Positions 1 through 64,000 of a stretch of 64,000 nt of DNA are shown here, in pieces. A program made the position numbers and the translations under genes. The stretch is from Pseudomonadota bacterium (GTDB taxonomy: Bacteria > Desulfobacterota > Binatia > Binatales > Binataceae), in the NCBI GenBank assembly GCA_021325355.1, contig JAJPHI010000009.1:387144-451143 (forward strand). The letters run 5' to 3'. Positions within the stretch are counted from its first letter, which is position 1; the number at the start of each line of letters is the position of its first letter. The notes under the pieces are model-generated. The model had not been told where the DNA came from. It did no database searches and saw nothing but the letters and a program-made list of their open reading frames with translations.

Positions 1-572
1 ATAGCCTGCTTCGCGCCCGCGACTTGCCGCCGCCGGCACCGGTTATGCGCCGGCTTCGCCGCACCTCCGGGTGACTCGCGACTGCCGCCGGCGCCGTTCC
101 GCGTCATTTTTGCGCTCTCATCGACGAGACCGGCGGAACGTCACCGCCCGCAGCCGCGCCGCAAATCTCGTCCGCCGCTTTCGGCTGAAAGCGCTCAGCT
201 CTCGCCCGCAAGATTCGCGGGAATTCGGCCAATCCGCCGCTCGCGGTCATAGACCGTGCGCCAACTGAACGGCGACTTGCCGTTGCATCGCTCACACAGC
301 CCGACGCTCGACGCCATCATATTGGCGACTGCATAGAGCATCCCGCAGCCGACGCATCGCTGCTGCACCCGCGCGTTGGGTTTCGGGCGTCTCACCGGGA
401 GCGATCCTTCCGGCCTTCGCATGGTTGGCTGACGGTAATTGCGCTCGATTACCCGCCTATCACGCGACTGTGATGCTGGCGTTAAGGCCTTCTTGGCCGA
501 TGCTGCTTCAGTTTTGCTTACTGAAATATTTCACCCTTATGCCTTCGGCGAATTTCTGAAAAATCGTCGGGC

Positions 573-1010
573 ATGTTGAACCATGCCCAATTTGCGTGGA
601 GTGCTCGCAGAAAACTCCTCTTCACTCTTGCTGTAGCAGTCTTCGCTCCGCCAGCGGTTTATGCCGGCAATGCGATTAATCAGGCAACCACCGGCCAACC
701 CGGCACGGCCGTGGTGATTTCGAACACCGCGCCGACGGAGCTGCTGGCGGCAAACCGCGCGCGCTACGGCTGGACGATTTACTGTGCCGGCACCGCCGGT
801 GGTATCGCGGCGATGGTGATGCCGGGCGATTCGGCCGGCGACCCGGCAAGCCCCGCCCCATCCCAGACCGTCGGTTTTCCGGTTCCCGCCAATGTCCTGA
901 TGACCGACCAGGATTTTCCGCTGCGCGGCCTTGACGCGATCCATCAACGTCTCGATGCGGAAGCGCAGGGGAGCGCACCGGTCAGTTGCTACACCTGGGA
1001 GGAGCAATAA
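573..1010 (+). CDS. Small secreted hypothetical protein (N-terminal hydrophobic signal-like segment), first gene of a tightly packed plus-strand operon
   Basis: ORF begins just after a local AT-rich stretch (about 480-570). The N-terminus 'RKLLFTLAVAVFAPPAVYAG' resembles a signal peptide. It ends 3 nt before the next gene. No recognisable family. Confidence 0.4.
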   Translation: MLNHAQFAWSARRKLLFTLAVAVFAPPAVYAGNAINQATTGQPGTAVVISNTAPTELLAANRARYGWTIYCAGTAGGIAAMVMPGDSAGDPASPAPSQTVGFPVPANVLMTDQDFPLRGLDAIHQRLDAEAQGSAPVSCYTWEEQ

Positions 1011-1013
1011 GCG

Positions 1014-2702
1014 ATGCTGGTCCGACGAAATCCACTGCTCCGCCGCGCCAGCGCTTGCCCCGCCCCGCCCTATCGCCCGCTGGCGAGCTTTCTTCTGCCC
1101 GCGCTCCTCGTCGCGATTTTCGGCGTTCCGTCGGCAATGGCGGCCCCGTGGGGCAACGGCGCCGGCGGCGGTGGCGGCGGCGCCTCCGGCAAGGTCAACT
1201 CGGGAGCTTCGGGCCAGCTCGGCTACTACTCGGGCAGCGGCACGACGATTTCCGGAACGACGATCGGCGGCGACTGTACTTTCGCGGCACCCAGCACCTT
1301 CACCTGCACCAAAACCAACGGCGTAAGCTTCGCCCCGTCGGCCACGATCAATACGACCAACGCGTCGAATATCAGTGCCGGCACGCTCAGCGCCGCACGC
1401 CTTCCGGCACTTGGCGGCGATACCACATCCGTAGCCGGCTCCGCGGTCACCACCACCCAGCAGGTGCATCTTCATACCCGCGCGATTACCGGAACAGGCA
1501 CCGCGGATACGGCTTCGTGCAGCACCGATCAGGTAATCACGATCAATTCGACCGGCGGCAACTTTATCGAGAATCTGCCCGCCACCACCGGGCTGCCGCC
1601 GAACTGTTCCTTCCTGATTATCAACCTGATGACTTCCGCCAACGTCACGATCACGCCGAATGCCGCAAACGGCGACAAACTTAACGGCGCTTCAAGCTAT
1701 GTTTTGGCGCCGCCCAATCGCGCCACCTGGATACAGTTCGTCGCTCCCAACAGTTGGTCAATCATCGCCGATACTCCGGCCGGCGGCGGCGATGTTGCCG
1801 GTTCGAATCAGAGCTGGCTCGTCACCGGTCTGAACGGCGTGCCGATGCAGGGGGCGCTGGCCAAAGCCAACGCGGTCTGGTGCTACGACGGCTCGGCCCA
1901 CATGGTCGAGTGCGATCTCGCCCAGTATCCCCAAGTCGTCCTCAACAACGATCCGACTACCGGCACCACCCTGAACACGCTGACCAAGATTCAGTCCGGT
2001 AATGCAATTATCGCGGCGACCACGGATTCAGCCGGGATGGTCGGGATTACCGTCGCGGGCGCCGGCAAGAGCGGCGCCGCCACTATCCAACTGACTGGTC
2101 TGGCGACCTGCGTCTTCGATAATTCCACCACGGCGGGCGATTTTGTCGGGATCAGCGCCAGCGTCCCGGGGGATTGTCACGACGCGGGCGCCAACGCCGG
2201 CGCGCTGCTCCAGTCGCAGAAAATCGGCAAGGTTCTCGCCACCAATTCTGGACCGGGCGCGTATCAAATCATGCTCTATCCGGTCGGCGAAAACGTTCGG
2301 ACTCAGGTCGATTATGGGTCTCAGGGCGCGAGCGCGGCGCCGACCACCAGCGGCGGCTCGGCTTACTTCAATCTCCAGGGCCCGCTCTCCAGCGCCACCG
2401 AGGCCAACGTCAACAACGGTCCGGTGCCGGCCAATCACGTCTTCAGCAATCTGTGTTGCGTCTCGACGGTCGCTTCCGGCAGCGCCGTCAATTGGTCCGT
2501 CGTTCTGCGGGCGAACGGCACCGTTCCGTCGGGCGAGCCCAACGTCACCCTGAGCAACACCACGGCGCCGGTGTGCGACACCATCGATACCTACACCAGC
2601 TCGGCCGCCGGCACTGATCTGCTCGACCTGAAGATCACCTGTAACGGCGGTACCTGCGCCTCCGGCAGTCTGGTCCGCTGCTCCACGCTCGAAACCTACT
2701 GA
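1014..2702 (+). CDS. Large secreted Gly/Ser/Thr/Asn-rich protein, possible beta-structured adhesin or tail-fibre-like protein
   Basis: Sec-type signal (basic N-terminus, hydrophobic core, 'AMA|AP'). Poly-Gly tract 'GNGAGGGGGGASG'. Highly T/S/G/N-rich with many Cys. Motif 'NISAGTLSAARLP' is reminiscent of phage tail-fibre proteins. No enzymatic motifs. Confidence 0.6.
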   Translation: MLVRRNPLLRRASACPAPPYRPLASFLLPALLVAIFGVPSAMAAPWGNGAGGGGGGASGKVNSGASGQLGYYSGSGTTISGTTIGGDCTFAAPSTFTCTKTNGVSFAPSATINTTNASNISAGTLSAARLPALGGDTTSVAGSAVTTTQQVHLHTRAITGTGTADTASCSTDQVITINSTGGNFIENLPATTGLPPNCSFLIINLMTSANVTITPNAANGDKLNGASSYVLAPPNRATWIQFVAPNSWSIIADTPAGGGDVAGSNQSWLVTGLNGVPMQGALAKANAVWCYDGSAHMVECDLAQYPQVVLNNDPTTGTTLNTLTKIQSGNAIIAATTDSAGMVGITVAGAGKSGAATIQLTGLATCVFDNSTTAGDFVGISASVPGDCHDAGANAGALLQSQKIGKVLATNSGPGAYQIMLYPVGENVRTQVDYGSQGASAAPTTSGGSAYFNLQGPLSSATEANVNNGPVPANHVFSNLCCVSTVASGSAVNWSVVLRANGTVPSGEPNVTLSNTTAPVCDTIDTYTSSAAGTDLLDLKITCNGGTCASGSLVRCSTLETY

Positions 2703-2742
2703 GCAGTTCGCGGCCGCGACTGCGTCCAAGGATACCCGACCA

Positions 2743-4092
2743 ATGGAACTCTCCGGATTCCGCTGCGCCGACCCGCGACTCAGCTCCGCGCACCGCGCGC
2801 GGCCACGTCATTCGAAGTTCGCCCTGCGATGGCTCCGACGCGGACTGCTGACCGCGCTGCTCGTCGTCGCCGTGGTTCTGCCGCTTCGCGCCGCCTCAGG
2901 ACCGCTCACCTCGGCCCAGGGATGGGTGGCGGCGCTGATCGATTCGCCTGCCGCCTTTTACACCCCAAATCCCGCCTTCACTCCCGGCTTCGAGATGGGG
3001 CTGTACCAGGGCACGAATGTGCTGGCCACCGCTTCCGCGCCGCACGACGCCAAACTTAAAAGCGCCGCTGCGGCGGTCGTCCCCTTATGTCAGAACGGCA
3101 ACCCGCCGAGCGGCTCCTGCGCCGAGGGCGGAGCCGGCAAAATCGGCGTCGCCCATATCGGCTTCTCGGTTTCGATCCAACAGACCTGCACCGGACCGAA
3201 CCATGCCAACGGTCTGGTCGCGCCGACTCCCTCAGCCTGCGCGACCGGCACCGCCGACTATACGCTCTACCAGGATCAGCAGGGCGCGACGCCCACCATC
3301 GCGCCGACGGTCTACTTTGCCGATTGTGCGCAGCCCTCGGCCACGATGGATAAATGGGCGGCGCAGATAGGTATCAACTCTCAAACCACCGCTCCCTATT
3401 GGTACAACTGCGTAAATACCGTTCTGCCCAACGAGGGGCTGGTCGCCAACCAGATTGAGGCGGTCACGATCGAAGCTGCCGCCGGTTCACCGTCCGCGGG
3501 CTTTTCCTCGATGTCCTCGTTGTCCCATACGCCGTGCCAGGCCGGTGACGAGGCCACCGTCGCTGCCTGCTATGGGGAACAACAGACCGGCATCGTCCTG
3601 CGCGAGCTTTTTCAGCAGTGGCCGCATCTGAAGATCGCCTACCTGTATTCGCGCGCCTACGGCGGATGCGCGGCGGCGGGCACGCTCAATCCCGAACCCT
3701 ATGCCTACGAAGACGGCTTTACCGTCCAGTTCCTGATTCAGGCGCAGATTCGCCAGGCCGACAACAACGGTCCGCAAGACAGCGAGGCCGGCAATCTTGC
3801 CTACAGCGTCGTTCCGGCACTCTCGTGGGGCGGCTATCAATGGGCCAACGGCACGACGCCCAACAGTGAAGGCCTGTCGTGGCCCTGCACTGACTTCACC
3901 ACGACTGACCAGACGCATTTCGTCAACGGCGGTTACCAGAACTCGGCAAATACCATGATCAATTTCTTTCTCGGCACGAGCGTCACCGGCGCCAACCATC
4001 AGGCGTACACCGGATGGATCCGCCCGAATGGCGCGACGCCCGCTCCCACCGCCTCCTCCACTCCCACCATGCTCTTCTCGTTTCACCGCTAA
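2743..4092 (+). CDS. Secreted Cys-rich hypothetical protein
   Basis: Hydrophobic signal-like segment 'LLTALLVVAVVLPLRAASGP'. 449 aa with many Cys, Trp and Tyr, and no recognisable catalytic motif. Start codon uncertain. Confidence 0.5.
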   Translation: MELSGFRCADPRLSSAHRARPRHSKFALRWLRRGLLTALLVVAVVLPLRAASGPLTSAQGWVAALIDSPAAFYTPNPAFTPGFEMGLYQGTNVLATASAPHDAKLKSAAAAVVPLCQNGNPPSGSCAEGGAGKIGVAHIGFSVSIQQTCTGPNHANGLVAPTPSACATGTADYTLYQDQQGATPTIAPTVYFADCAQPSATMDKWAAQIGINSQTTAPYWYNCVNTVLPNEGLVANQIEAVTIEAAAGSPSAGFSSMSSLSHTPCQAGDEATVAACYGEQQTGIVLRELFQQWPHLKIAYLYSRAYGGCAAAGTLNPEPYAYEDGFTVQFLIQAQIRQADNNGPQDSEAGNLAYSVVPALSWGGYQWANGTTPNSEGLSWPCTDFTTTDQTHFVNGGYQNSANTMINFFLGTSVTGANHQAYTGWIRPNGATPAPTASSTPTMLFSFHR

Positions 4093-4096
4093 GCCG

Positions 4097-4900
4097 ATGA
4101 AAATCAGCGCTGTCATAGTCTCAGTCGATTACGGCGATATCCTCGTCTGGACCCTGCGGGAAAATCGTCACGTCTTCGACCGGCTCGTCGTCGTCACCAG
4201 CCCGCGCGATTTCCGTACCCGTCGCGTCTGCGAGCACTTCCATATCCGGTGCGAAGTCACCAGTGCCTTTTATGCGGGCGCATCGGGGGTGGATCTGCTC
4301 GCCTTCAACAAGGCGGCCGGCATCAACCACGGCCTGCGTCAGTTGATGCAGGAGCGCCCCCCGGACCGCGACGATTGGTACGTCCATCTCGACGCCGATA
4401 TCGTCCTGCCGCCGCGCACTCGCGAACTGCTGCACAAGGTCGATCCCGACCCCGCGTGTATCTACGGCATCGACCGCATGATGTGCACGTCGTTCGATGA
4501 CTATCTGCGTTATGCGGCGCTGCCGGCGCCGCAGCATCAGAACCAGATCTTCGTCCGCGCCGACGCCTTTCCGCTCGGCGTGCGCGTGGCGCGGCTTGAT
4601 CCCGACGGCAGCGGCTATGTCCCGATCGGTTTCTTCCAGATGTGGAACCCGGTCGGCTCGGGCGTGACTGACTATCCGCAATATCACCAGTCAGCCGCCC
4701 GCTCGGACATGCTGTTTGCACTCCGATGGCCCCGGCGCCGCCGACACCTCATCCCCGAGATTGTCGCGACCCATCTCGAGTCCGAAGTCTCGCCGATGGG
4801 CCAGAACTGGAACGGCCGCCGCAGTTGTTCTTTCGGTCCGCCGCCCGCGTCCTCGATTCTCGAACCAAATCCGCAACCTTATGAATGTGAGAGGCAATAA
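4097..4900 (+). CDS. GT-A fold glycosyltransferase-like protein (family-2-like)
   Basis: Internal ATG giving N-terminus 'MKISAVIVSVDYGD', typical of the GT2 N-terminal strand. DXD-like 'HLDADIV' motif. The ORF track 5' extension (from 4028) is Pro-rich and probably untranslated. Confidence 0.5.
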   Translation: MKISAVIVSVDYGDILVWTLRENRHVFDRLVVVTSPRDFRTRRVCEHFHIRCEVTSAFYAGASGVDLLAFNKAAGINHGLRQLMQERPPDRDDWYVHLDADIVLPPRTRELLHKVDPDPACIYGIDRMMCTSFDDYLRYAALPAPQHQNQIFVRADAFPLGVRVARLDPDGSGYVPIGFFQMWNPVGSGVTDYPQYHQSAARSDMLFALRWPRRRRHLIPEIVATHLESEVSPMGQNWNGRRSCSFGPPPASSILEPNPQPYECERQ

Positions 4901-4903
4901 AGC

Positions 4904-5680
4904 ATGATTGCAGGAAAACTCGGCAAACGTCCCGCCCGTCGCGACTTCCGCACGCTGCGTATCAGCAACTATCTGCGCCGTCTGCCCCCGCCGCGTCCCG
5001 ATGGCGTCGACTGGGGTGCGGCCGTGCGCAAGGATCACCTCGCGCTCGGGATGCTCGGCAACGACCAGTACGGCGATTGCTTCTGGGCGATGGCCGCGCA
5101 TGCCTTCATCACCTGGAACGCCAACGCCGGTCGCAAGGTTGAATTCACCACCGATGCGGTACTCAATGCGTACTGCGCCTACCTCGGTATCCCGCGCAGC
5201 CAGCTCAATGATCAGACCGACAACGGCACCGTGATGCTCGACGGGCTCAAGTTCCTGCGCACCACCGGACTCGTTGACGCCTCCGGCAAGGTGCACAAAA
5301 TCGGCGCCTTCGCCGCCGTCGATGCCAAAAACGAGACGGAGGTCAGGGTCGCGCTCGATCTCTTCGGCGAGCTGCTCATCGGCGTCGAATTCCCCGGAGC
5401 GTGGATGAACACCAACGTCTGGGACGTCACCTCGGACGCTGTCGCAGGCGGGCATGCGATCAACGGCATTGCCCGCGACCTCAAGGGTGCGCCGGCGGTC
5501 GGTATCAATATCGATACCTGGGGCGCGGACAACTATTGGCTCACCTGGCCGGCCCTCGCGCAGTTCTGTGACGAGCTTTACGTCACCGTGCCGACGGACT
5601 GGATCGAGGACAACGGTCGCGCGCCGAGCGGACTCGATCTGAAGGCGCTGCTCGCGGACCTTGCCGCGGTCACCGCCTGA
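4904..5680 (+). CDS. Papain-like (C1-like) cysteine peptidase, cytoplasmic (no signal peptide)
   Basis: 'QYGDCFWAMAAHA' resembles the Q...C-x-W-A catalytic Cys region of papain. 'GGHAINGIA' is a candidate catalytic His. 'NIDTWGADNYW' resembles the papain N-S-W-G oxyanion/Asn region. Starts 4 nt after the previous stop. Confidence 0.55.
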   Translation: MIAGKLGKRPARRDFRTLRISNYLRRLPPPRPDGVDWGAAVRKDHLALGMLGNDQYGDCFWAMAAHAFITWNANAGRKVEFTTDAVLNAYCAYLGIPRSQLNDQTDNGTVMLDGLKFLRTTGLVDASGKVHKIGAFAAVDAKNETEVRVALDLFGELLIGVEFPGAWMNTNVWDVTSDAVAGGHAINGIARDLKGAPAVGINIDTWGADNYWLTWPALAQFCDELYVTVPTDWIEDNGRAPSGLDLKALLADLAAVTA

Positions 5681-5688
5681 CTCGGCAT

Positions 5689-5892
5689 ATGAAAGCACTT
5701 GCTTCGCTGTTGAGTGACCTCAAGACCAGTTGCGCCGGTATCGCCCTCATCGCGATCACCGTGCTCTTTCTCACCGGCCGTCTCGGGGTCAATCAGTATC
5801 TCGCCGCGGTGGGCGCGCTCGCCGGCGGCGGCCTCGTGATGGCGAAAGATGCTTCGCCGGTAACGCCGGAGCAGAAGAAGGAACTGAAATGA
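5689..5892 (+). CDS. Small single-pass membrane protein (holin-like or i-spanin-like topology)
   Basis: 67 aa with one strongly hydrophobic segment 'GIALIAITVLFLTG' and a charged C-terminus 'PEQKKELK'. Its stop overlaps the next start (ATGA at 5889-5892). Confidence 0.5.
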   Translation: MKALASLLSDLKTSCAGIALIAITVLFLTGRLGVNQYLAAVGALAGGGLVMAKDASPVTPEQKKELK

Positions 5893-6281
5893 ATACAGCT
5901 CTTGCCAAATTGACTATCGCGTCGCTGCTCTGCCTGACGCTGCTGTCGCTCGGATGCGCCACCCAAAACGCCGGCATCACCTGGCCCATCAGCATCGGTG
6001 GTCAGCAAATCCTGGTTAACTCCGCGCCGGTCCTGACCATGCAGGCCGAGCAATCCTGCAACGCCCAGGCGCAGGTCGAGTACAATCTGAACGTCGCCGC
6101 CTGCGAGGGCAAGCTCGCCCCGCTCTTCCCGGTGCAGTTCGCCGGCGTCAACGCGCAGGCGCAGGTTCTCTGCCAGGCCTTCGGCTACACCAACTCGAGC
6201 GGCCAGCTTGCCGTGCCCGAGACCATCCAGTTGGGCGGATGCGCCACCGCGGCCAGCACGGTCAAACGCCGCACGTCCTAA
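5889..6281 (+). CDS. Lipoprotein (signal peptide with lipobox 'LSLGC')
   Basis: Internal ATG at 5889 gives 'MNTALAKLTIASLLCLTLLSLGCATQNAG', a classic lipoprotein signal plus Cys. Gln/Ala-rich mature part with paired Cys. Translationally coupled to the upstream small TM gene. Confidence 0.55.
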   Translation: MNTALAKLTIASLLCLTLLSLGCATQNAGITWPISIGGQQILVNSAPVLTMQAEQSCNAQAQVEYNLNVAACEGKLAPLFPVQFAGVNAQAQVLCQAFGYTNSSGQLAVPETIQLGGCATAASTVKRRTS

Positions 6282-6320
6282 CGCTGCGCTGAGCCGACCT
6301 GCGCGGTGAAATCGCCATCC

Positions 6321-8195
6321 TCACGCCGGAGCAGCCGCGAACTGATCGTTGCCTTCACCGCGCAGGATCGCATCGAAACGCAGCCCGCCGAGATACTGGC
6401 GGCGCGCCTCTTCGTCGGTGATCACGCTCCGGCGCACGTCGCGGCGGCGGATCTGCCACACTCCCCCGACCATCGGATGGCGCCCCTGGCGATAGCTGAA
6501 GAAGTAATACGACCATTGCCGCCACAGCGCGCGGCGCGCTTCGGCCGAAAGGCCCCGACCGCTCGCGACCGACAGGATCATGCTCAGCAGCCGGCCCAGT
6601 GAATAGAAGCCGGTGAAAGCGTCGCGGTACGCCTGATACCAGGTGTAGGTATCCATCTTCTCGTGCCGCAGCGTCACATGCTGCGAGTCCAGATTATTGA
6701 AGTCCCAGTCGATTATCTGGCCCTCTTTCGCGTATCGCACCTGATCTTCGGTGCCGGGCAGCGGCGTCATGATAAAAAACGACACCATGTCGAAGCCGAT
6801 CTTGCGCAGCATCTGCGCCGCGACCCGCCCGCAGTCCGGACCGTCAAACGGGAATCCCAGCATATAGCCGGCATGCACTGACACGCCCACCCGATGCCAG
6901 TTTTCGACGACTCGGCGGTACTTGTGCAGCACCCGCCGCTTGGCATCTTCGAGGCTCATCCGATGCTGCCGGTCTTCGGTGTTCTGATATTTCGTGGCGT
7001 GATTCAGATTGTCCGGATTGAGCGACTCGATACCGACGAACGCCTGGTAACAGCCCGCCCGCGCCGCGAGCTCCGTAAAGCGCCGGCTTCGGCGATGCTT
7101 GGCCGTCTCGGTTTCGCCCGGTTCCAGGTTCGCGAAGCACGACGCATCGACGTCCACCTGCATCATGAACGAGAAGCGCGGAAACTCCTTGCGTACTTCA
7201 ATCAGTCCCGTGAGAATTTCTTCCCATCGCGGACTGCGGAAAAAATCGTCGTCCACCAAAAACAGCGACTCGATCCCATGATGGCGCGCGGCGTCGCGCA
7301 CCCAGTTGACCACCGCCCCCGGTTCGCGCGATCGCATCGTGCGCCCCATCACATTCTTCACGCTGCAGTAAGAGCAGGTGAACGGACAGCCGCGCGACGT
7401 ATCCAGCGTGGTCATCGTCGTCGTGAAGAACCGCGACAGATAGCGATCATCGATCGTCGGTAACTGCGCGTCGGTTATCACCGGCACGATGATGTCGTCC
7501 TGGCCGGTCTTGGCGCGAATCCCATCGACCACCGCGTAGTTCAGTTTGAGTTCACCGCGCAGAAAATCCTCGATCAGCTCGGCCCAGATCGTTTCGGCCT
7601 CACCGACGATGGTCGTGATACCGCAACTGTTCAGGAATTCGCGCGACTGCGGATAACCGCTGACGTGAAATCCGCCCATCATGGTCGGGATCTGCTTCGC
7701 CACGAACTGCAGCGCCAAATCACGACCGCGCGCATATTGGTTCGACTGCACTCCCGCCAGTCCCACCAATAATTCCACCCCGTCCTCGATCGCTTTTTCT
7801 TTGATCGCGACGATCGTCTCCGGCGTCACCACGCCGTCGCACAACTCGTCCCAGATGACCGTCTCGAGCACCACGTTGCGCTCGGCGCCGCGTTGCTGAT
7901 TGAGCGTATCGTTAAGCGCCTTCAGCACCGTCAGCGTGTTATTCGGCTGCACGCCGTAGCGAAAGAATTGAACATAGCCCTCTTCGTCGTAACGCGAGGG
8001 CTTGATGAAATACACGCGGACCGTCCGGCACGGTTCGGCCCGCAGCGCATCGCTGCCCGCCGCCGATGCCGGCCCCGTCAATTGCAACGGTCGCTTGCTG
8101 TCGCGATGGGTATAACGTTCGTGACCGATCATGAACCAGAGCAGAGTTCCGCAACCGATCAGAACCAGGCTCAGGATAGTAAACGCCAGAATCAT
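6321..8195 (-). CDS. B12-binding domain radical SAM protein (class B) with N-terminal transmembrane anchor
   Basis: CxxxCxxC 'RGCPFTCSYCS' radical-SAM motif preceded by a cobalamin-binding-like N-domain. The first about 22 aa, 'MILAFTILSLVLIGCGTLLWFMI', are hydrophobic. Confidence 0.8.
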   Translation of the reverse strand: MILAFTILSLVLIGCGTLLWFMIGHERYTHRDSKRPLQLTGPASAAGSDALRAEPCRTVRVYFIKPSRYDEEGYVQFFRYGVQPNNTLTVLKALNDTLNQQRGAERNVVLETVIWDELCDGVVTPETIVAIKEKAIEDGVELLVGLAGVQSNQYARGRDLALQFVAKQIPTMMGGFHVSGYPQSREFLNSCGITTIVGEAETIWAELIEDFLRGELKLNYAVVDGIRAKTGQDDIIVPVITDAQLPTIDDRYLSRFFTTTMTTLDTSRGCPFTCSYCSVKNVMGRTMRSREPGAVVNWVRDAARHHGIESLFLVDDDFFRSPRWEEILTGLIEVRKEFPRFSFMMQVDVDASCFANLEPGETETAKHRRSRRFTELAARAGCYQAFVGIESLNPDNLNHATKYQNTEDRQHRMSLEDAKRRVLHKYRRVVENWHRVGVSVHAGYMLGFPFDGPDCGRVAAQMLRKIGFDMVSFFIMTPLPGTEDQVRYAKEGQIIDWDFNNLDSQHVTLRHEKMDTYTWYQAYRDAFTGFYSLGRLLSMILSVASGRGLSAEARRALWRQWSYYFFSYRQGRHPMVGGVWQIRRRDVRRSVITDEEARRQYLGGLRFDAILRGEGNDQFAAAPA

Positions 8196-8307
8196 GAATC
8201 TTCCTTTTGCTGCTCGGGCCTTCGAAGCCTCGCAATATCTCTAACCGAACGGTCAGAAAAAATTAAGGGCCCCCTGTGTAATAAATCGTCGGCGCATGAA
8301 TTGCCGA

Positions 8308-10683
8308 TTAACGATACATCTCGATAAGCGAAATCAGGCCCAGGTCGCGATATCGCTCTATGAGATATCCTTTGATGTCCTTTACGCTTGAGAGTTGCGA
8401 TACATCGTGCGCGATATGCCGCGCCGTCTGATAGCTCGACTCCTGAACCAATTTTCGGACCACCGGAATGAACAGCGGACTCAAGCTCAGTTGATCGAGT
8501 CCCATCCCCACCAGCAGCAGCGTCGCCAGCGGATCGCTGGCCATCTCCCCGCACAGACAGACTTCCTTGCCGGCGCCCCGCGCCACGTTGACCACTTCCG
8601 CAATCGCCGACAACACCGCCGGATGGAGCGGCTCGTAAAGATGCGCCACCTTGGGATTATTGCGATCGGCCGCGAGCAGATACTGCACCAGGTCGTTGGT
8701 GCCGATCGAAAAGAAATCCACCTCGCGGATAAGCCGCGGCGCCAGCCAGACCGCCGACGGCACCTCGACCATGATTCCCACCTCGATCGCCGGATTGTGC
8801 TCGAGCCCCTCCTTGAACAACTCGGCCTGGGCTTCGAGCAGAAGTTCGCGCGCGCGATGCAGTTCCTCGAGACTCGAAATCATCGGAAACAACACGCGCA
8901 CCTTGCGATGGGCCGCGGCGCGCAGGATGGCGCGCAACTGCACCTTGAAGATCCCCGCCAATTCCAGTGAGATCCGAATCGATCGCCAGCCGAGAAACGG
9001 ATTCTCCTCACGCGGCACGCGCAGATATGGCGGATACTTGTCCGCCCCGATATCCAGCGTGCGAATCGTCACCGTTCGCTCCCCTACCGCCTCGAGCATC
9101 CGCGTGTACAGCTCGATCTGCTGGTTTTCGTCGGGGAAATCCTCGTACGTCAGAAAGGAAAATTCCGAGCGCAGGAGCCCGATACCTTCCGCTCCGTAGC
9201 GCAGGGCCAGCCGCACGTCCGGCAGCAGCGCGATATTGGCCAGCATCTGTACCCGATGGCCGTCGCGGGTCTCCGCCGGCGCCTGCAACCCCGCCATCAG
9301 TTCGCGGCGGAAGGCCTCGTAGCGCTTGTGCTGCAACTGATACTCGCGCTCGACCTCCGCTGACGGATTGATGTAGAGCACCCCGGAGTTGCCGTCGAGC
9401 TCGAGCGCATCGCCTTCCGAAACCGCCTCCATCAGCCGCTCGACACCCACGATCGTCGGCAGTTCGAAGGCGCGCGCCAGAATCGCCGCGTGCGAGGTCA
9501 CGCCGCCCGACTGCAGCGCAATCCCCGCCAGATTCTCATGCGACACCAGCGCCATCTGCGACAGCGTCAGCTCCTCCGCCACCAGGATGGTCTTGCGGCT
9601 GAACGATCCGATACCCTCTTCCTGGCGCAGATGGCGCAAAACGCGATGGCCGACGTCGCGGAAATCCGTGGCGCGTTCGCGCAAATAGGCGTCGGCCACG
9701 GCCAGCATCTGGGCGCTCAGTTCGTCGATTACCCGGAACAGCGAACTCTCCGCCGCATATCCCTCCGCGATCGTATCGCGCACCCGCGAGATAAACTCCT
9801 CGTCCTCGAGGATCAGCCGATGCGCGTCGAAGATCTGCAGGTCGTTCTCGGCCATCAACGGCGCCATCCGCGCTTTCAACGCCGCCAGTTCACCGCGCGA
9901 GCGCACCAGCGCCTCTTCGAACCGTTTAAGCTCGACCTTCGGATCCCGCGCCCGCAGATTGCGATCAATCGTGCTCAGGAACGTGCCGACAACGTGCGCG
10001 ACCCCGTGAGCGAAGCCCGGCGCCGCCGGCAACCCGACCAGCCGCGGATGGCGCATCTTGATTGGCGGCGCGACCCGCGTCGCCCCCGCCACCCGCTCGT
10101 AACCCTTGAGCTGACGGTTCGCCTCGATCATCCGCCGCCGATACTCGTCGCGCTCCTTCTCCTTGGTGGCCAGCGTCTCGCGCAGTTGAAACTGCGACAT
10201 GATCGCCGCCAACTGCGCCGCCGCCGTCCGCAACAGGCGGATCGCCACCGTGCCGAACTTGCGTCGCCGCAGCGTCTGCACCGTCAGCACGCCAAGCGGT
10301 TTCTGCCGCGTCTCGGCGATCGGCACCGCGAGCAGCGTGTGATAGCGCTCCTCGCCGGTTTCCGGGAAATACTTGTACCGCGGATGGCTCATCGCGTCTT
10401 CGACGACCACCGGCTCGCCCCGCTCGATCACCAGACCCACCAGACCTTCGTTGACGCGGATCGACACGCGGCCGACCGATTCGCGATTGAGGCCCACCGT
10501 CGCGCGCAGCACCAGCCGTTCGCGCTGCGGATCGAACAGGTAGATCGAACAAACCTCGACCTCCATGCGGGCAGCGATCGTGGTGACGACGCGGTCGAGA
10601 GTCTGACGCAGGTCGGCCGAAGGATCGCCGCTAATCGCCGAAATGTCCTCGATCAGCGCGAGGCGGTCTCGATTGGCGGCCAT
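8308..10683 (-). CDS. ptsP: Phosphoenolpyruvate-protein phosphotransferase with N-terminal GAF domain (EI-Ntr type)
   Basis: N-terminal GAF-like region and PEP-utilising-enzyme motifs, including active-site His region 'GGVTSHAAILARAFELPTIVGV'. Length 791 aa fits PtsP. Confidence 0.85.
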   Translation of the reverse strand: MAANRDRLALIEDISAISGDPSADLRQTLDRVVTTIAARMEVEVCSIYLFDPQRERLVLRATVGLNRESVGRVSIRVNEGLVGLVIERGEPVVVEDAMSHPRYKYFPETGEERYHTLLAVPIAETRQKPLGVLTVQTLRRRKFGTVAIRLLRTAAAQLAAIMSQFQLRETLATKEKERDEYRRRMIEANRQLKGYERVAGATRVAPPIKMRHPRLVGLPAAPGFAHGVAHVVGTFLSTIDRNLRARDPKVELKRFEEALVRSRGELAALKARMAPLMAENDLQIFDAHRLILEDEEFISRVRDTIAEGYAAESSLFRVIDELSAQMLAVADAYLRERATDFRDVGHRVLRHLRQEEGIGSFSRKTILVAEELTLSQMALVSHENLAGIALQSGGVTSHAAILARAFELPTIVGVERLMEAVSEGDALELDGNSGVLYINPSAEVEREYQLQHKRYEAFRRELMAGLQAPAETRDGHRVQMLANIALLPDVRLALRYGAEGIGLLRSEFSFLTYEDFPDENQQIELYTRMLEAVGERTVTIRTLDIGADKYPPYLRVPREENPFLGWRSIRISLELAGIFKVQLRAILRAAAHRKVRVLFPMISSLEELHRARELLLEAQAELFKEGLEHNPAIEVGIMVEVPSAVWLAPRLIREVDFFSIGTNDLVQYLLAADRNNPKVAHLYEPLHPAVLSAIAEVVNVARGAGKEVCLCGEMASDPLATLLLVGMGLDQLSLSPLFIPVVRKLVQESSYQTARHIAHDVSQLSSVKDIKGYLIERYRDLGLISLIEMYR

Positions 10684-10886
10684 GGTCTGCTTGGGTTCAG
10701 GTGATTCTATCCAGCGCCCCTTGATGGCACAACCTAAGGCGATCCGGCGCCGCGCCGCAAGCGCCGATCACCCCATGCCGCCACTTGCCCGACTCAGCGC
10801 CAGCGCGACCGCGCCGCTTACCCCGGCTTCGGCACCCCGATGACGCCAGCCAGGGTCGCCGCGCGCTACGGCGCGGAGCCGCCGAC

Positions 10887-11771
10887 TCAGCCGTCGAGGA
10901 AAATGCGCTCGAGATGCGACGTCAGCCGCGAGACGGCGCCGGCCACCGCGATCAAGCGACCGCCGGCGACCACCTTGAAGCGCGCCGCCGGCACCGCGAT
11001 ACCGTCCAGCGCGCGCGCATCGCCATGCCGCAAGCGCGCCGCCACGCCCTGGTCCACCTCCACCTCCGGCAGCGCCGACAGCGCCTCGCGCAGCGGGATT
11101 AGCGGCGCGGGCGCGCCGCCTTCAAGCACCTGCAGCACCCGCTCCAGCGGCGCCGCCGCATCGAGCGTAAAGCTGCCATTGCGCTCGCGCCGCAACTCCG
11201 CCAGATGCGCCACGGTGCCGAGCGCGAGACCGAGATCCCGCGCGAGCGCCCGCACGTACATCCCGGGTCCGCAGCTCACTCGAAAACGCAGCGATCGCCC
11301 GTCGGCCACGGCCAGCTCGAGCTGATTGATCCGCACCGTGCGCGGCGGATGCGGCGGCGCCTCGATCCCGCGCCGCGCGAGGCGATAGGAACGCACGCCG
11401 TCGCGCTTGATCGCCGAAAATGCCGGCGGCGTCTGCTCAATCGAACCGGTGAAGCGGCGCGCCGCCGCCGCCAGCAGTTCCGCGTCGATCCCGGGCACCG
11501 GCGCCTCGCGCGTCACCGCGCCGGTCGGATCGAGCGTGTCCGTCTCCGCCCCCAGCGCGATTAACCCGCTGTAGAGTTTTTCGCCTTCCTGCAGGAAAGG
11601 GGCGAGCTTCGTGCCCTCGCCCACGAGGATCGGCAGCACCCCCGTCGCGAACGGATCGAGCGTCCCCAGATGCCCGACCTTGGACCGCGACCCGAGACGT
11701 TTCCGAATCTTCCGCACCACCTCGGCCGAGCTCACGCCCGCGGGCTTGTCCACCACGATAACGCCGTCCAT
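10887..11771 (-). CDS. truB: tRNA pseudouridine(55) synthase
   Basis: 'GVIVVDKPAGVSSAEVVRKIRK...GHLGTLDPFATGVLPILVG' is the catalytic Asp motif region of TruB. Located downstream of rbfA as in the canonical operon. Confidence 0.9.
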   Translation of the reverse strand: MDGVIVVDKPAGVSSAEVVRKIRKRLGSRSKVGHLGTLDPFATGVLPILVGEGTKLAPFLQEGEKLYSGLIALGAETDTLDPTGAVTREAPVPGIDAELLAAAARRFTGSIEQTPPAFSAIKRDGVRSYRLARRGIEAPPHPPRTVRINQLELAVADGRSLRFRVSCGPGMYVRALARDLGLALGTVAHLAELRRERNGSFTLDAAAPLERVLQVLEGGAPAPLIPLREALSALPEVEVDQGVAARLRHGDARALDGIAVPAARFKVVAGGRLIAVAGAVSRLTSHLERIFLDG

Positions 11772-11824
11772 TGCGGCCTCGACTCCGCTCCTGCGAGGTC
11801 TGCTGCGGGTTTGCGTGACCGGCG

Positions 11825-12190
11825 TCAGCCCGCCCCGGTCTTGGTCCGGCTCTCGCGCAACAGCCGCTCGACCCGCGCCGCGCTTTCCGGTCCCGGATCA
11901 AACTCGAAGATGAAGTCCGGCGTGTAGCGCAGCGCGAGCGCGTGCCCAATCTCACGGCGGATAAACCCGCTCGCGCTCTGAAAGCCCTTGATCGCTTCGC
12001 CAGCCTGCGCGCGCCCCTCGAGATGGGAAAAAAAGACCCGCCCGTGCCGCAGGTCGTCGCTCATCCGCACCCGCGTCAGCGAGACGCCGCGCAGACGCGG
12101 GTCGCGCAGGTCATGCACCAGCATCTCGGACAGTTCGCGTAAAACCATCTCCGCCACCCGTTCGGGCCGCCTGCCATCACCCTCAGCCAT
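11825..12190 (-). CDS. rbfA: Ribosome-binding factor A
   Basis: Sequence 'RVAEMVLRELSEMLVHDLRDPRLRGVSLTRVRMSDDLRHGRVFFS' matches the RbfA KH-like fold. Position between infB and truB. Confidence 0.9.
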   Translation of the reverse strand: MAEGDGRRPERVAEMVLRELSEMLVHDLRDPRLRGVSLTRVRMSDDLRHGRVFFSHLEGRAQAGEAIKGFQSASGFIRREIGHALALRYTPDFIFEFDPGPESAARVERLLRESRTKTGAG

Positions 12191-12296
12191 GATTTTGATT
12201 TTAACCGCCGCTAATCTCAGAGCCCAAGCGCCGCCAATTGCTTACGGGGCGAACGCGCAACGCGTCGTCAGGGCTCCCGACGCCGCTCCGCCGCGT

Positions 12297-12584
12297 CTAG
12301 TAATTGACGATCTCGAGCACCTCTTCGCCGAGCGGCGCGAGCCCCAATCCTTCGATAAAGCGCACCACCTCGCGCAGCGCGGCATCGACGAAATCGCGAT
12401 CGGTGCCGGCCTGGCAGATGCCCAGTTCGGCCCGCTGCCACATCTCGTGGCCCGCCGACTCGACGATCGAGACATTGAATTTGTTCCGCACCCGATCCTT
12501 GATCGCGCGCAGCACCTGGCGTTTGCCCTTCAGCGAATGGTTCTCCGGCAGAAAAAGCGTCAGCCGCAACACCCCGACGACCAT
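12297..12584 (-). CDS. DUF503 family protein (YlxP-like)
   Basis: 95-aa protein 'MVVGVLRLTLFLPENHSLKGKRQ' between infB and rbfA, the typical position of the DUF503 gene. Confidence 0.8.
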   Translation of the reverse strand: MVVGVLRLTLFLPENHSLKGKRQVLRAIKDRVRNKFNVSIVESAGHEMWQRAELGICQAGTDRDFVDAALREVVRFIEGLGLAPLGEEVLEIVNY

Positions 12585-12639
12585 CGGCCTGTCTCGTCTC
12601 GCACCGAGCGGGAAATCGCCGAATGCCTGCGCCGCCGCC

Positions 12640-15600
12640 TTAGGGCTGCGGCTGCGCCGGCGCGCCCCGCGTCGCTTCGATCCGCGCCGGCTCGAGCTTG
12701 CGCAGCACGGTCTCCATCTCGAAGTCCTCGATAATGTCGCCCGGTTTCAGGTCGTTGAAGCTCTCGAGCCCGATGCCGCACTCGTAGCCGGCAAGCACTT
12801 CGCGGGCGTCGTCCTTGAAGCGCTTGAGGGAGGCGATCTTGCCCTCCCAGACCACGCGGCCGTCGCGCACCAGGCGCGCCCGCGCGCTCCGTTGCACCTT
12901 GCCGTCGAGCACCATCGCGCCGCCCACCGTGAGGCCGCCGACCACGAAGGTCTGCCGAATCTCGGCGCGGCCGAGCGCTTTTTCGCGATACGTCGGCGCG
13001 AGCAGCCCTTCCATCGCCTCCCGGATGTCGTTGATCACTTCGTAGATGATGGTGTAGAGGCGGATATCCACGCCTTCCTTTTCGGCCAGTTGCGCGGCTT
13101 TCGGTTCCGGCCGCACATTGAAGCCGATAATGATCGCCTTCGACGCCGACGCCAGCGTGACGTCGGTCTCCGAAATCGCGCCGACCGATTTATGGATGAT
13201 CTCGAGCTTCACTTCGCCGGTCGACAGCCGCACCAGCGAATCCGCCAGCGCTTCGACCGAGCCGTTGACGTCGCCCTTGATGATGATCCGCAGCTCCTTG
13301 ACTTCGCCGGCGAGCATCTTTTCGCTCAGCTCTTCGAGCGAGACCCGGCTGGTGCGCTGCAGCGCGCCCTCGCGCAGCCGCGAGCGCCGGAACTCCGCCA
13401 CCTGCCGCGCCTTCGATTCTTCTGCCACGGCCACGAACGCCGTTCCCGGCTCCGGCACGCCCGACAGTCCGAACACCTCGACCGGCGTCGACGGACCCGC
13501 TTCGGTGACGCGCTCGCCCAGATGGTTCTGCATCGCGCGCACGCGCCCGTAGGAGGTGCCGCAGACGAAGGCGTCGCCGGTATGCAGCGTGCCCTCCTGG
13601 ATTAGCACCGTGGCCACCGGCCCGCGCCCGCGATCGATCTGCGACTCGATCACCGCGCCGCGCGCCGCGCGGTTCGGGTTCGCCTTGAGCTCCATCACGT
13701 CGGCCTGCAGCATGATCATCTCGAGCAGCCGCTCGATCCCTTCGCCGGTGCGCGCCGATACCGGCACGACGATCGTGTCGCCGCCGTAGTCTTCGGGAAT
13801 CAGGCCGCGTTCGGTGAGCTGCTGCTTGACCCGGTCGATATTCGCTTCGGGCCGATCCACCTTGTTGATCGCGACGATAATCGGCACCCCCGCGGCCTTG
13901 GCGTGATTCAGCGCTTCGACCGTCTGCGGCATCACGCCCTCGTCGGCGGCCACCACCAGGATGACGATATCGGTCACCTTGGCGCCGCGCGCACGCATCG
14001 CGGTGAACGCCTCGTGCCCCGGCGTATCGACGAAGCTGATGCGCCGGCCGTGCACTTCGACCATGTACGCGCCGATATGCTGCGTGATTCCGCCGAACTC
14101 CCGTTCCGTCACGTTGGTATGCCGAATGGCGTCGAGCAGCGAGGTTTTGCCGTGATCGACGTGGCCCATCACGGTCACCACCGGCGGACGCGGCAGCGCT
14201 TCGCCAGGCGCCGCCTCGGCTTCCTCCTCGATGGCCGATTCCGCATCGAAGGCGACGTTTTCGACGCTGTAGCCGAACTCGCCGGCCACCAGCGTCGCGG
14301 TGTCGACGTCCAGCACCTGGTTCAGCGTGGACATCACGCCGAGCCCCATCAGTTGCTTGATGATTTCGGCCGCCTTTACGCCCATGTTGCGCGCCAGGTC
14401 GGCCACCGTCACGCCCTCGGTAATCCGCACCACGCGCTTCGAGGCTTTGGGCGTGGTGATCTCGGTCTTGCGCAGCTCCTTGCCGGGCAGCGCGCGCTTC
14501 TTGCGCGGCACCCGCAGTCCGCGCATCTCGCGCTCGGCGGCAATATCGGGCGCGCCCTTCTTGATGACTTTCTTCTTCTTGACCGGCCGCGCGCCCGGCT
14601 TCCCGCTGTCCGCCGGCGGCGGCGCAAACGCCTCGAGACTCGGCGGCGGCGCGCCGAACCGACGCTCACCCGGCCGCGGCGGCATCCCGGGCCGCTGCGG
14701 CCCGCCTGGTCGCGGCGGCATCCCGGGCCGGGGCACGCCGGCCGGACGCGCTCCGGTCGGCGCCGCCTTGGGCGCGGGCTTCCGCAAATCGATCTTGCCA
14801 AGCACTTTCGGCCCCGCCTGACCGTCGTCGAGGGTCGGCGCCGAAGGATGGGTCCGTCCGGTGAGATTGATCGTGCGTCCCGGCTCGAACGGCGGCCGCG
14901 GCTGGTCGCGGCCCGGTCCGGCAGCTCCGATCGCGCCGGTGCGATTCGCGCCCGCAGGTGTAAGGGGCGCGCGCGGCGACGTCGTCGTTCGCGGCGGTTG
15001 CGGGCGCGGCGGCAGCTCCACACGCTGCGGCTCGGCCGGCGGCTTCACGGCGCTCGCCGGCTTCGCTTCCGCCGGTTGCGGCGCGGCCGCCGCGGCTGAT
15101 GACGGCGCCGGCTCGGGCGCGGACGGCGGCGCTGACGGCGCAACTTCGGCCGCGGTCTCCTGACGCTCCTCGGCGCGGTCCGACGGGTGCGTCGGCGCGC
15201 TCATCTCGGCGTCGGCGCGCACCGCCGCGCCATTGCTGGCCTCCGGACGATCATTCGGCGCCGGGGCGGGCGCGACCTCAGCGGGCGTCGACGTTTCCGC
15301 CGGCGTCTCGACGTTCAACAGCGCGACCGGCGGCGGCTCCGGCAGATGCACCTCGGGCAGTTCCGGCGCGACCTGCAGCGGTTCGTCGAACAGCGGCGCG
15401 ACAAAACTTTCGCTCGGACTCGACGGCGCTTCCGCCTCGAACTGAAACGCCGGCGCATTCTCGGTCGGCGCTGACGGCGTCGGCTCGGTATGACGCCGGC
15501 GCATCACGGTCGCGTTCAGACGCTTCTCCAGCACCGTCCCCGCGCTGGTTTCGACCAGCGTCTCGCGCCGCAAGGCATTCACCCGATGGGCCCGGGCGTC

Positions 15601-15753
15601 GAGGTCGCTCTTGACGCGGTCGGCTTCTTCGCGCGACAGCAGGGCGGACTCGGATTGCGCGTGCGGCAACTCCAGGCGGCTGCAGCTCGCCAGTACGTCC
15701 TCGACCGATACACCCCATTCGTTGGCAAGGGTTTTTATTCGCTTACGCGCCAT
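12640..15753 (-). CDS. infB: Translation initiation factor IF-2 with very long Pro/Ala-rich N-terminal region
   Basis: G-domain motifs '[12 protein letters not shown]', 'DTPGHEAF', 'NKVD'. N-terminal IF2_N '[20 protein letters not shown]'. About 400 aa of low-complexity P/A/E-rich linker. Confidence 0.95.
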
Positions 15754-16057
15754 TGACGATTATTTTATCTCCGCGGACTGTGCCGAGCCATCCGGCCTTT
15801 ATCGTTTCCGTGATACGTCTGCGTTCCGCCATCCCGACGGGACTCTTGAGCGAGCGGAACGGCTTCAGCCTATGGCGTTCGAAGCGCTCGAGACAAGGCA
15901 GACTGCGATGCAGATAGCCGCCGCGCCCGGCGTGCCGCTGCGCGGCGTCGACCGTGGCGACGCCACCGACCAGCGCAACGCGCACCATGGCGCGCTTGAG
16001 GTCGCGCTCCGCGCAGCCGAGGCAGGTGCGCACCGCATTATGATTTCGCTTCGACAT
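15743..16057 (-). CDS. ylxR: YlxR/DUF448 family RNA-binding protein
   Basis: '[18 protein letters not shown]...GRGGYLH' matches the DUF448 signature. Lies between nusA and infB. Start chosen at internal Met '[12 protein letters not shown]'. The longer ORF (to 16138) overlaps the nusA 3' end. Start uncertain. Confidence 0.65.
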
Positions 16058-17447
16058 CAGCGCTTTGCTCGACGGCGGCAGCGCCGTCCTCGATCGCGGT
16101 TTCGCTCGCCGTTCCATCCGCGGGCGTCTCCGTCGCACCGTCGGGTGCGGCCGACGCGGCCATCGCCGCTCTTTCCTCTTCCATGCGCCGGCGCGCCACC
16201 CATTCGCGCGCCGCGTGGATCACCTGGCGGGCCCGCTCGGGAGTGATACCTTCGACTTCGAAATTGTCCTCATTGGCTTCCGCCAACTGCTCGGCCGAAC
16301 GAAAACCCCACTGATAGAGCAGCTCGGCATTGATATCGCCGATTCCCGGAATGGCGTTGAGTGACGCGCGCGCCGCCCGCGCCTCCTCTTCGGCTTCGGC
16401 CTCGCTGCGCACATCGAGTTTCCAGCCGGCCAGACGATGGGCCAGGCGCACGTTCTGCCCGCGTTTGCCGATCGCCAAGGAAAGCTGGTCGTCCGGCACG
16501 ATCACCTCCATCGCGTGCTCGTCCTCGTCGATAATCACCTTCGAGACCTTGGCCGGGGCGAGCGCGCGACACACCAGCTCGGCCTGGTCGTCGGTCCACG
16601 GCACGATATCGATTTTCTCGCCGCGCAACTCCTGCACCACCGCCTGCACGCGCGTGCCCTTCATGCCGACACAGGCGCCGACCGGATCGACGTCGGCGTC
16701 CTTTGAATAGACGGCGACCTTGGCGCGCCCGCCGGGCTCGCGCGCGCACTGGCGAATTTCCACGATGCCCTCGTACATCTCCGGCACTTCCTGCTCGAAC
16801 AACTTGATAAGAAACAGGTTCGCCGTCCGCGAGAGCACGATCGAAAGCCCTTTTTCCGAAAGATCCACGTCCAGAATCAGCGCCCGGATGCGATCACCCT
16901 GGCGGTAGCGCTCGTGCGGAATCTGCTCCTTTTCCGGCAGAATCGCCTCGGTCCGCCCGAGATTCACAATCATGTTCTTGCGCTCGAAGCGCTGCACGAT
17001 CCCGGAAATGATCTCGCCCTTGCGATCCTTGAATTCGCCGTAAATCTGCCGTCGTTCGGCGTCGCGAATGTGCTGGATCAGATTCTGCTTCGCCGCCTGC
17101 GCGGCGATCCGACCCATCGTCGCCGTGTCCAGCTTGATAAGAATCTCGTCGCCGAGCTGCGCGTCCGGATCATATTTCTCATGCGCCAGCTCGAGGTCCA
17201 CTTCGGCGGCCGGGTTGGTCACCTGCTCGACCACGGTCTTGACCTCGAACAACTCGATTTCGCCCAGCTCGGTGTTGAAGCGCGACTCGATATTGCGGTC
17301 GGCGCCGAAGGTGCGCCGCGCCGCCGAATGCATCATCTCCTCGACCGCGCTGATTACGATCGACTTGTCGATGCCTTTTTCCTTCGAGACCTGCTCGATA
17401 ACGCGGTTCAGATCAACCGCCATGTCGCCTCCTGCGGGGTCTGCCAC
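16038..17447 (-). CDS. nusA: Transcription termination/antitermination factor NusA
   Basis: N-terminal 'VDLNRVIEQVSKEKGIDKSIVISAVEEMM', S1 and KH regions 'GACVGMKGTRVQAVVQELRGEKIDIV', and an acidic C-terminal tail. True start may be the Met at 17423. Confidence 0.9.
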   Translation of the reverse strand: MADPAGGDMAVDLNRVIEQVSKEKGIDKSIVISAVEEMMHSAARRTFGADRNIESRFNTELGEIELFEVKTVVEQVTNPAAEVDLELAHEKYDPDAQLGDEILIKLDTATMGRIAAQAAKQNLIQHIRDAERRQIYGEFKDRKGEIISGIVQRFERKNMIVNLGRTEAILPEKEQIPHERYRQGDRIRALILDVDLSEKGLSIVLSRTANLFLIKLFEQEVPEMYEGIVEIRQCAREPGGRAKVAVYSKDADVDPVGACVGMKGTRVQAVVQELRGEKIDIVPWTDDQAELVCRALAPAKVSKVIIDEDEHAMEVIVPDDQLSLAIGKRGQNVRLAHRLAGWKLDVRSEAEAEEEARAARASLNAIPGIGDINAELLYQWGFRSAEQLAEANEDNFEVEGITPERARQVIHAAREWVARRRMEEERAAMAASAAPDGATETPADGTASETAIEDGAAAVEQSADVEAKS

Positions 17448-17477
17448 CCATCTCGTGCCTGGTGTCGCCCGCGCCGA

Positions 17478-17993
17478 TCAGTCGAACTGATGCTCATAGT
17501 TCGCGCCCTGGATTTCACCAAAGCCGATCACCTCGCGCGCCCCGCTCACGTCATCATCCAATTCAATGCCCTCGGCCGTCACTGAAGCCAGCACGCCGAT
17601 GAAGTTCTTGCGTCCGGCATGCGCCTCGCGCGTGCGCACCTTGATTCGCCGTCCGACGTACTCCTTGAAGTCTTTCAGTCTCATCAACGGCCGATTAATT
17701 CCCGGCGACGCCATCTCGAGCGTGTAGCGACCTTCAATCGGGTCATACACATCCAGCAGGTCCCCGACCAGCGGACTCAGTTGCTCGAGGTCATCCAGCG
17801 AAATGCCGCCGGCGGGTCGATCGACCAGGAGCCGCAACAGCGATTGCCGCGTCCCGCGGCGAAATTCGACCCCGATCAACTCAAAGCCCTGCCGCTCGAT
17901 ATGCGGCTCGATCAGTTCCGCGACCTTTCGCGCAACAGCATTAACCTGCACAACCATCACGGCGCTTAGCCCCGGCCCCTCGCCGAACGCCAA
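17478..17993 (-). CDS. rimP: Ribosome maturation factor RimP
   Basis: 'LIEPHIERQGFELIGVEFRRGTRQSLLRLLVDRPAGGISLDDLEQLSPLVGDLLD' is typical RimP. Sits immediately upstream of nusA. Start may be internal (about 17957). Confidence 0.85.
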   Translation of the reverse strand: MAFGEGPGLSAVMVVQVNAVARKVAELIEPHIERQGFELIGVEFRRGTRQSLLRLLVDRPAGGISLDDLEQLSPLVGDLLDVYDPIEGRYTLEMASPGINRPLMRLKDFKEYVGRRIKVRTREAHAGRKNFIGVLASVTAEGIELDDDVSGAREVIGFGEIQGANYEHQFD

Positions 17994-18222
17994 CTCGATT
18001 CGCTGCCTCGCGGTGAGCGCTGGCTGCCAATAAAAAATGGGCCATCAGCCCATGACAAGCATCGTATCACCCAAAGCCGATTTTTCAAGGCGAGATTTCG
18101 CCCCTCTCGCCGCAACTCCGAGCGCCGCGCCGCCCGGCGGTTGACGAAGCCCACCGCTTCAGCAAATGCTAGCCCTTCGTTGAGAGTCCAGGCCTCTGCC
18201 AATCCGGATTTGAGGACCCACC

Positions 18223-18762
18223 ATGCGATGCGGACAATGCGGCGCTGACCTGGCCCAGGGCGCGACCTTCTGCTCGCGATGCGGCACGCGCGTGATGCAG
18301 CCGCGTCCCGCCGAAGTGCGCGAATACGCCCTCAGCCGCATCCTGCCCTCCTGGTGGCACTTCACGCGTGAGCTCCTCGTCGCCTTCGCCCTGTTCCTCG
18401 GTGGCGCTTACTGCCTCGGCGTCCCGCACCTGGACAACCGCGTCGGCCTCGCCCTGGTGCTGCTCGCCGTCGTGGTCTTCGGGATGGCCGCGCTGGCGCG
18501 CCGCTCAACCTCCTGGAGCCTGACCTCCGACCGTTTAATCGAGCGCCGCGGCACCTTCGCCAATCGCCGCCGCGAGATGGAACTCGCCGATGTTCGTTCG
18601 ATCGAGGTCGACCAGTCGTTTTTTCAACGGCTGCTCGGACTCGGCGATGTCGCCGTCGCCTCGGCCGCCAGCGCCGAATTCCTCATCCGCCTGAGCGACA
18701 TTCCCAACCCCGAAGAGGTCGCCGAGATGCTTCGACGGGCGCGCCTCAAACGCCTCGCCTGA
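18223..18762 (+). CDS. Zinc-ribbon plus bacterial PH (bPH_2/DUF304-like) domain membrane protein
   Basis: N-terminal 'CGQCGADL...CSRCGT' zinc ribbon, two hydrophobic helices, then a YdbS-like PH-domain stretch 'WSLTSDRLIERRGTF...'. Confidence 0.6.
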   Translation: MRCGQCGADLAQGATFCSRCGTRVMQPRPAEVREYALSRILPSWWHFTRELLVAFALFLGGAYCLGVPHLDNRVGLALVLLAVVVFGMAALARRSTSWSLTSDRLIERRGTFANRRREMELADVRSIEVDQSFFQRLLGLGDVAVASAASAEFLIRLSDIPNPEEVAEMLRRARLKRLA

Positions 18763-18815
18763 GCGCTCCCGGCAGCCGCCCTCGGCGCTGTCGCGCTGAT
18801 TGCCGCCGGCCCCAT

Positions 18816-19784
18816 TCAGCCAATCACGTTGATTGGATGGCCCGAGACGAAGGCGCGGACGTTGGCAATCGCGGTGGCCAGCAGGCGGGCGCGGGCTTCA
18901 CGCGTCGCCCACGCCATATGAGGCGTCACGAGACAGTTCCGCGCGCTCAGCAGCGGATTGTCGGCGGGTGGCGGCTCCGCCGAAAGCACATCGACGGCCG
19001 CTCCCGCCAACCGCCCTGAATTGAGCGCCGCGGCCAGGTCCTGCTCGACGATGAGCGGACCCCGCGCGACATTGAGCAGGATTGCCGTCGGCTTCATCAG
19101 GGCGAGGGCGCCGGCATTGATCAACCCGCGCGTCGCCGGGGTCAGCGGGCAGTGCAGACTGATAACGTCGCTTTCGTGAAACAGCTCATCGACGCTAACC
19201 CAGCGAAAACCCGGCCATTCAGGGGGATCGGCGCGCCGACCGCTCGACGCGATGACGCGCATCCCGAACGCCGCCGCAATCGCGCCGACGCGTCGCCCAA
19301 TTCGCCCCAAACCAACGATGCCGAGGGTTTTACCGGCCAGCTCAACCAGCGGCGTCCGCCAGAAGCAGAAGTCCGGCGCCCGTGACCATTCCCCAGCGCG
19401 AACGGCGTCGGCATGCATCGCCACCCGCTGGCAAAGCTCGAGCAGCAGGGCGAAGGTGAACTGGGCGACCGAGTCGGTGCCGTAGCTGGGGACGTTGGTG
19501 ACGACGATCGCCTGCGCGCGCGCCGCCGCGAGGTCCACCACGTCGTAGCCGGTCGCGAGCACCCCGATATAGCGCAGCGCCGGCAGTTGCGCGAGCGTCG
19601 CACCGCGCAGCGGGGTCTTGTTGGTCAGCACAATATCGGCGTCAGCGGCGCGCGCAACGATTTGATCAAGCGGCGTGCGTTCGTACACCTGCAACGGGCC
19701 CACGGCGGTAAGCGGCCCCCAATCGAGGTCGCCGGGGTTGAGCGCGAAGCCGTCGAGCACGACCAGTTTGTGCGCGGGGGTCAT
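18816..19784 (-). CDS. D-isomer-specific 2-hydroxyacid dehydrogenase (glycerate or hydroxypyruvate reductase-like)
   Basis: NAD-binding 'GIVGLGRIGRRVGAIAAAFGMRV' and catalytic region motifs of the D-2-hydroxyacid dehydrogenase family. Confidence 0.85.
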   Translation of the reverse strand: MTPAHKLVVLDGFALNPGDLDWGPLTAVGPLQVYERTPLDQIVARAADADIVLTNKTPLRGATLAQLPALRYIGVLATGYDVVDLAAARAQAIVVTNVPSYGTDSVAQFTFALLLELCQRVAMHADAVRAGEWSRAPDFCFWRTPLVELAGKTLGIVGLGRIGRRVGAIAAAFGMRVIASSGRRADPPEWPGFRWVSVDELFHESDVISLHCPLTPATRGLINAGALALMKPTAILLNVARGPLIVEQDLAAALNSGRLAGAAVDVLSAEPPPADNPLLSARNCLVTPHMAWATREARARLLATAIANVRAFVSGHPINVIG

Positions 19785-20099
19785 CTCGCGAAATCAAGCT
19801 TAAATCAGCGGTAGCTCAATAATTCGGGAGAAGCCGGGCGCCGGCAACTCCTGGTTGCGGCCGTCCCCGTCGATGTTTCACGTGAAACATCGCCCGCGCC
19901 CCATTCTTCTCGGTTTTGTCCACAGGAAAATCGCGATCGCGACCAGTTGGGCCGCAATCGTCGCCCCTCAACCCTTGACCGCCGCCCGCGCCGGTTGTGC
20001 GCCAATTGCCGCATCGGGCCGCCGGCTAAAGATGCACGGCGCCGCGGTTTCTGCTCTGATCTCCTGACTAGGCTCGCATCTCATAAGAGGAGGGGGGCG

Positions 20100-20723
20100 G
20101 TGGGACATCCGACGCTGCGGTTCGAGCGCAAATTATGGGGAGCCGGCGCCCTTGCGATCGCCGGCGTGGACGAAGCGGGAGTCGGTCCGATGGCCGGGCC
20201 GGTAGTGGCTGCAGCGGTGATTTTCGCCCCCGAGCAATACGTGCCGGGGGTTAACGACTCGAAGCAATTGGCGGCAGAGCAGCGCGAAAGACTGTTCGAC
20301 AAAATTCATCGCCGCGCCGTGGCCATCGGGGTCGGCATGGCCACTCCGGCCGAAGTCGACGAACTGAATATCTACTGGGCGACGGCGCTCGCTCATGAAC
20401 GCGCGCTGCTCGCACTCAACCGGACGCCCGATCATGTGCTGGTCGATGGCCGCACGATCCCGGAGCTGAAAGTCCCGCAGACCCGCATCGTCGGCGGCGA
20501 TCGCAAGAGCTTCTCGATCGCCGCCGCCTCGATAATCGCCAAGGTGACGCGCGACCGCGCGATGATCGAATACGATGCGTTGTACCCGGAATTCGGCTTC
20601 GCCCGCCACAAGGGCTACTGCACCGCCGATCATTTCGCCGCCCTCGCGCGCCTCGGTCCGACGCCCATCCATCGGCGCTCGTTCGCGCCGGTATGGGAAG
20701 CGGCGCAGCGGCGGCTGTTCTAA
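20100..20723 (+). CDS. rnhB: Ribonuclease HII
   Basis: 'IAGVDEAGVGPMAGPVVAAAVIF' RNase HII active-site region. Proposed GTG start at 20100 with AGGAGG Shine-Dalgarno at 20087-20092. The ORF track 5' extension is probably not translated. Confidence 0.85.
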   Translation: MGHPTLRFERKLWGAGALAIAGVDEAGVGPMAGPVVAAAVIFAPEQYVPGVNDSKQLAAEQRERLFDKIHRRAVAIGVGMATPAEVDELNIYWATALAHERALLALNRTPDHVLVDGRTIPELKVPQTRIVGGDRKSFSIAAASIIAKVTRDRAMIEYDALYPEFGFARHKGYCTADHFAALARLGPTPIHRRSFAPVWEAAQRRLF

Positions 20724-20753
20724 GGGACGCGGTGAACGCTCCGGCACGATCGC

Positions 20754-21977
20754 ATGCGGCGATGGTGGTACGCCATCCCGGCTGAGGCCGGCGTATTGAT
20801 CGGGACGCGCGCGCTGCGCGGCTTTGCTGACGGCGCGGTCAGCGTCCTCTTGCCCGTCTACCTCGCGCGGATTGGCTTCAGCGCGCTGGGGATAAGCGCG
20901 ATCGTGTTCGGCACGCTGCTCGGCTCGGCCGCCCTGACCTTGAGCGTGGGGCTGCTCGGCTATCGCAGCGATCCGCGACGGATCCTTCTCGGGGCGGCGG
21001 CCCTGATGCTGGCGACGGGCGTTGGCTTCTTCAGCCTCACGAGCTTCTGGCCGCTGTTTTTCGTCGCGGTGGTCGGCACGTTGAACCCTTCGGCGGGAGA
21101 CGTCAGTCTGTTCCTGCCGGCGGAGCAAAGCCTGATCGCGGAAGCGGTCCCGATCGCGCATCTGACCCGGATCTTCGCGCTCTATAATCTCGGCGGGGCG
21201 CTGGCGGGCGCGCTGGGGGCTCTCGCCGCGGGCCTGCCGAGCGTAATCGCCGCGCAGTATCACCTGCCTGCCGTGGTGACCGAGCGCTGCGTTTTCCTGG
21301 TGTACGCGGCCTGCGCCCTGCCGGCGGCGACGCTCTACCTGCGCCTCGGCCCGCGTTTACGACCGTCGGCCGATCCCGTGCGACCGCTGGGCCGCTCGCG
21401 CGCGATCGTAATCAGGCTCGCGGCGCTGTTCAGCCTCGACGCCTTCGGCGGCGGCTTCGTCGTGCAATCGATGCTCGCCTTGTGGCTGCTGCGGCGCTTC
21501 GCGCTGCCGGCGGCGACGGTGGGGGCATTCTTCTTCGCGGCCAACGCGTGCGGGGCTTTGGCGCAGTTGGCCTCGGGAACGATAGCCGCGCGAATCGGCC
21601 GCGTCCGCACCATGGTTTACACCCATATCCCGTCGAATGGCTGCCTGATTGTGGCCGCCCTGATGGATCGCCCGGCGGCGGCGCTCGCTTTCCTCTTCCT
21701 GCGCGCTGCCACCTCGTCGATGGATGTTCCGGCGCGGCAATCCTATGTAATGGCGATGGTCACGCCGGAGGAGCGAGCGGCCGCGGCGAGCGTTACCGCC
21801 GTACCGCGCAGTCTCGCCGCCGCGCTCGCGCCGTTGCCGGCCGGCGCGATGCTCGAAGCGACGGCGTTCGGCTGGCCGCTGGTTTGCGCCGGCGCGCTCA
21901 AGCTTGCCTATGACCTGCTGCTGCTCGCCCAGTTCCGCAGCGCGCGTCCGGCCGACGAGCAACCCACTACCGCTTGA
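20754..21977 (+). CDS. MFS transporter
   Basis: 12-TM-like hydrophobicity pattern and Gly-rich motifs typical of the major facilitator superfamily. Confidence 0.75.
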   Translation: MRRWWYAIPAEAGVLIGTRALRGFADGAVSVLLPVYLARIGFSALGISAIVFGTLLGSAALTLSVGLLGYRSDPRRILLGAAALMLATGVGFFSLTSFWPLFFVAVVGTLNPSAGDVSLFLPAEQSLIAEAVPIAHLTRIFALYNLGGALAGALGALAAGLPSVIAAQYHLPAVVTERCVFLVYAACALPAATLYLRLGPRLRPSADPVRPLGRSRAIVIRLAALFSLDAFGGGFVVQSMLALWLLRRFALPAATVGAFFFAANACGALAQLASGTIAARIGRVRTMVYTHIPSNGCLIVAALMDRPAAALAFLFLRAATSSMDVPARQSYVMAMVTPEERAAAASVTAVPRSLAAALAPLPAGAMLEATAFGWPLVCAGALKLAYDLLLLAQFRSARPADEQPTTA

Positions 21978-22086
21978 TCGCGCGCGACACCTTACACGAG
22001 TTGTGCGATTGCGTTAGTGTTCAGATGAAGCACTGGCGGGGCGAATCTTGGAGCCGTAAGCAGCCTGCCGGCGCCGGGAGTTGAGG

Positions 22087-23112
22087 ATGGCCCTGGAACG
22101 CGAAAAGCATATCGCTGAGCGCGCCCTGCTCACGATGGATGACGTTCAGATCATCGATCTCTATCGACGCATGGTGCTCATCCGTCGTTTCGAGGAAAAG
22201 ACCGCCGAGATGTACTCGCGCGGCAAGATTACCGGCTTCTGCCATCTCTATGCCGGCGAGGAAGCGGTCGCGGTCGGCGCTATCGCCGCGCTCTACGACA
22301 AGGACTACGTCGTTTCGACCTACCGTGAACACGGTCACTGCCTCGCCAAGGGCGCGGCGCCGCGCGCGGTCATGGCGGAACTGTTCGGCAAGGCGACCGG
22401 CATCTCGCGCGGTCATGGCGGCTCGATGCATCTGTTCGACGCCAACCTGCGCTTCATGGGCGGCTATGCGATCGTCGGCGGCGGCCTGCCGATCGCCGCC
22501 GGTCTTGGTCTCGCGGTCAAGTACCGCGAGGAGCCCGAGGTGGTGTGCTGTTTCTTCGGCGACGGCGCGCTGCCGCAGGGCGCCTTCCACGAAAGTCTCA
22601 ATCTCGCTTCGCTGTGGAAGCTGCCGGTCGTGTTCATCTGCGAAAATAACTTCTACGGCATGGGCACGATGGTGCAGAACGCCATCTGCCAGGAGGAGCT
22701 CTACCGCTTCGCCGAACCCTACAAGATGCCGGGCGTGCGGGTTGACGGCATGAACGTGCTCGAGGTTTACCAGGCGACGGTGGAGGCCGCCGCCCGCGCG
22801 CGCGAAGGCGACGGCCCCTCGCTGATCGAAGCCGTGACGTATCGCTTCCGCGGCCACTCGATGTCCGATCCGGCCGAGTATCGGTCGCGCCGCGAGGAGC
22901 GGATCTGGCAGGAGCGCGACCCGATCAAGCAACTGCGGCGCAAGCTGTTGCAGGATCGGCGCGCCGACGAAAATCAGTTAACCACAGTCGAAACCGAGGT
23001 TAACGCGATTATCGAGGATGCGGTCAGATTCGCCGAGGAGAGTCCCGAACCGGCCCTCGACACCCTCGGCAAGCTGGTTTACGTCGAGGACGACGGCACC
23101 GCGCAGTCCTGA
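22087..23112 (+). CDS. pdhA: Pyruvate/2-oxoacid dehydrogenase E1 component alpha subunit (TPP-dependent)
   Basis: 'YRRMVLIRRFEEKTAEMYSRGKITGFCHLYAGEEAVAVG' and TPP-binding 'GDGALPQGAFHESLNLASLWKLPVVFICENN'. Confidence 0.9.
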   Translation: MALEREKHIAERALLTMDDVQIIDLYRRMVLIRRFEEKTAEMYSRGKITGFCHLYAGEEAVAVGAIAALYDKDYVVSTYREHGHCLAKGAAPRAVMAELFGKATGISRGHGGSMHLFDANLRFMGGYAIVGGGLPIAAGLGLAVKYREEPEVVCCFFGDGALPQGAFHESLNLASLWKLPVVFICENNFYGMGTMVQNAICQEELYRFAEPYKMPGVRVDGMNVLEVYQATVEAAARAREGDGPSLIEAVTYRFRGHSMSDPAEYRSRREERIWQERDPIKQLRRKLLQDRRADENQLTTVETEVNAIIEDAVRFAEESPEPALDTLGKLVYVEDDGTAQS

Positions 23113-23207
23113 GGAAGTTTTGAAAGAAAGGATCAGCAGCGTCACGCGCCGCGGCCTTTAGCCGGACCGCCAGAGGCGCAGGATGACGGGATCGCGGAAT
23201 CATCAAG

Positions 23208-24179
23208 ATGGCTGAAATCACTTATCGGGAAGCGCTCAATCAGGCGTTGCGCGAGGAGCTCGACCACGACGAGCGGGTCTTTATCATGGGCGAAGAGGTC
23301 GGCTACTTCGGCGGCGCCTTCAAGGTCACCGACGGTCTGCTCGCCACCTTCGGCGAAAAGCGCGTGCGCGACACGCCGATCTCCGAACTGACCATCGTCG
23401 GCGCCGGGGTGGGCGCGGCGATGGGCGGACTCAAGCCCATCGTCGAGCTGATGACCATCAATTTCGGCCTGCTGGCCTTCGATCAGATCGTCAACTCGGC
23501 GGCGAAGATTCATTACATGTTCGGCGGCAATGCCAAGGTGCCGATGGTGATACGGGCGCCGCAGGGCGCGGGTCATCAGCTCGGCGCGCAGCACAGTCAG
23601 AGTCTCGAGGCCTACTTCCTGCATTGCCCCGGGCTGCGCGTGGTCATCCCGGCAACCCCGGCCGACGCCAAGGGTCTGCTCAAAAGCTGCGTCCGCCAGG
23701 ACGATCCCGTGATGTTTCTCGAACACGAGTCGCTCTACGGCGTCAAGGGCGAGGTTCCCGACGGTGAGCATTTCGTGCCGCTGGGCCAAGCCAACGTCAT
23801 GCGCGAAGGCAAGGACGTCACGCTCATCTCCTACTCGAAATGCGTCTATGACGCGATCGCCGCCGCCGAAGCCCTCGAAAATGAGGGCATCGATGCCGAG
23901 GTGATCGATTTGCGCACGCTTAATCCGCTCGATATCGGCACGGTGGTCGAATCGGTGAAAAAGACCGCCCGGGCGATCATGGTGTACGAAGGCTGGCGGA
24001 CGGGCGGCGCCGGCGCCGAAATCGCCGCGCAGATCTACGAGGCCGCCTTCGACCATCTGGACGCGCCGGTCGAACGCGTCGCCACGCTGGATACGCCGAT
24101 GCCGTACAATGCGCGCCTCGAACGCGCGGCGCTGCCCAGCGCCGCCCAGATCGTGCAGGCGGCCGAGCGTCTGATGTAA
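23208..24179 (+). CDS. pdhB: Pyruvate/2-oxoacid dehydrogenase E1 component beta subunit
   Basis: 'ITYREALNQALREELDHDERVFIMGEEVGYFGGAFKVT' transketolase-like E1 beta signature. Confidence 0.9.
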   Translation: MAEITYREALNQALREELDHDERVFIMGEEVGYFGGAFKVTDGLLATFGEKRVRDTPISELTIVGAGVGAAMGGLKPIVELMTINFGLLAFDQIVNSAAKIHYMFGGNAKVPMVIRAPQGAGHQLGAQHSQSLEAYFLHCPGLRVVIPATPADAKGLLKSCVRQDDPVMFLEHESLYGVKGEVPDGEHFVPLGQANVMREGKDVTLISYSKCVYDAIAAAEALENEGIDAEVIDLRTLNPLDIGTVVESVKKTARAIMVYEGWRTGGAGAEIAAQIYEAAFDHLDAPVERVATLDTPMPYNARLERAALPSAAQIVQAAERLM

Positions 24180-24226
24180 AAAGTGACCGGGGCCGTCCCG
24201 CAGGCGGCCCACCCTAAGGACCGTCC

Positions 24227-25681
24227 ATGAGCAGTGAAATCACGATGCCCAAGCTTTCCGACACCATGTAGGAAGGCAAGATTCTTCGATGGTTGAAGCG
24301 TCCGGGCGACCAGGTGCATCACGGCGATGCGCTGGCCGAGGTCGAGACCGACAAGGCCGACATGGTGATGGAGTCCTTCGACGACGGCGTGCTGGAAGAA
24401 ATTCGTCTCAAGGAAGGCGAGTCCGCGCCGGTTGGCGCCGTGATCGCCGTGCTGCGACCGCTCAACGGCGAGAGCGCCGCGACCGCGCCGCGCGCCGAAG
24501 CCCCTGCCGAAGCTCCGGCGGACGCCGCGACGGCTCCGACCCTAAGTTCCGCGCGGCCCGAACGGGTAACGACGCTCGAACCGTCCCGCCGACGACGCCG
24601 CAGTGAGGCTGCGTCGGCGTCGCGGGGCCGCCAGGAGGTCGATGCGAACCCTGCCGCCGACCAGCAGGGCGCGGAGGACGATGGCGCCGAGACGGCGCCT
24701 GCCCGTCCGGTGGTCCATCCGGCGATGAGCGCGCATCCGTCGGCCGCACCGACCGCTATCGTCGCGCCGCCGGCGCCCAGTCAAGCGCCGGCGATGGAGG
24801 TTGCGGTCGTGACCGACGGCAGCAAGCTCCGCGCTTCGCCGCTCGCGCGGCGCGCCGCCGAAGAGGCCGGCATCGACCTCGCCGCGATCCGCGGGACCGG
24901 ACCCGAGGGGCGCATCACCAAGCGCGATGTCGATAACTTTATCCGCGAGCAGCAGCTTTTCCGTTTCCGCCGCCTGGTCGCGCCGCGCGAGGGACTACCC
25001 GGCACGCGCGAAGAGCTCTCCAAGATGCGCAAGACGATTGCCAACCGGATGGCGCAATCGAAGCGCGAAATCCCGCATTTCTATGTCACCGTCGAAGTGG
25101 ATATGGAGGAGGTGGTGCGGCTCAAGAAGTCGCTCGAAACCACCGAGCTCTTCGATCAGAACATCACCTACAACGACATCATCATCAAGGCGACCGCGCT
25201 CGCCCTCGCTCGCTATACGCGCATGAACGCGAGCTACCAGGACGAGGGCATCGTCATCTACCCGAACATCAATATCGGGATGGCGGTGGCGGTCGAGGAC
25301 GGCCTCATCGTTCCGGTGATCCACAATTGCGAGCGGCTCACTCTGCCGCAGATCGCTGAGGCGGCGCGGCGGCTGGTCGGCAAGGCCGCGCGTGGCGGCT
25401 TCAGCGGCGACGATCTCTCGGGGGCCACCTTCACGATCTCGAACATGGGGATGCTCGGCGTCGAGCACTTTGCCGCGGTGATCGTGCCGCCGCAGGCGGC
25501 GATTCTCGCCGTGAGCGCGGTCAAGGATCGTCCGGTCGTGCGCGACGGTCAGGTGGTGGTCGGCAAAACCATGATGATCACCGTCGCCTGTGACCATCGC
25601 ATCATCGACGGCGTGGTCGGCGCGCGTTTCGTCAACGAGATCAAACGCTTCCTCGAAAACCCGGCGAGTCTGCTGGTCTAA
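24227..25681 (+). CDS. Dihydrolipoamide acetyltransferase E2 (lipoyl domain + PSBD + catalytic domain), reading frame interrupted by an in-frame TAG at 24269-24271
   Basis: ATG at 24227 with AAGGA RBS gives 'MSSEITMPKLSDTM*EGKILRWLKRPGDQ...ETDKA'. Lipoyl-lysine motif DKA, PSBD 'SPLARRAAEEAGIDLAAIRGTGPEGRITKRDV', and catalytic 'DHRIIDG' present. The ORF track calls only the TTG-initiated remainder (24293-25681). Confidence 0.8.
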
Positions 25682-25707
25682 CCGTTCTTGCGAGCACAGG
25701 GTGAATC

Positions 25708-27117
25708 TTGCCTAACCAGCGCTACGATTTAATCGTTATCGGTTCGGGGCCGGGTGGCTACGTGGCGGCAATCCGCGCGAGCCAGCTCAAGATGCGGGTC
25801 GCCGTGATCGAGCGCGATCGGCCGGGCGGCGTCTGCCTCAACTGGGGCTGTATCCCGAGCAAGGCGCTGCTCAACTCGGCCGAAGCGATGGACACGATTC
25901 GCACCGCGGCGCAGGAGCACGGTATCGCCACGGGTGAGGTGCGGGTCGATTTCAAACGCGTGATTGCCCGCAGCCGCGAGGCCGCCGACAAGCTGTCGAA
26001 GGGCGTGCGCTTCCTTTTGCGCAAGAACAAGGTCGATTACTTCGAGGCGCACGCGACGCTCGCCGGACCCCATGCCGTGGCGCTCGCTGCCTCGCCCGGC
26101 AAACCGAATCCGCCGGCGGCGACGCTCGAGGCCGAGCGCATTCTTATCGCAGCCGGGTCGGGCGAACGGCTGTTTCCGGGCATGACTATCGGCAACGGCG
26201 TGATGACCAGCCGCGAAGCGCTGGTTCACGACACCCTGCCCGCGAGTATCGTGATCATCGGCGCGGGCGCGATCGGCCTCGAATTCGGCTATTTCTACAG
26301 CGCCTTCGGCACCGCGGTCACAATCGTTGAACTGGAAAAGCAGATGCTGCCGGGTTTCGATGCCGAGATCGCCGAAGAGTTGCGCAAGGCCTTCCTCAAG
26401 CGCGGCGCCACCGTGATGCTCGGTCATGGCTACAAGTCGATGACGCGCAAGGGCGGCGGCTGGCGGGTCGCGCTCGACGCCGCCGGCACCGCCGCATCCG
26501 TCGAAGCCGAATGCGTACTGGTGGCGGTCGGCCGCGCTCCCCTCAGCACCGACCTCGGGCTCGAGCGGGTCGGCGTCGAGGTCGAGCGCGGCTATATCAA
26601 AATCGACGACTCCTTCCGGACGACCTGCCCGAGTATCTATGCGATAGGCGACGTCGCGCGGATGCCGCTGCTCGCGCACAAGGCCTCGGCCGAAGGCGTC
26701 GCCGCGGTCGAGATCATGGCGGGCGCGCGCGAACCGGGCTTCGACCTGCTCGCGATCCCGGGATGCATCTACTGCGAGCCGGAGGTCGCGACCGTCGGCC
26801 TCTCCGAGGCGCAGGCGCGCGAGCGCGGTATCGACGTGACGGTCGGCAAGTTTCCGTTTCGCGCCAACGGCAAGGCAGTTGCCGTGAATCAGACCGAGGG
26901 CTTCGTCAAACTGGTCGCGAGCAAGCAATACGGCGAGGTGCTCGGCTGCCAGATCATCGGCCATCACGCGACCGACCTCATCTCGGAGGTGGTGCTTGGC
27001 CGCACGCTCGAAACCACAACCGCCGAAATCGGCCGCAGTATCCATCCGCATCCGACGCTTTCCGAGGCGATCATGGAAGCGGCGCTGTCGGCCGAAGGCG
27101 AGGCTATCAATTTCTAG
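25708..27117 (+). CDS. lpdA: Dihydrolipoyl dehydrogenase (E3)
   Basis: FAD motif 'YDLIVIGSGPGGYVAAIRA', redox disulfide 'GGVCLNWGCIPSK', C-terminal His-Glu dimer-interface motif. Ends with TAG. Confidence 0.9.
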   Translation: MPNQRYDLIVIGSGPGGYVAAIRASQLKMRVAVIERDRPGGVCLNWGCIPSKALLNSAEAMDTIRTAAQEHGIATGEVRVDFKRVIARSREAADKLSKGVRFLLRKNKVDYFEAHATLAGPHAVALAASPGKPNPPAATLEAERILIAAGSGERLFPGMTIGNGVMTSREALVHDTLPASIVIIGAGAIGLEFGYFYSAFGTAVTIVELEKQMLPGFDAEIAEELRKAFLKRGATVMLGHGYKSMTRKGGGWRVALDAAGTAASVEAECVLVAVGRAPLSTDLGLERVGVEVERGYIKIDDSFRTTCPSIYAIGDVARMPLLAHKASAEGVAAVEIMAGAREPGFDLLAIPGCIYCEPEVATVGLSEAQARERGIDVTVGKFPFRANGKAVAVNQTEGFVKLVASKQYGEVLGCQIIGHHATDLISEVVLGRTLETTTAEIGRSIHPHPTLSEAIMEAALSAEGEAINF

Positions 27118-27122
27118 GTGCG

Positions 27123-27896
27123 ATGAACGAAGCGATGGTCAGAACGCCTGCTGCCACGGCGGCGTCGAGTCCCAGCGGACAGCCGCGCGAGCCCTCCCGG
27201 GGGCGGACGCTCCGCGTCGCCCGACTCGGCGTGCTCGACTATGCGGCGGCGCTCGATCGGCAGTACGCGCTGGTCGAGGCGCGGCTGCGCGAGCGGGTTC
27301 CCGACACGCTGCTGCTGCTCGAGCATCCGCACGTCTATACGCTCGGGCGCGGCGCCGACGAGCGCTTCATCCTCGACCGCCGTGGCAACGTTCCGCTTCA
27401 TCGGGTGTCGCGCGGCGGCCAGGTGACCTATCACGGCCCGGGACAGCTCGTCGGCTATCCTATTCTTCGGCTGGAGGGCGCCGCGCGCGACGTTTTGCGC
27501 TACCTGCGCAATCTTGAACAGGTCATGATCGACGCGCTGGCGGACTGCGGGATTAGCGCCGGGCGCCGCACGGGTCTGACCGGCGTCTGGGTCGGCGACG
27601 CCAAGATTGCCTCGATCGGCGTCGGCCTCCGCCGCTGGGTGACGCTCCACGGCTTTGCGCTCAACGTCAGCACCGACCTGCGCTACTTCGACCGTATCGT
27701 GCCCTGCGGTATCGAGGGCTGCCGGATGACGTCGATTGCCGCGCTGGGTCGGTCCGCGATTTCGGTGGAAGCCTTCGCGGCGATGATCACCCGCGCCTTC
27801 GCTGCGGTTTTCGGCTACGATCGCCTCGAGGAAGTCGGCGCCGAGGATCTTTCGCGAACCCTGCAGGACGCATCGGCGGCGCCCGCGGCCGCATGA
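27123..27896 (+). CDS. lipB: Octanoyltransferase (lipoyl(octanoyl) transferase)
   Basis: 'LLLLEHPHVYTLGRGADERFI...RGGQVTYHGPGQLVGYPIL...KIASIGVGLRRWVTLHGFALNV' LipB signature. It is only the C-terminal part of the long ORF called at 26511-27896. Confidence 0.85.
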   Translation: MNEAMVRTPAATAASSPSGQPREPSRGRTLRVARLGVLDYAAALDRQYALVEARLRERVPDTLLLLEHPHVYTLGRGADERFILDRRGNVPLHRVSRGGQVTYHGPGQLVGYPILRLEGAARDVLRYLRNLEQVMIDALADCGISAGRRTGLTGVWVGDAKIASIGVGLRRWVTLHGFALNVSTDLRYFDRIVPCGIEGCRMTSIAALGRSAISVEAFAAMITRAFAAVFGYDRLEEVGAEDLSRTLQDASAAPAAA

Positions 27897-27899
27897 TCG

Positions 27900-28763
27900 A
27901 TGAACGAACGTCGCCATCCTGATTGGATCAAAGTCCGGGCGCCGGTCTCGCCGGAGTACTTTCGCACCCGCGCGACGCTGGCCGAGCTGAAGCTGCATAC
28001 GGTCTGCCAGGAGGCCTGCTGTCCCAATATCGGCGAATGCTTCGGTCATCGCACGGCCACCTTCATGCTGATGGGCGACGTCTGCACCCGCAATTGTCCG
28101 TATTGTGCCGTGGCGCATGGCAAGGTGCGGCCGCTCGATGCCGACGAGCCCCGGCGGATCGCCGAGGCGGTGGCCCGCCTGGGACTTCAGCATGTGGTTG
28201 TCACGTCGGTGGATCGCGATGACCTGCCGGACGGCGGCGCGGCGCACTTCGCGGCGACCGCTCAGGCGATTAAGGCGGCGATGCCGAGCGCGCGCATCGA
28301 GGTGCTCGTACCGGATTTCAAAGGCGCCCTGCCGAGCGTCGAAACCGTCGTCAACGCGCCGGTGGATATCTACAATCACAATATCGAGACGGTGCCGAGC
28401 CTCTACCGGCGATGCCGTCCGGGCGGCCGCTACGAAGTCTCGCTCGCGGTCCTCGATCACGCCAAACGCTATGCGCGGACGCAGGGACGGGCGACCCTGA
28501 CGAAGGCCGGCCTGATGCTCGGACTGGGCGAAGCGCGGGACGAGCTGCTGCAGGTGCTGCGCGACTTGCGCGCCGTCGAGTGCGATATCCTGACGCTCGG
28601 GCAGTATCTCCGGCCGAGCCGCGATCATCTGCCGGTGGTCCGGTACGTTCATCCCGACGAGTTCGCCGAGCTGCGGGCGACGGCGCTCGCGCTCGGCTTC
28701 CGCCACGTCGAATCCGGACCGCTGGTGCGCAGTTCCTATCACGCCTGGTCCCAGGTACCGTGA
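27900..28763 (+). CDS. lipA: Lipoyl synthase
   Basis: Two Cys clusters, 'CQEACCPNIGEC' and 'CTRNCPYCAV' (radical SAM CxxxCxxC). Confidence 0.9.
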   Translation: MNERRHPDWIKVRAPVSPEYFRTRATLAELKLHTVCQEACCPNIGECFGHRTATFMLMGDVCTRNCPYCAVAHGKVRPLDADEPRRIAEAVARLGLQHVVVTSVDRDDLPDGGAAHFAATAQAIKAAMPSARIEVLVPDFKGALPSVETVVNAPVDIYNHNIETVPSLYRRCRPGGRYEVSLAVLDHAKRYARTQGRATLTKAGLMLGLGEARDELLQVLRDLRAVECDILTLGQYLRPSRDHLPVVRYVHPDEFAELRATALALGFRHVESGPLVRSSYHAWSQVP

Positions 28764-29018
28764 GCCGCAGTGCTTGGCGCTGACGGTTCCGCGGCTTCCG
28801 AGGGACCGCCTCCTCGCCTGCCCGGCATTCATCCGCGGCGCGCCGGACGGAACGTCGGCGCGCGCCGACGCCATCCGGTTTGCGCGCATGAAAATTCCCT
28901 AATTCAATTCCGCCCGCGACCTGTGCTAGCTCTACCAGCTACGATCGGTTTTTGGGGATAGCCGGTCGGCGACCGTAAATCGTCCGCCATGGGGACCTGG
29001 GGACGTAGGAGAGTGTAG

Positions 29019-31409
29019 ATGACCGCGAACACCTCTTCCCGCCGGAGCTTCGGGGCACTCCTGCTCGACTATCGTCAGCCCGTTGGACTGCTGCTGATGG
29101 TCGTTACGCTGGTAATGTTCTACTTCGCTCTGCATCTGCCGATCGCGACCCGTTTCGAAGACCTGTTCCCGGCGGACCATCCCAACGTGGTGCTGTACCG
29201 CCAGTTGCGCGGGGCCTATGGCGGCGCGCAGACCCTTGTCCTGATGATCCGGGTCAAGGACGGCGACATCTTCAATCCCAAAACGCTGCTCGCGATCCAG
29301 CAGATGAACGACGAGGTCAACAAGCTGCCGGGCGTCAATCACAACGAGGTCTTTTCGCTCGCCTCCTACCGCGTGCTCTATGCGCGCGCGTTGCCTGGAA
29401 CTCTGGCTTCGACGCCGTTCATGTATCCGAAGGTGCCGGACACGCCGGCGCAGATCGCCGAGCTGCGCACGCTCGTCCAGGAGCACGGCACGCAGCTTGC
29501 CGGCCTCGTCACGCCCGACCTCAAAGGCGCTCTGGTGATCGCCGGCTTCAACGACTATGCGCTGGATTACGGCACGATTTTCGACGCGGTGCAGAACCTG
29601 ATTCATGAGCACGAAGACGCCAACACCCGCGTCTATGCCACCGGCGCCGTGATGTTCGCCGCATGGGGCTATCATTACCTGCCGCGCCTGAGCGCGATTT
29701 TCGGCGCCTCGGCGCTGCTCATGATCCTGCTTACGGCGGTTTGTCTCGGGGGACGCGTCGGCTGGTGGGCGCCCGTCGTGACGGGACTGTCCGCGGCCTT
29801 CTGGGGCATGGGTTTCATGGCCCTGATGGGCTACAGCTTCGATCCGATCATGCTGGTGATCCCCCTGATCATGACGGCGCGCGACCTCGGCCATGGGATC
29901 CAGTGGCAGGGCGCCTATTACGATGAATTCGCACGGCTCGACGATCCGGTGGCGGCGTGCGTCGCCGCCGCCGATTCGATGCTGCGGCCGGGCCTGCTCG
30001 CGATCCTCGCAAGCGTCGCCGGCATCGTGTTCGTCGCCACCGGCGATATTCCCGTGCTTCGCCAAATCGGCCTCGGCGGCGCGGTGTGGATGGGTTCGAG
30101 TCTCGTCGTCGTGCTGTTGGGCCAGCCGATCCTGGTGAGCTACCTGCGCGCGCCCGCCCGCGACCGTGTGCCGGAACGCAGCCGGCTCGAACGTCTGGCG
30201 CGGCTTCCGCTGGCCGGCAACGGCGCGCGGACGGGACTGATCGCGCTTGGTCTGCTGGTCGGCGCGATCGGTTTGCTTGCCTACCGCTACGTCGGGATCG
30301 GGTACCAGACGCCGGGCACGCCCATCTATCGGACCGATGCCAAGGTCAACCTGGATACGGCGGAAGTCGGCAAGTTCGTGCCGTCAAATTTTGCCTGGGT
30401 CGTGCTCGAGACGCCTGAATATCCTGACCCGCGCTCGACAATGGGCACCAAAACGCTGCGGATGACCGACGATCTGGGCAACTACCTGATCGAAAAGGGC
30501 GACGCGGTGGCGGTGCTCGACTTCGCCAATGTCGCCGAAAAACCGATGGATCAATTGCTGCACAACGGCTCGCCCAAGTTCCTGGCCCTGCCGGATACCG
30601 AGCAGCTCAGCGCCGCCTTGTGGGGTTTCTTCTTTGGCGCCTCGGCGCCCGATGAACCCAAGGCCTACTTCGCCCACGAACCGTCGGCGAGAAGCGCGAG
30701 CGTGCGGATCCTCCTGCCGGATCACACCACCGCGCGTCTCAACAAGCTCCGCGCCGACCTCGACGCCTTTGTGCGCGAGCGCGTCGCCAGCGATCCCGAG
30801 CTCAAAGGCGTCACCCTCCGCTATGTCGGCGGCGAGGCCGGACTCTACCAGGCTATCGACGACGTCACTCCCGGGCTGAATCTCCGAAACCTCGGCCTGA
30901 CGCTCGGGGCGATCTTCGTCGCCGGATCACTGGTGATGTGGTCGCCGCTGGCCGGTCTGATCCTGCTGTTGCTCGCCGCGATGGCGAATTTTCCCGGCTT
31001 TCTCTTCATGGCCGTGGGCGGTATCGGACTGACCGCGGATACGATCCCGGTGCTGTCGCTGGGCCTGGGTGTCGGTGTGGTATTTTCCATTTACCTGCTC
31101 GGCTCGATCCGCGCCCAGATGGTCCGCGGTGCCGCGCTCAACGAAGCGATTGCGGCGGCGCTCGGCACGACCGGCCGCTGGGTCGGCGGCAGCTTCATCG
31201 TGATCGTCGGCGGGCTTATTCCGTGGGCCTTCTCGCCGTTGCTCTTCCACAACGAGATGAGCACGATCCTGATTCTCCTGATGATCACCAACCTGACTGC
31301 GGCGCTGCTGATCCTGCCGGCGATGGTCGCCTCACTGCGTCCCGCTTTCGCGCGGGCGACGGCCTTTGCGGCCGAAGACGAGGTGCGCGGCGGCCGCGCG
31401 GTCTCCTAG
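29019..31409 (+). CDS. MMPL/RND-superfamily membrane transporter
   Basis: 796 aa. Two blocks of about six TM helices separated by large hydrophilic loops. N-terminus typical of MMPL/RND exporters. Confidence 0.75.
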   Translation: MTANTSSRRSFGALLLDYRQPVGLLLMVVTLVMFYFALHLPIATRFEDLFPADHPNVVLYRQLRGAYGGAQTLVLMIRVKDGDIFNPKTLLAIQQMNDEVNKLPGVNHNEVFSLASYRVLYARALPGTLASTPFMYPKVPDTPAQIAELRTLVQEHGTQLAGLVTPDLKGALVIAGFNDYALDYGTIFDAVQNLIHEHEDANTRVYATGAVMFAAWGYHYLPRLSAIFGASALLMILLTAVCLGGRVGWWAPVVTGLSAAFWGMGFMALMGYSFDPIMLVIPLIMTARDLGHGIQWQGAYYDEFARLDDPVAACVAAADSMLRPGLLAILASVAGIVFVATGDIPVLRQIGLGGAVWMGSSLVVVLLGQPILVSYLRAPARDRVPERSRLERLARLPLAGNGARTGLIALGLLVGAIGLLAYRYVGIGYQTPGTPIYRTDAKVNLDTAEVGKFVPSNFAWVVLETPEYPDPRSTMGTKTLRMTDDLGNYLIEKGDAVAVLDFANVAEKPMDQLLHNGSPKFLALPDTEQLSAALWGFFFGASAPDEPKAYFAHEPSARSASVRILLPDHTTARLNKLRADLDAFVRERVASDPELKGVTLRYVGGEAGLYQAIDDVTPGLNLRNLGLTLGAIFVAGSLVMWSPLAGLILLLLAAMANFPGFLFMAVGGIGLTADTIPVLSLGLGVGVVFSIYLLGSIRAQMVRGAALNEAIAAALGTTGRWVGGSFIVIVGGLIPWAFSPLLFHNEMSTILILLMITNLTAALLILPAMVASLRPAFARATAFAAEDEVRGGRAVS

Positions 31410-32728
31410 CCCGCGCGCGCCGCGGGCCTCGGCTCCCCACTCGTCGCGGCCGGCGCGGCGGCGGCCGCGTCGAGCGGCTTGCGGCATCGCATAATCAACT
31501 CGCTCCCCGCGACGTAGGCCGTCTCCTCATGGACGAAGCCGTGCCGTTCTAAAACCTCGGTCAGGCTGCGGCGCGTGTAGTGCGTAATATGTTCGTCGCG
31601 ATAGCCGCCGGGCATCAGGAAGCCGTACACCGGTTCGATCATTCGCCAGCCGAGCGTGGCGTAATCGGGCGTGCCGATGATCAGCCGGCCGCCGGGCTCG
31701 AGCACACGCCAGAGCTCGCGGAACAGCAGTTCATCGTAGGGGATATGCTCGATCACCTGCGAGCTGATGACGCAGTCAAACACGCCGTCCCTGAAGGGCA
31801 GGGCAAACGCCGACGCGCGCAGCAGTGGAATGCCCGCGCGCCGCAGGAAACGCAGTTTATCGGCGTTGATATCCATACCGATAGCATTGTTCAGGCTCTG
31901 AATGATCATGCTCGAGCCGCAGCCCGCGTCGAGGATGCGTGCCGCGCCGCGCGCCCACGCCGTGGTGATCCGATGGCGGCGGCGCTGCCAGTAGCGCTGC
32001 ACCGGAATCAGGCTGTAAAACGCCCGGTCGTCGTAGTCGGCCGAATTGATCGAGTTGCGGAGCGCCCACAAGCGAAAGCCGGCGCGCGTCAGATCCCATC
32101 CGAAACGCGTCAGCCGCGCGTGCGATCGCCCGCTCTCGCGCGGGAAGTAGGTGAACGGAACTTCGTGCACGCGATAGCCCCGGGCGTAGGCTTTGACCAG
32201 GATCTCCTCGAGCACCTCGAAATTGCGCGCTTCGAGCTTTAGACCCTCGAGCGCGCTGCGCCGATAGAGGCGGAACCCGCTCGACATATCCCGCACCGGC
32301 ATCGACAGCAGCCTGCGCATGTAGAAATTCAAGGCCCGACTCAGGAGGCGGCGCGTCAGCGGCGCATAGGCCATCCCGCCGCGCGTGTAGCGCGAAGCGA
32401 TGATGATGTCGGCCTGCTCGCGCGCCCGCCATAGCTTGGCGACGAAATCCGGCTCGTGCGACAGATCGGCGTCGAGCGTCAGGACGTAGTCGCCGGCGGC
32501 CGCGGCGAACCCGGTTTCGAGCGCGCCCGCATAGCCGGGCCGCCGCTCCGGGATGACCCGCGCGCCGCGCTCGCGCGCCAGCTCCTGCGTGCCATCGCGC
32601 GAACCGCCGTCGATCACCAGCACCTCGAAGCCGAGATGCATCCGGCGCATCAGCGCGTCGATCCGCGGCAGCAGTTCGGCGAGGTTCGCGCGTTCGTTCA
32701 AGACCGGCAGGATAATCGAAAGGTCCAT
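31406..32728 (-). CDS. Bifunctional glycosyltransferase family 2 / class I SAM-dependent methyltransferase fusion protein
   Basis: N-terminal 'MDLSIILPVLNERANLAELL...EVLVIDGGSRDGT' GT2/DPM-synthase-like. C-terminal 'ILDAGCGSSMI...VFDCVISSQVIEHIP...LEPGGRLII' methyltransferase motifs I, II and post-I. Start at internal ATG 32728. Confidence 0.75.
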   Translation of the reverse strand: MDLSIILPVLNERANLAELLPRIDALMRRMHLGFEVLVIDGGSRDGTQELARERGARVIPERRPGYAGALETGFAAAAGDYVLTLDADLSHEPDFVAKLWRAREQADIIIASRYTRGGMAYAPLTRRLLSRALNFYMRRLLSMPVRDMSSGFRLYRRSALEGLKLEARNFEVLEEILVKAYARGYRVHEVPFTYFPRESGRSHARLTRFGWDLTRAGFRLWALRNSINSADYDDRAFYSLIPVQRYWQRRRHRITTAWARGAARILDAGCGSSMIIQSLNNAIGMDINADKLRFLRRAGIPLLRASAFALPFRDGVFDCVISSQVIEHIPYDELLFRELWRVLEPGGRLIIGTPDYATLGWRMIEPVYGFLMPGGYRDEHITHYTRRSLTEVLERHGFVHEETAYVAGSELIMRCRKPLDAAAAAPAATSGEPRPAARAG

Positions 32729-32976
32729 GTACTGAAGGATGTTTATTGATCGGCGACGGCCAAGGAAACTCTCCGGTGCCAAATACTTGCGCTGAAGAGA
32801 TCCGGGCCGTAGTCTTTTTTGCCGCGGAGCGTTTGCTTCAAAACCGCTTACCGGCCGCCTGTGTGAGCGGCGCCACAGGCCTTTCAAGCGATCGGAACCG
32901 GCACCGCAGCGGCGGGCGCGAGGGGCAGCGCCGCAAGGGGAGACGGGTTGTGGATGCGATCTTTCGATGTTGCGCC

Positions 32977-34239
32977 ATGCGGACGGTTATCGCGGCGGGG
33001 CTGGTGCTTATCGCGGTAAGCATGATGCCGGCCGCGCGCGCGGCGAGTCTCCGTCAGGCTCACCGGCTGCGCAGTCCGAAAGCACCGACGCCGCCGGCCG
33101 TGCCGCTCAACCAAATCCGCGTCTTCGGGAATCTGCCGGCGCCGTTCGCGGTGGCCGGCTCCGCCGCCGATCTCGTCGCCCTGCATAGTGGCGCCGAGCT
33201 CTACGCCTTCAACGAGCACGCCAAAACGCAGCCCGCCAGCCTCGCCAAGATCATGACCTTCTATCTGACCCTCGAGGCGCTCAAGCAGGGCCGTATCACG
33301 CTCGACACGCAGATGCCGGTCAGCGAAACGGCGTGGCGCCTGTCGCTCAATGACACGGTGTCGCGCATGTTCCTGCAGGTCGGTCAGAAGGTCGCGGTGC
33401 GCGACCTGCTCTACGGCTTGATGGTCTCGTCGGGAAATGACGCCGCGGTCGTGTTGTCCGAATATCTCGCCGGCAGCACCACCGCCTTCGCCGAAGAAAT
33501 GAACAAGAAGGCCGCCGAACTCGGCATGACCGAGACCCATTTCACCAATCCCGACGGTCTGCCGCAGCCCGGCGAGTACACGACAGCGGCCGATATGGTG
33601 AAGCTCGGGCGCGCGCTGCTGGAGAATTTTCCCAACGCGCTCGAATACACTTCGACCAAGGTCTTCACTTTCAAGACGGTCGGCCCGGAAAATCGCCCGG
33701 TGACCATCTCGCAGCGCAACTTCAACACGCTGCTGTTCTATGACTCGCGCGTCAACGGCATCAAGACCGGCCATGTCGACGAGGCCGGCTACCATCTTGT
33801 CGCTTCGGCGCACACCGACGACCTCGAGTTGATTTCCGCGGTCTTCGGCACTTCCAGCATGGAGGCGCGACGCGTCGAGACTGACAAGCTGCTGGAATGG
33901 GCCTTCCAGACCTTCATCACGGTCCATCCCAACTGGCACAAGGCGGCGCCGGCGACCGTCCGCGTCTATGAGGGCGACGTCGATGAAGTGCCGATCGCGC
34001 CGGCCGGCGGCGACGCTTACTTCACCGTTGTCCGCGGACAGGAGGGCCGGATCAAGCTGACCGCGGAGATGAACAAGACGCCGCTGGTGGCGCCGGTCGC
34101 GCAAGGCACCACGGTCGGCCAGCTCACCGTGATGCTCGGGGACAAGCCGCTCTCATCCCAACCGATCGTGACGCAGGCCGCGGTCAAGCCCGGCAGCTAT
34201 CTGCATCAATGGATGGACGCGCTCCGTCTGCGCCTCTAG
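32977..34239 (+). CDS. D-alanyl-D-alanine carboxypeptidase (peptidase S11, PBP5/6-like) with signal peptide
   Basis: Signal peptide 'MRTVIAAGLVLIAVSMMPAARA'. SxxK 'ASLAK', SGN 'SSGND', and a C-terminal beta-sandwich-length extension. Confidence 0.8.
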   Translation: MRTVIAAGLVLIAVSMMPAARAASLRQAHRLRSPKAPTPPAVPLNQIRVFGNLPAPFAVAGSAADLVALHSGAELYAFNEHAKTQPASLAKIMTFYLTLEALKQGRITLDTQMPVSETAWRLSLNDTVSRMFLQVGQKVAVRDLLYGLMVSSGNDAAVVLSEYLAGSTTAFAEEMNKKAAELGMTETHFTNPDGLPQPGEYTTAADMVKLGRALLENFPNALEYTSTKVFTFKTVGPENRPVTISQRNFNTLLFYDSRVNGIKTGHVDEAGYHLVASAHTDDLELISAVFGTSSMEARRVETDKLLEWAFQTFITVHPNWHKAAPATVRVYEGDVDEVPIAPAGGDAYFTVVRGQEGRIKLTAEMNKTPLVAPVAQGTTVGQLTVMLGDKPLSSQPIVTQAAVKPGSYLHQWMDALRLRL

Positions 34240-34333
34240 CGAGCATCGCGCCAACCGTTCTCCACCCAGGCGGGTTTCGCTTCAATCAGCAGGGCGCGAG
34301 AGGGAGGCCCCAGCCTCCCTCTCGCGCGACGGT

Positions 34334-35221
34334 TCAATTGGCGTTTTCGACGATAAACCCGCCGGCCCGCTCGATTGCCTGCTGACCTTCGGGCAGAAAG
34401 CTCGCGAACAGATGCCACACGTGAATCATCTCGGGCCAGATTTCGAGCTTGGTCGGCACACCGGCGGCCTTGGCTCGCTCGGCCAGACGATTCGAATCAT
34501 CCAGCAAGGTCTCCGCATCGCCGACCTGGATCAGCAGCGGCGGCAGACCCTTGAGGTCAGCATAGAGCGGCGCCGCCAGCGGCGTCTTGGGATCCTTGCC
34601 CTGCAGGTAGGCCTGCGCCATCTGCAGCAGTCCCTCCTTGCGGACGACCGGGTCGGCGTCGACGCGCGTCTTCATCGACTCGCCGAGACCTTCCATATCG
34701 ACCCAGGGGGAGATCAGCACGCCGGCGCCGGGCGTCGGCAGTTTCTGATCGCGGATCGCGACCAGCGTCGCCGCCGTCAGGCCGCCGCCCGCCGAGTCAC
34801 CGGCAACGGCTACGCGCGACGGCTTGGCGCCCTGCGCCAGCAACCATTTATAGCCCGCCACCGCATCATCGACCGCGGCCGGGAAGGGATGTTCGGGGGC
34901 GAGGCGGTAATTGAGACCCAGCACGCGCGCCTTGGCCGCGCGCGACAGCCGCGCCATCAAATCGCGATGGGATTGCACAGACCCGATCACATAACCGCCG
35001 CCGTGCAGATAGAGCACAAAGCGGTCGTCGGCCGCACCGGGGGCGCACACCCATTCCGCATCCACGCCGCCGGCGTTGACCTTCTGGCATTGCACGTCGG
35101 CAGCCGGTGTCGGTGCCATCTGGTCAAACGCACGCCGCAAATCCTGAGGGGTCGCGTTCGCCATCTGCGATGCCATCTGTTTCATCGCATCGATCGCCTG
35201 TTTGAGCTGCGGACTCGCCAT
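34334..35221 (-). CDS. Alpha/beta hydrolase (esterase/lipase, HSL-like fold-3)
   Basis: 'LYLHGGGYVIGS' oxyanion HGGG motif and 'GDSAGGG' nucleophile elbow. Confidence 0.8.
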   Translation of the reverse strand: MASPQLKQAIDAMKQMASQMANATPQDLRRAFDQMAPTPAADVQCQKVNAGGVDAEWVCAPGAADDRFVLYLHGGGYVIGSVQSHRDLMARLSRAAKARVLGLNYRLAPEHPFPAAVDDAVAGYKWLLAQGAKPSRVAVAGDSAGGGLTAATLVAIRDQKLPTPGAGVLISPWVDMEGLGESMKTRVDADPVVRKEGLLQMAQAYLQGKDPKTPLAAPLYADLKGLPPLLIQVGDAETLLDDSNRLAERAKAAGVPTKLEIWPEMIHVWHLFASFLPEGQQAIERAGGFIVENAN

Positions 35222-35469
35222 CTCATCGATCTCCTTTGTTCAACTTCCATCCACGCACTGTGGGCGAAGCCTAGTCAACCCTTCCGCTCATCGCAAACTC
35301 GCCGTTTCGCCCTGAGGCGCCCGATCGCGGACGAACGCGCCTCGAGAGCGGCGATTTTGCGCCTCCATGCCGCCGCCGTCCGGAGGATAAGCGCGCGCGC
35401 CTTGCTTGACTGTCGGGTGCGCGTCGATGCTTGATCGGACGAGAGCCTCGGTTCGCACAAGGAGCGGCA

Positions 35470-36405
35470 ATGAAGATTCTGGTCATGGGCGCGGGCGGCG
35501 TCGGCGCCTATTATGGGGCGAAACTGCAGCAGGCGGGTGAAGACGTCACCCTCTGTGCGCGCGGCGATAACCTGCGCGCGATGCGCGAAAACGGCCTTTC
35601 CGTCCAAAGCTTCAAAGGTGACTTTCACGTCAGGGTCAAAGCCACCGGCGAACCTCGGGAGTTTGCCCCCTACGACCTGATCCTGTTCGCGGTCAAATCC
35701 TACGATACCGAATCTGCCGCAAAACAGATCCAGGGTTGTCTCGCCCCCGACGGCATCCTGATGACGATCCAGAACGGCGTCGAGAATGAGGAGGTGCTCT
35801 GCCGCTTCTTCCCCCGCGAGGCCGTGATGGGCGGCAATTCGCGGATCGGCGCCGACATGGTGGCGCCGGGCCGCCTGAACCATACCGCGCTCGGCGTGAT
35901 CGAGTTCGGCGAGATCGACGGCCGCATCACGCCGCGCGCCGAACGGCTCAAGGAGCTGTTCGAGCGCGCCGGAATTTACGGCGAGCTCACCGCCGACCTC
36001 AAGACCATCCGCTGGTACAAGCTGATGGGGAATAACAGCACCAACAGCGTCAGCGCGCTGACCCGGACCACGCTCGGCCAGATGCTCGAGGATCCCGAGG
36101 GCTACAACCTGGTGCGCACGCTGATGCTCGAAACGCTCGCGGTCGGCCGCGCCGAGGGCGCCAAAGTCGTCGACGAGCGCGTCGATCTGCAGCTCAAGCA
36201 GATTCGCCAGATCAACGCCTACGCAATCAAGACCTCGACCCTGCAGGATTTGGAAAAAGGCAAGCCGCTCGAATACGAGGCGATTTCCGGGGCGGTCGTG
36301 CGCGCCGCCCGCCGCCATAACATGCGCGTTCCAGCAACCGAGACGGTCTATGCGCTGCTGAAACTGCTCGAGAGCACGCGCCGTAAAAAAGCTGATCGCC
36401 CGTGA
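35470..36405 (+). CDS. panE: 2-dehydropantoate 2-reductase (ketopantoate reductase)
   Basis: 'MKILVMGAGGVGAYYGAKL' Rossmann N-terminus of ApbA/PanE. GGAG RBS 8 nt upstream of ATG 35470. Confidence 0.8.
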   Translation: MKILVMGAGGVGAYYGAKLQQAGEDVTLCARGDNLRAMRENGLSVQSFKGDFHVRVKATGEPREFAPYDLILFAVKSYDTESAAKQIQGCLAPDGILMTIQNGVENEEVLCRFFPREAVMGGNSRIGADMVAPGRLNHTALGVIEFGEIDGRITPRAERLKELFERAGIYGELTADLKTIRWYKLMGNNSTNSVSALTRTTLGQMLEDPEGYNLVRTLMLETLAVGRAEGAKVVDERVDLQLKQIRQINAYAIKTSTLQDLEKGKPLEYEAISGAVVRAARRHNMRVPATETVYALLKLLESTRRKKADRP

Positions 36406-36923
36406 TAAGAAGCATGAACCGCGCGAACCTCGCCGCCGGGGCCTTCGTCGTCGCCTTGACCGCCTTGGGTCCATGGTGGATGGCCTGCTCGATCCCATCG
36501 ACCGGTCAGATTTTGCCGACTGCCGCCGCGCCTCCTGCGGCAAATCCGGATACCACCGGATGGGTGCTCGTCTACCCGCCGCTTAGACCCTATGCCAGCG
36601 ACCGCACGCCGCAGATGGGCGGGCCATTGGCCTTGCCCGCCGGATGGCAGGAGCGGCGCAGCGGCGGCAGCGATATCTCAATCGACCGAATCGACACCAG
36701 CGCGCCGCTGTCCAAGTGGCAGCGCGCAGGGATGTTCAGTTTCACCAGTCAGAAGGACTGTGAAGACGCCCGTCAGGGCGAGAGCGAGCGTTACAATGAT
36801 CCGCGCTATGTGGCGCAGGGCGAGCCCCGCACCCACGATCTGTTGGTCGATCCGGTTTTCATGAAGGAACTGGTGGCGGACGGCAAATGCGTCGAGGCGT
36901 CGAGCCTGACCGGCGCGCACTGA
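36402..36923 (+). CDS. Secreted hypothetical protein (signal peptide, possible lipoprotein)
   Basis: GTG at 36402 overlaps the panE stop (GTGA). Alternative ATG at 36414. Hydrophobic signal 'LAAGAFVVALTALGPWWMACS'. Confidence 0.5.
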   Translation: MIRSMNRANLAAGAFVVALTALGPWWMACSIPSTGQILPTAAAPPAANPDTTGWVLVYPPLRPYASDRTPQMGGPLALPAGWQERRSGGSDISIDRIDTSAPLSKWQRAGMFSFTSQKDCEDARQGESERYNDPRYVAQGEPRTHDLLVDPVFMKELVADGKCVEASSLTGAH

Positions 36924-37009
36924 TCGCCGCCGCCGGTCCGGCCGGCGGTTGCCCAGGCCCTCAGCAAACCCACTATCGGCGGCCGGCCTGCAGCACCGGC
37001 GCGCAACGG

Positions 37010-37138
37010 CTAGCGCTTGCCGCGCAAACGCGTCCGGCGCATCCGGCGCTTGCGCGCGCGCACCTGAGTCGGTTCTGTGCGACGCTTCAAACTCAGCTTG
37101 CGGTTGCGGCGGTTACGTGTTTTCGAGGCCGGTGTCAT
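37010..37138 (-). CDS. Candidate 42-aa extremely basic (Arg/Lys-rich) mini-protein, translationally coupled to the upstream carboxypeptidase gene
   Basis: Minus-strand ATG at 37138 overlaps the TGA stop of the S11 peptidase gene (ATGA). It encodes 'MTPASKTRNRRNRKLSLKRRTEPTQVRARKRRMRRTRLRGKR'. Not in the ORF track (under 60 aa). Could be spurious. Confidence 0.25.
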   Translation of the reverse strand: MTPASKTRNRRNRKLSLKRRTEPTQVRARKRRMRRTRLRGKR

Positions 37139-38418
37139 CGCTTCTCCTGCGGATCAATCGTCAGCCGCGGCGCCACCGCGGGCAGCACTGCCGCGGGCGG
37201 CATCGAGGTCGTTCCGCTACTCGGTTCGTGAACGCCGGCCATGCTAGCAGAAGTCGGCGCGCTCGCCGATAGCGGACAGATCGCGTCCACCCGGCTGAGC
37301 ACCTCGCTGCCGTCCAGCACTTCGACGGCGCCGATGGGCTGGCCGTCGCTCAGCGGCCCCTGAACGACCGTCGGGATCTTGTATTCGAGGTGTAAGCGAT
37401 CGATCGCCGACTTGGGCATCACCAGGTCAAGATCGCTTTCCGCGATCGGCTGAATCTCGGGACCCTGCGCGACCTGGACGTGCACCGGCAGGCTCTCGCC
37501 GCGCGTCACCAGGTGAACCTTCTCGAAATTATCGAAGCCCCAGTTCAACAGTCGCGCGCTCTGAATAAATCGTTGCGGATTGGACGGCGCACCCAGCACG
37601 ACCGAGATTAGCCGCATGTCACCGCGCTTCGCCGTCGCCGTCAGATTGAAGCCGGCATGATAGGTGAAGCCGGTCTTGAGCCCGTCGCAGCCGTCGAAAT
37701 GGCCCACCAGATGGTTGGTGTTGTGCAGCATCACGCGGCCACCATCGAAGGGCGCCGTCTGCATCGAGGACCATTGCAGCAGGTTCGTGGTCAGAATCAG
37801 ATGACGCGCGAGAATCGCCAGATCATGCGCGGTGGTGAAATCCACGTCATGCGCGGGGATCGGCGGCAGCCCGTCAACGGTCTCATAATGAGTATTAGCC
37901 ATGCCCAATTCGCGGGCCTTGGCGTTCATCAGGCGCACGCAGCCATCGACCGAACCGCCAACCTTCTCGGCCACGGCGACGGCGGCGTCGTTGGCCGAAC
38001 GAATCAGCGCGGCCTTCATCAACTCACCCAGTGGATAGACGTCGCCCGGATGGAGTCCGAGGCGTGAGCCGCCGGTAAGCGCCGCGCGCATCGACACCCG
38101 CACCGGATCGTTATACGTAGCGCGGCCGGCGCGAATCTGGTCCTCCGCCACCGCGAGAAGCATCATCTTCGCCATCGAGGCCGGCGGCCACGATAAATCG
38201 GGATTAACCGCGAACAGGACCGTTCCCCGGTCGGCGTCCATCAGCAGCGCCGCATGGTAAAGCGGCACCGCCTGTCGCGCATGGGTCCGGCGATGATGCA
38301 GGGGACGTCGGCGCAGGACTGCCCGTGCCGGAGCGATCTGAGACAGCAGCAGCAGTCCCGCCATCGCGAATCGCCAACTCCACCACCATCCACCCCGCCG
38401 TCGCGAAACCTCGGCCAT
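37135..38418 (-). CDS. D-alanyl-D-alanine carboxypeptidase (peptidase S11), second copy
   Basis: Signal peptide, SxxK 'ASMAKMM', 'SANDAAVAVAE' SxN region, 'KTGFT' KTG motif. Confidence 0.8.
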   Translation of the reverse strand: MAEVSRRRGGWWWSWRFAMAGLLLLSQIAPARAVLRRRPLHHRRTHARQAVPLYHAALLMDADRGTVLFAVNPDLSWPPASMAKMMLLAVAEDQIRAGRATYNDPVRVSMRAALTGGSRLGLHPGDVYPLGELMKAALIRSANDAAVAVAEKVGGSVDGCVRLMNAKARELGMANTHYETVDGLPPIPAHDVDFTTAHDLAILARHLILTTNLLQWSSMQTAPFDGGRVMLHNTNHLVGHFDGCDGLKTGFTYHAGFNLTATAKRGDMRLISVVLGAPSNPQRFIQSARLLNWGFDNFEKVHLVTRGESLPVHVQVAQGPEIQPIAESDLDLVMPKSAIDRLHLEYKIPTVVQGPLSDGQPIGAVEVLDGSEVLSRVDAICPLSASAPTSASMAGVHEPSSGTTSMPPAAVLPAVAPRLTIDPQEKR

Positions 38419-38453
38419 CTGTCCTCCCCCGGAGAAGCCTCTGGCGCGCGTCT

Positions 38454-39164
38454 CTACGGCGCCTTGGCCAACCCGCTCAATTGTGACGACTTGTCAACTT
38501 CACCCCGCTCGACGCGCTTCAAGATCTCCAGATTTGCCCGCGCCGGCGTGTAATCCGGATACGCATCGCTGAGTTCGGCCCACTCCTGGCGAGCGCGGAC
38601 GTAGTTCCCTTCTTCCGCGTAGATGACGCCCAGGGTGTTGCGCGCTTCCAACTGATCGGGCTGGAGCCGCAATGAAAGCAGAATCTCCTGTTCCGCCTTG
38701 GCGAGCGCGCCGAGCCGCTCGTAAACCAGGCCCAGGTTGTAATGGGTCTCGTAGCGCGTCGGCGCCAATAGCGTCGCCAGCCGAAAAGCGTCACCCGCCT
38801 GCGTGATCGCGCCCGACTCGAGGTATACGCGGCCCAGGTTGAGGAACAATTCCCAGTCGCTCAAACCCAGTTCAATCGCCTTTTGATAGTCAACCAGCTC
38901 ACGCTTATGGTCACCCAGCTCACCATAAGCGAAGCCCAGGTGATAGTAAGCGAGCGCAAGGTCAGGATGGCGCCGGATGACCGCCAAATGGAGTTTGACG
39001 GCAGTCGGATAGTCCTCCATGCCGAGGTAGTAATCGGCAATGGGATCGCAGATTTGTTCCTCAGGAGCGCTGGTAGAATTATCAGCCGGGGCGACTAAAG
39101 GATAGAGCAACGCTGCGCCCAGCGTCATCGCGATCGCCAAAAACCTTTCGAACCGAGTATGCAA
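38454..39164 (-). CDS. Tetratricopeptide-repeat protein with signal peptide
   Basis: Signal 'FLAIAMTLGAALLYPLVAPA'. Repeated 34-aa TPR-like units, e.g. 'AYYHLGFAYGELGDHKRELVDYQKAIEL'. Confidence 0.75.
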   Translation of the reverse strand: MHTRFERFLAIAMTLGAALLYPLVAPADNSTSAPEEQICDPIADYYLGMEDYPTAVKLHLAVIRRHPDLALAYYHLGFAYGELGDHKRELVDYQKAIELGLSDWELFLNLGRVYLESGAITQAGDAFRLATLLAPTRYETHYNLGLVYERLGALAKAEQEILLSLRLQPDQLEARNTLGVIYAEEGNYVRARQEWAELSDAYPDYTPARANLEILKRVERGEVDKSSQLSGLAKAP

Positions 39165-39336
39165 TTGCGGACGCCGCGGTTGATGCTCCTGCGGCGACTA
39201 TAGCAGGAAGACGAAATGAATGAATAGCGCCGATGACGTGGACGATGATTACAAGCGGATAAAAAAACACGCCGCCCGCTGACCTTCTGGCTGCTCCCAA
39301 CCGATGCGGCGGACGGCGTTGGCGGACGATCGCGAA

Positions 39337-39612
39337 CTACTGCGCCGCCGGCGAGCCGGCCGGTGCCGCCATCGAGGATTCTGCCGCGGGGCTGGCTTCC
39401 GTGCTGGCGGCCTTGTGATGGTGCCGGCGCATATAATGATGATGACGATGATGCATCTTGGTCGTCGGCGCGCTCTCGCTGGTCGAACTGGTGGTTGCCG
39501 GGGCCGCGGCCGAAGCCGCCGCAGCCGGCGAGGAATCCGATTGCGCGAAGGCCGGCAGCGCGATAGCGCTGGCCAGAATCGACGCAGTCAGCATCAAAGC
39601 GGTACGTTTCAT
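39337..39612 (-). CDS. Small secreted His/Arg-rich, Ala/Ser/Pro-rich protein (family member 1)
   Basis: Signal peptide 'MKRTALMLTASILASAIALPAFAQS'. 'HHRHHHYMRRHHHK' block. GAAGGAG SD 8 nt upstream of ATG. C-terminus 'ESSMAAPAGSPAAQ'. Confidence 0.65.
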   Translation of the reverse strand: MKRTALMLTASILASAIALPAFAQSDSSPAAAASAAAPATTSSTSESAPTTKMHHRHHHYMRRHHHKAASTEASPAAESSMAAPAGSPAAQ

Positions 39613-39927
39613 TACTATTGCTCCTTCATTGCCGGCAAAATTGCCGCTGATTCCTTCCTAAAGCCAAGGCCATGCCATCTTAGGCTGGGCCTAAACGCTT
39701 GCAAAGACGGACCGTCGATGGACGGCCGCCATGGTTTGAACGACCGAATGCGGTTACTGACTAGACGCTTTGCGACGAAGCGCGCGGCGCCGTTTATCGC
39801 GCTTCCCTATCTCGCTCTCCGGCCGGCGGCATCCAGCCCGCCCTTACCCCGGCGCCGCCGGGACTCAGCCATCAACGGCTTCGGCCGTAAACAGCGTCAG
39901 GAACGAGCTGGAGCGTAAACCGTAATC

Positions 39928-40185
39928 CTACGAAGCCGCCGGCGAGGCCATCGGCGATTCCTCGGTTCCCGCGCTCGACTTTTCGCGCATCTTGCGCGCG
40001 TGATGACGCCGATGATGATGTTTGGCGCGCGTATGGCCGGCGGTTTCGGCTCCCGAACCGGACATCCCCGGCGACATCGTGGCCTGGGCCGCCGGCGACT
40101 CGGCGGGTGATTGAGCGAGCGCGGGTGCGATCAGCGCGCCGATCAACAGCGCGCCCGCCAGCACGGACATCGTGGTCTTAATCAT
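39928..40185 (-). CDS. Small secreted His/Arg-rich protein (family member 2, paralog of 39337-39612)
   Basis: Start at ATG 40185 with GGGAGGA SD. Signal 'MIKTTMSVLAGALLIGALIAPALAQS'. 'KHHHRRHHARK' block. C-terminus 'ESPMASPAAS'. Confidence 0.65.
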   Translation of the reverse strand: MIKTTMSVLAGALLIGALIAPALAQSPAESPAAQATMSPGMSGSGAETAGHTRAKHHHRRHHARKMREKSSAGTEESPMASPAAS

Positions 40186-40284
40186 GCTCTTCCTCCCTGG
40201 GTTATACAGGCTTTGGGAAGCCCTCATTCCTCCCGATTACCTCTCCCTACCGGCAGACTGCCACTGCGGCCCGATGATCGCGAG

Positions 40285-41007
40285 CTAGGCCGCCGGGCTG
40301 CCCGCGCGAGCCGATTTCAATTCCCGATATAACAGAAAAAGCTCCTTGAAGGCGCGGGCGATAACCCGCAAATCGGCCCCGCTCTGCTCGCCCGCCAGAC
40401 GCGGCAGATGCTTCACGTCCACTTCGGTGATTTTTGCGCCGCGACCTGCCAATCGCGCCATCAACTCTGTCGTAATCATCGCGCCGTGCGCGTGCAAATC
40501 GAGATCCTGCAACAGCTCGCGGCGAAAGAGCTTGAAGCCGCAATCCATATCCGAGATGCGCAGCCCGAACATCATGCGCACCAGCATCGTCCAGGCTTTG
40601 CCATTGAGCTTGCGGACGAAGGGATCGGCGCGATGCGCCCGGCGGCCGACGACGACGTCGTACTCGGGCGTTCGCGCCGCCAGCAGCGCGACATCCGCCG
40701 GGTCGAACTGGCCGTCGCCGTCGCTCAGCAGCACCCACGGCAAAGTGGCCGCGCGGATCCCCGAGATCACCGCGCCCCCGTAGCCGCGATTCACCTCATG
40801 ATGCACGACCCTTACGCGATCGTCGGCCGCTGCCAGTTGATCGGCGATAGCGCCGGTACGGTCGCGACTGCCGTCATCCACCACGATAACCTCGTAAGCG
40901 TCGGCGACCCGCGGCAATTCGGCAAGATAGCCCTTCACCACCCGCTCGATGTTGCCTTCTTCGTTATGCGCGGGTAGGAAGACGCTGAGTCCGGATAAGC
41001 GCGACAC
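40285..41007 (-). CDS. Glycosyltransferase family 2, polyprenol-phosphate (dolichol-phosphate mannose synthase-like) glycosyltransferase
   Basis: 'LSVFLPAHNEEGNIERVV...YEVIVVDDGSRDRT...VVHHEVNRGYGGAV' DPM1-like GT2 motifs. Confidence 0.8.
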   Translation of the reverse strand: MSRLSGLSVFLPAHNEEGNIERVVKGYLAELPRVADAYEVIVVDDGSRDRTGAIADQLAAADDRVRVVHHEVNRGYGGAVISGIRAATLPWVLLSDGDGQFDPADVALLAARTPEYDVVVGRRAHRADPFVRKLNGKAWTMLVRMMFGLRISDMDCGFKLFRRELLQDLDLHAHGAMITTELMARLAGRGAKITEVDVKHLPRLAGEQSGADLRVIARAFKELFLLYRELKSARAGSPAA

Positions 41008-41109
41008 TCGGCTCTCCTATGATCCGGGCGCGACCGCCCGCGCCCTGGTCAGCGGATACACGTGGCCGTCAGGTGGGGTCACTGAATTCTCGGCTGGCCG
41101 GACGCGCGG

Positions 41110-41619
41110 TTACCCGCTGATCGAGCGGTAACCGCCGCGATAGAACAGCAGGGGTTTCAGTTCCCGGGTCTCGGCCTGCTCAATCTCGCCGAGGAACAAG
41201 GTATGGTCACCCCCGTCGTAGGCGGCAAACAGTTTGCACTCGAGGTAGGCCAGCGCCCCTTCGAGAATCGGCGCGCCGTTGGCGCCCATGCGATACGCCA
41301 CGCCCTGAAACTTGTCTCCCCCGCTCACCGCGAATTTGCGCGACAGCGATTCCTGCTCATCGCTCAGGATATTAACGGTGAACACCTTGCTCTCATTGAA
41401 GAACGGATAGCTCTCGGCCTTCTTATCCACGGCGATAAGCAGCAGCGGCGGCTCGAGCGAGACCGACGTAAAGGCATTCGCCGTCAGCCCGTAAGGCGTG
41501 CCGCTCTTCGAGACTGTCGTGATGACCGTCACGCCGGTGGCGAAATGACCCATCACGCGGCGCAACTCGTTGCGTTCAATCGGCATCGGCGTTCCCTGTT
41601 TGGCGCGGCATGCTAGCAA
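41110..41619 (-). CDS. Flavin reductase family protein (FMN-binding split barrel)
   Basis: 'RVMGHFATGVTVITTVSKSGTPYGLTANAFTSVSLEPPLLLIAV' flavin-reductase-like domain. Confidence 0.8.
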   Translation of the reverse strand: MLACRAKQGTPMPIERNELRRVMGHFATGVTVITTVSKSGTPYGLTANAFTSVSLEPPLLLIAVDKKAESYPFFNESKVFTVNILSDEQESLSRKFAVSGGDKFQGVAYRMGANGAPILEGALAYLECKLFAAYDGGDHTLFLGEIEQAETRELKPLLFYRGGYRSISG

Positions 41620-41671
41620 AGCGCTTCAGCGAAGGTCAAATTCTTTTCGCTGGCCGCGAACGCTACCGCAA

Positions 41672-42187
41672 TTATTCCCATCCGCGACGATCGCGCGCGA
41701 TTACCGTGCGCCCGCCCAGATAAACATAGTCAAGATCGAGCGAGGTCAGGGGGCGGTCGGCCGACTCGATCCGAATCTCCTGCGGTCGCGCGATATAAAT
41801 CGTATGGTCGCCGGCGACCAGCTCCTGCACCACTTCAGCCGCCACCGCCGCCATCGCCGACTTCAGCCACGGCACGCCGAGACGCGGCGACAGCACGTAG
41901 TCGATGTTCTCCAGATTGTCGGCGCGCCGCGCCGCCGGCGAATAGAAATAGTCCTCGAGCTCCCGCCCACGCCGCCCCACGATATTCAAACCGAAGCGGC
42001 GCGTGCGCTCGATTACGGCGCGCGACAGATGCTGATTATCGACCGCGGCGCTGAACAACGGCGGCGCGCCCGAGACCTGTGTCACCCACGACGAGGACAT
42101 GCCGTGACAGCGCCCGTTCTCGGCGACGGTCAACACGTAAATGCCCGTGGTCAACGCCCCCAGGAACTGCATCAGCGCATCGTCCAT
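41672..42187 (-). CDS. Flavin reductase-like domain protein (second, tandem copy)
   Basis: 'LMQFLGALTTGIYVLTVAENGRCHGMSSSWVTQVSGAPPLFSAAV'. Start chosen at ATG 42187 with GGAG SD. The ORF track extension to 42376 is unlikely. Confidence 0.7.
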   Translation of the reverse strand: MDDALMQFLGALTTGIYVLTVAENGRCHGMSSSWVTQVSGAPPLFSAAVDNQHLSRAVIERTRRFGLNIVGRRGRELEDYFYSPAARRADNLENIDYVLSPRLGVPWLKSAMAAVAAEVVQELVAGDHTIYIARPQEIRIESADRPLTSLDLDYVYLGGRTVIARDRRGWE

Positions 42188-42335
42188 AATTGCTCCGCTC
42201 AGGGCATCGTGGCCTCTGCGCACGACTGCGCGCATCGCGCCCTGACAATTATCGCTTGACAAAACTCCTTGGCAATTGATCGATTGGGGCATCGCTCGCA
42301 AAATAGCAAATGCTGAAACAAGGGGTTTGTGGCGG

Positions 42336-43022
42336 ATGGCGCGGCGACGGCTCGACCTCAAATTATTGCTCCTCATCCCGATGCTGGCGGTGCTGCCGCC
42401 AGCCCTCGCGTCGGGTCAGTCGAAAACCCCCGCTGCAACCTCGAGAGCGCCGGCGGCGCCAATCGTCACTGCGGCGCAGCCGCCCGCCGCGCTGTCGTCA
42501 CCGTCTGCGATCGCTCCGGTTGACGACACCAGCGCGGGTCAGCGTCTGTACGTCAACAGTATCGACGGCGCCCGCGACGACCCGGCCAACTGGTCGGTGC
42601 ATGTCTTCAAATCGCGCCATCGGATGGAAGTGTATTACCGGGGCCGCCTGTTTCGCGTCTATCACGCGGTCTTCGGCCGCAGTCGATGGGCCGGCGGCAA
42701 GGAATGGGAGGGCGATACGCGCACGCCCGAAGGCTCGTACTTTATTATCCAGAAGCGTCGCAGCCGGCGCTTCGACTGGTTTCTCAAGCTCAACTATCCG
42801 AACGGCCTCGATCAGGAACAGTTTGTCGCCCTCAAGGAAGCCCACCAGATTCCGGCGCGGCTGAGTCTTGGCGGGAACGTCGGGATTCACGGGACCGATG
42901 ATCCGCGGCTGAATCGCGACAACGTCAACTGGACGCTTGGCTGCATCTCGGTGGACAACCAGAATATCGAAGAGATGGCGGCGCTTCTGCCGGTGGGCAC
43001 GCTCGTGGTAATCAAACCCTGA
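42336..43022 (+). CDS. L,D-transpeptidase (YkuD domain) with signal peptide
   Basis: Signal 'LKLLLLIPMLAVLPPALASG'. Catalytic 'GIHGTDDP...WTLGCISVDNQNI' His/Cys motif of L,D-transpeptidases. Confidence 0.8.
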   Translation: MARRRLDLKLLLLIPMLAVLPPALASGQSKTPAATSRAPAAPIVTAAQPPAALSSPSAIAPVDDTSAGQRLYVNSIDGARDDPANWSVHVFKSRHRMEVYYRGRLFRVYHAVFGRSRWAGGKEWEGDTRTPEGSYFIIQKRRSRRFDWFLKLNYPNGLDQEQFVALKEAHQIPARLSLGGNVGIHGTDDPRLNRDNVNWTLGCISVDNQNIEEMAALLPVGTLVVIKP

Positions 43023-43076
43023 GGCGGACCCGCTCCAACGGTCCGCATGGCGCGGTCAGGCGAGGAGGGCCGACTG

Positions 43077-44267
43077 ATGGAAGCACCGGCGGGCGAATTC
43101 AATTTCACGCGGCTTGAGCGCGTGGTCTTTGGTCCGGGAAAAATCACGACGCTCGGTCGCGAGCTGGAACGGCGCGGACTCGAACGCGCGATCGTCGTGA
43201 CCGGCAACAGTCTTGGCCGCTCGAAACTCCTCGATAAGGTGACCGGCACGCTGGCCAGCCGCTGCGTCGCGGTCTTCAAAGGCGCGCGCCAGCACGTGCC
43301 GCTCAGCACGGTGCAGGCGCTGATCGAGGAGATCAAACGCGCCCGCGCCGATTGTCTGGTCAGCTTCGGCGGCGGCAGCCCGATCGATACCGCGAAAGTG
43401 GCCGCGGCGGCCGTGCTGACCGGGCGTGATCCGCTCGCCAGCGCCCGCCATATCGATTTCACCAACGCTGCCGCCGTCACTGACAGCAAAGCCGATCTGG
43501 TTGAGATTGCCGTACCGACCACGCTTTCCGCCGGCGAATACACGCCGGCCGGCGGTGTCACCAACGAGGCCACCCTGGTCAAGGGCGGCGTCGTCGATCC
43601 GCGCCTGCAGCCGCGCACGGTCATCAACGATCCGACCCTGACGGTCGAGACCCCTGATTGGCTCTGGGTGGCGACCGGGATGCGCGCGCTCGACCACGCG
43701 GTCGAGGCCATCTACTCGATCCGCCACCAGCTTCTGACCGATACGCTGGCAACGCGCGCCATCGCACTCCTCTTCGAGCATCTGCCGGCCTCGATCAAAA
43801 CCACCGGCGATGCCGCCATCAGCCATCGCGGCTACTGCCAGATGGCGGCCTGGCTGTCGATCTTCGGCGGAATGAACACGCGCTTCGGCGTTTCACACGC
43901 GCTCGGCCATCAGATCGGTCCCAAATGGAATGTTGCTCACGGCGTGACCTCGTGCATCACGCTGCCGCATGTGATGCGCTTCATGGCCGAGATCGCGCCC
44001 GAGCGCTTCGGGCCTATCGCCGAGGGCCTGGGCGTGACGTTCACACCGGAGGAGGCGCGGCGCAGCGCGCTTGAATGCGCCGACCGGGTCGCCGCCTTTA
44101 TCGCGCAGTTCGACGTGCCCCATAATCTCAGGGAGGCCGGCGTGCCGCGCGCCGAGCTCGGTCAGATTGTCGCGCCCGTGTTCGAAGAGATCGATCGCGC
44201 GAAGGTGGTGGATCGCGCCGTCTCGCGCGAGGAAATCGTGTCGCTGCTCGAACGCGCGTACGCCTGA
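43077..44267 (+). CDS. Iron-containing alcohol dehydrogenase family protein (maleylacetate reductase-like)
   Basis: 'ERAIVVTGNSLGRS' and 'VSFGGGSPIDTAKVAAAA' Fe-ADH GGGS motif. His-rich metal site 'HALGHQIG'. Confidence 0.8.
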   Translation: MEAPAGEFNFTRLERVVFGPGKITTLGRELERRGLERAIVVTGNSLGRSKLLDKVTGTLASRCVAVFKGARQHVPLSTVQALIEEIKRARADCLVSFGGGSPIDTAKVAAAAVLTGRDPLASARHIDFTNAAAVTDSKADLVEIAVPTTLSAGEYTPAGGVTNEATLVKGGVVDPRLQPRTVINDPTLTVETPDWLWVATGMRALDHAVEAIYSIRHQLLTDTLATRAIALLFEHLPASIKTTGDAAISHRGYCQMAAWLSIFGGMNTRFGVSHALGHQIGPKWNVAHGVTSCITLPHVMRFMAEIAPERFGPIAEGLGVTFTPEEARRSALECADRVAAFIAQFDVPHNLREAGVPRAELGQIVAPVFEEIDRAKVVDRAVSREEIVSLLERAYA

Positions 44268-44290
44268 ACGTCCGACAGGGAGGAATCCGC

Positions 44291-44692
44291 ATGAGCGTTG
44301 AAAGCAACAAGCAACTCGTCACCGACTTCTGGAAGGCTTTCGCCGGCGGCGATATCAAGACCGCGTTCGCGATGCTCTCCGACGAAGTAAGCTGGCTGAT
44401 TCCGGGCAACCTCCCCGAGCTCTCCGGCCTGCGCAAGGGCAAGGCCGAGATTCTCAACTTTGCCCGCACTGCAGCCAAAACCTTCCCGAGCGGGCTTCGG
44501 AGCGAAATTCGGCGCGTCTATGGCGACGGCGAAACGGTGCTGGTCGAGATGACCAATCGCGGCAAACTTTTTAACGGCCGCGACTACGAGAACGAATACT
44601 GCTTCGTCTTCGAGATCGAAGGCGGCAAAATTCGCCGCGTGCGCGAGTACGTCGATACGCACAAGGTGCATGAGCTGAGCGCCTCGGCCTAG
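44291..44692 (+). CDS. NTF2-like (SnoaL/ketosteroid isomerase-like) protein
   Basis: 'QLVTDFWKAFAGGDIKTAFAMLSDEVSWLIPGN...IRRVREYVDT' typical SnoaL-like fold sequence features. AGGGAGGAA SD upstream. Confidence 0.7.
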   Translation: MSVESNKQLVTDFWKAFAGGDIKTAFAMLSDEVSWLIPGNLPELSGLRKGKAEILNFARTAAKTFPSGLRSEIRRVYGDGETVLVEMTNRGKLFNGRDYENEYCFVFEIEGGKIRRVREYVDTHKVHELSASA

Positions 44693-44720
44693 GCCGCTGA
44701 CGCGGCGCGCCGTGATCCAT

Positions 44721-46148
44721 CTAGGCGCGCGCCTTGAGCATCCGGTAGACCGGCGCCGCGCTGAGCGCGATCAGGAAGCCCGGCCAGGTGTAGCGCGGTT
44801 TCACGACGAGCAGATCGGCCATCAGGCTGAGCGCGGCGCCGACGTAAAGCGCCGGCAACCATGGATAACCCGGCACCCGGTAGCTGCGAGGTGCCGCCGG
44901 CCGGCGACGGCGCATCACGAACACCGCACCGACGGTCAGCGCATAGAACAGAAGCTGGGTGAAGATGACGTAGTCGAGCAGCTCGGAGTAGGTGCCGGAA
45001 AGCGTCAGCAGGGCCGACCAGACGCCCTGCACGACGAGCGCAACATCCGGCACCGCGGCCCGATTCAGACGTCCCGCCGCGGCAAAAAACAGCCGGTCAT
45101 GCGCCATCGCCCAGATAACACGCGCGCCGGTCAGAATCAGACCGTTCGCGCATCCGAAGGTCGAAATCATGACCAGCACGGCGATCACGAGCGGTCCCCG
45201 GCCACCCAGGATCGAGCTCATCGCGGCGGTTGCCACGCGGTCGTCGGCGGCACCGGCGATACCGCGCGCAAAGGCGCTGCCGGCGTGCGGCGCAGCGCCG
45301 CTCGCCACGGGCAGTTCGCAGAGGTAGGCGACGTTGGTCAGCAGGTAGAGCAGAATCACGAGGCCCGCGCCGAGGGCGAGTGCGCGCGGCAAGTCGCGCC
45401 GTGGCTCCCGCGCTTCGGTGGCAACGAAGGTCACCGTGGCCCAGGCGTCCGACGAGAATAATCCGCCGACCATCGCGGCGCCGAAAGCCGCCGGTCCCAC
45501 GCTCGCGCCGTCGCCGAAAAATGCGCGCAGAGTGCCGAAATTCCGCGCGATCGCCCCGGGGTCCGGCGCGATCAGGCAGCCCAGCACGATAAGCATCAGG
45601 AGCGCCCCGACCTTCGCCGTCGTAAAGGCGTTTTGCACCGTCTTGCCGAGGTCGAGACCGCGCAGATTGAGCGCCGTCAGAAGCGCAATCACGCCTACTG
45701 CCACGATTCTTTCGTGGGACAGGCCGACCGTGCCGACGCCGAAGAAAAGCGTCGCGCCGCACCAGGGAAAGAGCACCGCGGCAAAGCGCGCAAACGCCAC
45801 CGCGACCGCCGCCACCGTCCCCGACTGGATCACCAGCAGCAGCGACCAGCCATAGGCGAAGCCGACCAGGTCGCCGTATGCCTCGCGAAGGAAGACATAT
45901 TGCCCACCCGCCTCCGGCATCATTGCCGCCAACTCGCCGTAACTGAGCGCGCCGAGAATCGTCATGAAACCGCTGGCGATCCACACGCCCAGCAGTCCCG
46001 CGGGCGAGCCGACCTTGCGCGCGATATCCGCCGAAACGATAAAGATGCCCGACCCGATCATCGAGCCGGCGACGATCATGGCGCAGTCAAACAACGAGAG
46101 CCGTCGGGCAAAGCGGCGTTCAGATGAGCGCCCGCGCGACTGCGTCAT
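44721..46148 (-). CDS. APC-family amino acid permease
   Basis: 'LSLFDCAMIVAGSMIGSGIFIVSADIA' amino acid permease N-terminal signature. 12 TM segments. Confidence 0.8.
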   Translation of the reverse strand: MTQSRGRSSERRFARRLSLFDCAMIVAGSMIGSGIFIVSADIARKVGSPAGLLGVWIASGFMTILGALSYGELAAMMPEAGGQYVFLREAYGDLVGFAYGWSLLLVIQSGTVAAVAVAFARFAAVLFPWCGATLFFGVGTVGLSHERIVAVGVIALLTALNLRGLDLGKTVQNAFTTAKVGALLMLIVLGCLIAPDPGAIARNFGTLRAFFGDGASVGPAAFGAAMVGGLFSSDAWATVTFVATEAREPRRDLPRALALGAGLVILLYLLTNVAYLCELPVASGAAPHAGSAFARGIAGAADDRVATAAMSSILGGRGPLVIAVLVMISTFGCANGLILTGARVIWAMAHDRLFFAAAGRLNRAAVPDVALVVQGVWSALLTLSGTYSELLDYVIFTQLLFYALTVGAVFVMRRRRPAAPRSYRVPGYPWLPALYVGAALSLMADLLVVKPRYTWPGFLIALSAAPVYRMLKARA

Positions 46149-46277
46149 CACCGGGCTTCTCGCCCATCCTGCCACCGAGCAGGGCGCCCGGCGAGTGCGG
46201 AGAAGTAACTTAAGAGAAGGAAGGAGACCTGTGCGTCGTCGTCCCCGCGACGCACAGGTCGCGTCGTGGAATTACGG

Positions 46278-46484
46278 TTAGGAGCCGGACGGCGACGCCA
46301 TCGGGCTTGCCTCGGAACTCGCACTGGCCTCAGGCGCCGCAGCCGAGGCCGATTCTGCCGGGCTCGCTTCACTGCCCGCGGCGGACGCTGAGGCCTCGGG
46401 CGAGGAAGTCTCCTCCGTGGATTTCTGGCACGCCGTCAATGCAAGAAATGCCGGAATCAGAGCGAAGATGAGGAACTTGCGCAT
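46278..46484 (-). CDS. Small lipoprotein, Ala/Ser/Glu/Pro-rich (family member 3 of the small secreted protein family, lacks His block)
   Basis: ATG 46484 preceded by AAGGAGG SD. Signal plus lipobox 'MRKFLIFALIPAFLALTAC'. C-terminus 'SEASPMASPSGS' matches the C-termini of 39337-39612 and 39928-40185. Confidence 0.6.
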   Translation of the reverse strand: MRKFLIFALIPAFLALTACQKSTEETSSPEASASAAGSEASPAESASAAAPEASASSEASPMASPSGS

Positions 46485-47097
46485 TACACCCTCCTTAGTA
46501 AAGTCGGCAGCAAAGCAAGTCTGCGCCAAGCCGATGCCTGAACGCCGGTAGGATACTTCACGCTAAAACCGACTTCAAGGTGACTCCCGCGCGATTATCA
46601 CCGGTTACTTGTCGGCGCAGGTCGGCCCGCTTTTGCGGCCGTTCGCGCGAACGCCCTTCGCCAGTGGCGGAGGGCCATCATGCCCGTCGGGAGCAGTTGG
46701 ATGAGCCGTGCTACGGCCCGCAGCAGAGCAGGTCTCGTGGTCTTTGCTCCTCGCCTCAGGCAAATTTTTTGACTCAAATCCATGCGTATGGCATATCTCG
46801 CTCGGTTGGGGGCAAGTTGCGCGGCAGGAGGAGGGGGCGTGGACGCTTTTCGCAGCTCGTCGGCGCGACGAGCGGAGGTTCATCATAATCGCCTGGTAGT
46901 CGAACCTGAGCTGGATATGCATCGTTCGCAACCGCGATCGTCGCGGATGGTCAGGTTTCTCGCTTTGTTTCGACGGCTGATTACAACTTCGGAAGTGACC
47001 ACCGAGCCGCCGAAACGCTCGATTCAGCGCGAGCTCGAGGAAAACTGGCCCAACGGCACCGCCGACTGAGCGTCGAGCCGCGCCGGCGGCGCGCTGA

Positions 47098-48585
47098 CTA
47101 ACGCGCGAAGGCGGTGGCCTGGGCTGGCGGCCCTGCCGCCGCCGCGAAAGCATCGCGCGCGGCATTCATATATGGAGTCGGTGCGATACCGATAAGGACC
47201 ACGGCCAAGGCCGCGATGGCAACCCCGATCAGTACCCCGGGGCTCGCCCCCGATGGCTCAATCTCCGGGGTCCCCTCCTGCATGTACATCGCGACGATCA
47301 CCCCGATGTAGTAATAGGCGGAGATCGCGCTGTTGATCACCGCAATTACCACCAGCGGGACGTGGCCACTATCGACCGCGGCGGCAAAGACATAAAGCTT
47401 GCCGACGAAGCCGGCCAGCGGCGGCACTCCGGTCAGCGACAGCATGAAGAGGGTCATCGCCGCCGCGAGTCCCGGACGGGTTTGGGCGAGCCCGCGATAA
47501 TCCGCGATCCGGAGCCCGGCCGTCGCGCGCCGCTCGAGCACGATCACGACGGCAAACGCCCCCAGCGTCGCGAAGGCATAGGCGACCAGATAGTAAAGCA
47601 CCGCCGCCGCCGAGCCTGCCGCCGTCATCCCGACGAGCGCATAGCCCGCATGCGCGATCGCGGAATAGGCGAGCATCCGCTTGATATTGTCCTGGACCAG
47701 CGCGACCACGTTGCCGACCGTCATGGTCAGCGCCGCCAGCACCCAGAGGACGCCGCTCCACTGCGCCGCCGCCGGCCCGAGATAGATCATGAAGACGCGC
47801 ACGAAGCTCGCGAACGCCGCGAGCTTGACGCCGGTCGCCATAAAAGCGGTGATCGGCGTCGGCGCACCCTCATAAGCGTCCGGGGTCCAGGCGTGAAACG
47901 GCGCCGCGGCAACCTTGAAGCCGAAGCCAATCACCATCAGCCCGACCCCCAGCTCGAGGTAGGGTTGTGACGCCGCCCGCGCGACGATCGCGGCGCGGAT
48001 ACCGTCAAGATGGACCGTGCCGGTCGCGCCGTAAATCAGTGCGATACCGTAGAGCAGGAAACCGGTGGAAAAGGCGCCGAGCAGGAAGTACTTCAGCGCG
48101 GCCTCGCTCGAGCGCGCTTCGCGCCGCACGAAGCCGGCCAGCGCATACACCGCGATCGACATCGTTTCGAGACCGAGGAAAACGATGATCAGATCGCCCG
48201 CCGCCGCCATCAGCATCATGCCGAGCACGGCAAACAGGACGAGGCTGTAGTATTCCGCGCCGGCGAGCCCGTTGTCGGCGGCGTAGTCGAGCGAAAGCGC
48301 CACGCTTATCGCCGCCGCGGCCTGAATGACGATTTCGAAAAAGGCCGTGTAATCGTCCGTCAGCAGCGCCCCGCCGAAGGCCTCGGCGTTGACGCCGATC
48401 GTGAAGAGGGTGCAGACGAAACTGACCAGCAACACCCCCAGCGCGAGGATTCCTAGCCCCGCGCTGTCCTCGTCCTCGAGCCGCACACCGACCAGCAGAA
48501 TGATTGCGGCGCCGACCGCCACGGCGATAAGCGGCAGCAGCGGCAGCCACGCGAAACCCAGGTTGGCGAGATTCAAGGTGTTCAT
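47098..48585 (-). CDS. nuoN: NADH-quinone oxidoreductase subunit N
   Basis: 14-TM antiporter-like subunit. N-terminus 'MNTLNLANLGFAWLPLLPLIAV'. Position after nuoM. Confidence 0.85.
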   Translation of the reverse strand: MNTLNLANLGFAWLPLLPLIAVAVGAAIILLVGVRLEDEDSAGLGILALGVLLVSFVCTLFTIGVNAEAFGGALLTDDYTAFFEIVIQAAAAISVALSLDYAADNGLAGAEYYSLVLFAVLGMMLMAAAGDLIIVFLGLETMSIAVYALAGFVRREARSSEAALKYFLLGAFSTGFLLYGIALIYGATGTVHLDGIRAAIVARAASQPYLELGVGLMVIGFGFKVAAAPFHAWTPDAYEGAPTPITAFMATGVKLAAFASFVRVFMIYLGPAAAQWSGVLWVLAALTMTVGNVVALVQDNIKRMLAYSAIAHAGYALVGMTAAGSAAAVLYYLVAYAFATLGAFAVVIVLERRATAGLRIADYRGLAQTRPGLAAAMTLFMLSLTGVPPLAGFVGKLYVFAAAVDSGHVPLVVIAVINSAISAYYYIGVIVAMYMQEGTPEIEPSGASPGVLIGVAIAALAVVLIGIAPTPYMNAARDAFAAAAGPPAQATAFAR

Positions 48586-50141
48586 TGACGGGCGAGCATC
48601 CTCGACGGCGCCGGGCGCCGGGCCAGCGGCACAGGAGCCTGCGCTTCAGCCTGCATCGCCACGGCCGCATCGACGCGGTTGATCACCCCGGCGACCGACG
48701 GCTCGATCCGCCGCAGCAGCGGGCGCGGATAGAGACCCATGAACAGGATGAGCGCGATCAGCGGGACCATCACGGCGATTTCGCGCGCCGTCAGATCGGC
48801 GAGCGTGGCATTGACGGCATGCGTGATCGGTCCCCACATCACGCGTTCATAGGCCCACATCATGTACAGCGCGCCGAGGATTACCCCGATCACCGCGAAG
48901 TACACCGCCAGCCGGAATTTCAGAAAAGTGCCGAGCAGGACCAGGAACTCGCCGACGAAGCCATTCAGCCCCGGCAATCCGATCGAGGACAACATAATGA
49001 ACATGAAGATCGCCGCATAAACCGGAATACTCTTCCAGAGCCCGCCGAAATCCGCGATCTCGCGGGTATGCCGGCGCAGGTAGAGCATCCCGACCAGCAA
49101 AAACAGCGCGCCGGTCGAAAGTCCGTGGTTGAGCATCTGATAGACCGCACCATCGACGCCGGTCGGATCGAGGGCGAAGATGCCGAGCATCACGAAACCC
49201 AGATGGCTCACCGAAGAGTACGCGATAAGTCGCTTCAGGTCCGGCTGCACCATCGCCACCAGCGCGCCATAGATGATGCCGACCACGGCCAGCGCGAGAA
49301 ACCACGGCGCCGCCTCAACCGCGACGACCGGAAAGAGCGGAATGGCGAAGCGCAGAAACCCGTAGGTGCCCATCTTGAGCATGATGCCGGCGAGGATCAC
49401 CGAACCGGCGGTCGGCGCTTCGGTATGTGCGTCGGGCAGCCAGGTATGCACCGGCCACACCGGCACCTTGATCGCAAAGGCGATAGCGAAGCCGGCAAAC
49501 AACCATCGCGCCTCGGTCGCCGACAGCGGCACCCGGTACAGCGCCGGCAGATCGAAGGTCAGATTGTCGAGGCGCGCATGCGCCGCGGCCGCCAGATAGA
49601 GCATCGCCACCAGCATCAGCAGCGATCCGAACATCGTGAAGAGGACGAATTTGAACGTCGCGTAGAGCTTGCGGCCGTGACCCCAGATGCCGATCAGGAA
49701 GTACATCGGCACCAGCATCACTTCCCAAAAGACGTAAAAGAGGATCAGGTCGAGCGCGAGCAGCGCGCCCAACAGACCGGTCTCGAGCACCAGCACGAGG
49801 AAACAGAACTCGCGGGCGCGCATCGCGATATCGCCGCCGCCCGAATACAGCAGCGACAGCGTTATCAGCACGGTGGTCAGAATCACCAGGAACAGGCTGA
49901 TCCCGTCGATACCCAGATGGTAGGAGATGCCGAACTGCGGAATCCAGGCGTAGTGTTCGACGAACTGGTAGTCCGCCCGGCCCGGTTCGAACGCCACCAG
50001 GAGATAGAGGCTCAGGGCCAGCGGCACGAGCGAAAAGATGAACGCCGAACGCCAGACGACTTCATCGTCGTCGGGCAGCAGCATCAGCGCGCCCGCCCCC
50101 AGCAAGGGCACGAAAACCAGGATGGTCAGCGCGAAGCTCAT
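48582..50141 (-). CDS. nuoM: NADH-quinone oxidoreductase subunit M
   Basis: Antiporter-like subunit with conserved 'WLPDAHTEAPTAGSVILAGI' motif. Confidence 0.9.
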   Translation of the reverse strand: MSFALTILVFVPLLGAGALMLLPDDDEVVWRSAFIFSLVPLALSLYLLVAFEPGRADYQFVEHYAWIPQFGISYHLGIDGISLFLVILTTVLITLSLLYSGGGDIAMRAREFCFLVLVLETGLLGALLALDLILFYVFWEVMLVPMYFLIGIWGHGRKLYATFKFVLFTMFGSLLMLVAMLYLAAAAHARLDNLTFDLPALYRVPLSATEARWLFAGFAIAFAIKVPVWPVHTWLPDAHTEAPTAGSVILAGIMLKMGTYGFLRFAIPLFPVVAVEAAPWFLALAVVGIIYGALVAMVQPDLKRLIAYSSVSHLGFVMLGIFALDPTGVDGAVYQMLNHGLSTGALFLLVGMLYLRRHTREIADFGGLWKSIPVYAAIFMFIMLSSIGLPGLNGFVGEFLVLLGTFLKFRLAVYFAVIGVILGALYMMWAYERVMWGPITHAVNATLADLTAREIAVMVPLIALILFMGLYPRPLLRRIEPSVAGVINRVDAAVAMQAEAQAPVPLARRPAPSRMLARQ

Positions 50142-52060
50142 CGGATCACGACTCGATAAAGGTAGTACGCGCCGATCCCCAGCGCGCCGCAGAGATAGAG
50201 CAGCGCATAATGCTGCACGTTGCCTGACTCGGTGCGGCGCAATTCCTCGCCGCCTTCGAGCAGGGTCAGGCCGGTGCCGTTGACCAGCCCGTCGATCACC
50301 GCGCCGTCAACGCCGCGATGAAGCACGTAGGCGGCGACCCAGAAGAGCGGCCGCGCGATCACCGCGTTGTAGAGCTCATCGACGTAGTATTTGTGCCGCA
50401 ACAGCGAATCGAGCAGCCGTGCCTTGTAGGCTACCAGCACCGGCAGCCCCGGCATCTGCGCGTAGCACACCACTGCCGCCGCCACGCCGACGATCGGTAT
50501 CGCGATCATCACCAGAGCGAGACCGCTTCCCGGCGTCGCCAGCTCCGCGCCCGGAGGGATGACCACCGGGGCGAGGAAGCGATTGAAAGCCTCGCCCCAG
50601 AGGAAGCCCCTCGGCAGCCCCACCCAGCCCCCGCCGACCGAGAGCAGCGCCAGCACGATAAGCGGCACGGTCATAACCGCCGGCGCATCGTGCAGATGGG
50701 CCGCCTTCGACGGCTCGACGCGGGATTCCCCATAGAAGGTCAGGATGATCAGGCGGAAGATATAAAACGCCGTCAATCCGGCGGTGATTACGCCGATTAG
50801 CCACAGCGTCGGATGACCCGACGCAAAGGTCGCCTCGAGAATCTGGTCCTTCGAGAAATACCCGGCAAACGGCGGGATACCGCTGATCGCCAGCGCCGCC
50901 GTCAGCATCGTCAGCCACGTGATCGGCATCGATCCGCGCAGCCCGCCCATCCGGCCCATCTCCTGCTCGCCGTCGAGCTCGTGAATGATCGCGCCGGCGC
51001 ACAGAAACAGCAGCGCCTTGAAGAAGGCGTGCGTCATCAGATGGAAGATGCCGGCGCTGAAGGCGCCCACGCCCGCCCCGAGCATCATGTAGCCGATCTG
51101 ACTGATCGTCGAATAGGCCAGCACGCGCTTGATATCGGTCTGCACCATCGCGATCGTGGCGGCAAAGAACGCCGTCACCGCGCCTACCACCGCCACCACC
51201 GTCAGCGCCGCCGGCGCGAGGGTGAAGAGAAAGCCGAGGCGCGTCACCATGTAGACGCCCGCCGTGACCATCGTCGCGGCATGGATAAGCGCGCTGACCG
51301 GAGTCGGCCCGACCATCGCGTCGGGCAGCCATACGTAGAGCGGGATTTGCGCCGATTTCCCTGTTGCGCCAAGAAAGAGCAGCAGCGCCGCCGCTGTCGC
51401 GTACGGTTGCAGGAGCGCCGCCTGATGGCTCATGCCGGCGAACGTGACCGTCCATACCCCGCCGCGAGCGAGCGCATAGACGATCGTGAAGATGCCGAGC
51501 AGGAAACCCGCATCGCCGACGCGATTGACGATAAACGCCTTGCGGCCGTTGTAGGCGTATTCAGGGTTGGTGTACCAGAAGGCAATCAGCAGGTAGGAAC
51601 AAAGCCCGACGCCCTCCCAGCCGACGAACATCACCACGAGGTTGTCCGCCAGAACCAGGATCAGCATCGACGCGGTAAACAGGTTCATGTAGGTGAAGAA
51701 CCGCGCGTAGTCCTCGTCGTGCCCCATGTAGCCGACGGAGTAGACGTGGATCAGCGCGCCGACGCCGGTCACGACCAGGCACATAATCGCCGTCAGCGCA
51801 TCGAAGCGCAGCGCCATCTCGACGTGAAAAGGTCCGGCGGCGATCCAGCGCCAGGCGGCAAACCTGAGCGCCCCGCCGGCCGGCAGACTCACGAGCCGCG
51901 CCAGCGACCATACCGACACCGCGAAGGCGAGTCCCACCACGCCGGGGGCGACGACGTTCACCGCGCGCCGCCCACCGCGGCGCCCGCCGAACAGGGCAAA
52001 GAGGACGCCGCCGAGCGGTAGCAGCGGGATTAACCCGAGCGGCCAGAACTGCTGTGTCAT
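50138..52060 (-). CDS. nuoL: NADH-quinone oxidoreductase subunit L
   Basis: 640 aa. 'WLPDAMVGPTPVSALIHAATMVTAGVYM' conserved motif and long C-terminal amphipathic helix region. Confidence 0.9.
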   Translation of the reverse strand: MTQQFWPLGLIPLLPLGGVLFALFGGRRGGRRAVNVVAPGVVGLAFAVSVWSLARLVSLPAGGALRFAAWRWIAAGPFHVEMALRFDALTAIMCLVVTGVGALIHVYSVGYMGHDEDYARFFTYMNLFTASMLILVLADNLVVMFVGWEGVGLCSYLLIAFWYTNPEYAYNGRKAFIVNRVGDAGFLLGIFTIVYALARGGVWTVTFAGMSHQAALLQPYATAAALLLFLGATGKSAQIPLYVWLPDAMVGPTPVSALIHAATMVTAGVYMVTRLGFLFTLAPAALTVVAVVGAVTAFFAATIAMVQTDIKRVLAYSTISQIGYMMLGAGVGAFSAGIFHLMTHAFFKALLFLCAGAIIHELDGEQEMGRMGGLRGSMPITWLTMLTAALAISGIPPFAGYFSKDQILEATFASGHPTLWLIGVITAGLTAFYIFRLIILTFYGESRVEPSKAAHLHDAPAVMTVPLIVLALLSVGGGWVGLPRGFLWGEAFNRFLAPVVIPPGAELATPGSGLALVMIAIPIVGVAAAVVCYAQMPGLPVLVAYKARLLDSLLRHKYYVDELYNAVIARPLFWVAAYVLHRGVDGAVIDGLVNGTGLTLLEGGEELRRTESGNVQHYALLYLCGALGIGAYYLYRVVIR

Positions 52061-52101
52061 TCGGATGACCTCTAGCGTGCCTCGTCAATCAGCGTGCCGC
52101 G

Positions 52102-52404
52102 TTACCAGCGCAACAGCTTCAGCTCATCCGCATTGAGCGTCATCCGATTGCGGAACACGGCAATGATGATGCCGAGACCGACGGCGGCCTCGGCCGCCGC
52201 AACGGTGATCGCAAAGAAGACGATCACCTGCCCCTCGGCATTGCCGAGCTGGCGACCAAACGCGACGAAAGCAAGATTGACGGCATTCAGCATCAGTTCG
52301 ATGGACATGAACATGACAATCACGTTGCGGCGCAGCAGCACGCCGGCGACGCCGATCACGAACAACACGGCGCTCAGCACGACGAAGTAGTTAAGCGGCG
52401 TCAT
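52102..52404 (-). CDS. nuoK: NADH-quinone oxidoreductase subunit K
   Basis: 100 aa '[49 protein letters not shown]...'. It is the C-terminal part of the over-extended ORF 52102-53475. Confidence 0.9.
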
Positions 52405-52955
52405 CCCGCGGCGCTCCGCAGACGGTCGGCGACGTCCGACGGCGGCGCCGCGACGGCATTGGTGCCGGGAATTCGGCGCGCCAGACCAATCGCTCCAACC
52501 ATCGCCGCCAGCAGCAATGCCGACGTCACTTCGAACGCCACGAGGTAGTTGGCAAAGAGCAGTCGCGCGAGACTGCGCAGCGATCCGTAATCGACCGGCA
52601 GCGGCGCCGCGGGCGCCGGCCCGGCATGAACCAGCAGCGCGCACAGCTCGGCACCCAGCGCCGCCGCGGCCAGCGTGCCGATAACCTTCAGGCCGATACG
52701 CTCGGTCGCGAGCCCCTCGCGCTGCAGGTTGAGCAGCCAGATGACGAACAGGAACAGCACCATGATCGCGCCGACATAGATGATTATCTGCAGAAAGCCC
52801 AGCGCCTCGGCGCCGAGCCCGATGAACAGCGCCCCGATATCCAGCAGCGCCAGCGCCAGCGCCAGCAGACAATGCACCGGATGGCGCTGCAGGATGACCC
52901 CCAGCGCACTCACCACCGCGATAATGGCGAAAAACGCGAACAGCCAGAGCGGCAT
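52401..52955 (-). CDS. nuoJ: NADH-quinone oxidoreductase subunit J
   Basis: '[35 protein letters not shown]' NuoJ/ND6-like. Confidence 0.85.
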
Positions 52956-52958
52956 CCC

Positions 52959-54077
52959 TCAGCGCCCTCCGACGGCGACGACCACGAAGGCGGTGACGAC
53001 GAGATTGAGCAGACCCAGCGGCAGCAGCCCCTTCCAGCCGAGACCCATGAGCTGGTCGTAACGCAGGCGCGGCAGGGTCCAGCGCACGAGAATCTGCAGG
53101 AGACAGAAGAACAGGGTTTTCACCCAAAACGCGATGATCTGCAGAATCGCCACCGCATAGTTCGGCAGCGCGAGGAACGCCCCGTGCGGACCGGGAAAGT
53201 GAAACCCGTCGGCATACAGCCATGGCACCTGCCATCCGCCGAAGAAGAACAGCGTGATCAGCACCGACACCAGCACCACCTCGGCGAAATCGGTCATCAT
53301 GAAGACCGCCTGCTTGCCGCCCGAGTACTCGGTGAAATACCCGGCGACCAGCTCCGACTCGCCCTCCGGCAGATCGAACGGCACCCGTTTGGACTCGGCA
53401 ATCCCCGCGACCAGCAGCAGGATGAACGATACCGGCTGCAGCACGATACCCCAGCGCGGCAGCCATCCGAACCATACCCCGCCCTGCATCCGGCAGATAG
53501 TCTGTAGGTCGACCGTGCCGTAGGTCACGACGACGGCGAGGATCGCGAGCCCCATGGCCATTTCATACGAAATCATCTGGGCGCTGGCGCGGATACCGCC
53601 GAGCAGCGCCCAGCGATTATTCGAGGCCCATCCGCCCAGCGCCACGCCGTAAACCCCCACCCCCAGCACCGCCAGCACGTAAAGCGCGGCCGCCGGCAGA
53701 TTCGCCGCCTGCAGCGTGATCGTGCGGGAACCGATACGCAGAACGTCGCCGATCGGCACCACGGCGAAGGTCACCAGCACCGGAAACAGCGCGAGAAAGG
53801 GCGCCAACGAGTGCAACACTCGATCAGCGCCCGCCGGCACGAAGTCCTCCTTGGTGAACAGCTTGATCGGGTCGGCGATAAGCGTGTTGATAAGGCCGAG
53901 ATTCGGCAGCCCCATCCGCCGACCCACTCCGAAGATCGCCGCGCGGTTGGCGCCGATCCGATCCTGGATCAACGCCGCCCCCTTGCGCTCGAACCACAGC
54001 ATCGAACCCGTCACGTTCAGGACGAGCAGCAGCACCACGAGCGCCTTGACCGCGCCGATTACGAGCTCAATCGCCAC
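52959..54077 (-). CDS. nuoH: NADH-quinone oxidoreductase subunit H
   Basis: '[30 protein letters not shown]...GLLQILADGIKL-like' NuoH/ND1 signature and 8 TM segments. Confidence 0.9.
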
Positions 54078-54292
54078 AGGCGCCTCGACGGGACGGCCTC
54101 CGGCTCAGGTGACGGCGGGTTACCAAGGGCAGTCCTCCATGGTGGTCAAATCGGATGAGCTGAAACCCTGATACTGGTAACTGAAATTATTCGTGCATGC
54201 CAGTCCCGCCGTCCGGAAAATCCGCGCGGGCTGCTATGCTCTATCGTGGACCGCAGCGGCGGTGGCGACCGCGGCGACAGGCGGCGATAGTT

Positions 54293-54898
54293 ATGCGACT
54301 GATTGCCGGACATGAGCATGGCAGGCGCTTGCGCGCACCACGTGGGACGACCACCCGTCCGGCGACGGCCCGCGTCCGTGCCTCGATTTTCTCCCGTCTC
54401 GCCGCCCGTCGCGAGCTCGCCGCGACCGCCGTGCTCGACCTTTTCGCCGGCAGCGGATCGCTCGGCCTCGAAGCGCTTTCGCGCGGCGCCGCCTCGGCCG
54501 TCTTCGTCGATTCCTCGCGCGCGGCGGCTGCCGCCATCAGCGACAATCTTGAGCGCCTCGGCCTCGCCCCGCGCGGTCGCGTCCTGACGGCGGACTGGCA
54601 GGCGGCGCTGCTCCGCCTGGCCCGCGAGCGTGCCACCTTCGACCTGGTTTTCCTTGATCCGCCGTTCGCCGCCGATTATGCCCTCGCAGCGCTTGCCAAA
54701 CTGGCGGCTCTGGAACTATTAAAGCCGGACGGAATCGTGACCGCACACACATACTATCGAACGCCGGTCCTGAGTGTCCCGGGCTTTGAAGTGCTGAGCA
54801 GCGCGCGGCTGGGCGATCATCGCGTCGCCCTTTACCGACTCGCCCCCGCGGCGGTCGCTTTGGATGGTAAACAATCGCATGCCGAACAGAACCGCTGA
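54293..54898 (+). CDS. rsmD: 16S rRNA (guanine966-N2)-methyltransferase
   Basis: 'RPTTARVRASIFSRL...VLDLFAGSGSLGLEALSRGA...FDLVFLDPPF' RsmD motifs. Followed by coaD as in many genomes. Confidence 0.85.
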   Translation: MRLIAGHEHGRRLRAPRGTTTRPATARVRASIFSRLAARRELAATAVLDLFAGSGSLGLEALSRGAASAVFVDSSRAAAAAISDNLERLGLAPRGRVLTADWQAALLRLARERATFDLVFLDPPFAADYALAALAKLAALELLKPDGIVTAHTYYRTPVLSVPGFEVLSSARLGDHRVALYRLAPAAVALDGKQSHAEQNR

Positions 54899-55394
54899 AC
54901 AGGCGCATCTTGTCGCTATTTACCCTGGCAGCTTCGACCCGATCCACTTCGGGCACATCGACGTTATCCGGCGGAGTATCGCCATCTTTGACGAAGTAAT
55001 CGTCGCTGTCGCCTACAATCCGCATAAGGATTCGGCGCTGTTTACCCCCGACGAGCGCGTCGAGATGATCCGCGAAAGTATCCGCGACCTCGAACCGCGC
55101 GCGCGCGTCGATAAGTTCAGCGGCCTCAGCGTCGACTACGCCGAGCGGATCGGCGCCCGCGTCATCATCCGCAGCCTCCGCGCCGTCACCGACTTCGACT
55201 ACGAGCTGCAGATGACCCACATGAACAAGCAGATGAAGGAGACCGTCGAGACGGTTTTCCTGTTTGCCAATCCGAAGCTGTTCTTTACCGCCTCGCGGCT
55301 CATCAAGGAGGTCGCCGGCTACGGCAAACGCCTGCCCGACCTGGTGCCCGAACCGGTAATGAATCGGCTGCGGATCAAGCTCAAGGTCGATTGA
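54879..55394 (+). CDS. coaD: Phosphopantetheine adenylyltransferase
   Basis: 'VAIYPGSFDPIHFGHIDVIRRS' nucleotidyltransferase (H/T)xGH motif. Start chosen at Met 54879. ORF track starts at 54864. Confidence 0.85.
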   Translation: MPNRTAEQAHLVAIYPGSFDPIHFGHIDVIRRSIAIFDEVIVAVAYNPHKDSALFTPDERVEMIRESIRDLEPRARVDKFSGLSVDYAERIGARVIIRSLRAVTDFDYELQMTHMNKQMKETVETVFLFANPKLFFTASRLIKEVAGYGKRLPDLVPEPVMNRLRIKLKVD

Positions 55395-55480
55395 GCCGCC
55401 GCCGCGCCGTCGCAGTTTCGCCGTCACCGACGAGTCGATAAGATAGGCGCGCGCTCGCCGCTGAGAGCGGGCGAAGCCCC

Positions 55481-56680
55481 ATGATCAAGCTCAATCGCCG
55501 CATCGCTGCAATCAAACCTTCCGCCACGATGGCCGCCGAGGCGCGCGCCACCGAAATGAAGGCGGCCGGAATCGACGTCATCTCGCTGGCCGCCGGTGAA
55601 CCGGATTTCGATACTCCCGAGCATATCAAGGATGCGGCGCGGCGCGCCCTCGCCGAAGGCTTCACCCATTACACGCCGGTCAGCGGCACCATGGCGCTCA
55701 AACAGGCCATCTGCGCGAAGCTTGCCCGCGACAGCGGTCTCGCGTACGAGCCCGCGGAAATTCTCGCCTCGGCCGGCGCCAAGCAGGCCGAAGCCAACGT
55801 CATCGCGGCATTGTTCGACGAGGGCGACCAGGTCATCATCCCCACCCCGGCCTGGGTCAGCTTCGTCGCGATGGTCAACCTGAGCGGGGCCGAAGCGCTC
55901 CTGCTGCCGTGTCCCGAGAGCGATGCCTTTCAGCTCGATCCCGCGCGCCTGCGCGAGGTCCTCACGCCGCGCACCCGCGGCATCCTGCTCAACTCGCCGT
56001 CGAACCCGACCGGCGCGGTGTACTCCGCCGAACAACTGGCCGCGCTCGCCCGCGTGCTGCTCGAGCACGACCTCTGGATCATGTCCGACGACGTTTACGA
56101 GCACATGTCCTACGACGGCCCGGTGGCGCATCTGTTCGCGATCGAGCCGCGCCTCAAGCCCCGGGGCATCATTTTCAATTCGCTCTCGAAGACCTACGCG
56201 ATGACCGGCTGGCGCATCGGCTTTGCCGCCGGTCCGCGCGAAGTAATCACCGCGGCGTCGCGCCTGCAGAGCCAGAACAGCGGCAATCCCAATTCGCTCA
56301 CCCAGGTCGCCGCCATCGAGGCCCTGACCGGATCGCAGGCCGAAGTCGCCACGATGGTCGCCGAGTTCCGCGCCCGTCGTGAATTGACCGTCCGCCGCAT
56401 CCGTGCGCTGCCCGGCTTCCGCCTGCCTCACGTGCCTCAGGGCGCCTTCTATTGCTTCCCGAATATCTCGGCGCTGATCGGCGCGCGGCTCGACGGCCGC
56501 ACCGTCACCGACGGCAACGCGCTCGCCGATCTGATTCTCAACGAGGCGCAGGTCGCCCTGGTCGGCGGCAATGACTTCGGCGCGCCCGACCACGTGCGGA
56601 TCAGCTATGCGACCTCGATCGCCAACCTGAACCGCGCCTTCGATCGTATCGAAGGTCTGCTGAAGCGCCTCAGCGCCTGA
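55481..56680 (+). CDS. Aspartate/aromatic aminotransferase (PLP-dependent, class I)
   Basis: 'ISLAAGEPDFDTPEHIKDAA' and PLP-lysine region 'FNSLSKTYAMTGWRIGF'. Confidence 0.85.
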   Translation: MIKLNRRIAAIKPSATMAAEARATEMKAAGIDVISLAAGEPDFDTPEHIKDAARRALAEGFTHYTPVSGTMALKQAICAKLARDSGLAYEPAEILASAGAKQAEANVIAALFDEGDQVIIPTPAWVSFVAMVNLSGAEALLLPCPESDAFQLDPARLREVLTPRTRGILLNSPSNPTGAVYSAEQLAALARVLLEHDLWIMSDDVYEHMSYDGPVAHLFAIEPRLKPRGIIFNSLSKTYAMTGWRIGFAAGPREVITAASRLQSQNSGNPNSLTQVAAIEALTGSQAEVATMVAEFRARRELTVRRIRALPGFRLPHVPQGAFYCFPNISALIGARLDGRTVTDGNALADLILNEAQVALVGGNDFGAPDHVRISYATSIANLNRAFDRIEGLLKRLSA

Positions 56681-57107
56681 CCGGCAGCCGCGGGCGCGGC
56701 GGTCGCCCGCTCGCCCGATACTGCAGATAGTCGGCCAGAATCTCGGCATGGTCGAAGGCGAGCGGGGCCGGCGCCGCCGTCGGCTCGAAGAGTTCGGCTT
56801 CGCGCGCGTCGTCGGCGCCGACCGGCACGCCTTCCGCCCGCCCGACATAGACCACGCTGATAGTCTGACCGCGCGGGTCCCGATCGGGCCGCGAATAGAC
56901 GCCGAGCAGCGCCGAAAGTTCGACCTCCAAAGAGACCTCCTCGCGCATCTCGCGTAGCGCCGCCTCCTCGACCGTCTCGCCATAGTCAACGAAACCGCCC
57001 GGCAGCGCCCACCCTTCCGGGAAGTTCCGGCGGCGGATGAACACGATGCGCTCGCCCACTTCGATAATCACGTCGGTCGCGACCGGCGGCGTCTCAGGCT
57101 TGCTCAT
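56670..57107 (-). CDS. NUDIX hydrolase
   Basis: Nudix box 'GGFVDYGETVEEAALREMREEVSLEV'. Confidence 0.85.
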   Translation of the reverse strand: MSKPETPPVATDVIIEVGERIVFIRRRNFPEGWALPGGFVDYGETVEEAALREMREEVSLEVELSALLGVYSRPDRDPRGQTISVVYVGRAEGVPVGADDAREAELFEPTAAPAPLAFDHAEILADYLQYRASGRPPRPRLPVRR

Positions 57108-57158
57108 GCCGCGATCGTAGCAACCCGCCCTGCCCGACGCAGCCGCTCATCCGGTCGC

Positions 57159-59339
57159 TCAGTCGGCCGCCGCACGCAGACGTTCGGTCAGCCGGCTGAA
57201 GCGGCGGCGCTCGTCTTCATTGCGCACCGCCTGCATCAGGGCGTTCCGCGTGCCAACCAGGATACAGACCCGTTCGGCCCGCGTGATCGCCGTGTAGAGC
57301 AGGTTGCGCCGCAGCATCAGGTAATGCGTCTGATGGAGCGGCATGACCACCGCCGGATACTGACTGCCCTGGCTCTTGTGGATCGAGATGGCGTAGCCCA
57401 GTCCAAGCTCGTCGAGCTCGGATAAATCGTATTCCGCGTGCGCGTCCTCGAATCTCACGCCGAGCCTGCCGCGCGTGGCATCGACCGCGATCACCCGCCC
57501 GATGGCGCCGTTGAAAATCTGCTTGTCGTAGTCATTGCGCAGTTGGATAACCCGATCCCCTTCGCGAAAGATCCGGTCGCCGGCGCGCAGCTCCGGCCCC
57601 GTCGGATTGAGCAGGGCCTGCAATTCCGCATTCAGCGTATGGACCCCCAGCGGACCCCGATTCATCGGCGTCAGCACCTGGATCTCGCTGCTGTCGCTGA
57701 GACCGAACCGGCCGACCAGCCGATGCCGCACGAGTTCCTTGATCGTCCCCAGCACATCCTGCGGCGCGCTGCGCTCGAAAAAGAAAAAATCATCGTCGGC
57801 GCGATTCGCCGTCTGCGGCGGCTCGCCGCGGTTCAATCGATGCGCATTGGCGACGATAAGACTGTGGCGCGCCTGCCGGAAAACTTCGCGCAGATGCGCC
57901 ACCGGGACCATCTCCGAGGCGATAACGTCGTTGAGCACGCTGCCCGGTCCGACCGACGGCAGTTGATCGCGATCGCCCACCAGCAGCAGGGAGGAGTTGG
58001 GCGTGAGCGCCTCCAGCAGCGCCGCCGCCAGCTCGACATCCATCATCGAGGCTTCATCGACAATCAGGTAATTGGTGCGCAGGGGAAACGCGCGATTGCG
58101 CACGAAGCTCTGCGTCTCCGGCGCATACTCGAGCAGCCGATGGATGGTGCGCGCCTCGCGCCCCGTCGCCTCCGCGATCCGCCGCGCCGCCCGCCCGGTC
58201 GGCGCACAGAGCATCGGCTTCAGCCCGGCGGCGTCGAGCGCCGCCAGAATCGAGCGCAGCAGCGCCGTTTTACCGGTCCCGGGCCCGCCCGTGATCACAC
58301 TTACACGACTCCTCAAGGCGAAGCCGAGCGCGCGCTGCTGATCGGCATTCGGCGCAAAGTCGGCGTTCGCTTCGAGCGCAGCCGCGAGCGCCGCATTTGC
58401 CGCCTTCTCGCCAAGCGGCCGCCCCGCGCAGAGCATCCGGAGGCAGGCGGCCACCGCGGTTTCCGCGACGTGCAAGCGCTTCAGATAAACCGCCGCATCC
58501 GCCGCCGTCCCCTCGACCACCACTTCGCCGCTCACCGCCAGTTCGCCGACCGCCGTGCGGACCAGTTCCGGCTCGAGCTCGAGTTCCTGCTGAAACTGGC
58601 CCTCGAGATAGCCGAGCGGCGCATATACGTGCCCCTCCTCCGCCATCCGTTCAAGCAGATAGAGCGCCGCCCCGCGCGCCCGCTGCAACGAATTGCGTGG
58701 CACGCCGAGTTTTTCCGCAACCTGGTCGGCCGTGCGAAAGCCGATCCCCGCGATCGTTCGCGCCAGAACGTACGGATCGCTCCGCACCGTCTCGAGCGCC
58801 GCCGCCCCGTACATCTTGTAGATCCGCCGCGCATGAACCGAGCTGATCCCGTGTCCGCGCAGAAAAACCGTGAGCTCGCGCTCCCCCGAAGCGTCGCGCC
58901 ACGCCGCCGCGATCCGCTGCGCCGCCACCCGCGGCAGCCCGCGCACCTCATGCAGGCGCTCTGGACTGCGCTCCAGCACGACCGCCAGCTCTTCGCCGAA
59001 ATGGCTCGCGATCCGCCGCGCCAGCGCCGGACCCACCCCCCTGATCTCCGCCGCCAGATATCGTTCCAGCGCCAACACTCCCGCCGGTCGCACGACTTCG
59101 ACCCCCTCGACCCGAAACTGCTCACCGTAGCGCGGATGCTTTTCGTAGCGGCCTTCCAGTCTGAGCGCCGCGCCGATCTCGATCCCACCCAGATCACCAA
59201 CCACCGTCACCCGCCGTCCGCCGCTACCCCCTTGCGCGTCGGTTTCGACCAGCGCCACCGTGTAGTCCGTCGAGGCGTTGGCATAGAGCACCTGATACAG
59301 CGTGCCCTCGATAACCTCCGGCGCCGTCGGATTGCTCAT
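57159..59339 (-). CDS. RecD2-like SF1B ATP-dependent DNA helicase
   Basis: Walker A 'ITGGPGTGKT', HhH region and C-terminal UvrD-like domain. 726 aa. Confidence 0.85.
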   Translation of the reverse strand: MSNPTAPEVIEGTLYQVLYANASTDYTVALVETDAQGGSGGRRVTVVGDLGGIEIGAALRLEGRYEKHPRYGEQFRVEGVEVVRPAGVLALERYLAAEIRGVGPALARRIASHFGEELAVVLERSPERLHEVRGLPRVAAQRIAAAWRDASGERELTVFLRGHGISSVHARRIYKMYGAAALETVRSDPYVLARTIAGIGFRTADQVAEKLGVPRNSLQRARGAALYLLERMAEEGHVYAPLGYLEGQFQQELELEPELVRTAVGELAVSGEVVVEGTAADAAVYLKRLHVAETAVAACLRMLCAGRPLGEKAANAALAAALEANADFAPNADQQRALGFALRSRVSVITGGPGTGKTALLRSILAALDAAGLKPMLCAPTGRAARRIAEATGREARTIHRLLEYAPETQSFVRNRAFPLRTNYLIVDEASMMDVELAAALLEALTPNSSLLLVGDRDQLPSVGPGSVLNDVIASEMVPVAHLREVFRQARHSLIVANAHRLNRGEPPQTANRADDDFFFFERSAPQDVLGTIKELVRHRLVGRFGLSDSSEIQVLTPMNRGPLGVHTLNAELQALLNPTGPELRAGDRIFREGDRVIQLRNDYDKQIFNGAIGRVIAVDATRGRLGVRFEDAHAEYDLSELDELGLGYAISIHKSQGSQYPAVVMPLHQTHYLMLRRNLLYTAITRAERVCILVGTRNALMQAVRNEDERRRFSRLTERLRAAAD

Positions 59340-59535
59340 CGCGCCCGCTGCCCGCTCGTCCTCACTCGATTGGCCTCGGCAATGACCTTCGGAATGTGCA
59401 AAGACCTCGCGTCATGTTTTCGCATCTTGCGCAGAAACTCCCGTCGTACCGTGCAAAACCCTCACAAATGCTTAAGTTATTTTTGGGCACAGTCCATGCT
59501 TCTCGGTGCTCAACCATTCAGGGAGGTGTCAGCCA

Positions 59536-59714
59536 TGTTCGAGCCTTCAATCTCAATCATCGTCATCGGGCTGCTGGTCACGGCGTTTCTAATGACGGTC
59601 AACTGGGCTCTCTGGAGCTCATCCGATAAACGTATCGCGCAGGGCAATCGCGGCGTCGGTCTCGCGACCGGTACGCCGACTCATCCTGACGGCGGTTTCC
59701 GTCATGCAGCCTGA
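59536..59714 (+). CDS. Small hydrophobic membrane protein (59 aa)
   Basis: ATG 59536 with GGAGG SD 7 nt upstream. 'MFEPSISIIVIGLLVTAFLMTVNWALW' is a single TM helix. It is the in-frame tail of a long shadow ORF antisense to the helicase gene. Confidence 0.4.
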
Positions 59715-59922
59715 CCCCGCGATGGCGGCCGGAGCCGAGCTCCGTCCGCCATCATTCGACCACCGACCATGATAGCCCCGACTCACTCAGCTCAGTAGGA
59801 TCCTGCGGCCGAGATTTCCCCTAGCCGCCGCGCCGCCGTTCACTCGCCGACCTATCGATCTGGTCCGCTTCAGCACATACATTTTCTGACACGTCTCGTC
59901 CCTTTTCCTGCTGGGGATCACG

Positions 59923-62016
59923 ATGCCGGTTTTCGTGACGCGCCTGAAGACTCGCCCGCGGGCAGCGCTGATACTCGTCCTGAGCCTGAGTATGCTGCTC
60001 CTCGCCGATCGACGCGTCGGCACGGCGGCGAACCCCACGAGCCGCGTCACGCCGAGTCCGACCGCTACCGCAGCGCCCACGACCACTCATGCCGCCGCGG
60101 TCACGCCGAGCGTCGCTGCGACGCCGACCCGGGCCGCCGGTCCGGAACCTTCGGCCGCGCTCGATCGCAGCGCGCTGCTGACCTACCTCGGCGAGGTCGT
60201 CCGATGGCATCAGCAACTTGCCGGCCTCGCGCGCGCGGCCCAGGATCCGGGCGAGCAGATCTATGCCGCCGACGATCGTCGGCTGGCCAACGAAGCCTTG
60301 CAACTCGCCTTTGATTTCGCCCACGCCGTCGCGCCGCTCCTCGAGCCTGCCAGCGCCGCCGCCCCGCCAGCCGCCGCCTCACCCAATGAGGTTGCCGCCG
60401 GCGCCGCCAATGCCGTCCAGTTGAGCGCGCGGCGCGCCGAATTGCAGAACAATCTTGACGATCTGCAGGACCGGATTAAAACCTTGAACCGCAGGCTGAG
60501 CCCCGCTACCGCCAAAAATCGCGCGGAACTGAATCGCGAACTGCTCGCCGCCCAGGCGCAATTCGAGCTGACCCAATCGCGTATCGATTCGCTCGACGCG
60601 ATGATCGCCTTTCAGCAAACCACCGCCGGTACTCTCGCCTCCGGGCTCGTCGCCGAAATCGACGAGTTACAACGGGCCAGCACCCCGGCTAAAACAGCGG
60701 CGCCTTCCGCGGCGGCATCCGGCGGCCCGGGATTGCTGGCCGGTGCCCAGCGCTTCCTCTCGATCCTCGATAAGCAACGCGCGCTCGCCAACGCCAATCT
60801 CGTGTCGCGTCAGCTTCTGGACAAGACCACCGCCCTGCACGCGACCGTGCTCCAGCGGCTTAACCAAATCGACGCCCAGGGTCTCAGCCGCAGTCTTCAG
60901 GCCAACAACACCACCACTGCGGCGATCAACCAGGAACGCGCACAATTCCAGCAACTGACCCAGCGCGGCAAGACGCTCGCCAACGCCCTCCTGCCGCTCT
61001 CCAAAGAGCTCGTGACGCTCCGTCTCTATGTCGCCAACCTGAAGCAATGGCGCGAAAAGGCCCACGAGCAGGCCCGTGCCGCGCTGCGCGAACTGGCTCT
61101 CCGCGGCTCCATCATGGGCGCGATGCTCCTTGCGGTGTTCGTCGCCTCCATCGTCTGGCATCGGCTCACCGTCCGTTACGTCCAGGATTTGCAGCGGCGC
61201 CACCAGCTCCTGCGCCTGCGCCGCTTCGTCGTCGGCACCGCCGTCATTCTGATTTTACTGGTGAGCTTCGCCGCCTCCCTCGGCTCCTTTGCCACCATCA
61301 TGGGTTTCGCTGCCGCCGGCATCGCCGTCGCCCTGCAGAACGTTATCCTGTCGGTCGCCGGCTACTTCTACCTCAGCGGACGCTTCGGCATCCGCGTCGG
61401 CGACCGCGTGCAGATCGCCGGCGTCAATGGCGACGTCCTCGAAATCGGTTTTTTCAAAATCACCCTGATGGAACTGGTTGGCGACGAACGCGGCTACCAG
61501 ACCAGCGGCCGCGCCGTGATCTTCCCCAACTCCATCGTCTTCCAGCCGAGCAGCAATTTCTTCCGTCAGCTCCCCGGCGCCAACTTCGGCTGGCGTGAGA
61601 TGCGTTTTACGGTCGCCGCCGATACCGACTATCGGCTCGCCGAAAAACGTCTCGGCGACGTCGTCAACGACGTCTTCGCCCGTTATCGCGACGTCATTCA
61701 GCGTGAAGCCCATCAGGCCGAGGACAAACTGAATCTGCGACTCGAAACGCCGCGGCCGCGCACCCGCCTGCAGCTCGGTCCCAACGGCCTCGAAATCGTC
61801 ATCCGCTACCCGGTGATCCTGCGCAACTCGATGCAGGTCTCCGACGATATCACCCGCCGCCTCATCGACGCGCTCGCCACCGACCCCGCGCTCCGCCTCG
61901 CCACCATCGGTACGCCGATCATTCAGCCGGGTCAGCCGCCGGCCCCGGCTGCGCCCACCGACAAGGCCGACCAGTCGACCATTCGCCTGACCGCCCCGCG
62001 CGAGCGTTCCGGCTGA
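59923..62016 (+). CDS. Mechanosensitive channel, MscS family (MscK-like, with long periplasmic coiled-coil N-domain)
   Basis: Signal peptide, about 400-aa Ala/Gln/Leu-rich coiled-coil region, TM helices, then MscS beta-domain 'VGDRVQIAGVNGDVLEIGFFKITLMELVGDERGYQTSGRAVIFPNSIVF'. Confidence 0.8.
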   Translation: MPVFVTRLKTRPRAALILVLSLSMLLLADRRVGTAANPTSRVTPSPTATAAPTTTHAAAVTPSVAATPTRAAGPEPSAALDRSALLTYLGEVVRWHQQLAGLARAAQDPGEQIYAADDRRLANEALQLAFDFAHAVAPLLEPASAAAPPAAASPNEVAAGAANAVQLSARRAELQNNLDDLQDRIKTLNRRLSPATAKNRAELNRELLAAQAQFELTQSRIDSLDAMIAFQQTTAGTLASGLVAEIDELQRASTPAKTAAPSAAASGGPGLLAGAQRFLSILDKQRALANANLVSRQLLDKTTALHATVLQRLNQIDAQGLSRSLQANNTTTAAINQERAQFQQLTQRGKTLANALLPLSKELVTLRLYVANLKQWREKAHEQARAALRELALRGSIMGAMLLAVFVASIVWHRLTVRYVQDLQRRHQLLRLRRFVVGTAVILILLVSFAASLGSFATIMGFAAAGIAVALQNVILSVAGYFYLSGRFGIRVGDRVQIAGVNGDVLEIGFFKITLMELVGDERGYQTSGRAVIFPNSIVFQPSSNFFRQLPGANFGWREMRFTVAADTDYRLAEKRLGDVVNDVFARYRDVIQREAHQAEDKLNLRLETPRPRTRLQLGPNGLEIVIRYPVILRNSMQVSDDITRRLIDALATDPALRLATIGTPIIQPGQPPAPAAPTDKADQSTIRLTAPRERSG

Positions 62017-62067
62017 ATCGCCACGCCGCACCTCTGACGAAACCCGCGCGACAGTGTCGCCTGATTT

Positions 62068-63636
62068 TCAGTGCTTCGGCCGCGTCGCCGCGCGCGCGAG
62101 GCACTCCGGAGTTTCGCCGGTGGTCCGCCACGCGACGAAATACCGGCCGTGGAACACCTCCTGCCGGCACTCGGACGCGCTCGCGAACTCCCTCGCCGGC
62201 CACTCGGCGAGGCTCAACATGCCCGGGATGTTCGGCGCGATGATCCACGTCGCGGCGCTGAGCGCGGCGTGCTCCCGCGCGAGATCCCCCGCCGTCGCCA
62301 CCCCCGGCACGAGAAACGCCGCCGGCTCGCGCTCAACCCAGGGGCACAGCCGGCCCGCCGCACCGATCCAACTCGACACCACCACTCGCTCACCGCCCGC
62401 CGCCGCTCTTAGCTGCGCCCACTCCGCAAGCTCCGCCGCCGGCGCATACAGTCCCGCGGTCTCCGGCGATCGCACCATCCGGCGCCATCCCGCCGCCGCG
62501 TTCTCGATCCAGCTCACGTTGGCCAGCACCGCGAGCCCGCACAGCACGAGCGTAATCAGCCGCCAACCCGCTAATCCGCCGGCCATCACCAGGCCGCTGA
62601 CCAGCACGTAAGCGTAATACTGCCACGACGCAGGACCGCCAAAAAAAACGCCGATAAAGCCCAGATGCATGATCGTGCAACTGACCATCACCGCGAACCG
62701 GCGACCCCACTCCACGTGCCCACCGAGCGCGATCGCGCTGGCCGCGACCAGCGCCGCCGTTCCGGCGATCCAGAACACGACCGGCGTGCCGAAATAGTAT
62801 CCGAGCGTCGCTCCCGGCAGATACAGAAACCGGCTTCCGCTGTCGAAGATCCCCAGATGCAGTACGTGATAGGCCTGCGCGCCGGCGCTCGGCAAGAGCG
62901 TCGTCGCCACCGCCGCCGCGCCGAAGCGCGCCCCCAGCAGGGTGACCAGGACCACTCCGACGAGCGCCGCCGGCAGCAATTCCCGCCCAACCCTGCCGAC
63001 AATCTCAGTCAGTCGCGCCTGACCCGCCCGTCTCGTCCGCTCGCACTCAATTCCCACGATAGCGACCAGGATAGCCCCGTACAGGTAGCCCATCGTCGGC
63101 TTGGTAAAGACCGCCGCCGTCGCCAGACCAAGGGCGGCGCGGTACCGGCCGCGCAGTTGACTGAGTATCGCCGTCGCCAGCAGCGCGGCCTCCAAAATGT
63201 GCGGCAGATCCGCGCCGAGTTCCGTGATAAACGGCAGCGCCGCCGCGACCAGCAGCCGCTCCCGCCCGCCGCCCGCCGCCGCAATCTGGCCGAGCGCAAG
63301 GGCGAACCACACCGTGACGATCGCGCTTATCAGCAGAAACGATCCCGGCGTGGCGCCCGCCATCGCATAGCAGGCTTCCTGCACCAGGAGCGGAAGCAAA
63401 CCGTACTGCCAGCCAAAATCGATTCCCGGTCGCAGTCCCTGTTTGAGCAGATCATGCGCGACCAGGTAACCGCCACAATCCCAGAACGCGAAATTGTTGA
63501 AGTTATATAGTAGCGGTAACCGCCAAAGATAAACCGCCGCGAGCTCTGCTACGAACGCCGCCCCCAGCCATCCCCCGCGCCCAGCCTTCATCCCACAACG
63601 CATAGCGGAAAGGCCGGCCCGAGAGCCAGTCGCCAC
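62068..63636 (-). CDS. Polytopic integral membrane protein, possibly GT-C-fold glycosyltransferase-like
   Basis: 522 aa with at least 12 hydrophobic segments. A conserved-looking acidic/aromatic first-loop motif 'FAFWDCGGYL'. No soluble catalytic motif. Function inferred weakly. Confidence 0.4.
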   Translation of the reverse strand: MATGSRAGLSAMRCGMKAGRGGWLGAAFVAELAAVYLWRLPLLYNFNNFAFWDCGGYLVAHDLLKQGLRPGIDFGWQYGLLPLLVQEACYAMAGATPGSFLLISAIVTVWFALALGQIAAAGGGRERLLVAAALPFITELGADLPHILEAALLATAILSQLRGRYRAALGLATAAVFTKPTMGYLYGAILVAIVGIECERTRRAGQARLTEIVGRVGRELLPAALVGVVLVTLLGARFGAAAVATTLLPSAGAQAYHVLHLGIFDSGSRFLYLPGATLGYYFGTPVVFWIAGTAALVAASAIALGGHVEWGRRFAVMVSCTIMHLGFIGVFFGGPASWQYYAYVLVSGLVMAGGLAGWRLITLVLCGLAVLANVSWIENAAAGWRRMVRSPETAGLYAPAAELAEWAQLRAAAGGERVVVSSWIGAAGRLCPWVEREPAAFLVPGVATAGDLAREHAALSAATWIIAPNIPGMLSLAEWPAREFASASECRQEVFHGRYFVAWRTTGETPECLARAATRPKH

Positions 63637-64000
63637 CCGCGCCCGCCCGGATGACGCTCAGCGGCGCAGCTTGCCGCAGCGCCGGCGCACTAGCTAATCG
63701 CCGGCGTCTGTCCGATGCTGTATACGGCGCACAGCACCAGCGTCTCATTCGGTCCCGCGGTCGATCCGGCCGCCGGCAGCGTCAGCATCGTATCCCAGGC
63801 CGCCCCGAGACCCAGCGCCGCGCGCGATATCGGCGTGAGCTGCACAATCGGACCCACCGGCGTCGGCAGCACGGCACCGGAGACCGGCAGATACATCAGC
63901 GAAAACACCGCGCCACCCGGATCGATCATTGCTCAGGCCTCCGCGCCTCCAATCGATATCCACTTCGCTCCGATGGCTATCCACTTCAGTAGGCGCATAC

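Follow-up and report, generated by a model that had tools for sequence, protein, structure and literature searches.

Several small exported or histidine-rich bacterial proteins come close to the products described here. The acid-shock periplasmic protein Asr of Enterobacteria (NF033636; Pfam Asr) is strongly stress-inducible and, according to a summary statement in PMC10746267, which cites Ren et al. 2022, is a disordered chaperone governed by its net charge. The product of zraP is a zinc-binding periplasmic chaperone whose production depends on sigma-54 and ZraR (PMC4987338); it belongs to the folded helical LTxxQ/Spy/CpxP family and is encoded beside its two-component system. SilE is disordered and acts as a metal sponge in the periplasm (PMC5008109). 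Poly-His tracts are also known from Hpn, the N-terminus of HypB and the tail of SlyD, which are cytoplasmic nickel storage elements with acidic residues and cysteine and are tied to hydrogenase or urease maturation.

The locus compared here with these systems lies in a 64,000-nucleotide stretch of DNA, referred to below as the window, in which three small genes with Shine-Dalgarno sequences (SD) were considered:

39337 to 39612, minus strand: ORF A, a pre-protein of 91 amino acids (SD GAAGGAG at 39621-39627)
39928 to 40185, minus strand: ORF B, an 85-amino-acid paralog of ORF A (SD GGGAGGA)
46278 to 46484, minus strand: ORF C, a lipoprotein precursor of 68 amino acids (SD AAGGAGG; lipobox LTAC with Cys19)

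The original prediction had described these as three minus-strand genes with strong SD that encode small exported proteins, and this description is correct: public gene callers call all three at these coordinates, ORFs A and B have Sec signal peptides with AxA cleavage sites, and ORF C is a lipoprotein. The His/Arg/Lys blocks it had reported are present in both A and B, and these blocks and the three C-terminal peptides read exactly as quoted. The Sec signal peptide of ORF A spans residues 1-23, with cleavage between AFA and Q, and is followed by an Ala/Ser/Pro/Thr low-complexity region, the His block KMHHRHHHYMRRHHHK and, as its tail, an Ala/Ser/Pro/Glu stretch containing SSMAAP. ORF B has a diverged signal peptide (cleavage between ALA and Q), the His block KHHHRRHHARK and the tail EESPMASPAAS. 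ORF A is flanked by the genes for a GT2 glycosyltransferase and a TPR protein and is a syntenic ortholog of a gene family of the Binataceae.

The ortholog set was gathered through synteny with the neighbouring GT2 gene. A regular expression recovered the ortholog of ORF A in 74 of 80 related species and an HMM added three more, which amounts to about 77 of the 80 Binataceae species; word-indexed homolog searches, which are unproductive because the sequences are of low complexity, returned one match for ORF A and none for ORF B. In the orthologs, a near-invariant Sec signal peptide (MKRTxSxLxAAxFAxAxAxPAFA, followed by Q) precedes Ala/Pro/Ser/Glu low complexity with a K-HHH-R-HHH-K block at its centre. 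One homolog, P0034, bears the precomputed Pfam tag PF28279.1. The entropy over the signal peptide at the three codon positions is 0.64/0.25/1.35, a pattern of coding sequence. Together with the gene calls and the syntenic orthologs, it marks the ORFs as more than chance reading frames, and it bears out the conservation of ORF A as coding sequence in its relatives. A family HMM built from 66 orthologs only and searched against the 1112 ORF segments of the window detected both ORF A (5.4e-17, 58.9 bits) and ORF B (2.3e-16, 56.9 bits), so that the two are tandem paralogs, as had been proposed. ORF B starts 100 nt past the stop codon of the GT2 gene and is present in this species only: the closest relatives (L009-L012) have one gene in the interval, and the top match of ORF B is the L012 ortholog with 52% identity.

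A phmmer search of 1.84 billion representative proteins returned only 24 matches, all of the same type, and a profile search of 5.8 billion proteins returned 18, every one named 'hypothetical protein'. Neither ORF reached a Pfam or NCBIfam cut-off, and a profile search of the PDB gave only chance low-complexity matches and no relative. The earlier statement that no described family has this architecture therefore stands, and the A and B family is, on the strength of these searches, restricted to the Binataceae (phylum Binatota) and previously undescribed.

ORF C had been taken for a third paralog, but the family HMM that finds A and B did not list it at E ≤ 10 with bias correction, and without this correction its 16 bits equal those of random low-complexity ORFs. 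Its mature part is a 50-amino-acid acidic Ala/Ser/Pro/Glu low-complexity tail without histidine and with a net charge of about -6. The lipobox pattern [LVI][ASTVI][GAS]C occurs at the end of its signal peptide (MRKFLIFALIPAFLALTAC) and is kept in the 18 orthologs that ORF C has of its own in related loci. Judged by its sequence, ORF C represents a conserved family of acidic lipoproteins in its own right and has just the low-complexity style and the SPMASP unit in common with A and B.

This unit had been interpreted as a conserved C-terminal processing, recognition or sorting signal, and it would as such define A, B and C as one family. In the six-frame translation of the window, SPMASP indeed occurs just twice, once each at the C-termini of B and C, and several ORF C orthologs likewise end in EASPMASP... 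However, the A and B family HMM fails to detect C, and within the family the unit is not bound to the C-terminus: MA[AS]P, which occurs 56 times where shuffles give 3.8 ± 1.9, precedes the His block in 32 cases and follows it in 24, it is carried by only 33 of 68 proteins, and the last four residues vary (PANP 13, PAAS 10, PATP 6, PAAQ 4). Signals of the PEP-CTERM and LPXTG type consist of a transmembrane helix and a basic tail in addition to the motif. Measured against PEP-CTERM, LPXTG and GlyGly-CTERM type signals, the termini have neither a hydrophobic segment nor a transmembrane helix nor a basic tail. Since the motif stands on both sides of the His block, is missing from half of the members and precedes variable termini, it does not behave as a sorting signal, and we consider that interpretation hardly credible. 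Instead, MA[AS]P is an enriched recurring unit of the low-complexity region.

The most informative feature of the locus, and one that is new beyond the original prediction, is the conserved sigma-54 promoter module before ORF A, which is accompanied by further elements:

39741 to 39777, minus strand: conserved upstream element, candidate UAS, from the alignment of 75 upstream regions; window sequence CGTCGCAAAGCGTCTAGTCAGTAACCGCATTCGGTCG
39662 to 39677, minus strand: -24/-12 promoter of the sigma-54 (RpoN) type, TGGCATGGCCTTGGCT, 65 nt upstream of the ORF A start codon
39633 to 39646, minus strand: 5'-UTR stem-loop, CGGCA-ATTT-TGCCG, between the predicted transcription start and the SD
39261 to 39319, minus strand: intrinsic terminator after ORF A, stem ACGCCGUCCGC...GCGGGCGGCGU, then GUUUUUUU

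The GG dinucleotide at -24 and the GC dinucleotide at -12 stand at the canonical, fixed spacing and agree with the form TGGCACG-N4-TTGCW, by which ORF A has a predicted sigma-54-dependent promoter. The pattern TGGCAC[GA]-N4-TxGC[AT] precedes 75 of 75 genes (74 of 74 orthologs and ORF A) at a distance of 65-121 nt, mostly 75-80 nt, from the ATG; background matches number 0.03-0.1 per kb on each strand. The 64-kb window has no strict match besides the ORF A promoter, and none stands upstream of ORF B or ORF C; related loci totalling 2.8 Mb gave 15 further strict matches, of which eight likewise precede small secreted ORFs of the MKRT type. The upstream element, about 65-100 nt further upstream than the -24 element, has the family consensus gACGCAAAGCGgaTa-N-tagACCGATTGcGTCA with the imperfect inverted arms ACGCAA and TTGCGT, or in short form ACGCAAAGCG...ATTGCGT. 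In the window, its consensus match is at 39762-39776, and it has kept its place at the ORF A promoter, with ORF B inserted further upstream. We infer that it is a candidate enhancer for an unlinked bEBP.

The 5'-UTR hairpin takes the form GCGGTCC-loop-GGACCGC in most orthologs. It was specified by hand and its pairs were then counted: over 7 base pairs in 67 sequences, 86% of the cells are paired, as opposed to at most 60% in slid controls, double changes occur in all 7 pairs, and there are 42 cells with compensatory changes compared with 12 ± 6 in shuffles. RNAalifold predicted no structure on the MAFFT alignment of the leaders, and an Rfam search of positions 38000-47500 at E ≤ 1 gave only a chance snoRNA match and no known riboswitch or leader. 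The terminator was missed by a simple scan because its loop is long, and became visible on folding the region; its stem stands directly before the U-run and has a fold energy of -34.6 kcal/mol, with a z-score of only -1.64 against shuffles. In 56 of 67 orthologs, a crude scan, which had no control, placed a T-run after a stable stem in the first 220 nt past the gene. Read together, the upstream element, the sigma-54 promoter, the 5'-UTR hairpin, the SD, the coding sequence and the terminator make ORF A a self-contained and, by prediction, tightly regulated transcription unit.

Partner genes were sought around this unit. Within ±10 kb there is no metal transporter, metal sensor, bEBP or efflux gene, so that the co-occurrence with metal transporters that had been suggested as a check is not seen. 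The bEBP motif GAFTGA does not occur in the window and is found in just one of 80 loci, and 20 large ORFs of the window that were searched include no bEBP, oligosaccharyltransferase or metal-related gene. The gene for sigma-54 itself, rpoN, lies outside the window. The neighbours that are present include proteins that act on the cell envelope (PBP5-type carboxypeptidases, YkuD and the TPR protein), and these agree with a reading of the family as an envelope or matrix component or glycoprotein. Its Ala/Pro/Ser regions would then be O-glycosylation acceptors, its cationic His block would tether it to LPS, EPS or peptidoglycan, and the GT2 enzyme would supply the lipid-linked sugar. O-oligosaccharyltransferases target Ser in Ala/Pro-rich low complexity, and the Ag473 lipoprotein, whose model ORF C resembles weakly (18 bits, cut-off 100), is a glycoprotein (PMC9239064). 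Additionally, the GT2 protein resembles the polyprenyl-phosphate sugar transferases ArnC, AglJ, PgfS and PpgS, all below cut-off, and seven orthologs have collagen-like (GAT)n tails. However, no oligosaccharyltransferase was found in the window, half of the members are without the motif, and ORF A, with its own promoter and terminator, would be transcribed independently of the GT2 gene. Moreover, the gene order is conserved over the whole region in the family, and adjacency to GT2 therefore says little. A functional relationship of ORF A with its GT2 and flavin reductase neighbours, which had been considered, thus finds no support, and the glycoprotein reading is in our view unlikely.

AlphaFold2 places helices in ORF A only at residues 4-17 and 52-70, with a pLDDT of about 50 for the remainder; in this model, the mature protein is mostly disordered around one helix-prone cationic block. 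Lys or Arg stands on both flanks of the His runs in 56 of 68 proteins, paired His runs separated by 1-2 residues occur in 43 of 68, and HHHxHHH in 15 of 68. The block has between 2 and 17 histidines across species, none at all in the syntenic gene L028, and is rich in Met in some species (e.g., MHHHVHHHMHHH); Met/His runs are found in a few orthologs only (L084-L088), and 15-17 histidines together with Met in L084-L087. There is no cysteine in the 4471 mature residues of the family, and the mean net charge is +0.4 at pH 8 and +7.3 at pH 5.

We propose that ORF A encodes a sigma-54/bEBP-activated, periplasmic, His-rich disordered sponge or protectant, in the preferred version a metal buffer whose histidines are at the same time proton-switched; we put this forward tentatively, our doubt slightly outweighing our confidence. 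The ORF A gene would stay silent until an unlinked bEBP responds to a metal, acid or envelope signal. Signal peptidase I would cleave the product at the AFA site, and the mature, disordered polypeptide of about 65 amino acids would build up in the periplasm and serve as a 'sponge' or protectant. In the preferred version, the His block would chelate Zn, Ni, Cu or Co via i/i+4 His pairs and fold into a helix in doing so, and metal excess would be buffered. At low pH, the histidines would become protonated and raise the net charge, which is about 0 at pH 8, to about +7 at pH 5, and this form could act as a charge-switched chaperone in the manner of Asr.

Metal binding is the most likely reading that the composition of the His block suggests, and an Asr-like charge-switching role is nearly as likely. 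Against the metal reading, the histidines are flanked by Lys and Arg and acidic or Cys ligands are missing, which brings the family closer to Asr than to Hpn, HypB or SlyD. The His content is also highly variable, and the sub-threshold database resemblances are to Asr and BRANT only, with none to metal-binding proteins. The alternative is an acid-stress protectant like Asr, that is, a periplasmic polyampholyte that would become a polycation below about pH 6 and keep envelope proteins from aggregating or stabilise the outer membrane, metal binding being incidental. The flanking Lys and Arg residues and the charge shift between pH 8 and pH 5 favour this role, as do the sub-threshold matches of the Asr model to 9 of 68 members and of BRANT to 14 of 68. 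Some orthologs (L015, L041 and L034) are Lys-rich in the Asr manner, the source MAGs often come from peat, palsa and forest soils, and the function of Asr in the summary statement of PMC10746267 is in keeping with it. However, the best family member scores 19.5 bits with the Asr model, compared with a cut-off of 50, and the Pfam Asr family gives no match. Asr itself is Lys-rich with repeats and few histidines and, as far as the literature goes, is not driven by sigma-54, and the 15-17 histidines with Met in L084-L087 look more like selection for ligand number. On balance, a purely Asr-like role is possible, and we regard it as doubtful.

The small cationic His/Arg/Lys block behind a signal peptide, together with the tight inducible regulation, would also suit a histatin-like antimicrobial or competition peptide released onto other cells. 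Such a peptide is highly improbable here, as an amphipathic or hydrophobic face is absent, around neutral pH the charge of the block is offset by the long acidic and neutral low-complexity stretches beside it, immunity and export genes were not found nearby, and a protein that a diderm exports by a Sec signal only stays periplasmic. A broader and rather speculative idea, to which we assign little probability, combines the His-rich family and ORF C in one Binatota envelope system. Under stress, the sigma-54/bEBP switch would flood the periplasm with the proton- or metal-switched disordered polycation, which would pair electrostatically with the membrane-tethered, polyanionic ORF C lipoprotein in a buffering or condensate-like periplasmic layer; the common [SA]MA[AS]P and EASPAA units might be O-glycosylation or recognition sequons. 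If this is true, the sigma-54 promoter and the MKRT signal peptide would form a reusable cassette for launching stress-induced secreted peptides, an idea with which tandem paralogs with unrelated mature parts fit.

To our knowledge, the Binatota are abundant in soil and peat, have no cultured member and are almost undescribed in their stress responses. The ORF A locus offers a compact, very well conserved regulatory unit that is directly testable, and in metatranscriptomes ORF A could report its activating signal, whether metal, acid or envelope stress. The family introduces no new principle, and no open question depends on it.

Compared with the known systems, the family shares with Asr the small size, the Sec signal peptide, the disordered basic mature part, the presence of histidine, the Ala/Pro/Thr richness and a behaviour that depends on net charge; its members combine an AxA signal peptide and AlphaFold2 disorder with a positive charge below pH 7. 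However, homology to Asr is not detectable, and ORFs A and B gave no match to it in Pfam or NCBIfam at E ≤ 10. Asr has several Lys-rich repeats and scattered histidines, whereas the Binataceae family has one compact block of the HHHxHHH type. Unlike Asr, the family is also limited to the Binataceae and has a sigma-54-type promoter, a type not known for asr. BRANT (NF047414, a hypothetical equivalog) is likewise short and secreted with a His-rich basic block and is the best sub-threshold match (14 of 68 members with E-values of 3.9e-5 to 0.1; ORF B 18 bits, cut-off 44); a literature search on BRANT found nothing relevant, and it therefore adds no functional information.

ZraP of the ZraSR system of E. 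coli and Salmonella resembles the family in being periplasmic, in its His motifs, in the response to metal or envelope stress and in the bEBP-activated sigma-54 promoter (PMC4987338). The Binataceae protein is disordered, in contrast to the folded ZraP, and the Spy model matched only 4 of 68 members at E-values of at least 0.02, which does not indicate homology to the LTxxQ fold. The sigma-54 promoter of such an arrangement is present, and the bEBP is absent from the window and from 79 of 80 loci. The analogy with Hpn, HypB and SlyD drawn in the original prediction extends to the poly-His tracts; the Binataceae proteins differ in being exported and free of Cys and in having basic flanks. SilE and PcoE are similarly disordered periplasmic proteins, which become helical on binding metal via His and Met (PMC5008109), and some orthologs have runs of the MHHHMHHH type. 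However, there is no sequence similarity to SilE or PcoE, the HxxM/MxxH repeats are absent from most members, and no sil-, pco- or cus-type efflux operon is linked to the family, as one would be to a SilE-type sponge. The family would thus be an independent, non-homologous addition to the disordered periplasmic protectants represented by Asr and SilE/PcoE, and as such it supports the view that periplasmic stress is met repeatedly by disordered proteins that switch with charge or metal.

The three small minus-strand genes named ORF A, ORF B and ORF C were recovered on re-reading of the window exactly as originally described, with their coordinates, Shine-Dalgarno sequences, His blocks and lipobox, and all three are also predicted by public gene callers. 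They are listed below together with the promoter discussed later.

39337-39612, minus strand: ORF A, 91 aa, Shine-Dalgarno GAAGGAG, His block KMHHRHHHYMRRHHHK
39662-39677, minus strand: sigma-54-type -24/-12 promoter in front of ORF A, sole strict match in the 64-kb window
39928-40185, minus strand: ORF B, 85 aa, Shine-Dalgarno GGGAGGA, His block KHHHRRHHARK
46278-46484, minus strand: ORF C, 68 aa, Shine-Dalgarno AAGGAGG, lipobox LTAC

The window has a G+C content of 65%, and its source belongs to Candidatus Binataceae (phylum Binatota). Two GenBank MAGs and several assemblies of soil metagenomes contain the identical region, and the closest relatives are all labelled as Binataceae, Binatus or 'delta proteobacterium' MAGs. 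The conserved gene order is flavin reductase, flavin reductase, glycosyltransferase (GT2), small gene, TPR protein and PBP5-type carboxypeptidase. Cell-envelope genes are abundant around the ORFs (37135-38418, minus; 32746-34239, plus; 42276-43022, plus; 31406-32887, minus), namely two PBP5/DacA-type D,D-carboxypeptidases, one YkuD L,D-transpeptidase and one GT2-methyltransferase fusion. Antisense to ORF A lies a 204-aa ORF (39304-39918, plus) whose coding sequence is not conserved and whose Arg/Gly-richness is a usual mark of spurious ORFs where DNA is GC-rich.

Searches using the protein sequences themselves had almost no success because of their low complexity, and syntenic loci were therefore fetched through the neighbouring GT2 gene, which gave 80 loci from different Binataceae species with a GT2 identity to the window of 63-83%. 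One small ORF is located between the GT2 and TPR genes in 74 of these loci according to a regular expression, and in 3 more according to an HMM. The orthologs share a nearly invariant Sec-type signal peptide, MKRT[LV]S[IVM]L[TS]AA[LF]FAxAxAxPAFA|Q, followed by Ala/Pro/Ser/Glu low complexity, a central His/Lys/Arg block and a second low-complexity stretch. The nucleotide entropy of the first 24 codons is 0.64/0.25/1.35 at codon positions 1/2/3 and the reading frame is maintained over protein lengths of 69 to 128 aa, which is evidence that the small ORF is coding sequence; the expected conservation in related genomes is thus borne out for ORF A. Some MAG copies (the L013, L032, L050 and L060 orthologs and the homologous proteins P0001, P0003 and P0016) are frameshifted within the low-complexity or His region; these copies are either genuine pseudogenes or products of misassembly at repetitive, GC-rich codons. 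In seven orthologs (L018, L024, L030, L037, L053, L058, L071), collagen-like (Gly-Ala/Glu-Thr)n repeats such as GATGATGETGATG stand before or after the His block; Pfam Collagen is matched by seven members (best E = 5e-10). In one species the syntenic gene (L028:11010-11315) still has a sigma-54 promoter, placed 121 nt before the ATG, and encodes a related signal peptide, but it contains no histidine, so that the His block is not absolutely required at the locus.

A family HMM built from 66 orthologs, none of them taken from the window, was searched against 1112 ORF segments of the window and matched ORF A (E = 5.4e-17) and ORF B (E = 2.3e-16), the next match having E = 0.19. Since this ortholog-only profile matches both, ORF A is the syntenic ortholog of the Binataceae family and ORF B an extra, diverged copy. 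The best match of ORF B is a close relative's ortholog with 52% identity, and the nearest relatives carry a single gene in the GT2-TPR interval. The original prediction of a family of three holds for these two; ORF C, proposed as a third paralog, is absent from the matches and is a separate gene, for which at least 18 orthologs were counted. These have the pattern MRK[VY]L[LV]LAL..MF...AC.K.EE... and then a low-complexity tail that finishes in SPAAP, SPAAS or the like; at the loci whose flank extends far enough they are situated between nuoN and a gene for an amino-acid permease. The mature part of ORF C is acidic (about -6 charge) and has no histidine.

The six-frame translation of the window contains SPMASP just twice, at the C-termini of ORFs B and C, where it had been noticed; however, the termini differ across the A/B family (PANP 13, PAAS 10, PATP 6, PAAQ 4, others). 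The frequency of MA[AS]P in this family is clearly non-random: 56 copies were counted, where shuffles that preserve composition gave 3.8 +/- 1.9, and Met outside the His block lies mostly within [SAG]MA[AS]P. The suggestion that the motif is a terminal processing, recognition or sorting signal was rejected, because it is found on both sides of the His block (32 N-terminal, 24 C-terminal), is carried by only 33 of 68 proteins, precedes varied ends, and is followed by neither a hydrophobic segment nor a basic tail. It is a recurring unit of the low-complexity region, common also to the unrelated lipoprotein C family (6/18 members).

The principal new result is the regulatory anatomy of ORF A. 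The first clue came from spurious upstream 'ORFs' in many loci with common peptides, e.g. WHG and DGTGIAI. These peptides are what TGGCACG-N4-TxGC, the sigma-54 -24/-12 consensus, encodes when translated. All 74 orthologs and ORF A are preceded by this element, whose distance from the ATG is 65-121 nt and in most cases 75-80 nt, against a background in 2.8 Mb of loci of 0.106 per kb per strand for the loose and 0.03 per kb for the strict pattern. No match was found upstream of ORF B or ORF C. Fifteen other strict matches occur in the loci; 8 of them precede further small secreted ORFs by 69-93 nt, and 7 of these ORFs have MKRT-type signal peptides. Tandem paralogs with unrelated mature parts are among them. 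In one clade, one or two extra tandem genes per locus (L024:11487-11825 and 11896-12303; L031:11434-11793 and about 11835-12167; L032:11436-11798; L039:about 11432-11803 and about 11880-12218) share the MKRT...PAFAQ signal peptide, and in each locus the first of them, at least, has a sigma-54 promoter to itself. Their mature parts, which are Thr/Glu-rich or Gly/Ala/Asn-rich with the ending SPTGGY, show no relation to the His-rich family. The promoter and signal-peptide cassette seems to be reused.

Upstream of the -24 element, at a distance of about 65-100 nt, is a conserved block, gACGCAAAGCG...ACCGATTGcGTCA; its inverted arms are imperfect, and an A-rich stretch follows it. In the window this block has stayed next to the promoter of ORF A, with ORF B inserted upstream of both, a placement expected of an enhancer, for which it is a candidate. 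A 7-bp hairpin between promoter and Shine-Dalgarno is paired in 86% of cells (at most 60% in slid controls), with double changes at all 7 pairs and 42 compensatory cells compared with 12 +/- 6 in shuffles. ORF A is followed by a terminator (stem and U7 run), and a crude scan found a comparable T-run after a stem in 56/67 orthologs. Together, promoter, upstream element, hairpin and terminator indicate that ORF A is probably a monocistronic, enhancer-dependent unit. Genes for enhancer-binding proteins activating sigma-54 (bEBPs) were absent among the 20 large ORFs checked in the window, which also lacks the GAFTGA motif; of the 80 loci, a single one has a bEBP gene within 10 kb. The window also encodes a 791-aa protein (8308-10683, minus) of the PtsP / EI-Ntr type, in which PEP-utilising enzyme domains are joined to a GAF domain; this nitrogen phosphotransferase system is usually linked with sigma-54 physiology.

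The gene would stay silent until an unlinked bEBP is activated, upon which the mature protein of about 65 aa would build up in the periplasm. Disorder is predicted for most of it: AlphaFold2 (single sequence) places helices in ORF A only at the signal peptide (4-17) and the His block (52-70, pLDDT 74-83), with pLDDT near 50 elsewhere. The mature A/B proteins have no Cys and almost no aromatics, and contain 2 to 17 His. The His runs are flanked on both sides by K/R in 56/68 proteins, two runs are separated by 1 or 2 residues in 43/68, and 15/68 have exact HHHxHHH, which on a helix gives three i/i+4 His pairs. Poly-His chemistry, the His and Met expansion in some species (Met/His/Val runs in one clade, e.g. 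MHHHVHHHVHHMVHHH) and the precedent of ZraP lead us to favour, tentatively and at somewhat under even chances, a His block that chelates Zn, Ni, Cu or Co. The mean net charge of the mature proteins rises from +0.4 at pH 8 to +5 at pH 6 and +7.3 at pH 5, and an Asr-like role, in which the block turns into a polycation at low pH, is a somewhat less probable alternative. A glycoprotein or matrix role of the Ala/Pro/Ser regions is possible and weakly supported (PMC9239064).

No curated Pfam or NCBIfam cut-off was reached, and a PDB search gave no relative. The most frequent sub-threshold matches were to two models. NF047414 'His-rich protein BRANT' was matched by 14/68 members (best E 3.9e-5), ORF B reaching 18 bits where the cut-off is 44, and NF033636 Asr by 9/68, the highest score being 19.5 bits where 50 are required. 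Homologs were few, 24 from phmmer against 1.84 billion representative proteins and 18 from a profile search of 5.8 billion; signal peptide and His block are the same in all of them, and every named one is a 'hypothetical protein'. On these grounds the A/B family is undescribed, as had been supposed, and restricted to the Binataceae lineage as far as sequence searches can see. The homolog P0034 has the precomputed Pfam tag PF28279.1; in P0035, a metagenome protein of 141 aa with the family signal peptide and N-terminal low complexity, the His block and tail are replaced by another C-terminal domain, helical and apparently folded.

The family is real, well-conserved and previously unannotated, has a clean sigma-54 regulatory module, and is of an already familiar kind, the small secreted His-rich disordered protein with a putative role in stress. 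Asr is a chaperone of the periplasm that is disordered and whose behaviour depends on its net charge (PMC10746267, citing Ren et al. 2022), ZraP is a zinc-binding periplasmic chaperone with a sigma-54 promoter under ZraSR (PMC4987338), and SilE is a disordered periplasmic metal sponge that folds on metal binding (PMC5008109). The A/B family would resemble all three in function, but is a member of none of them.
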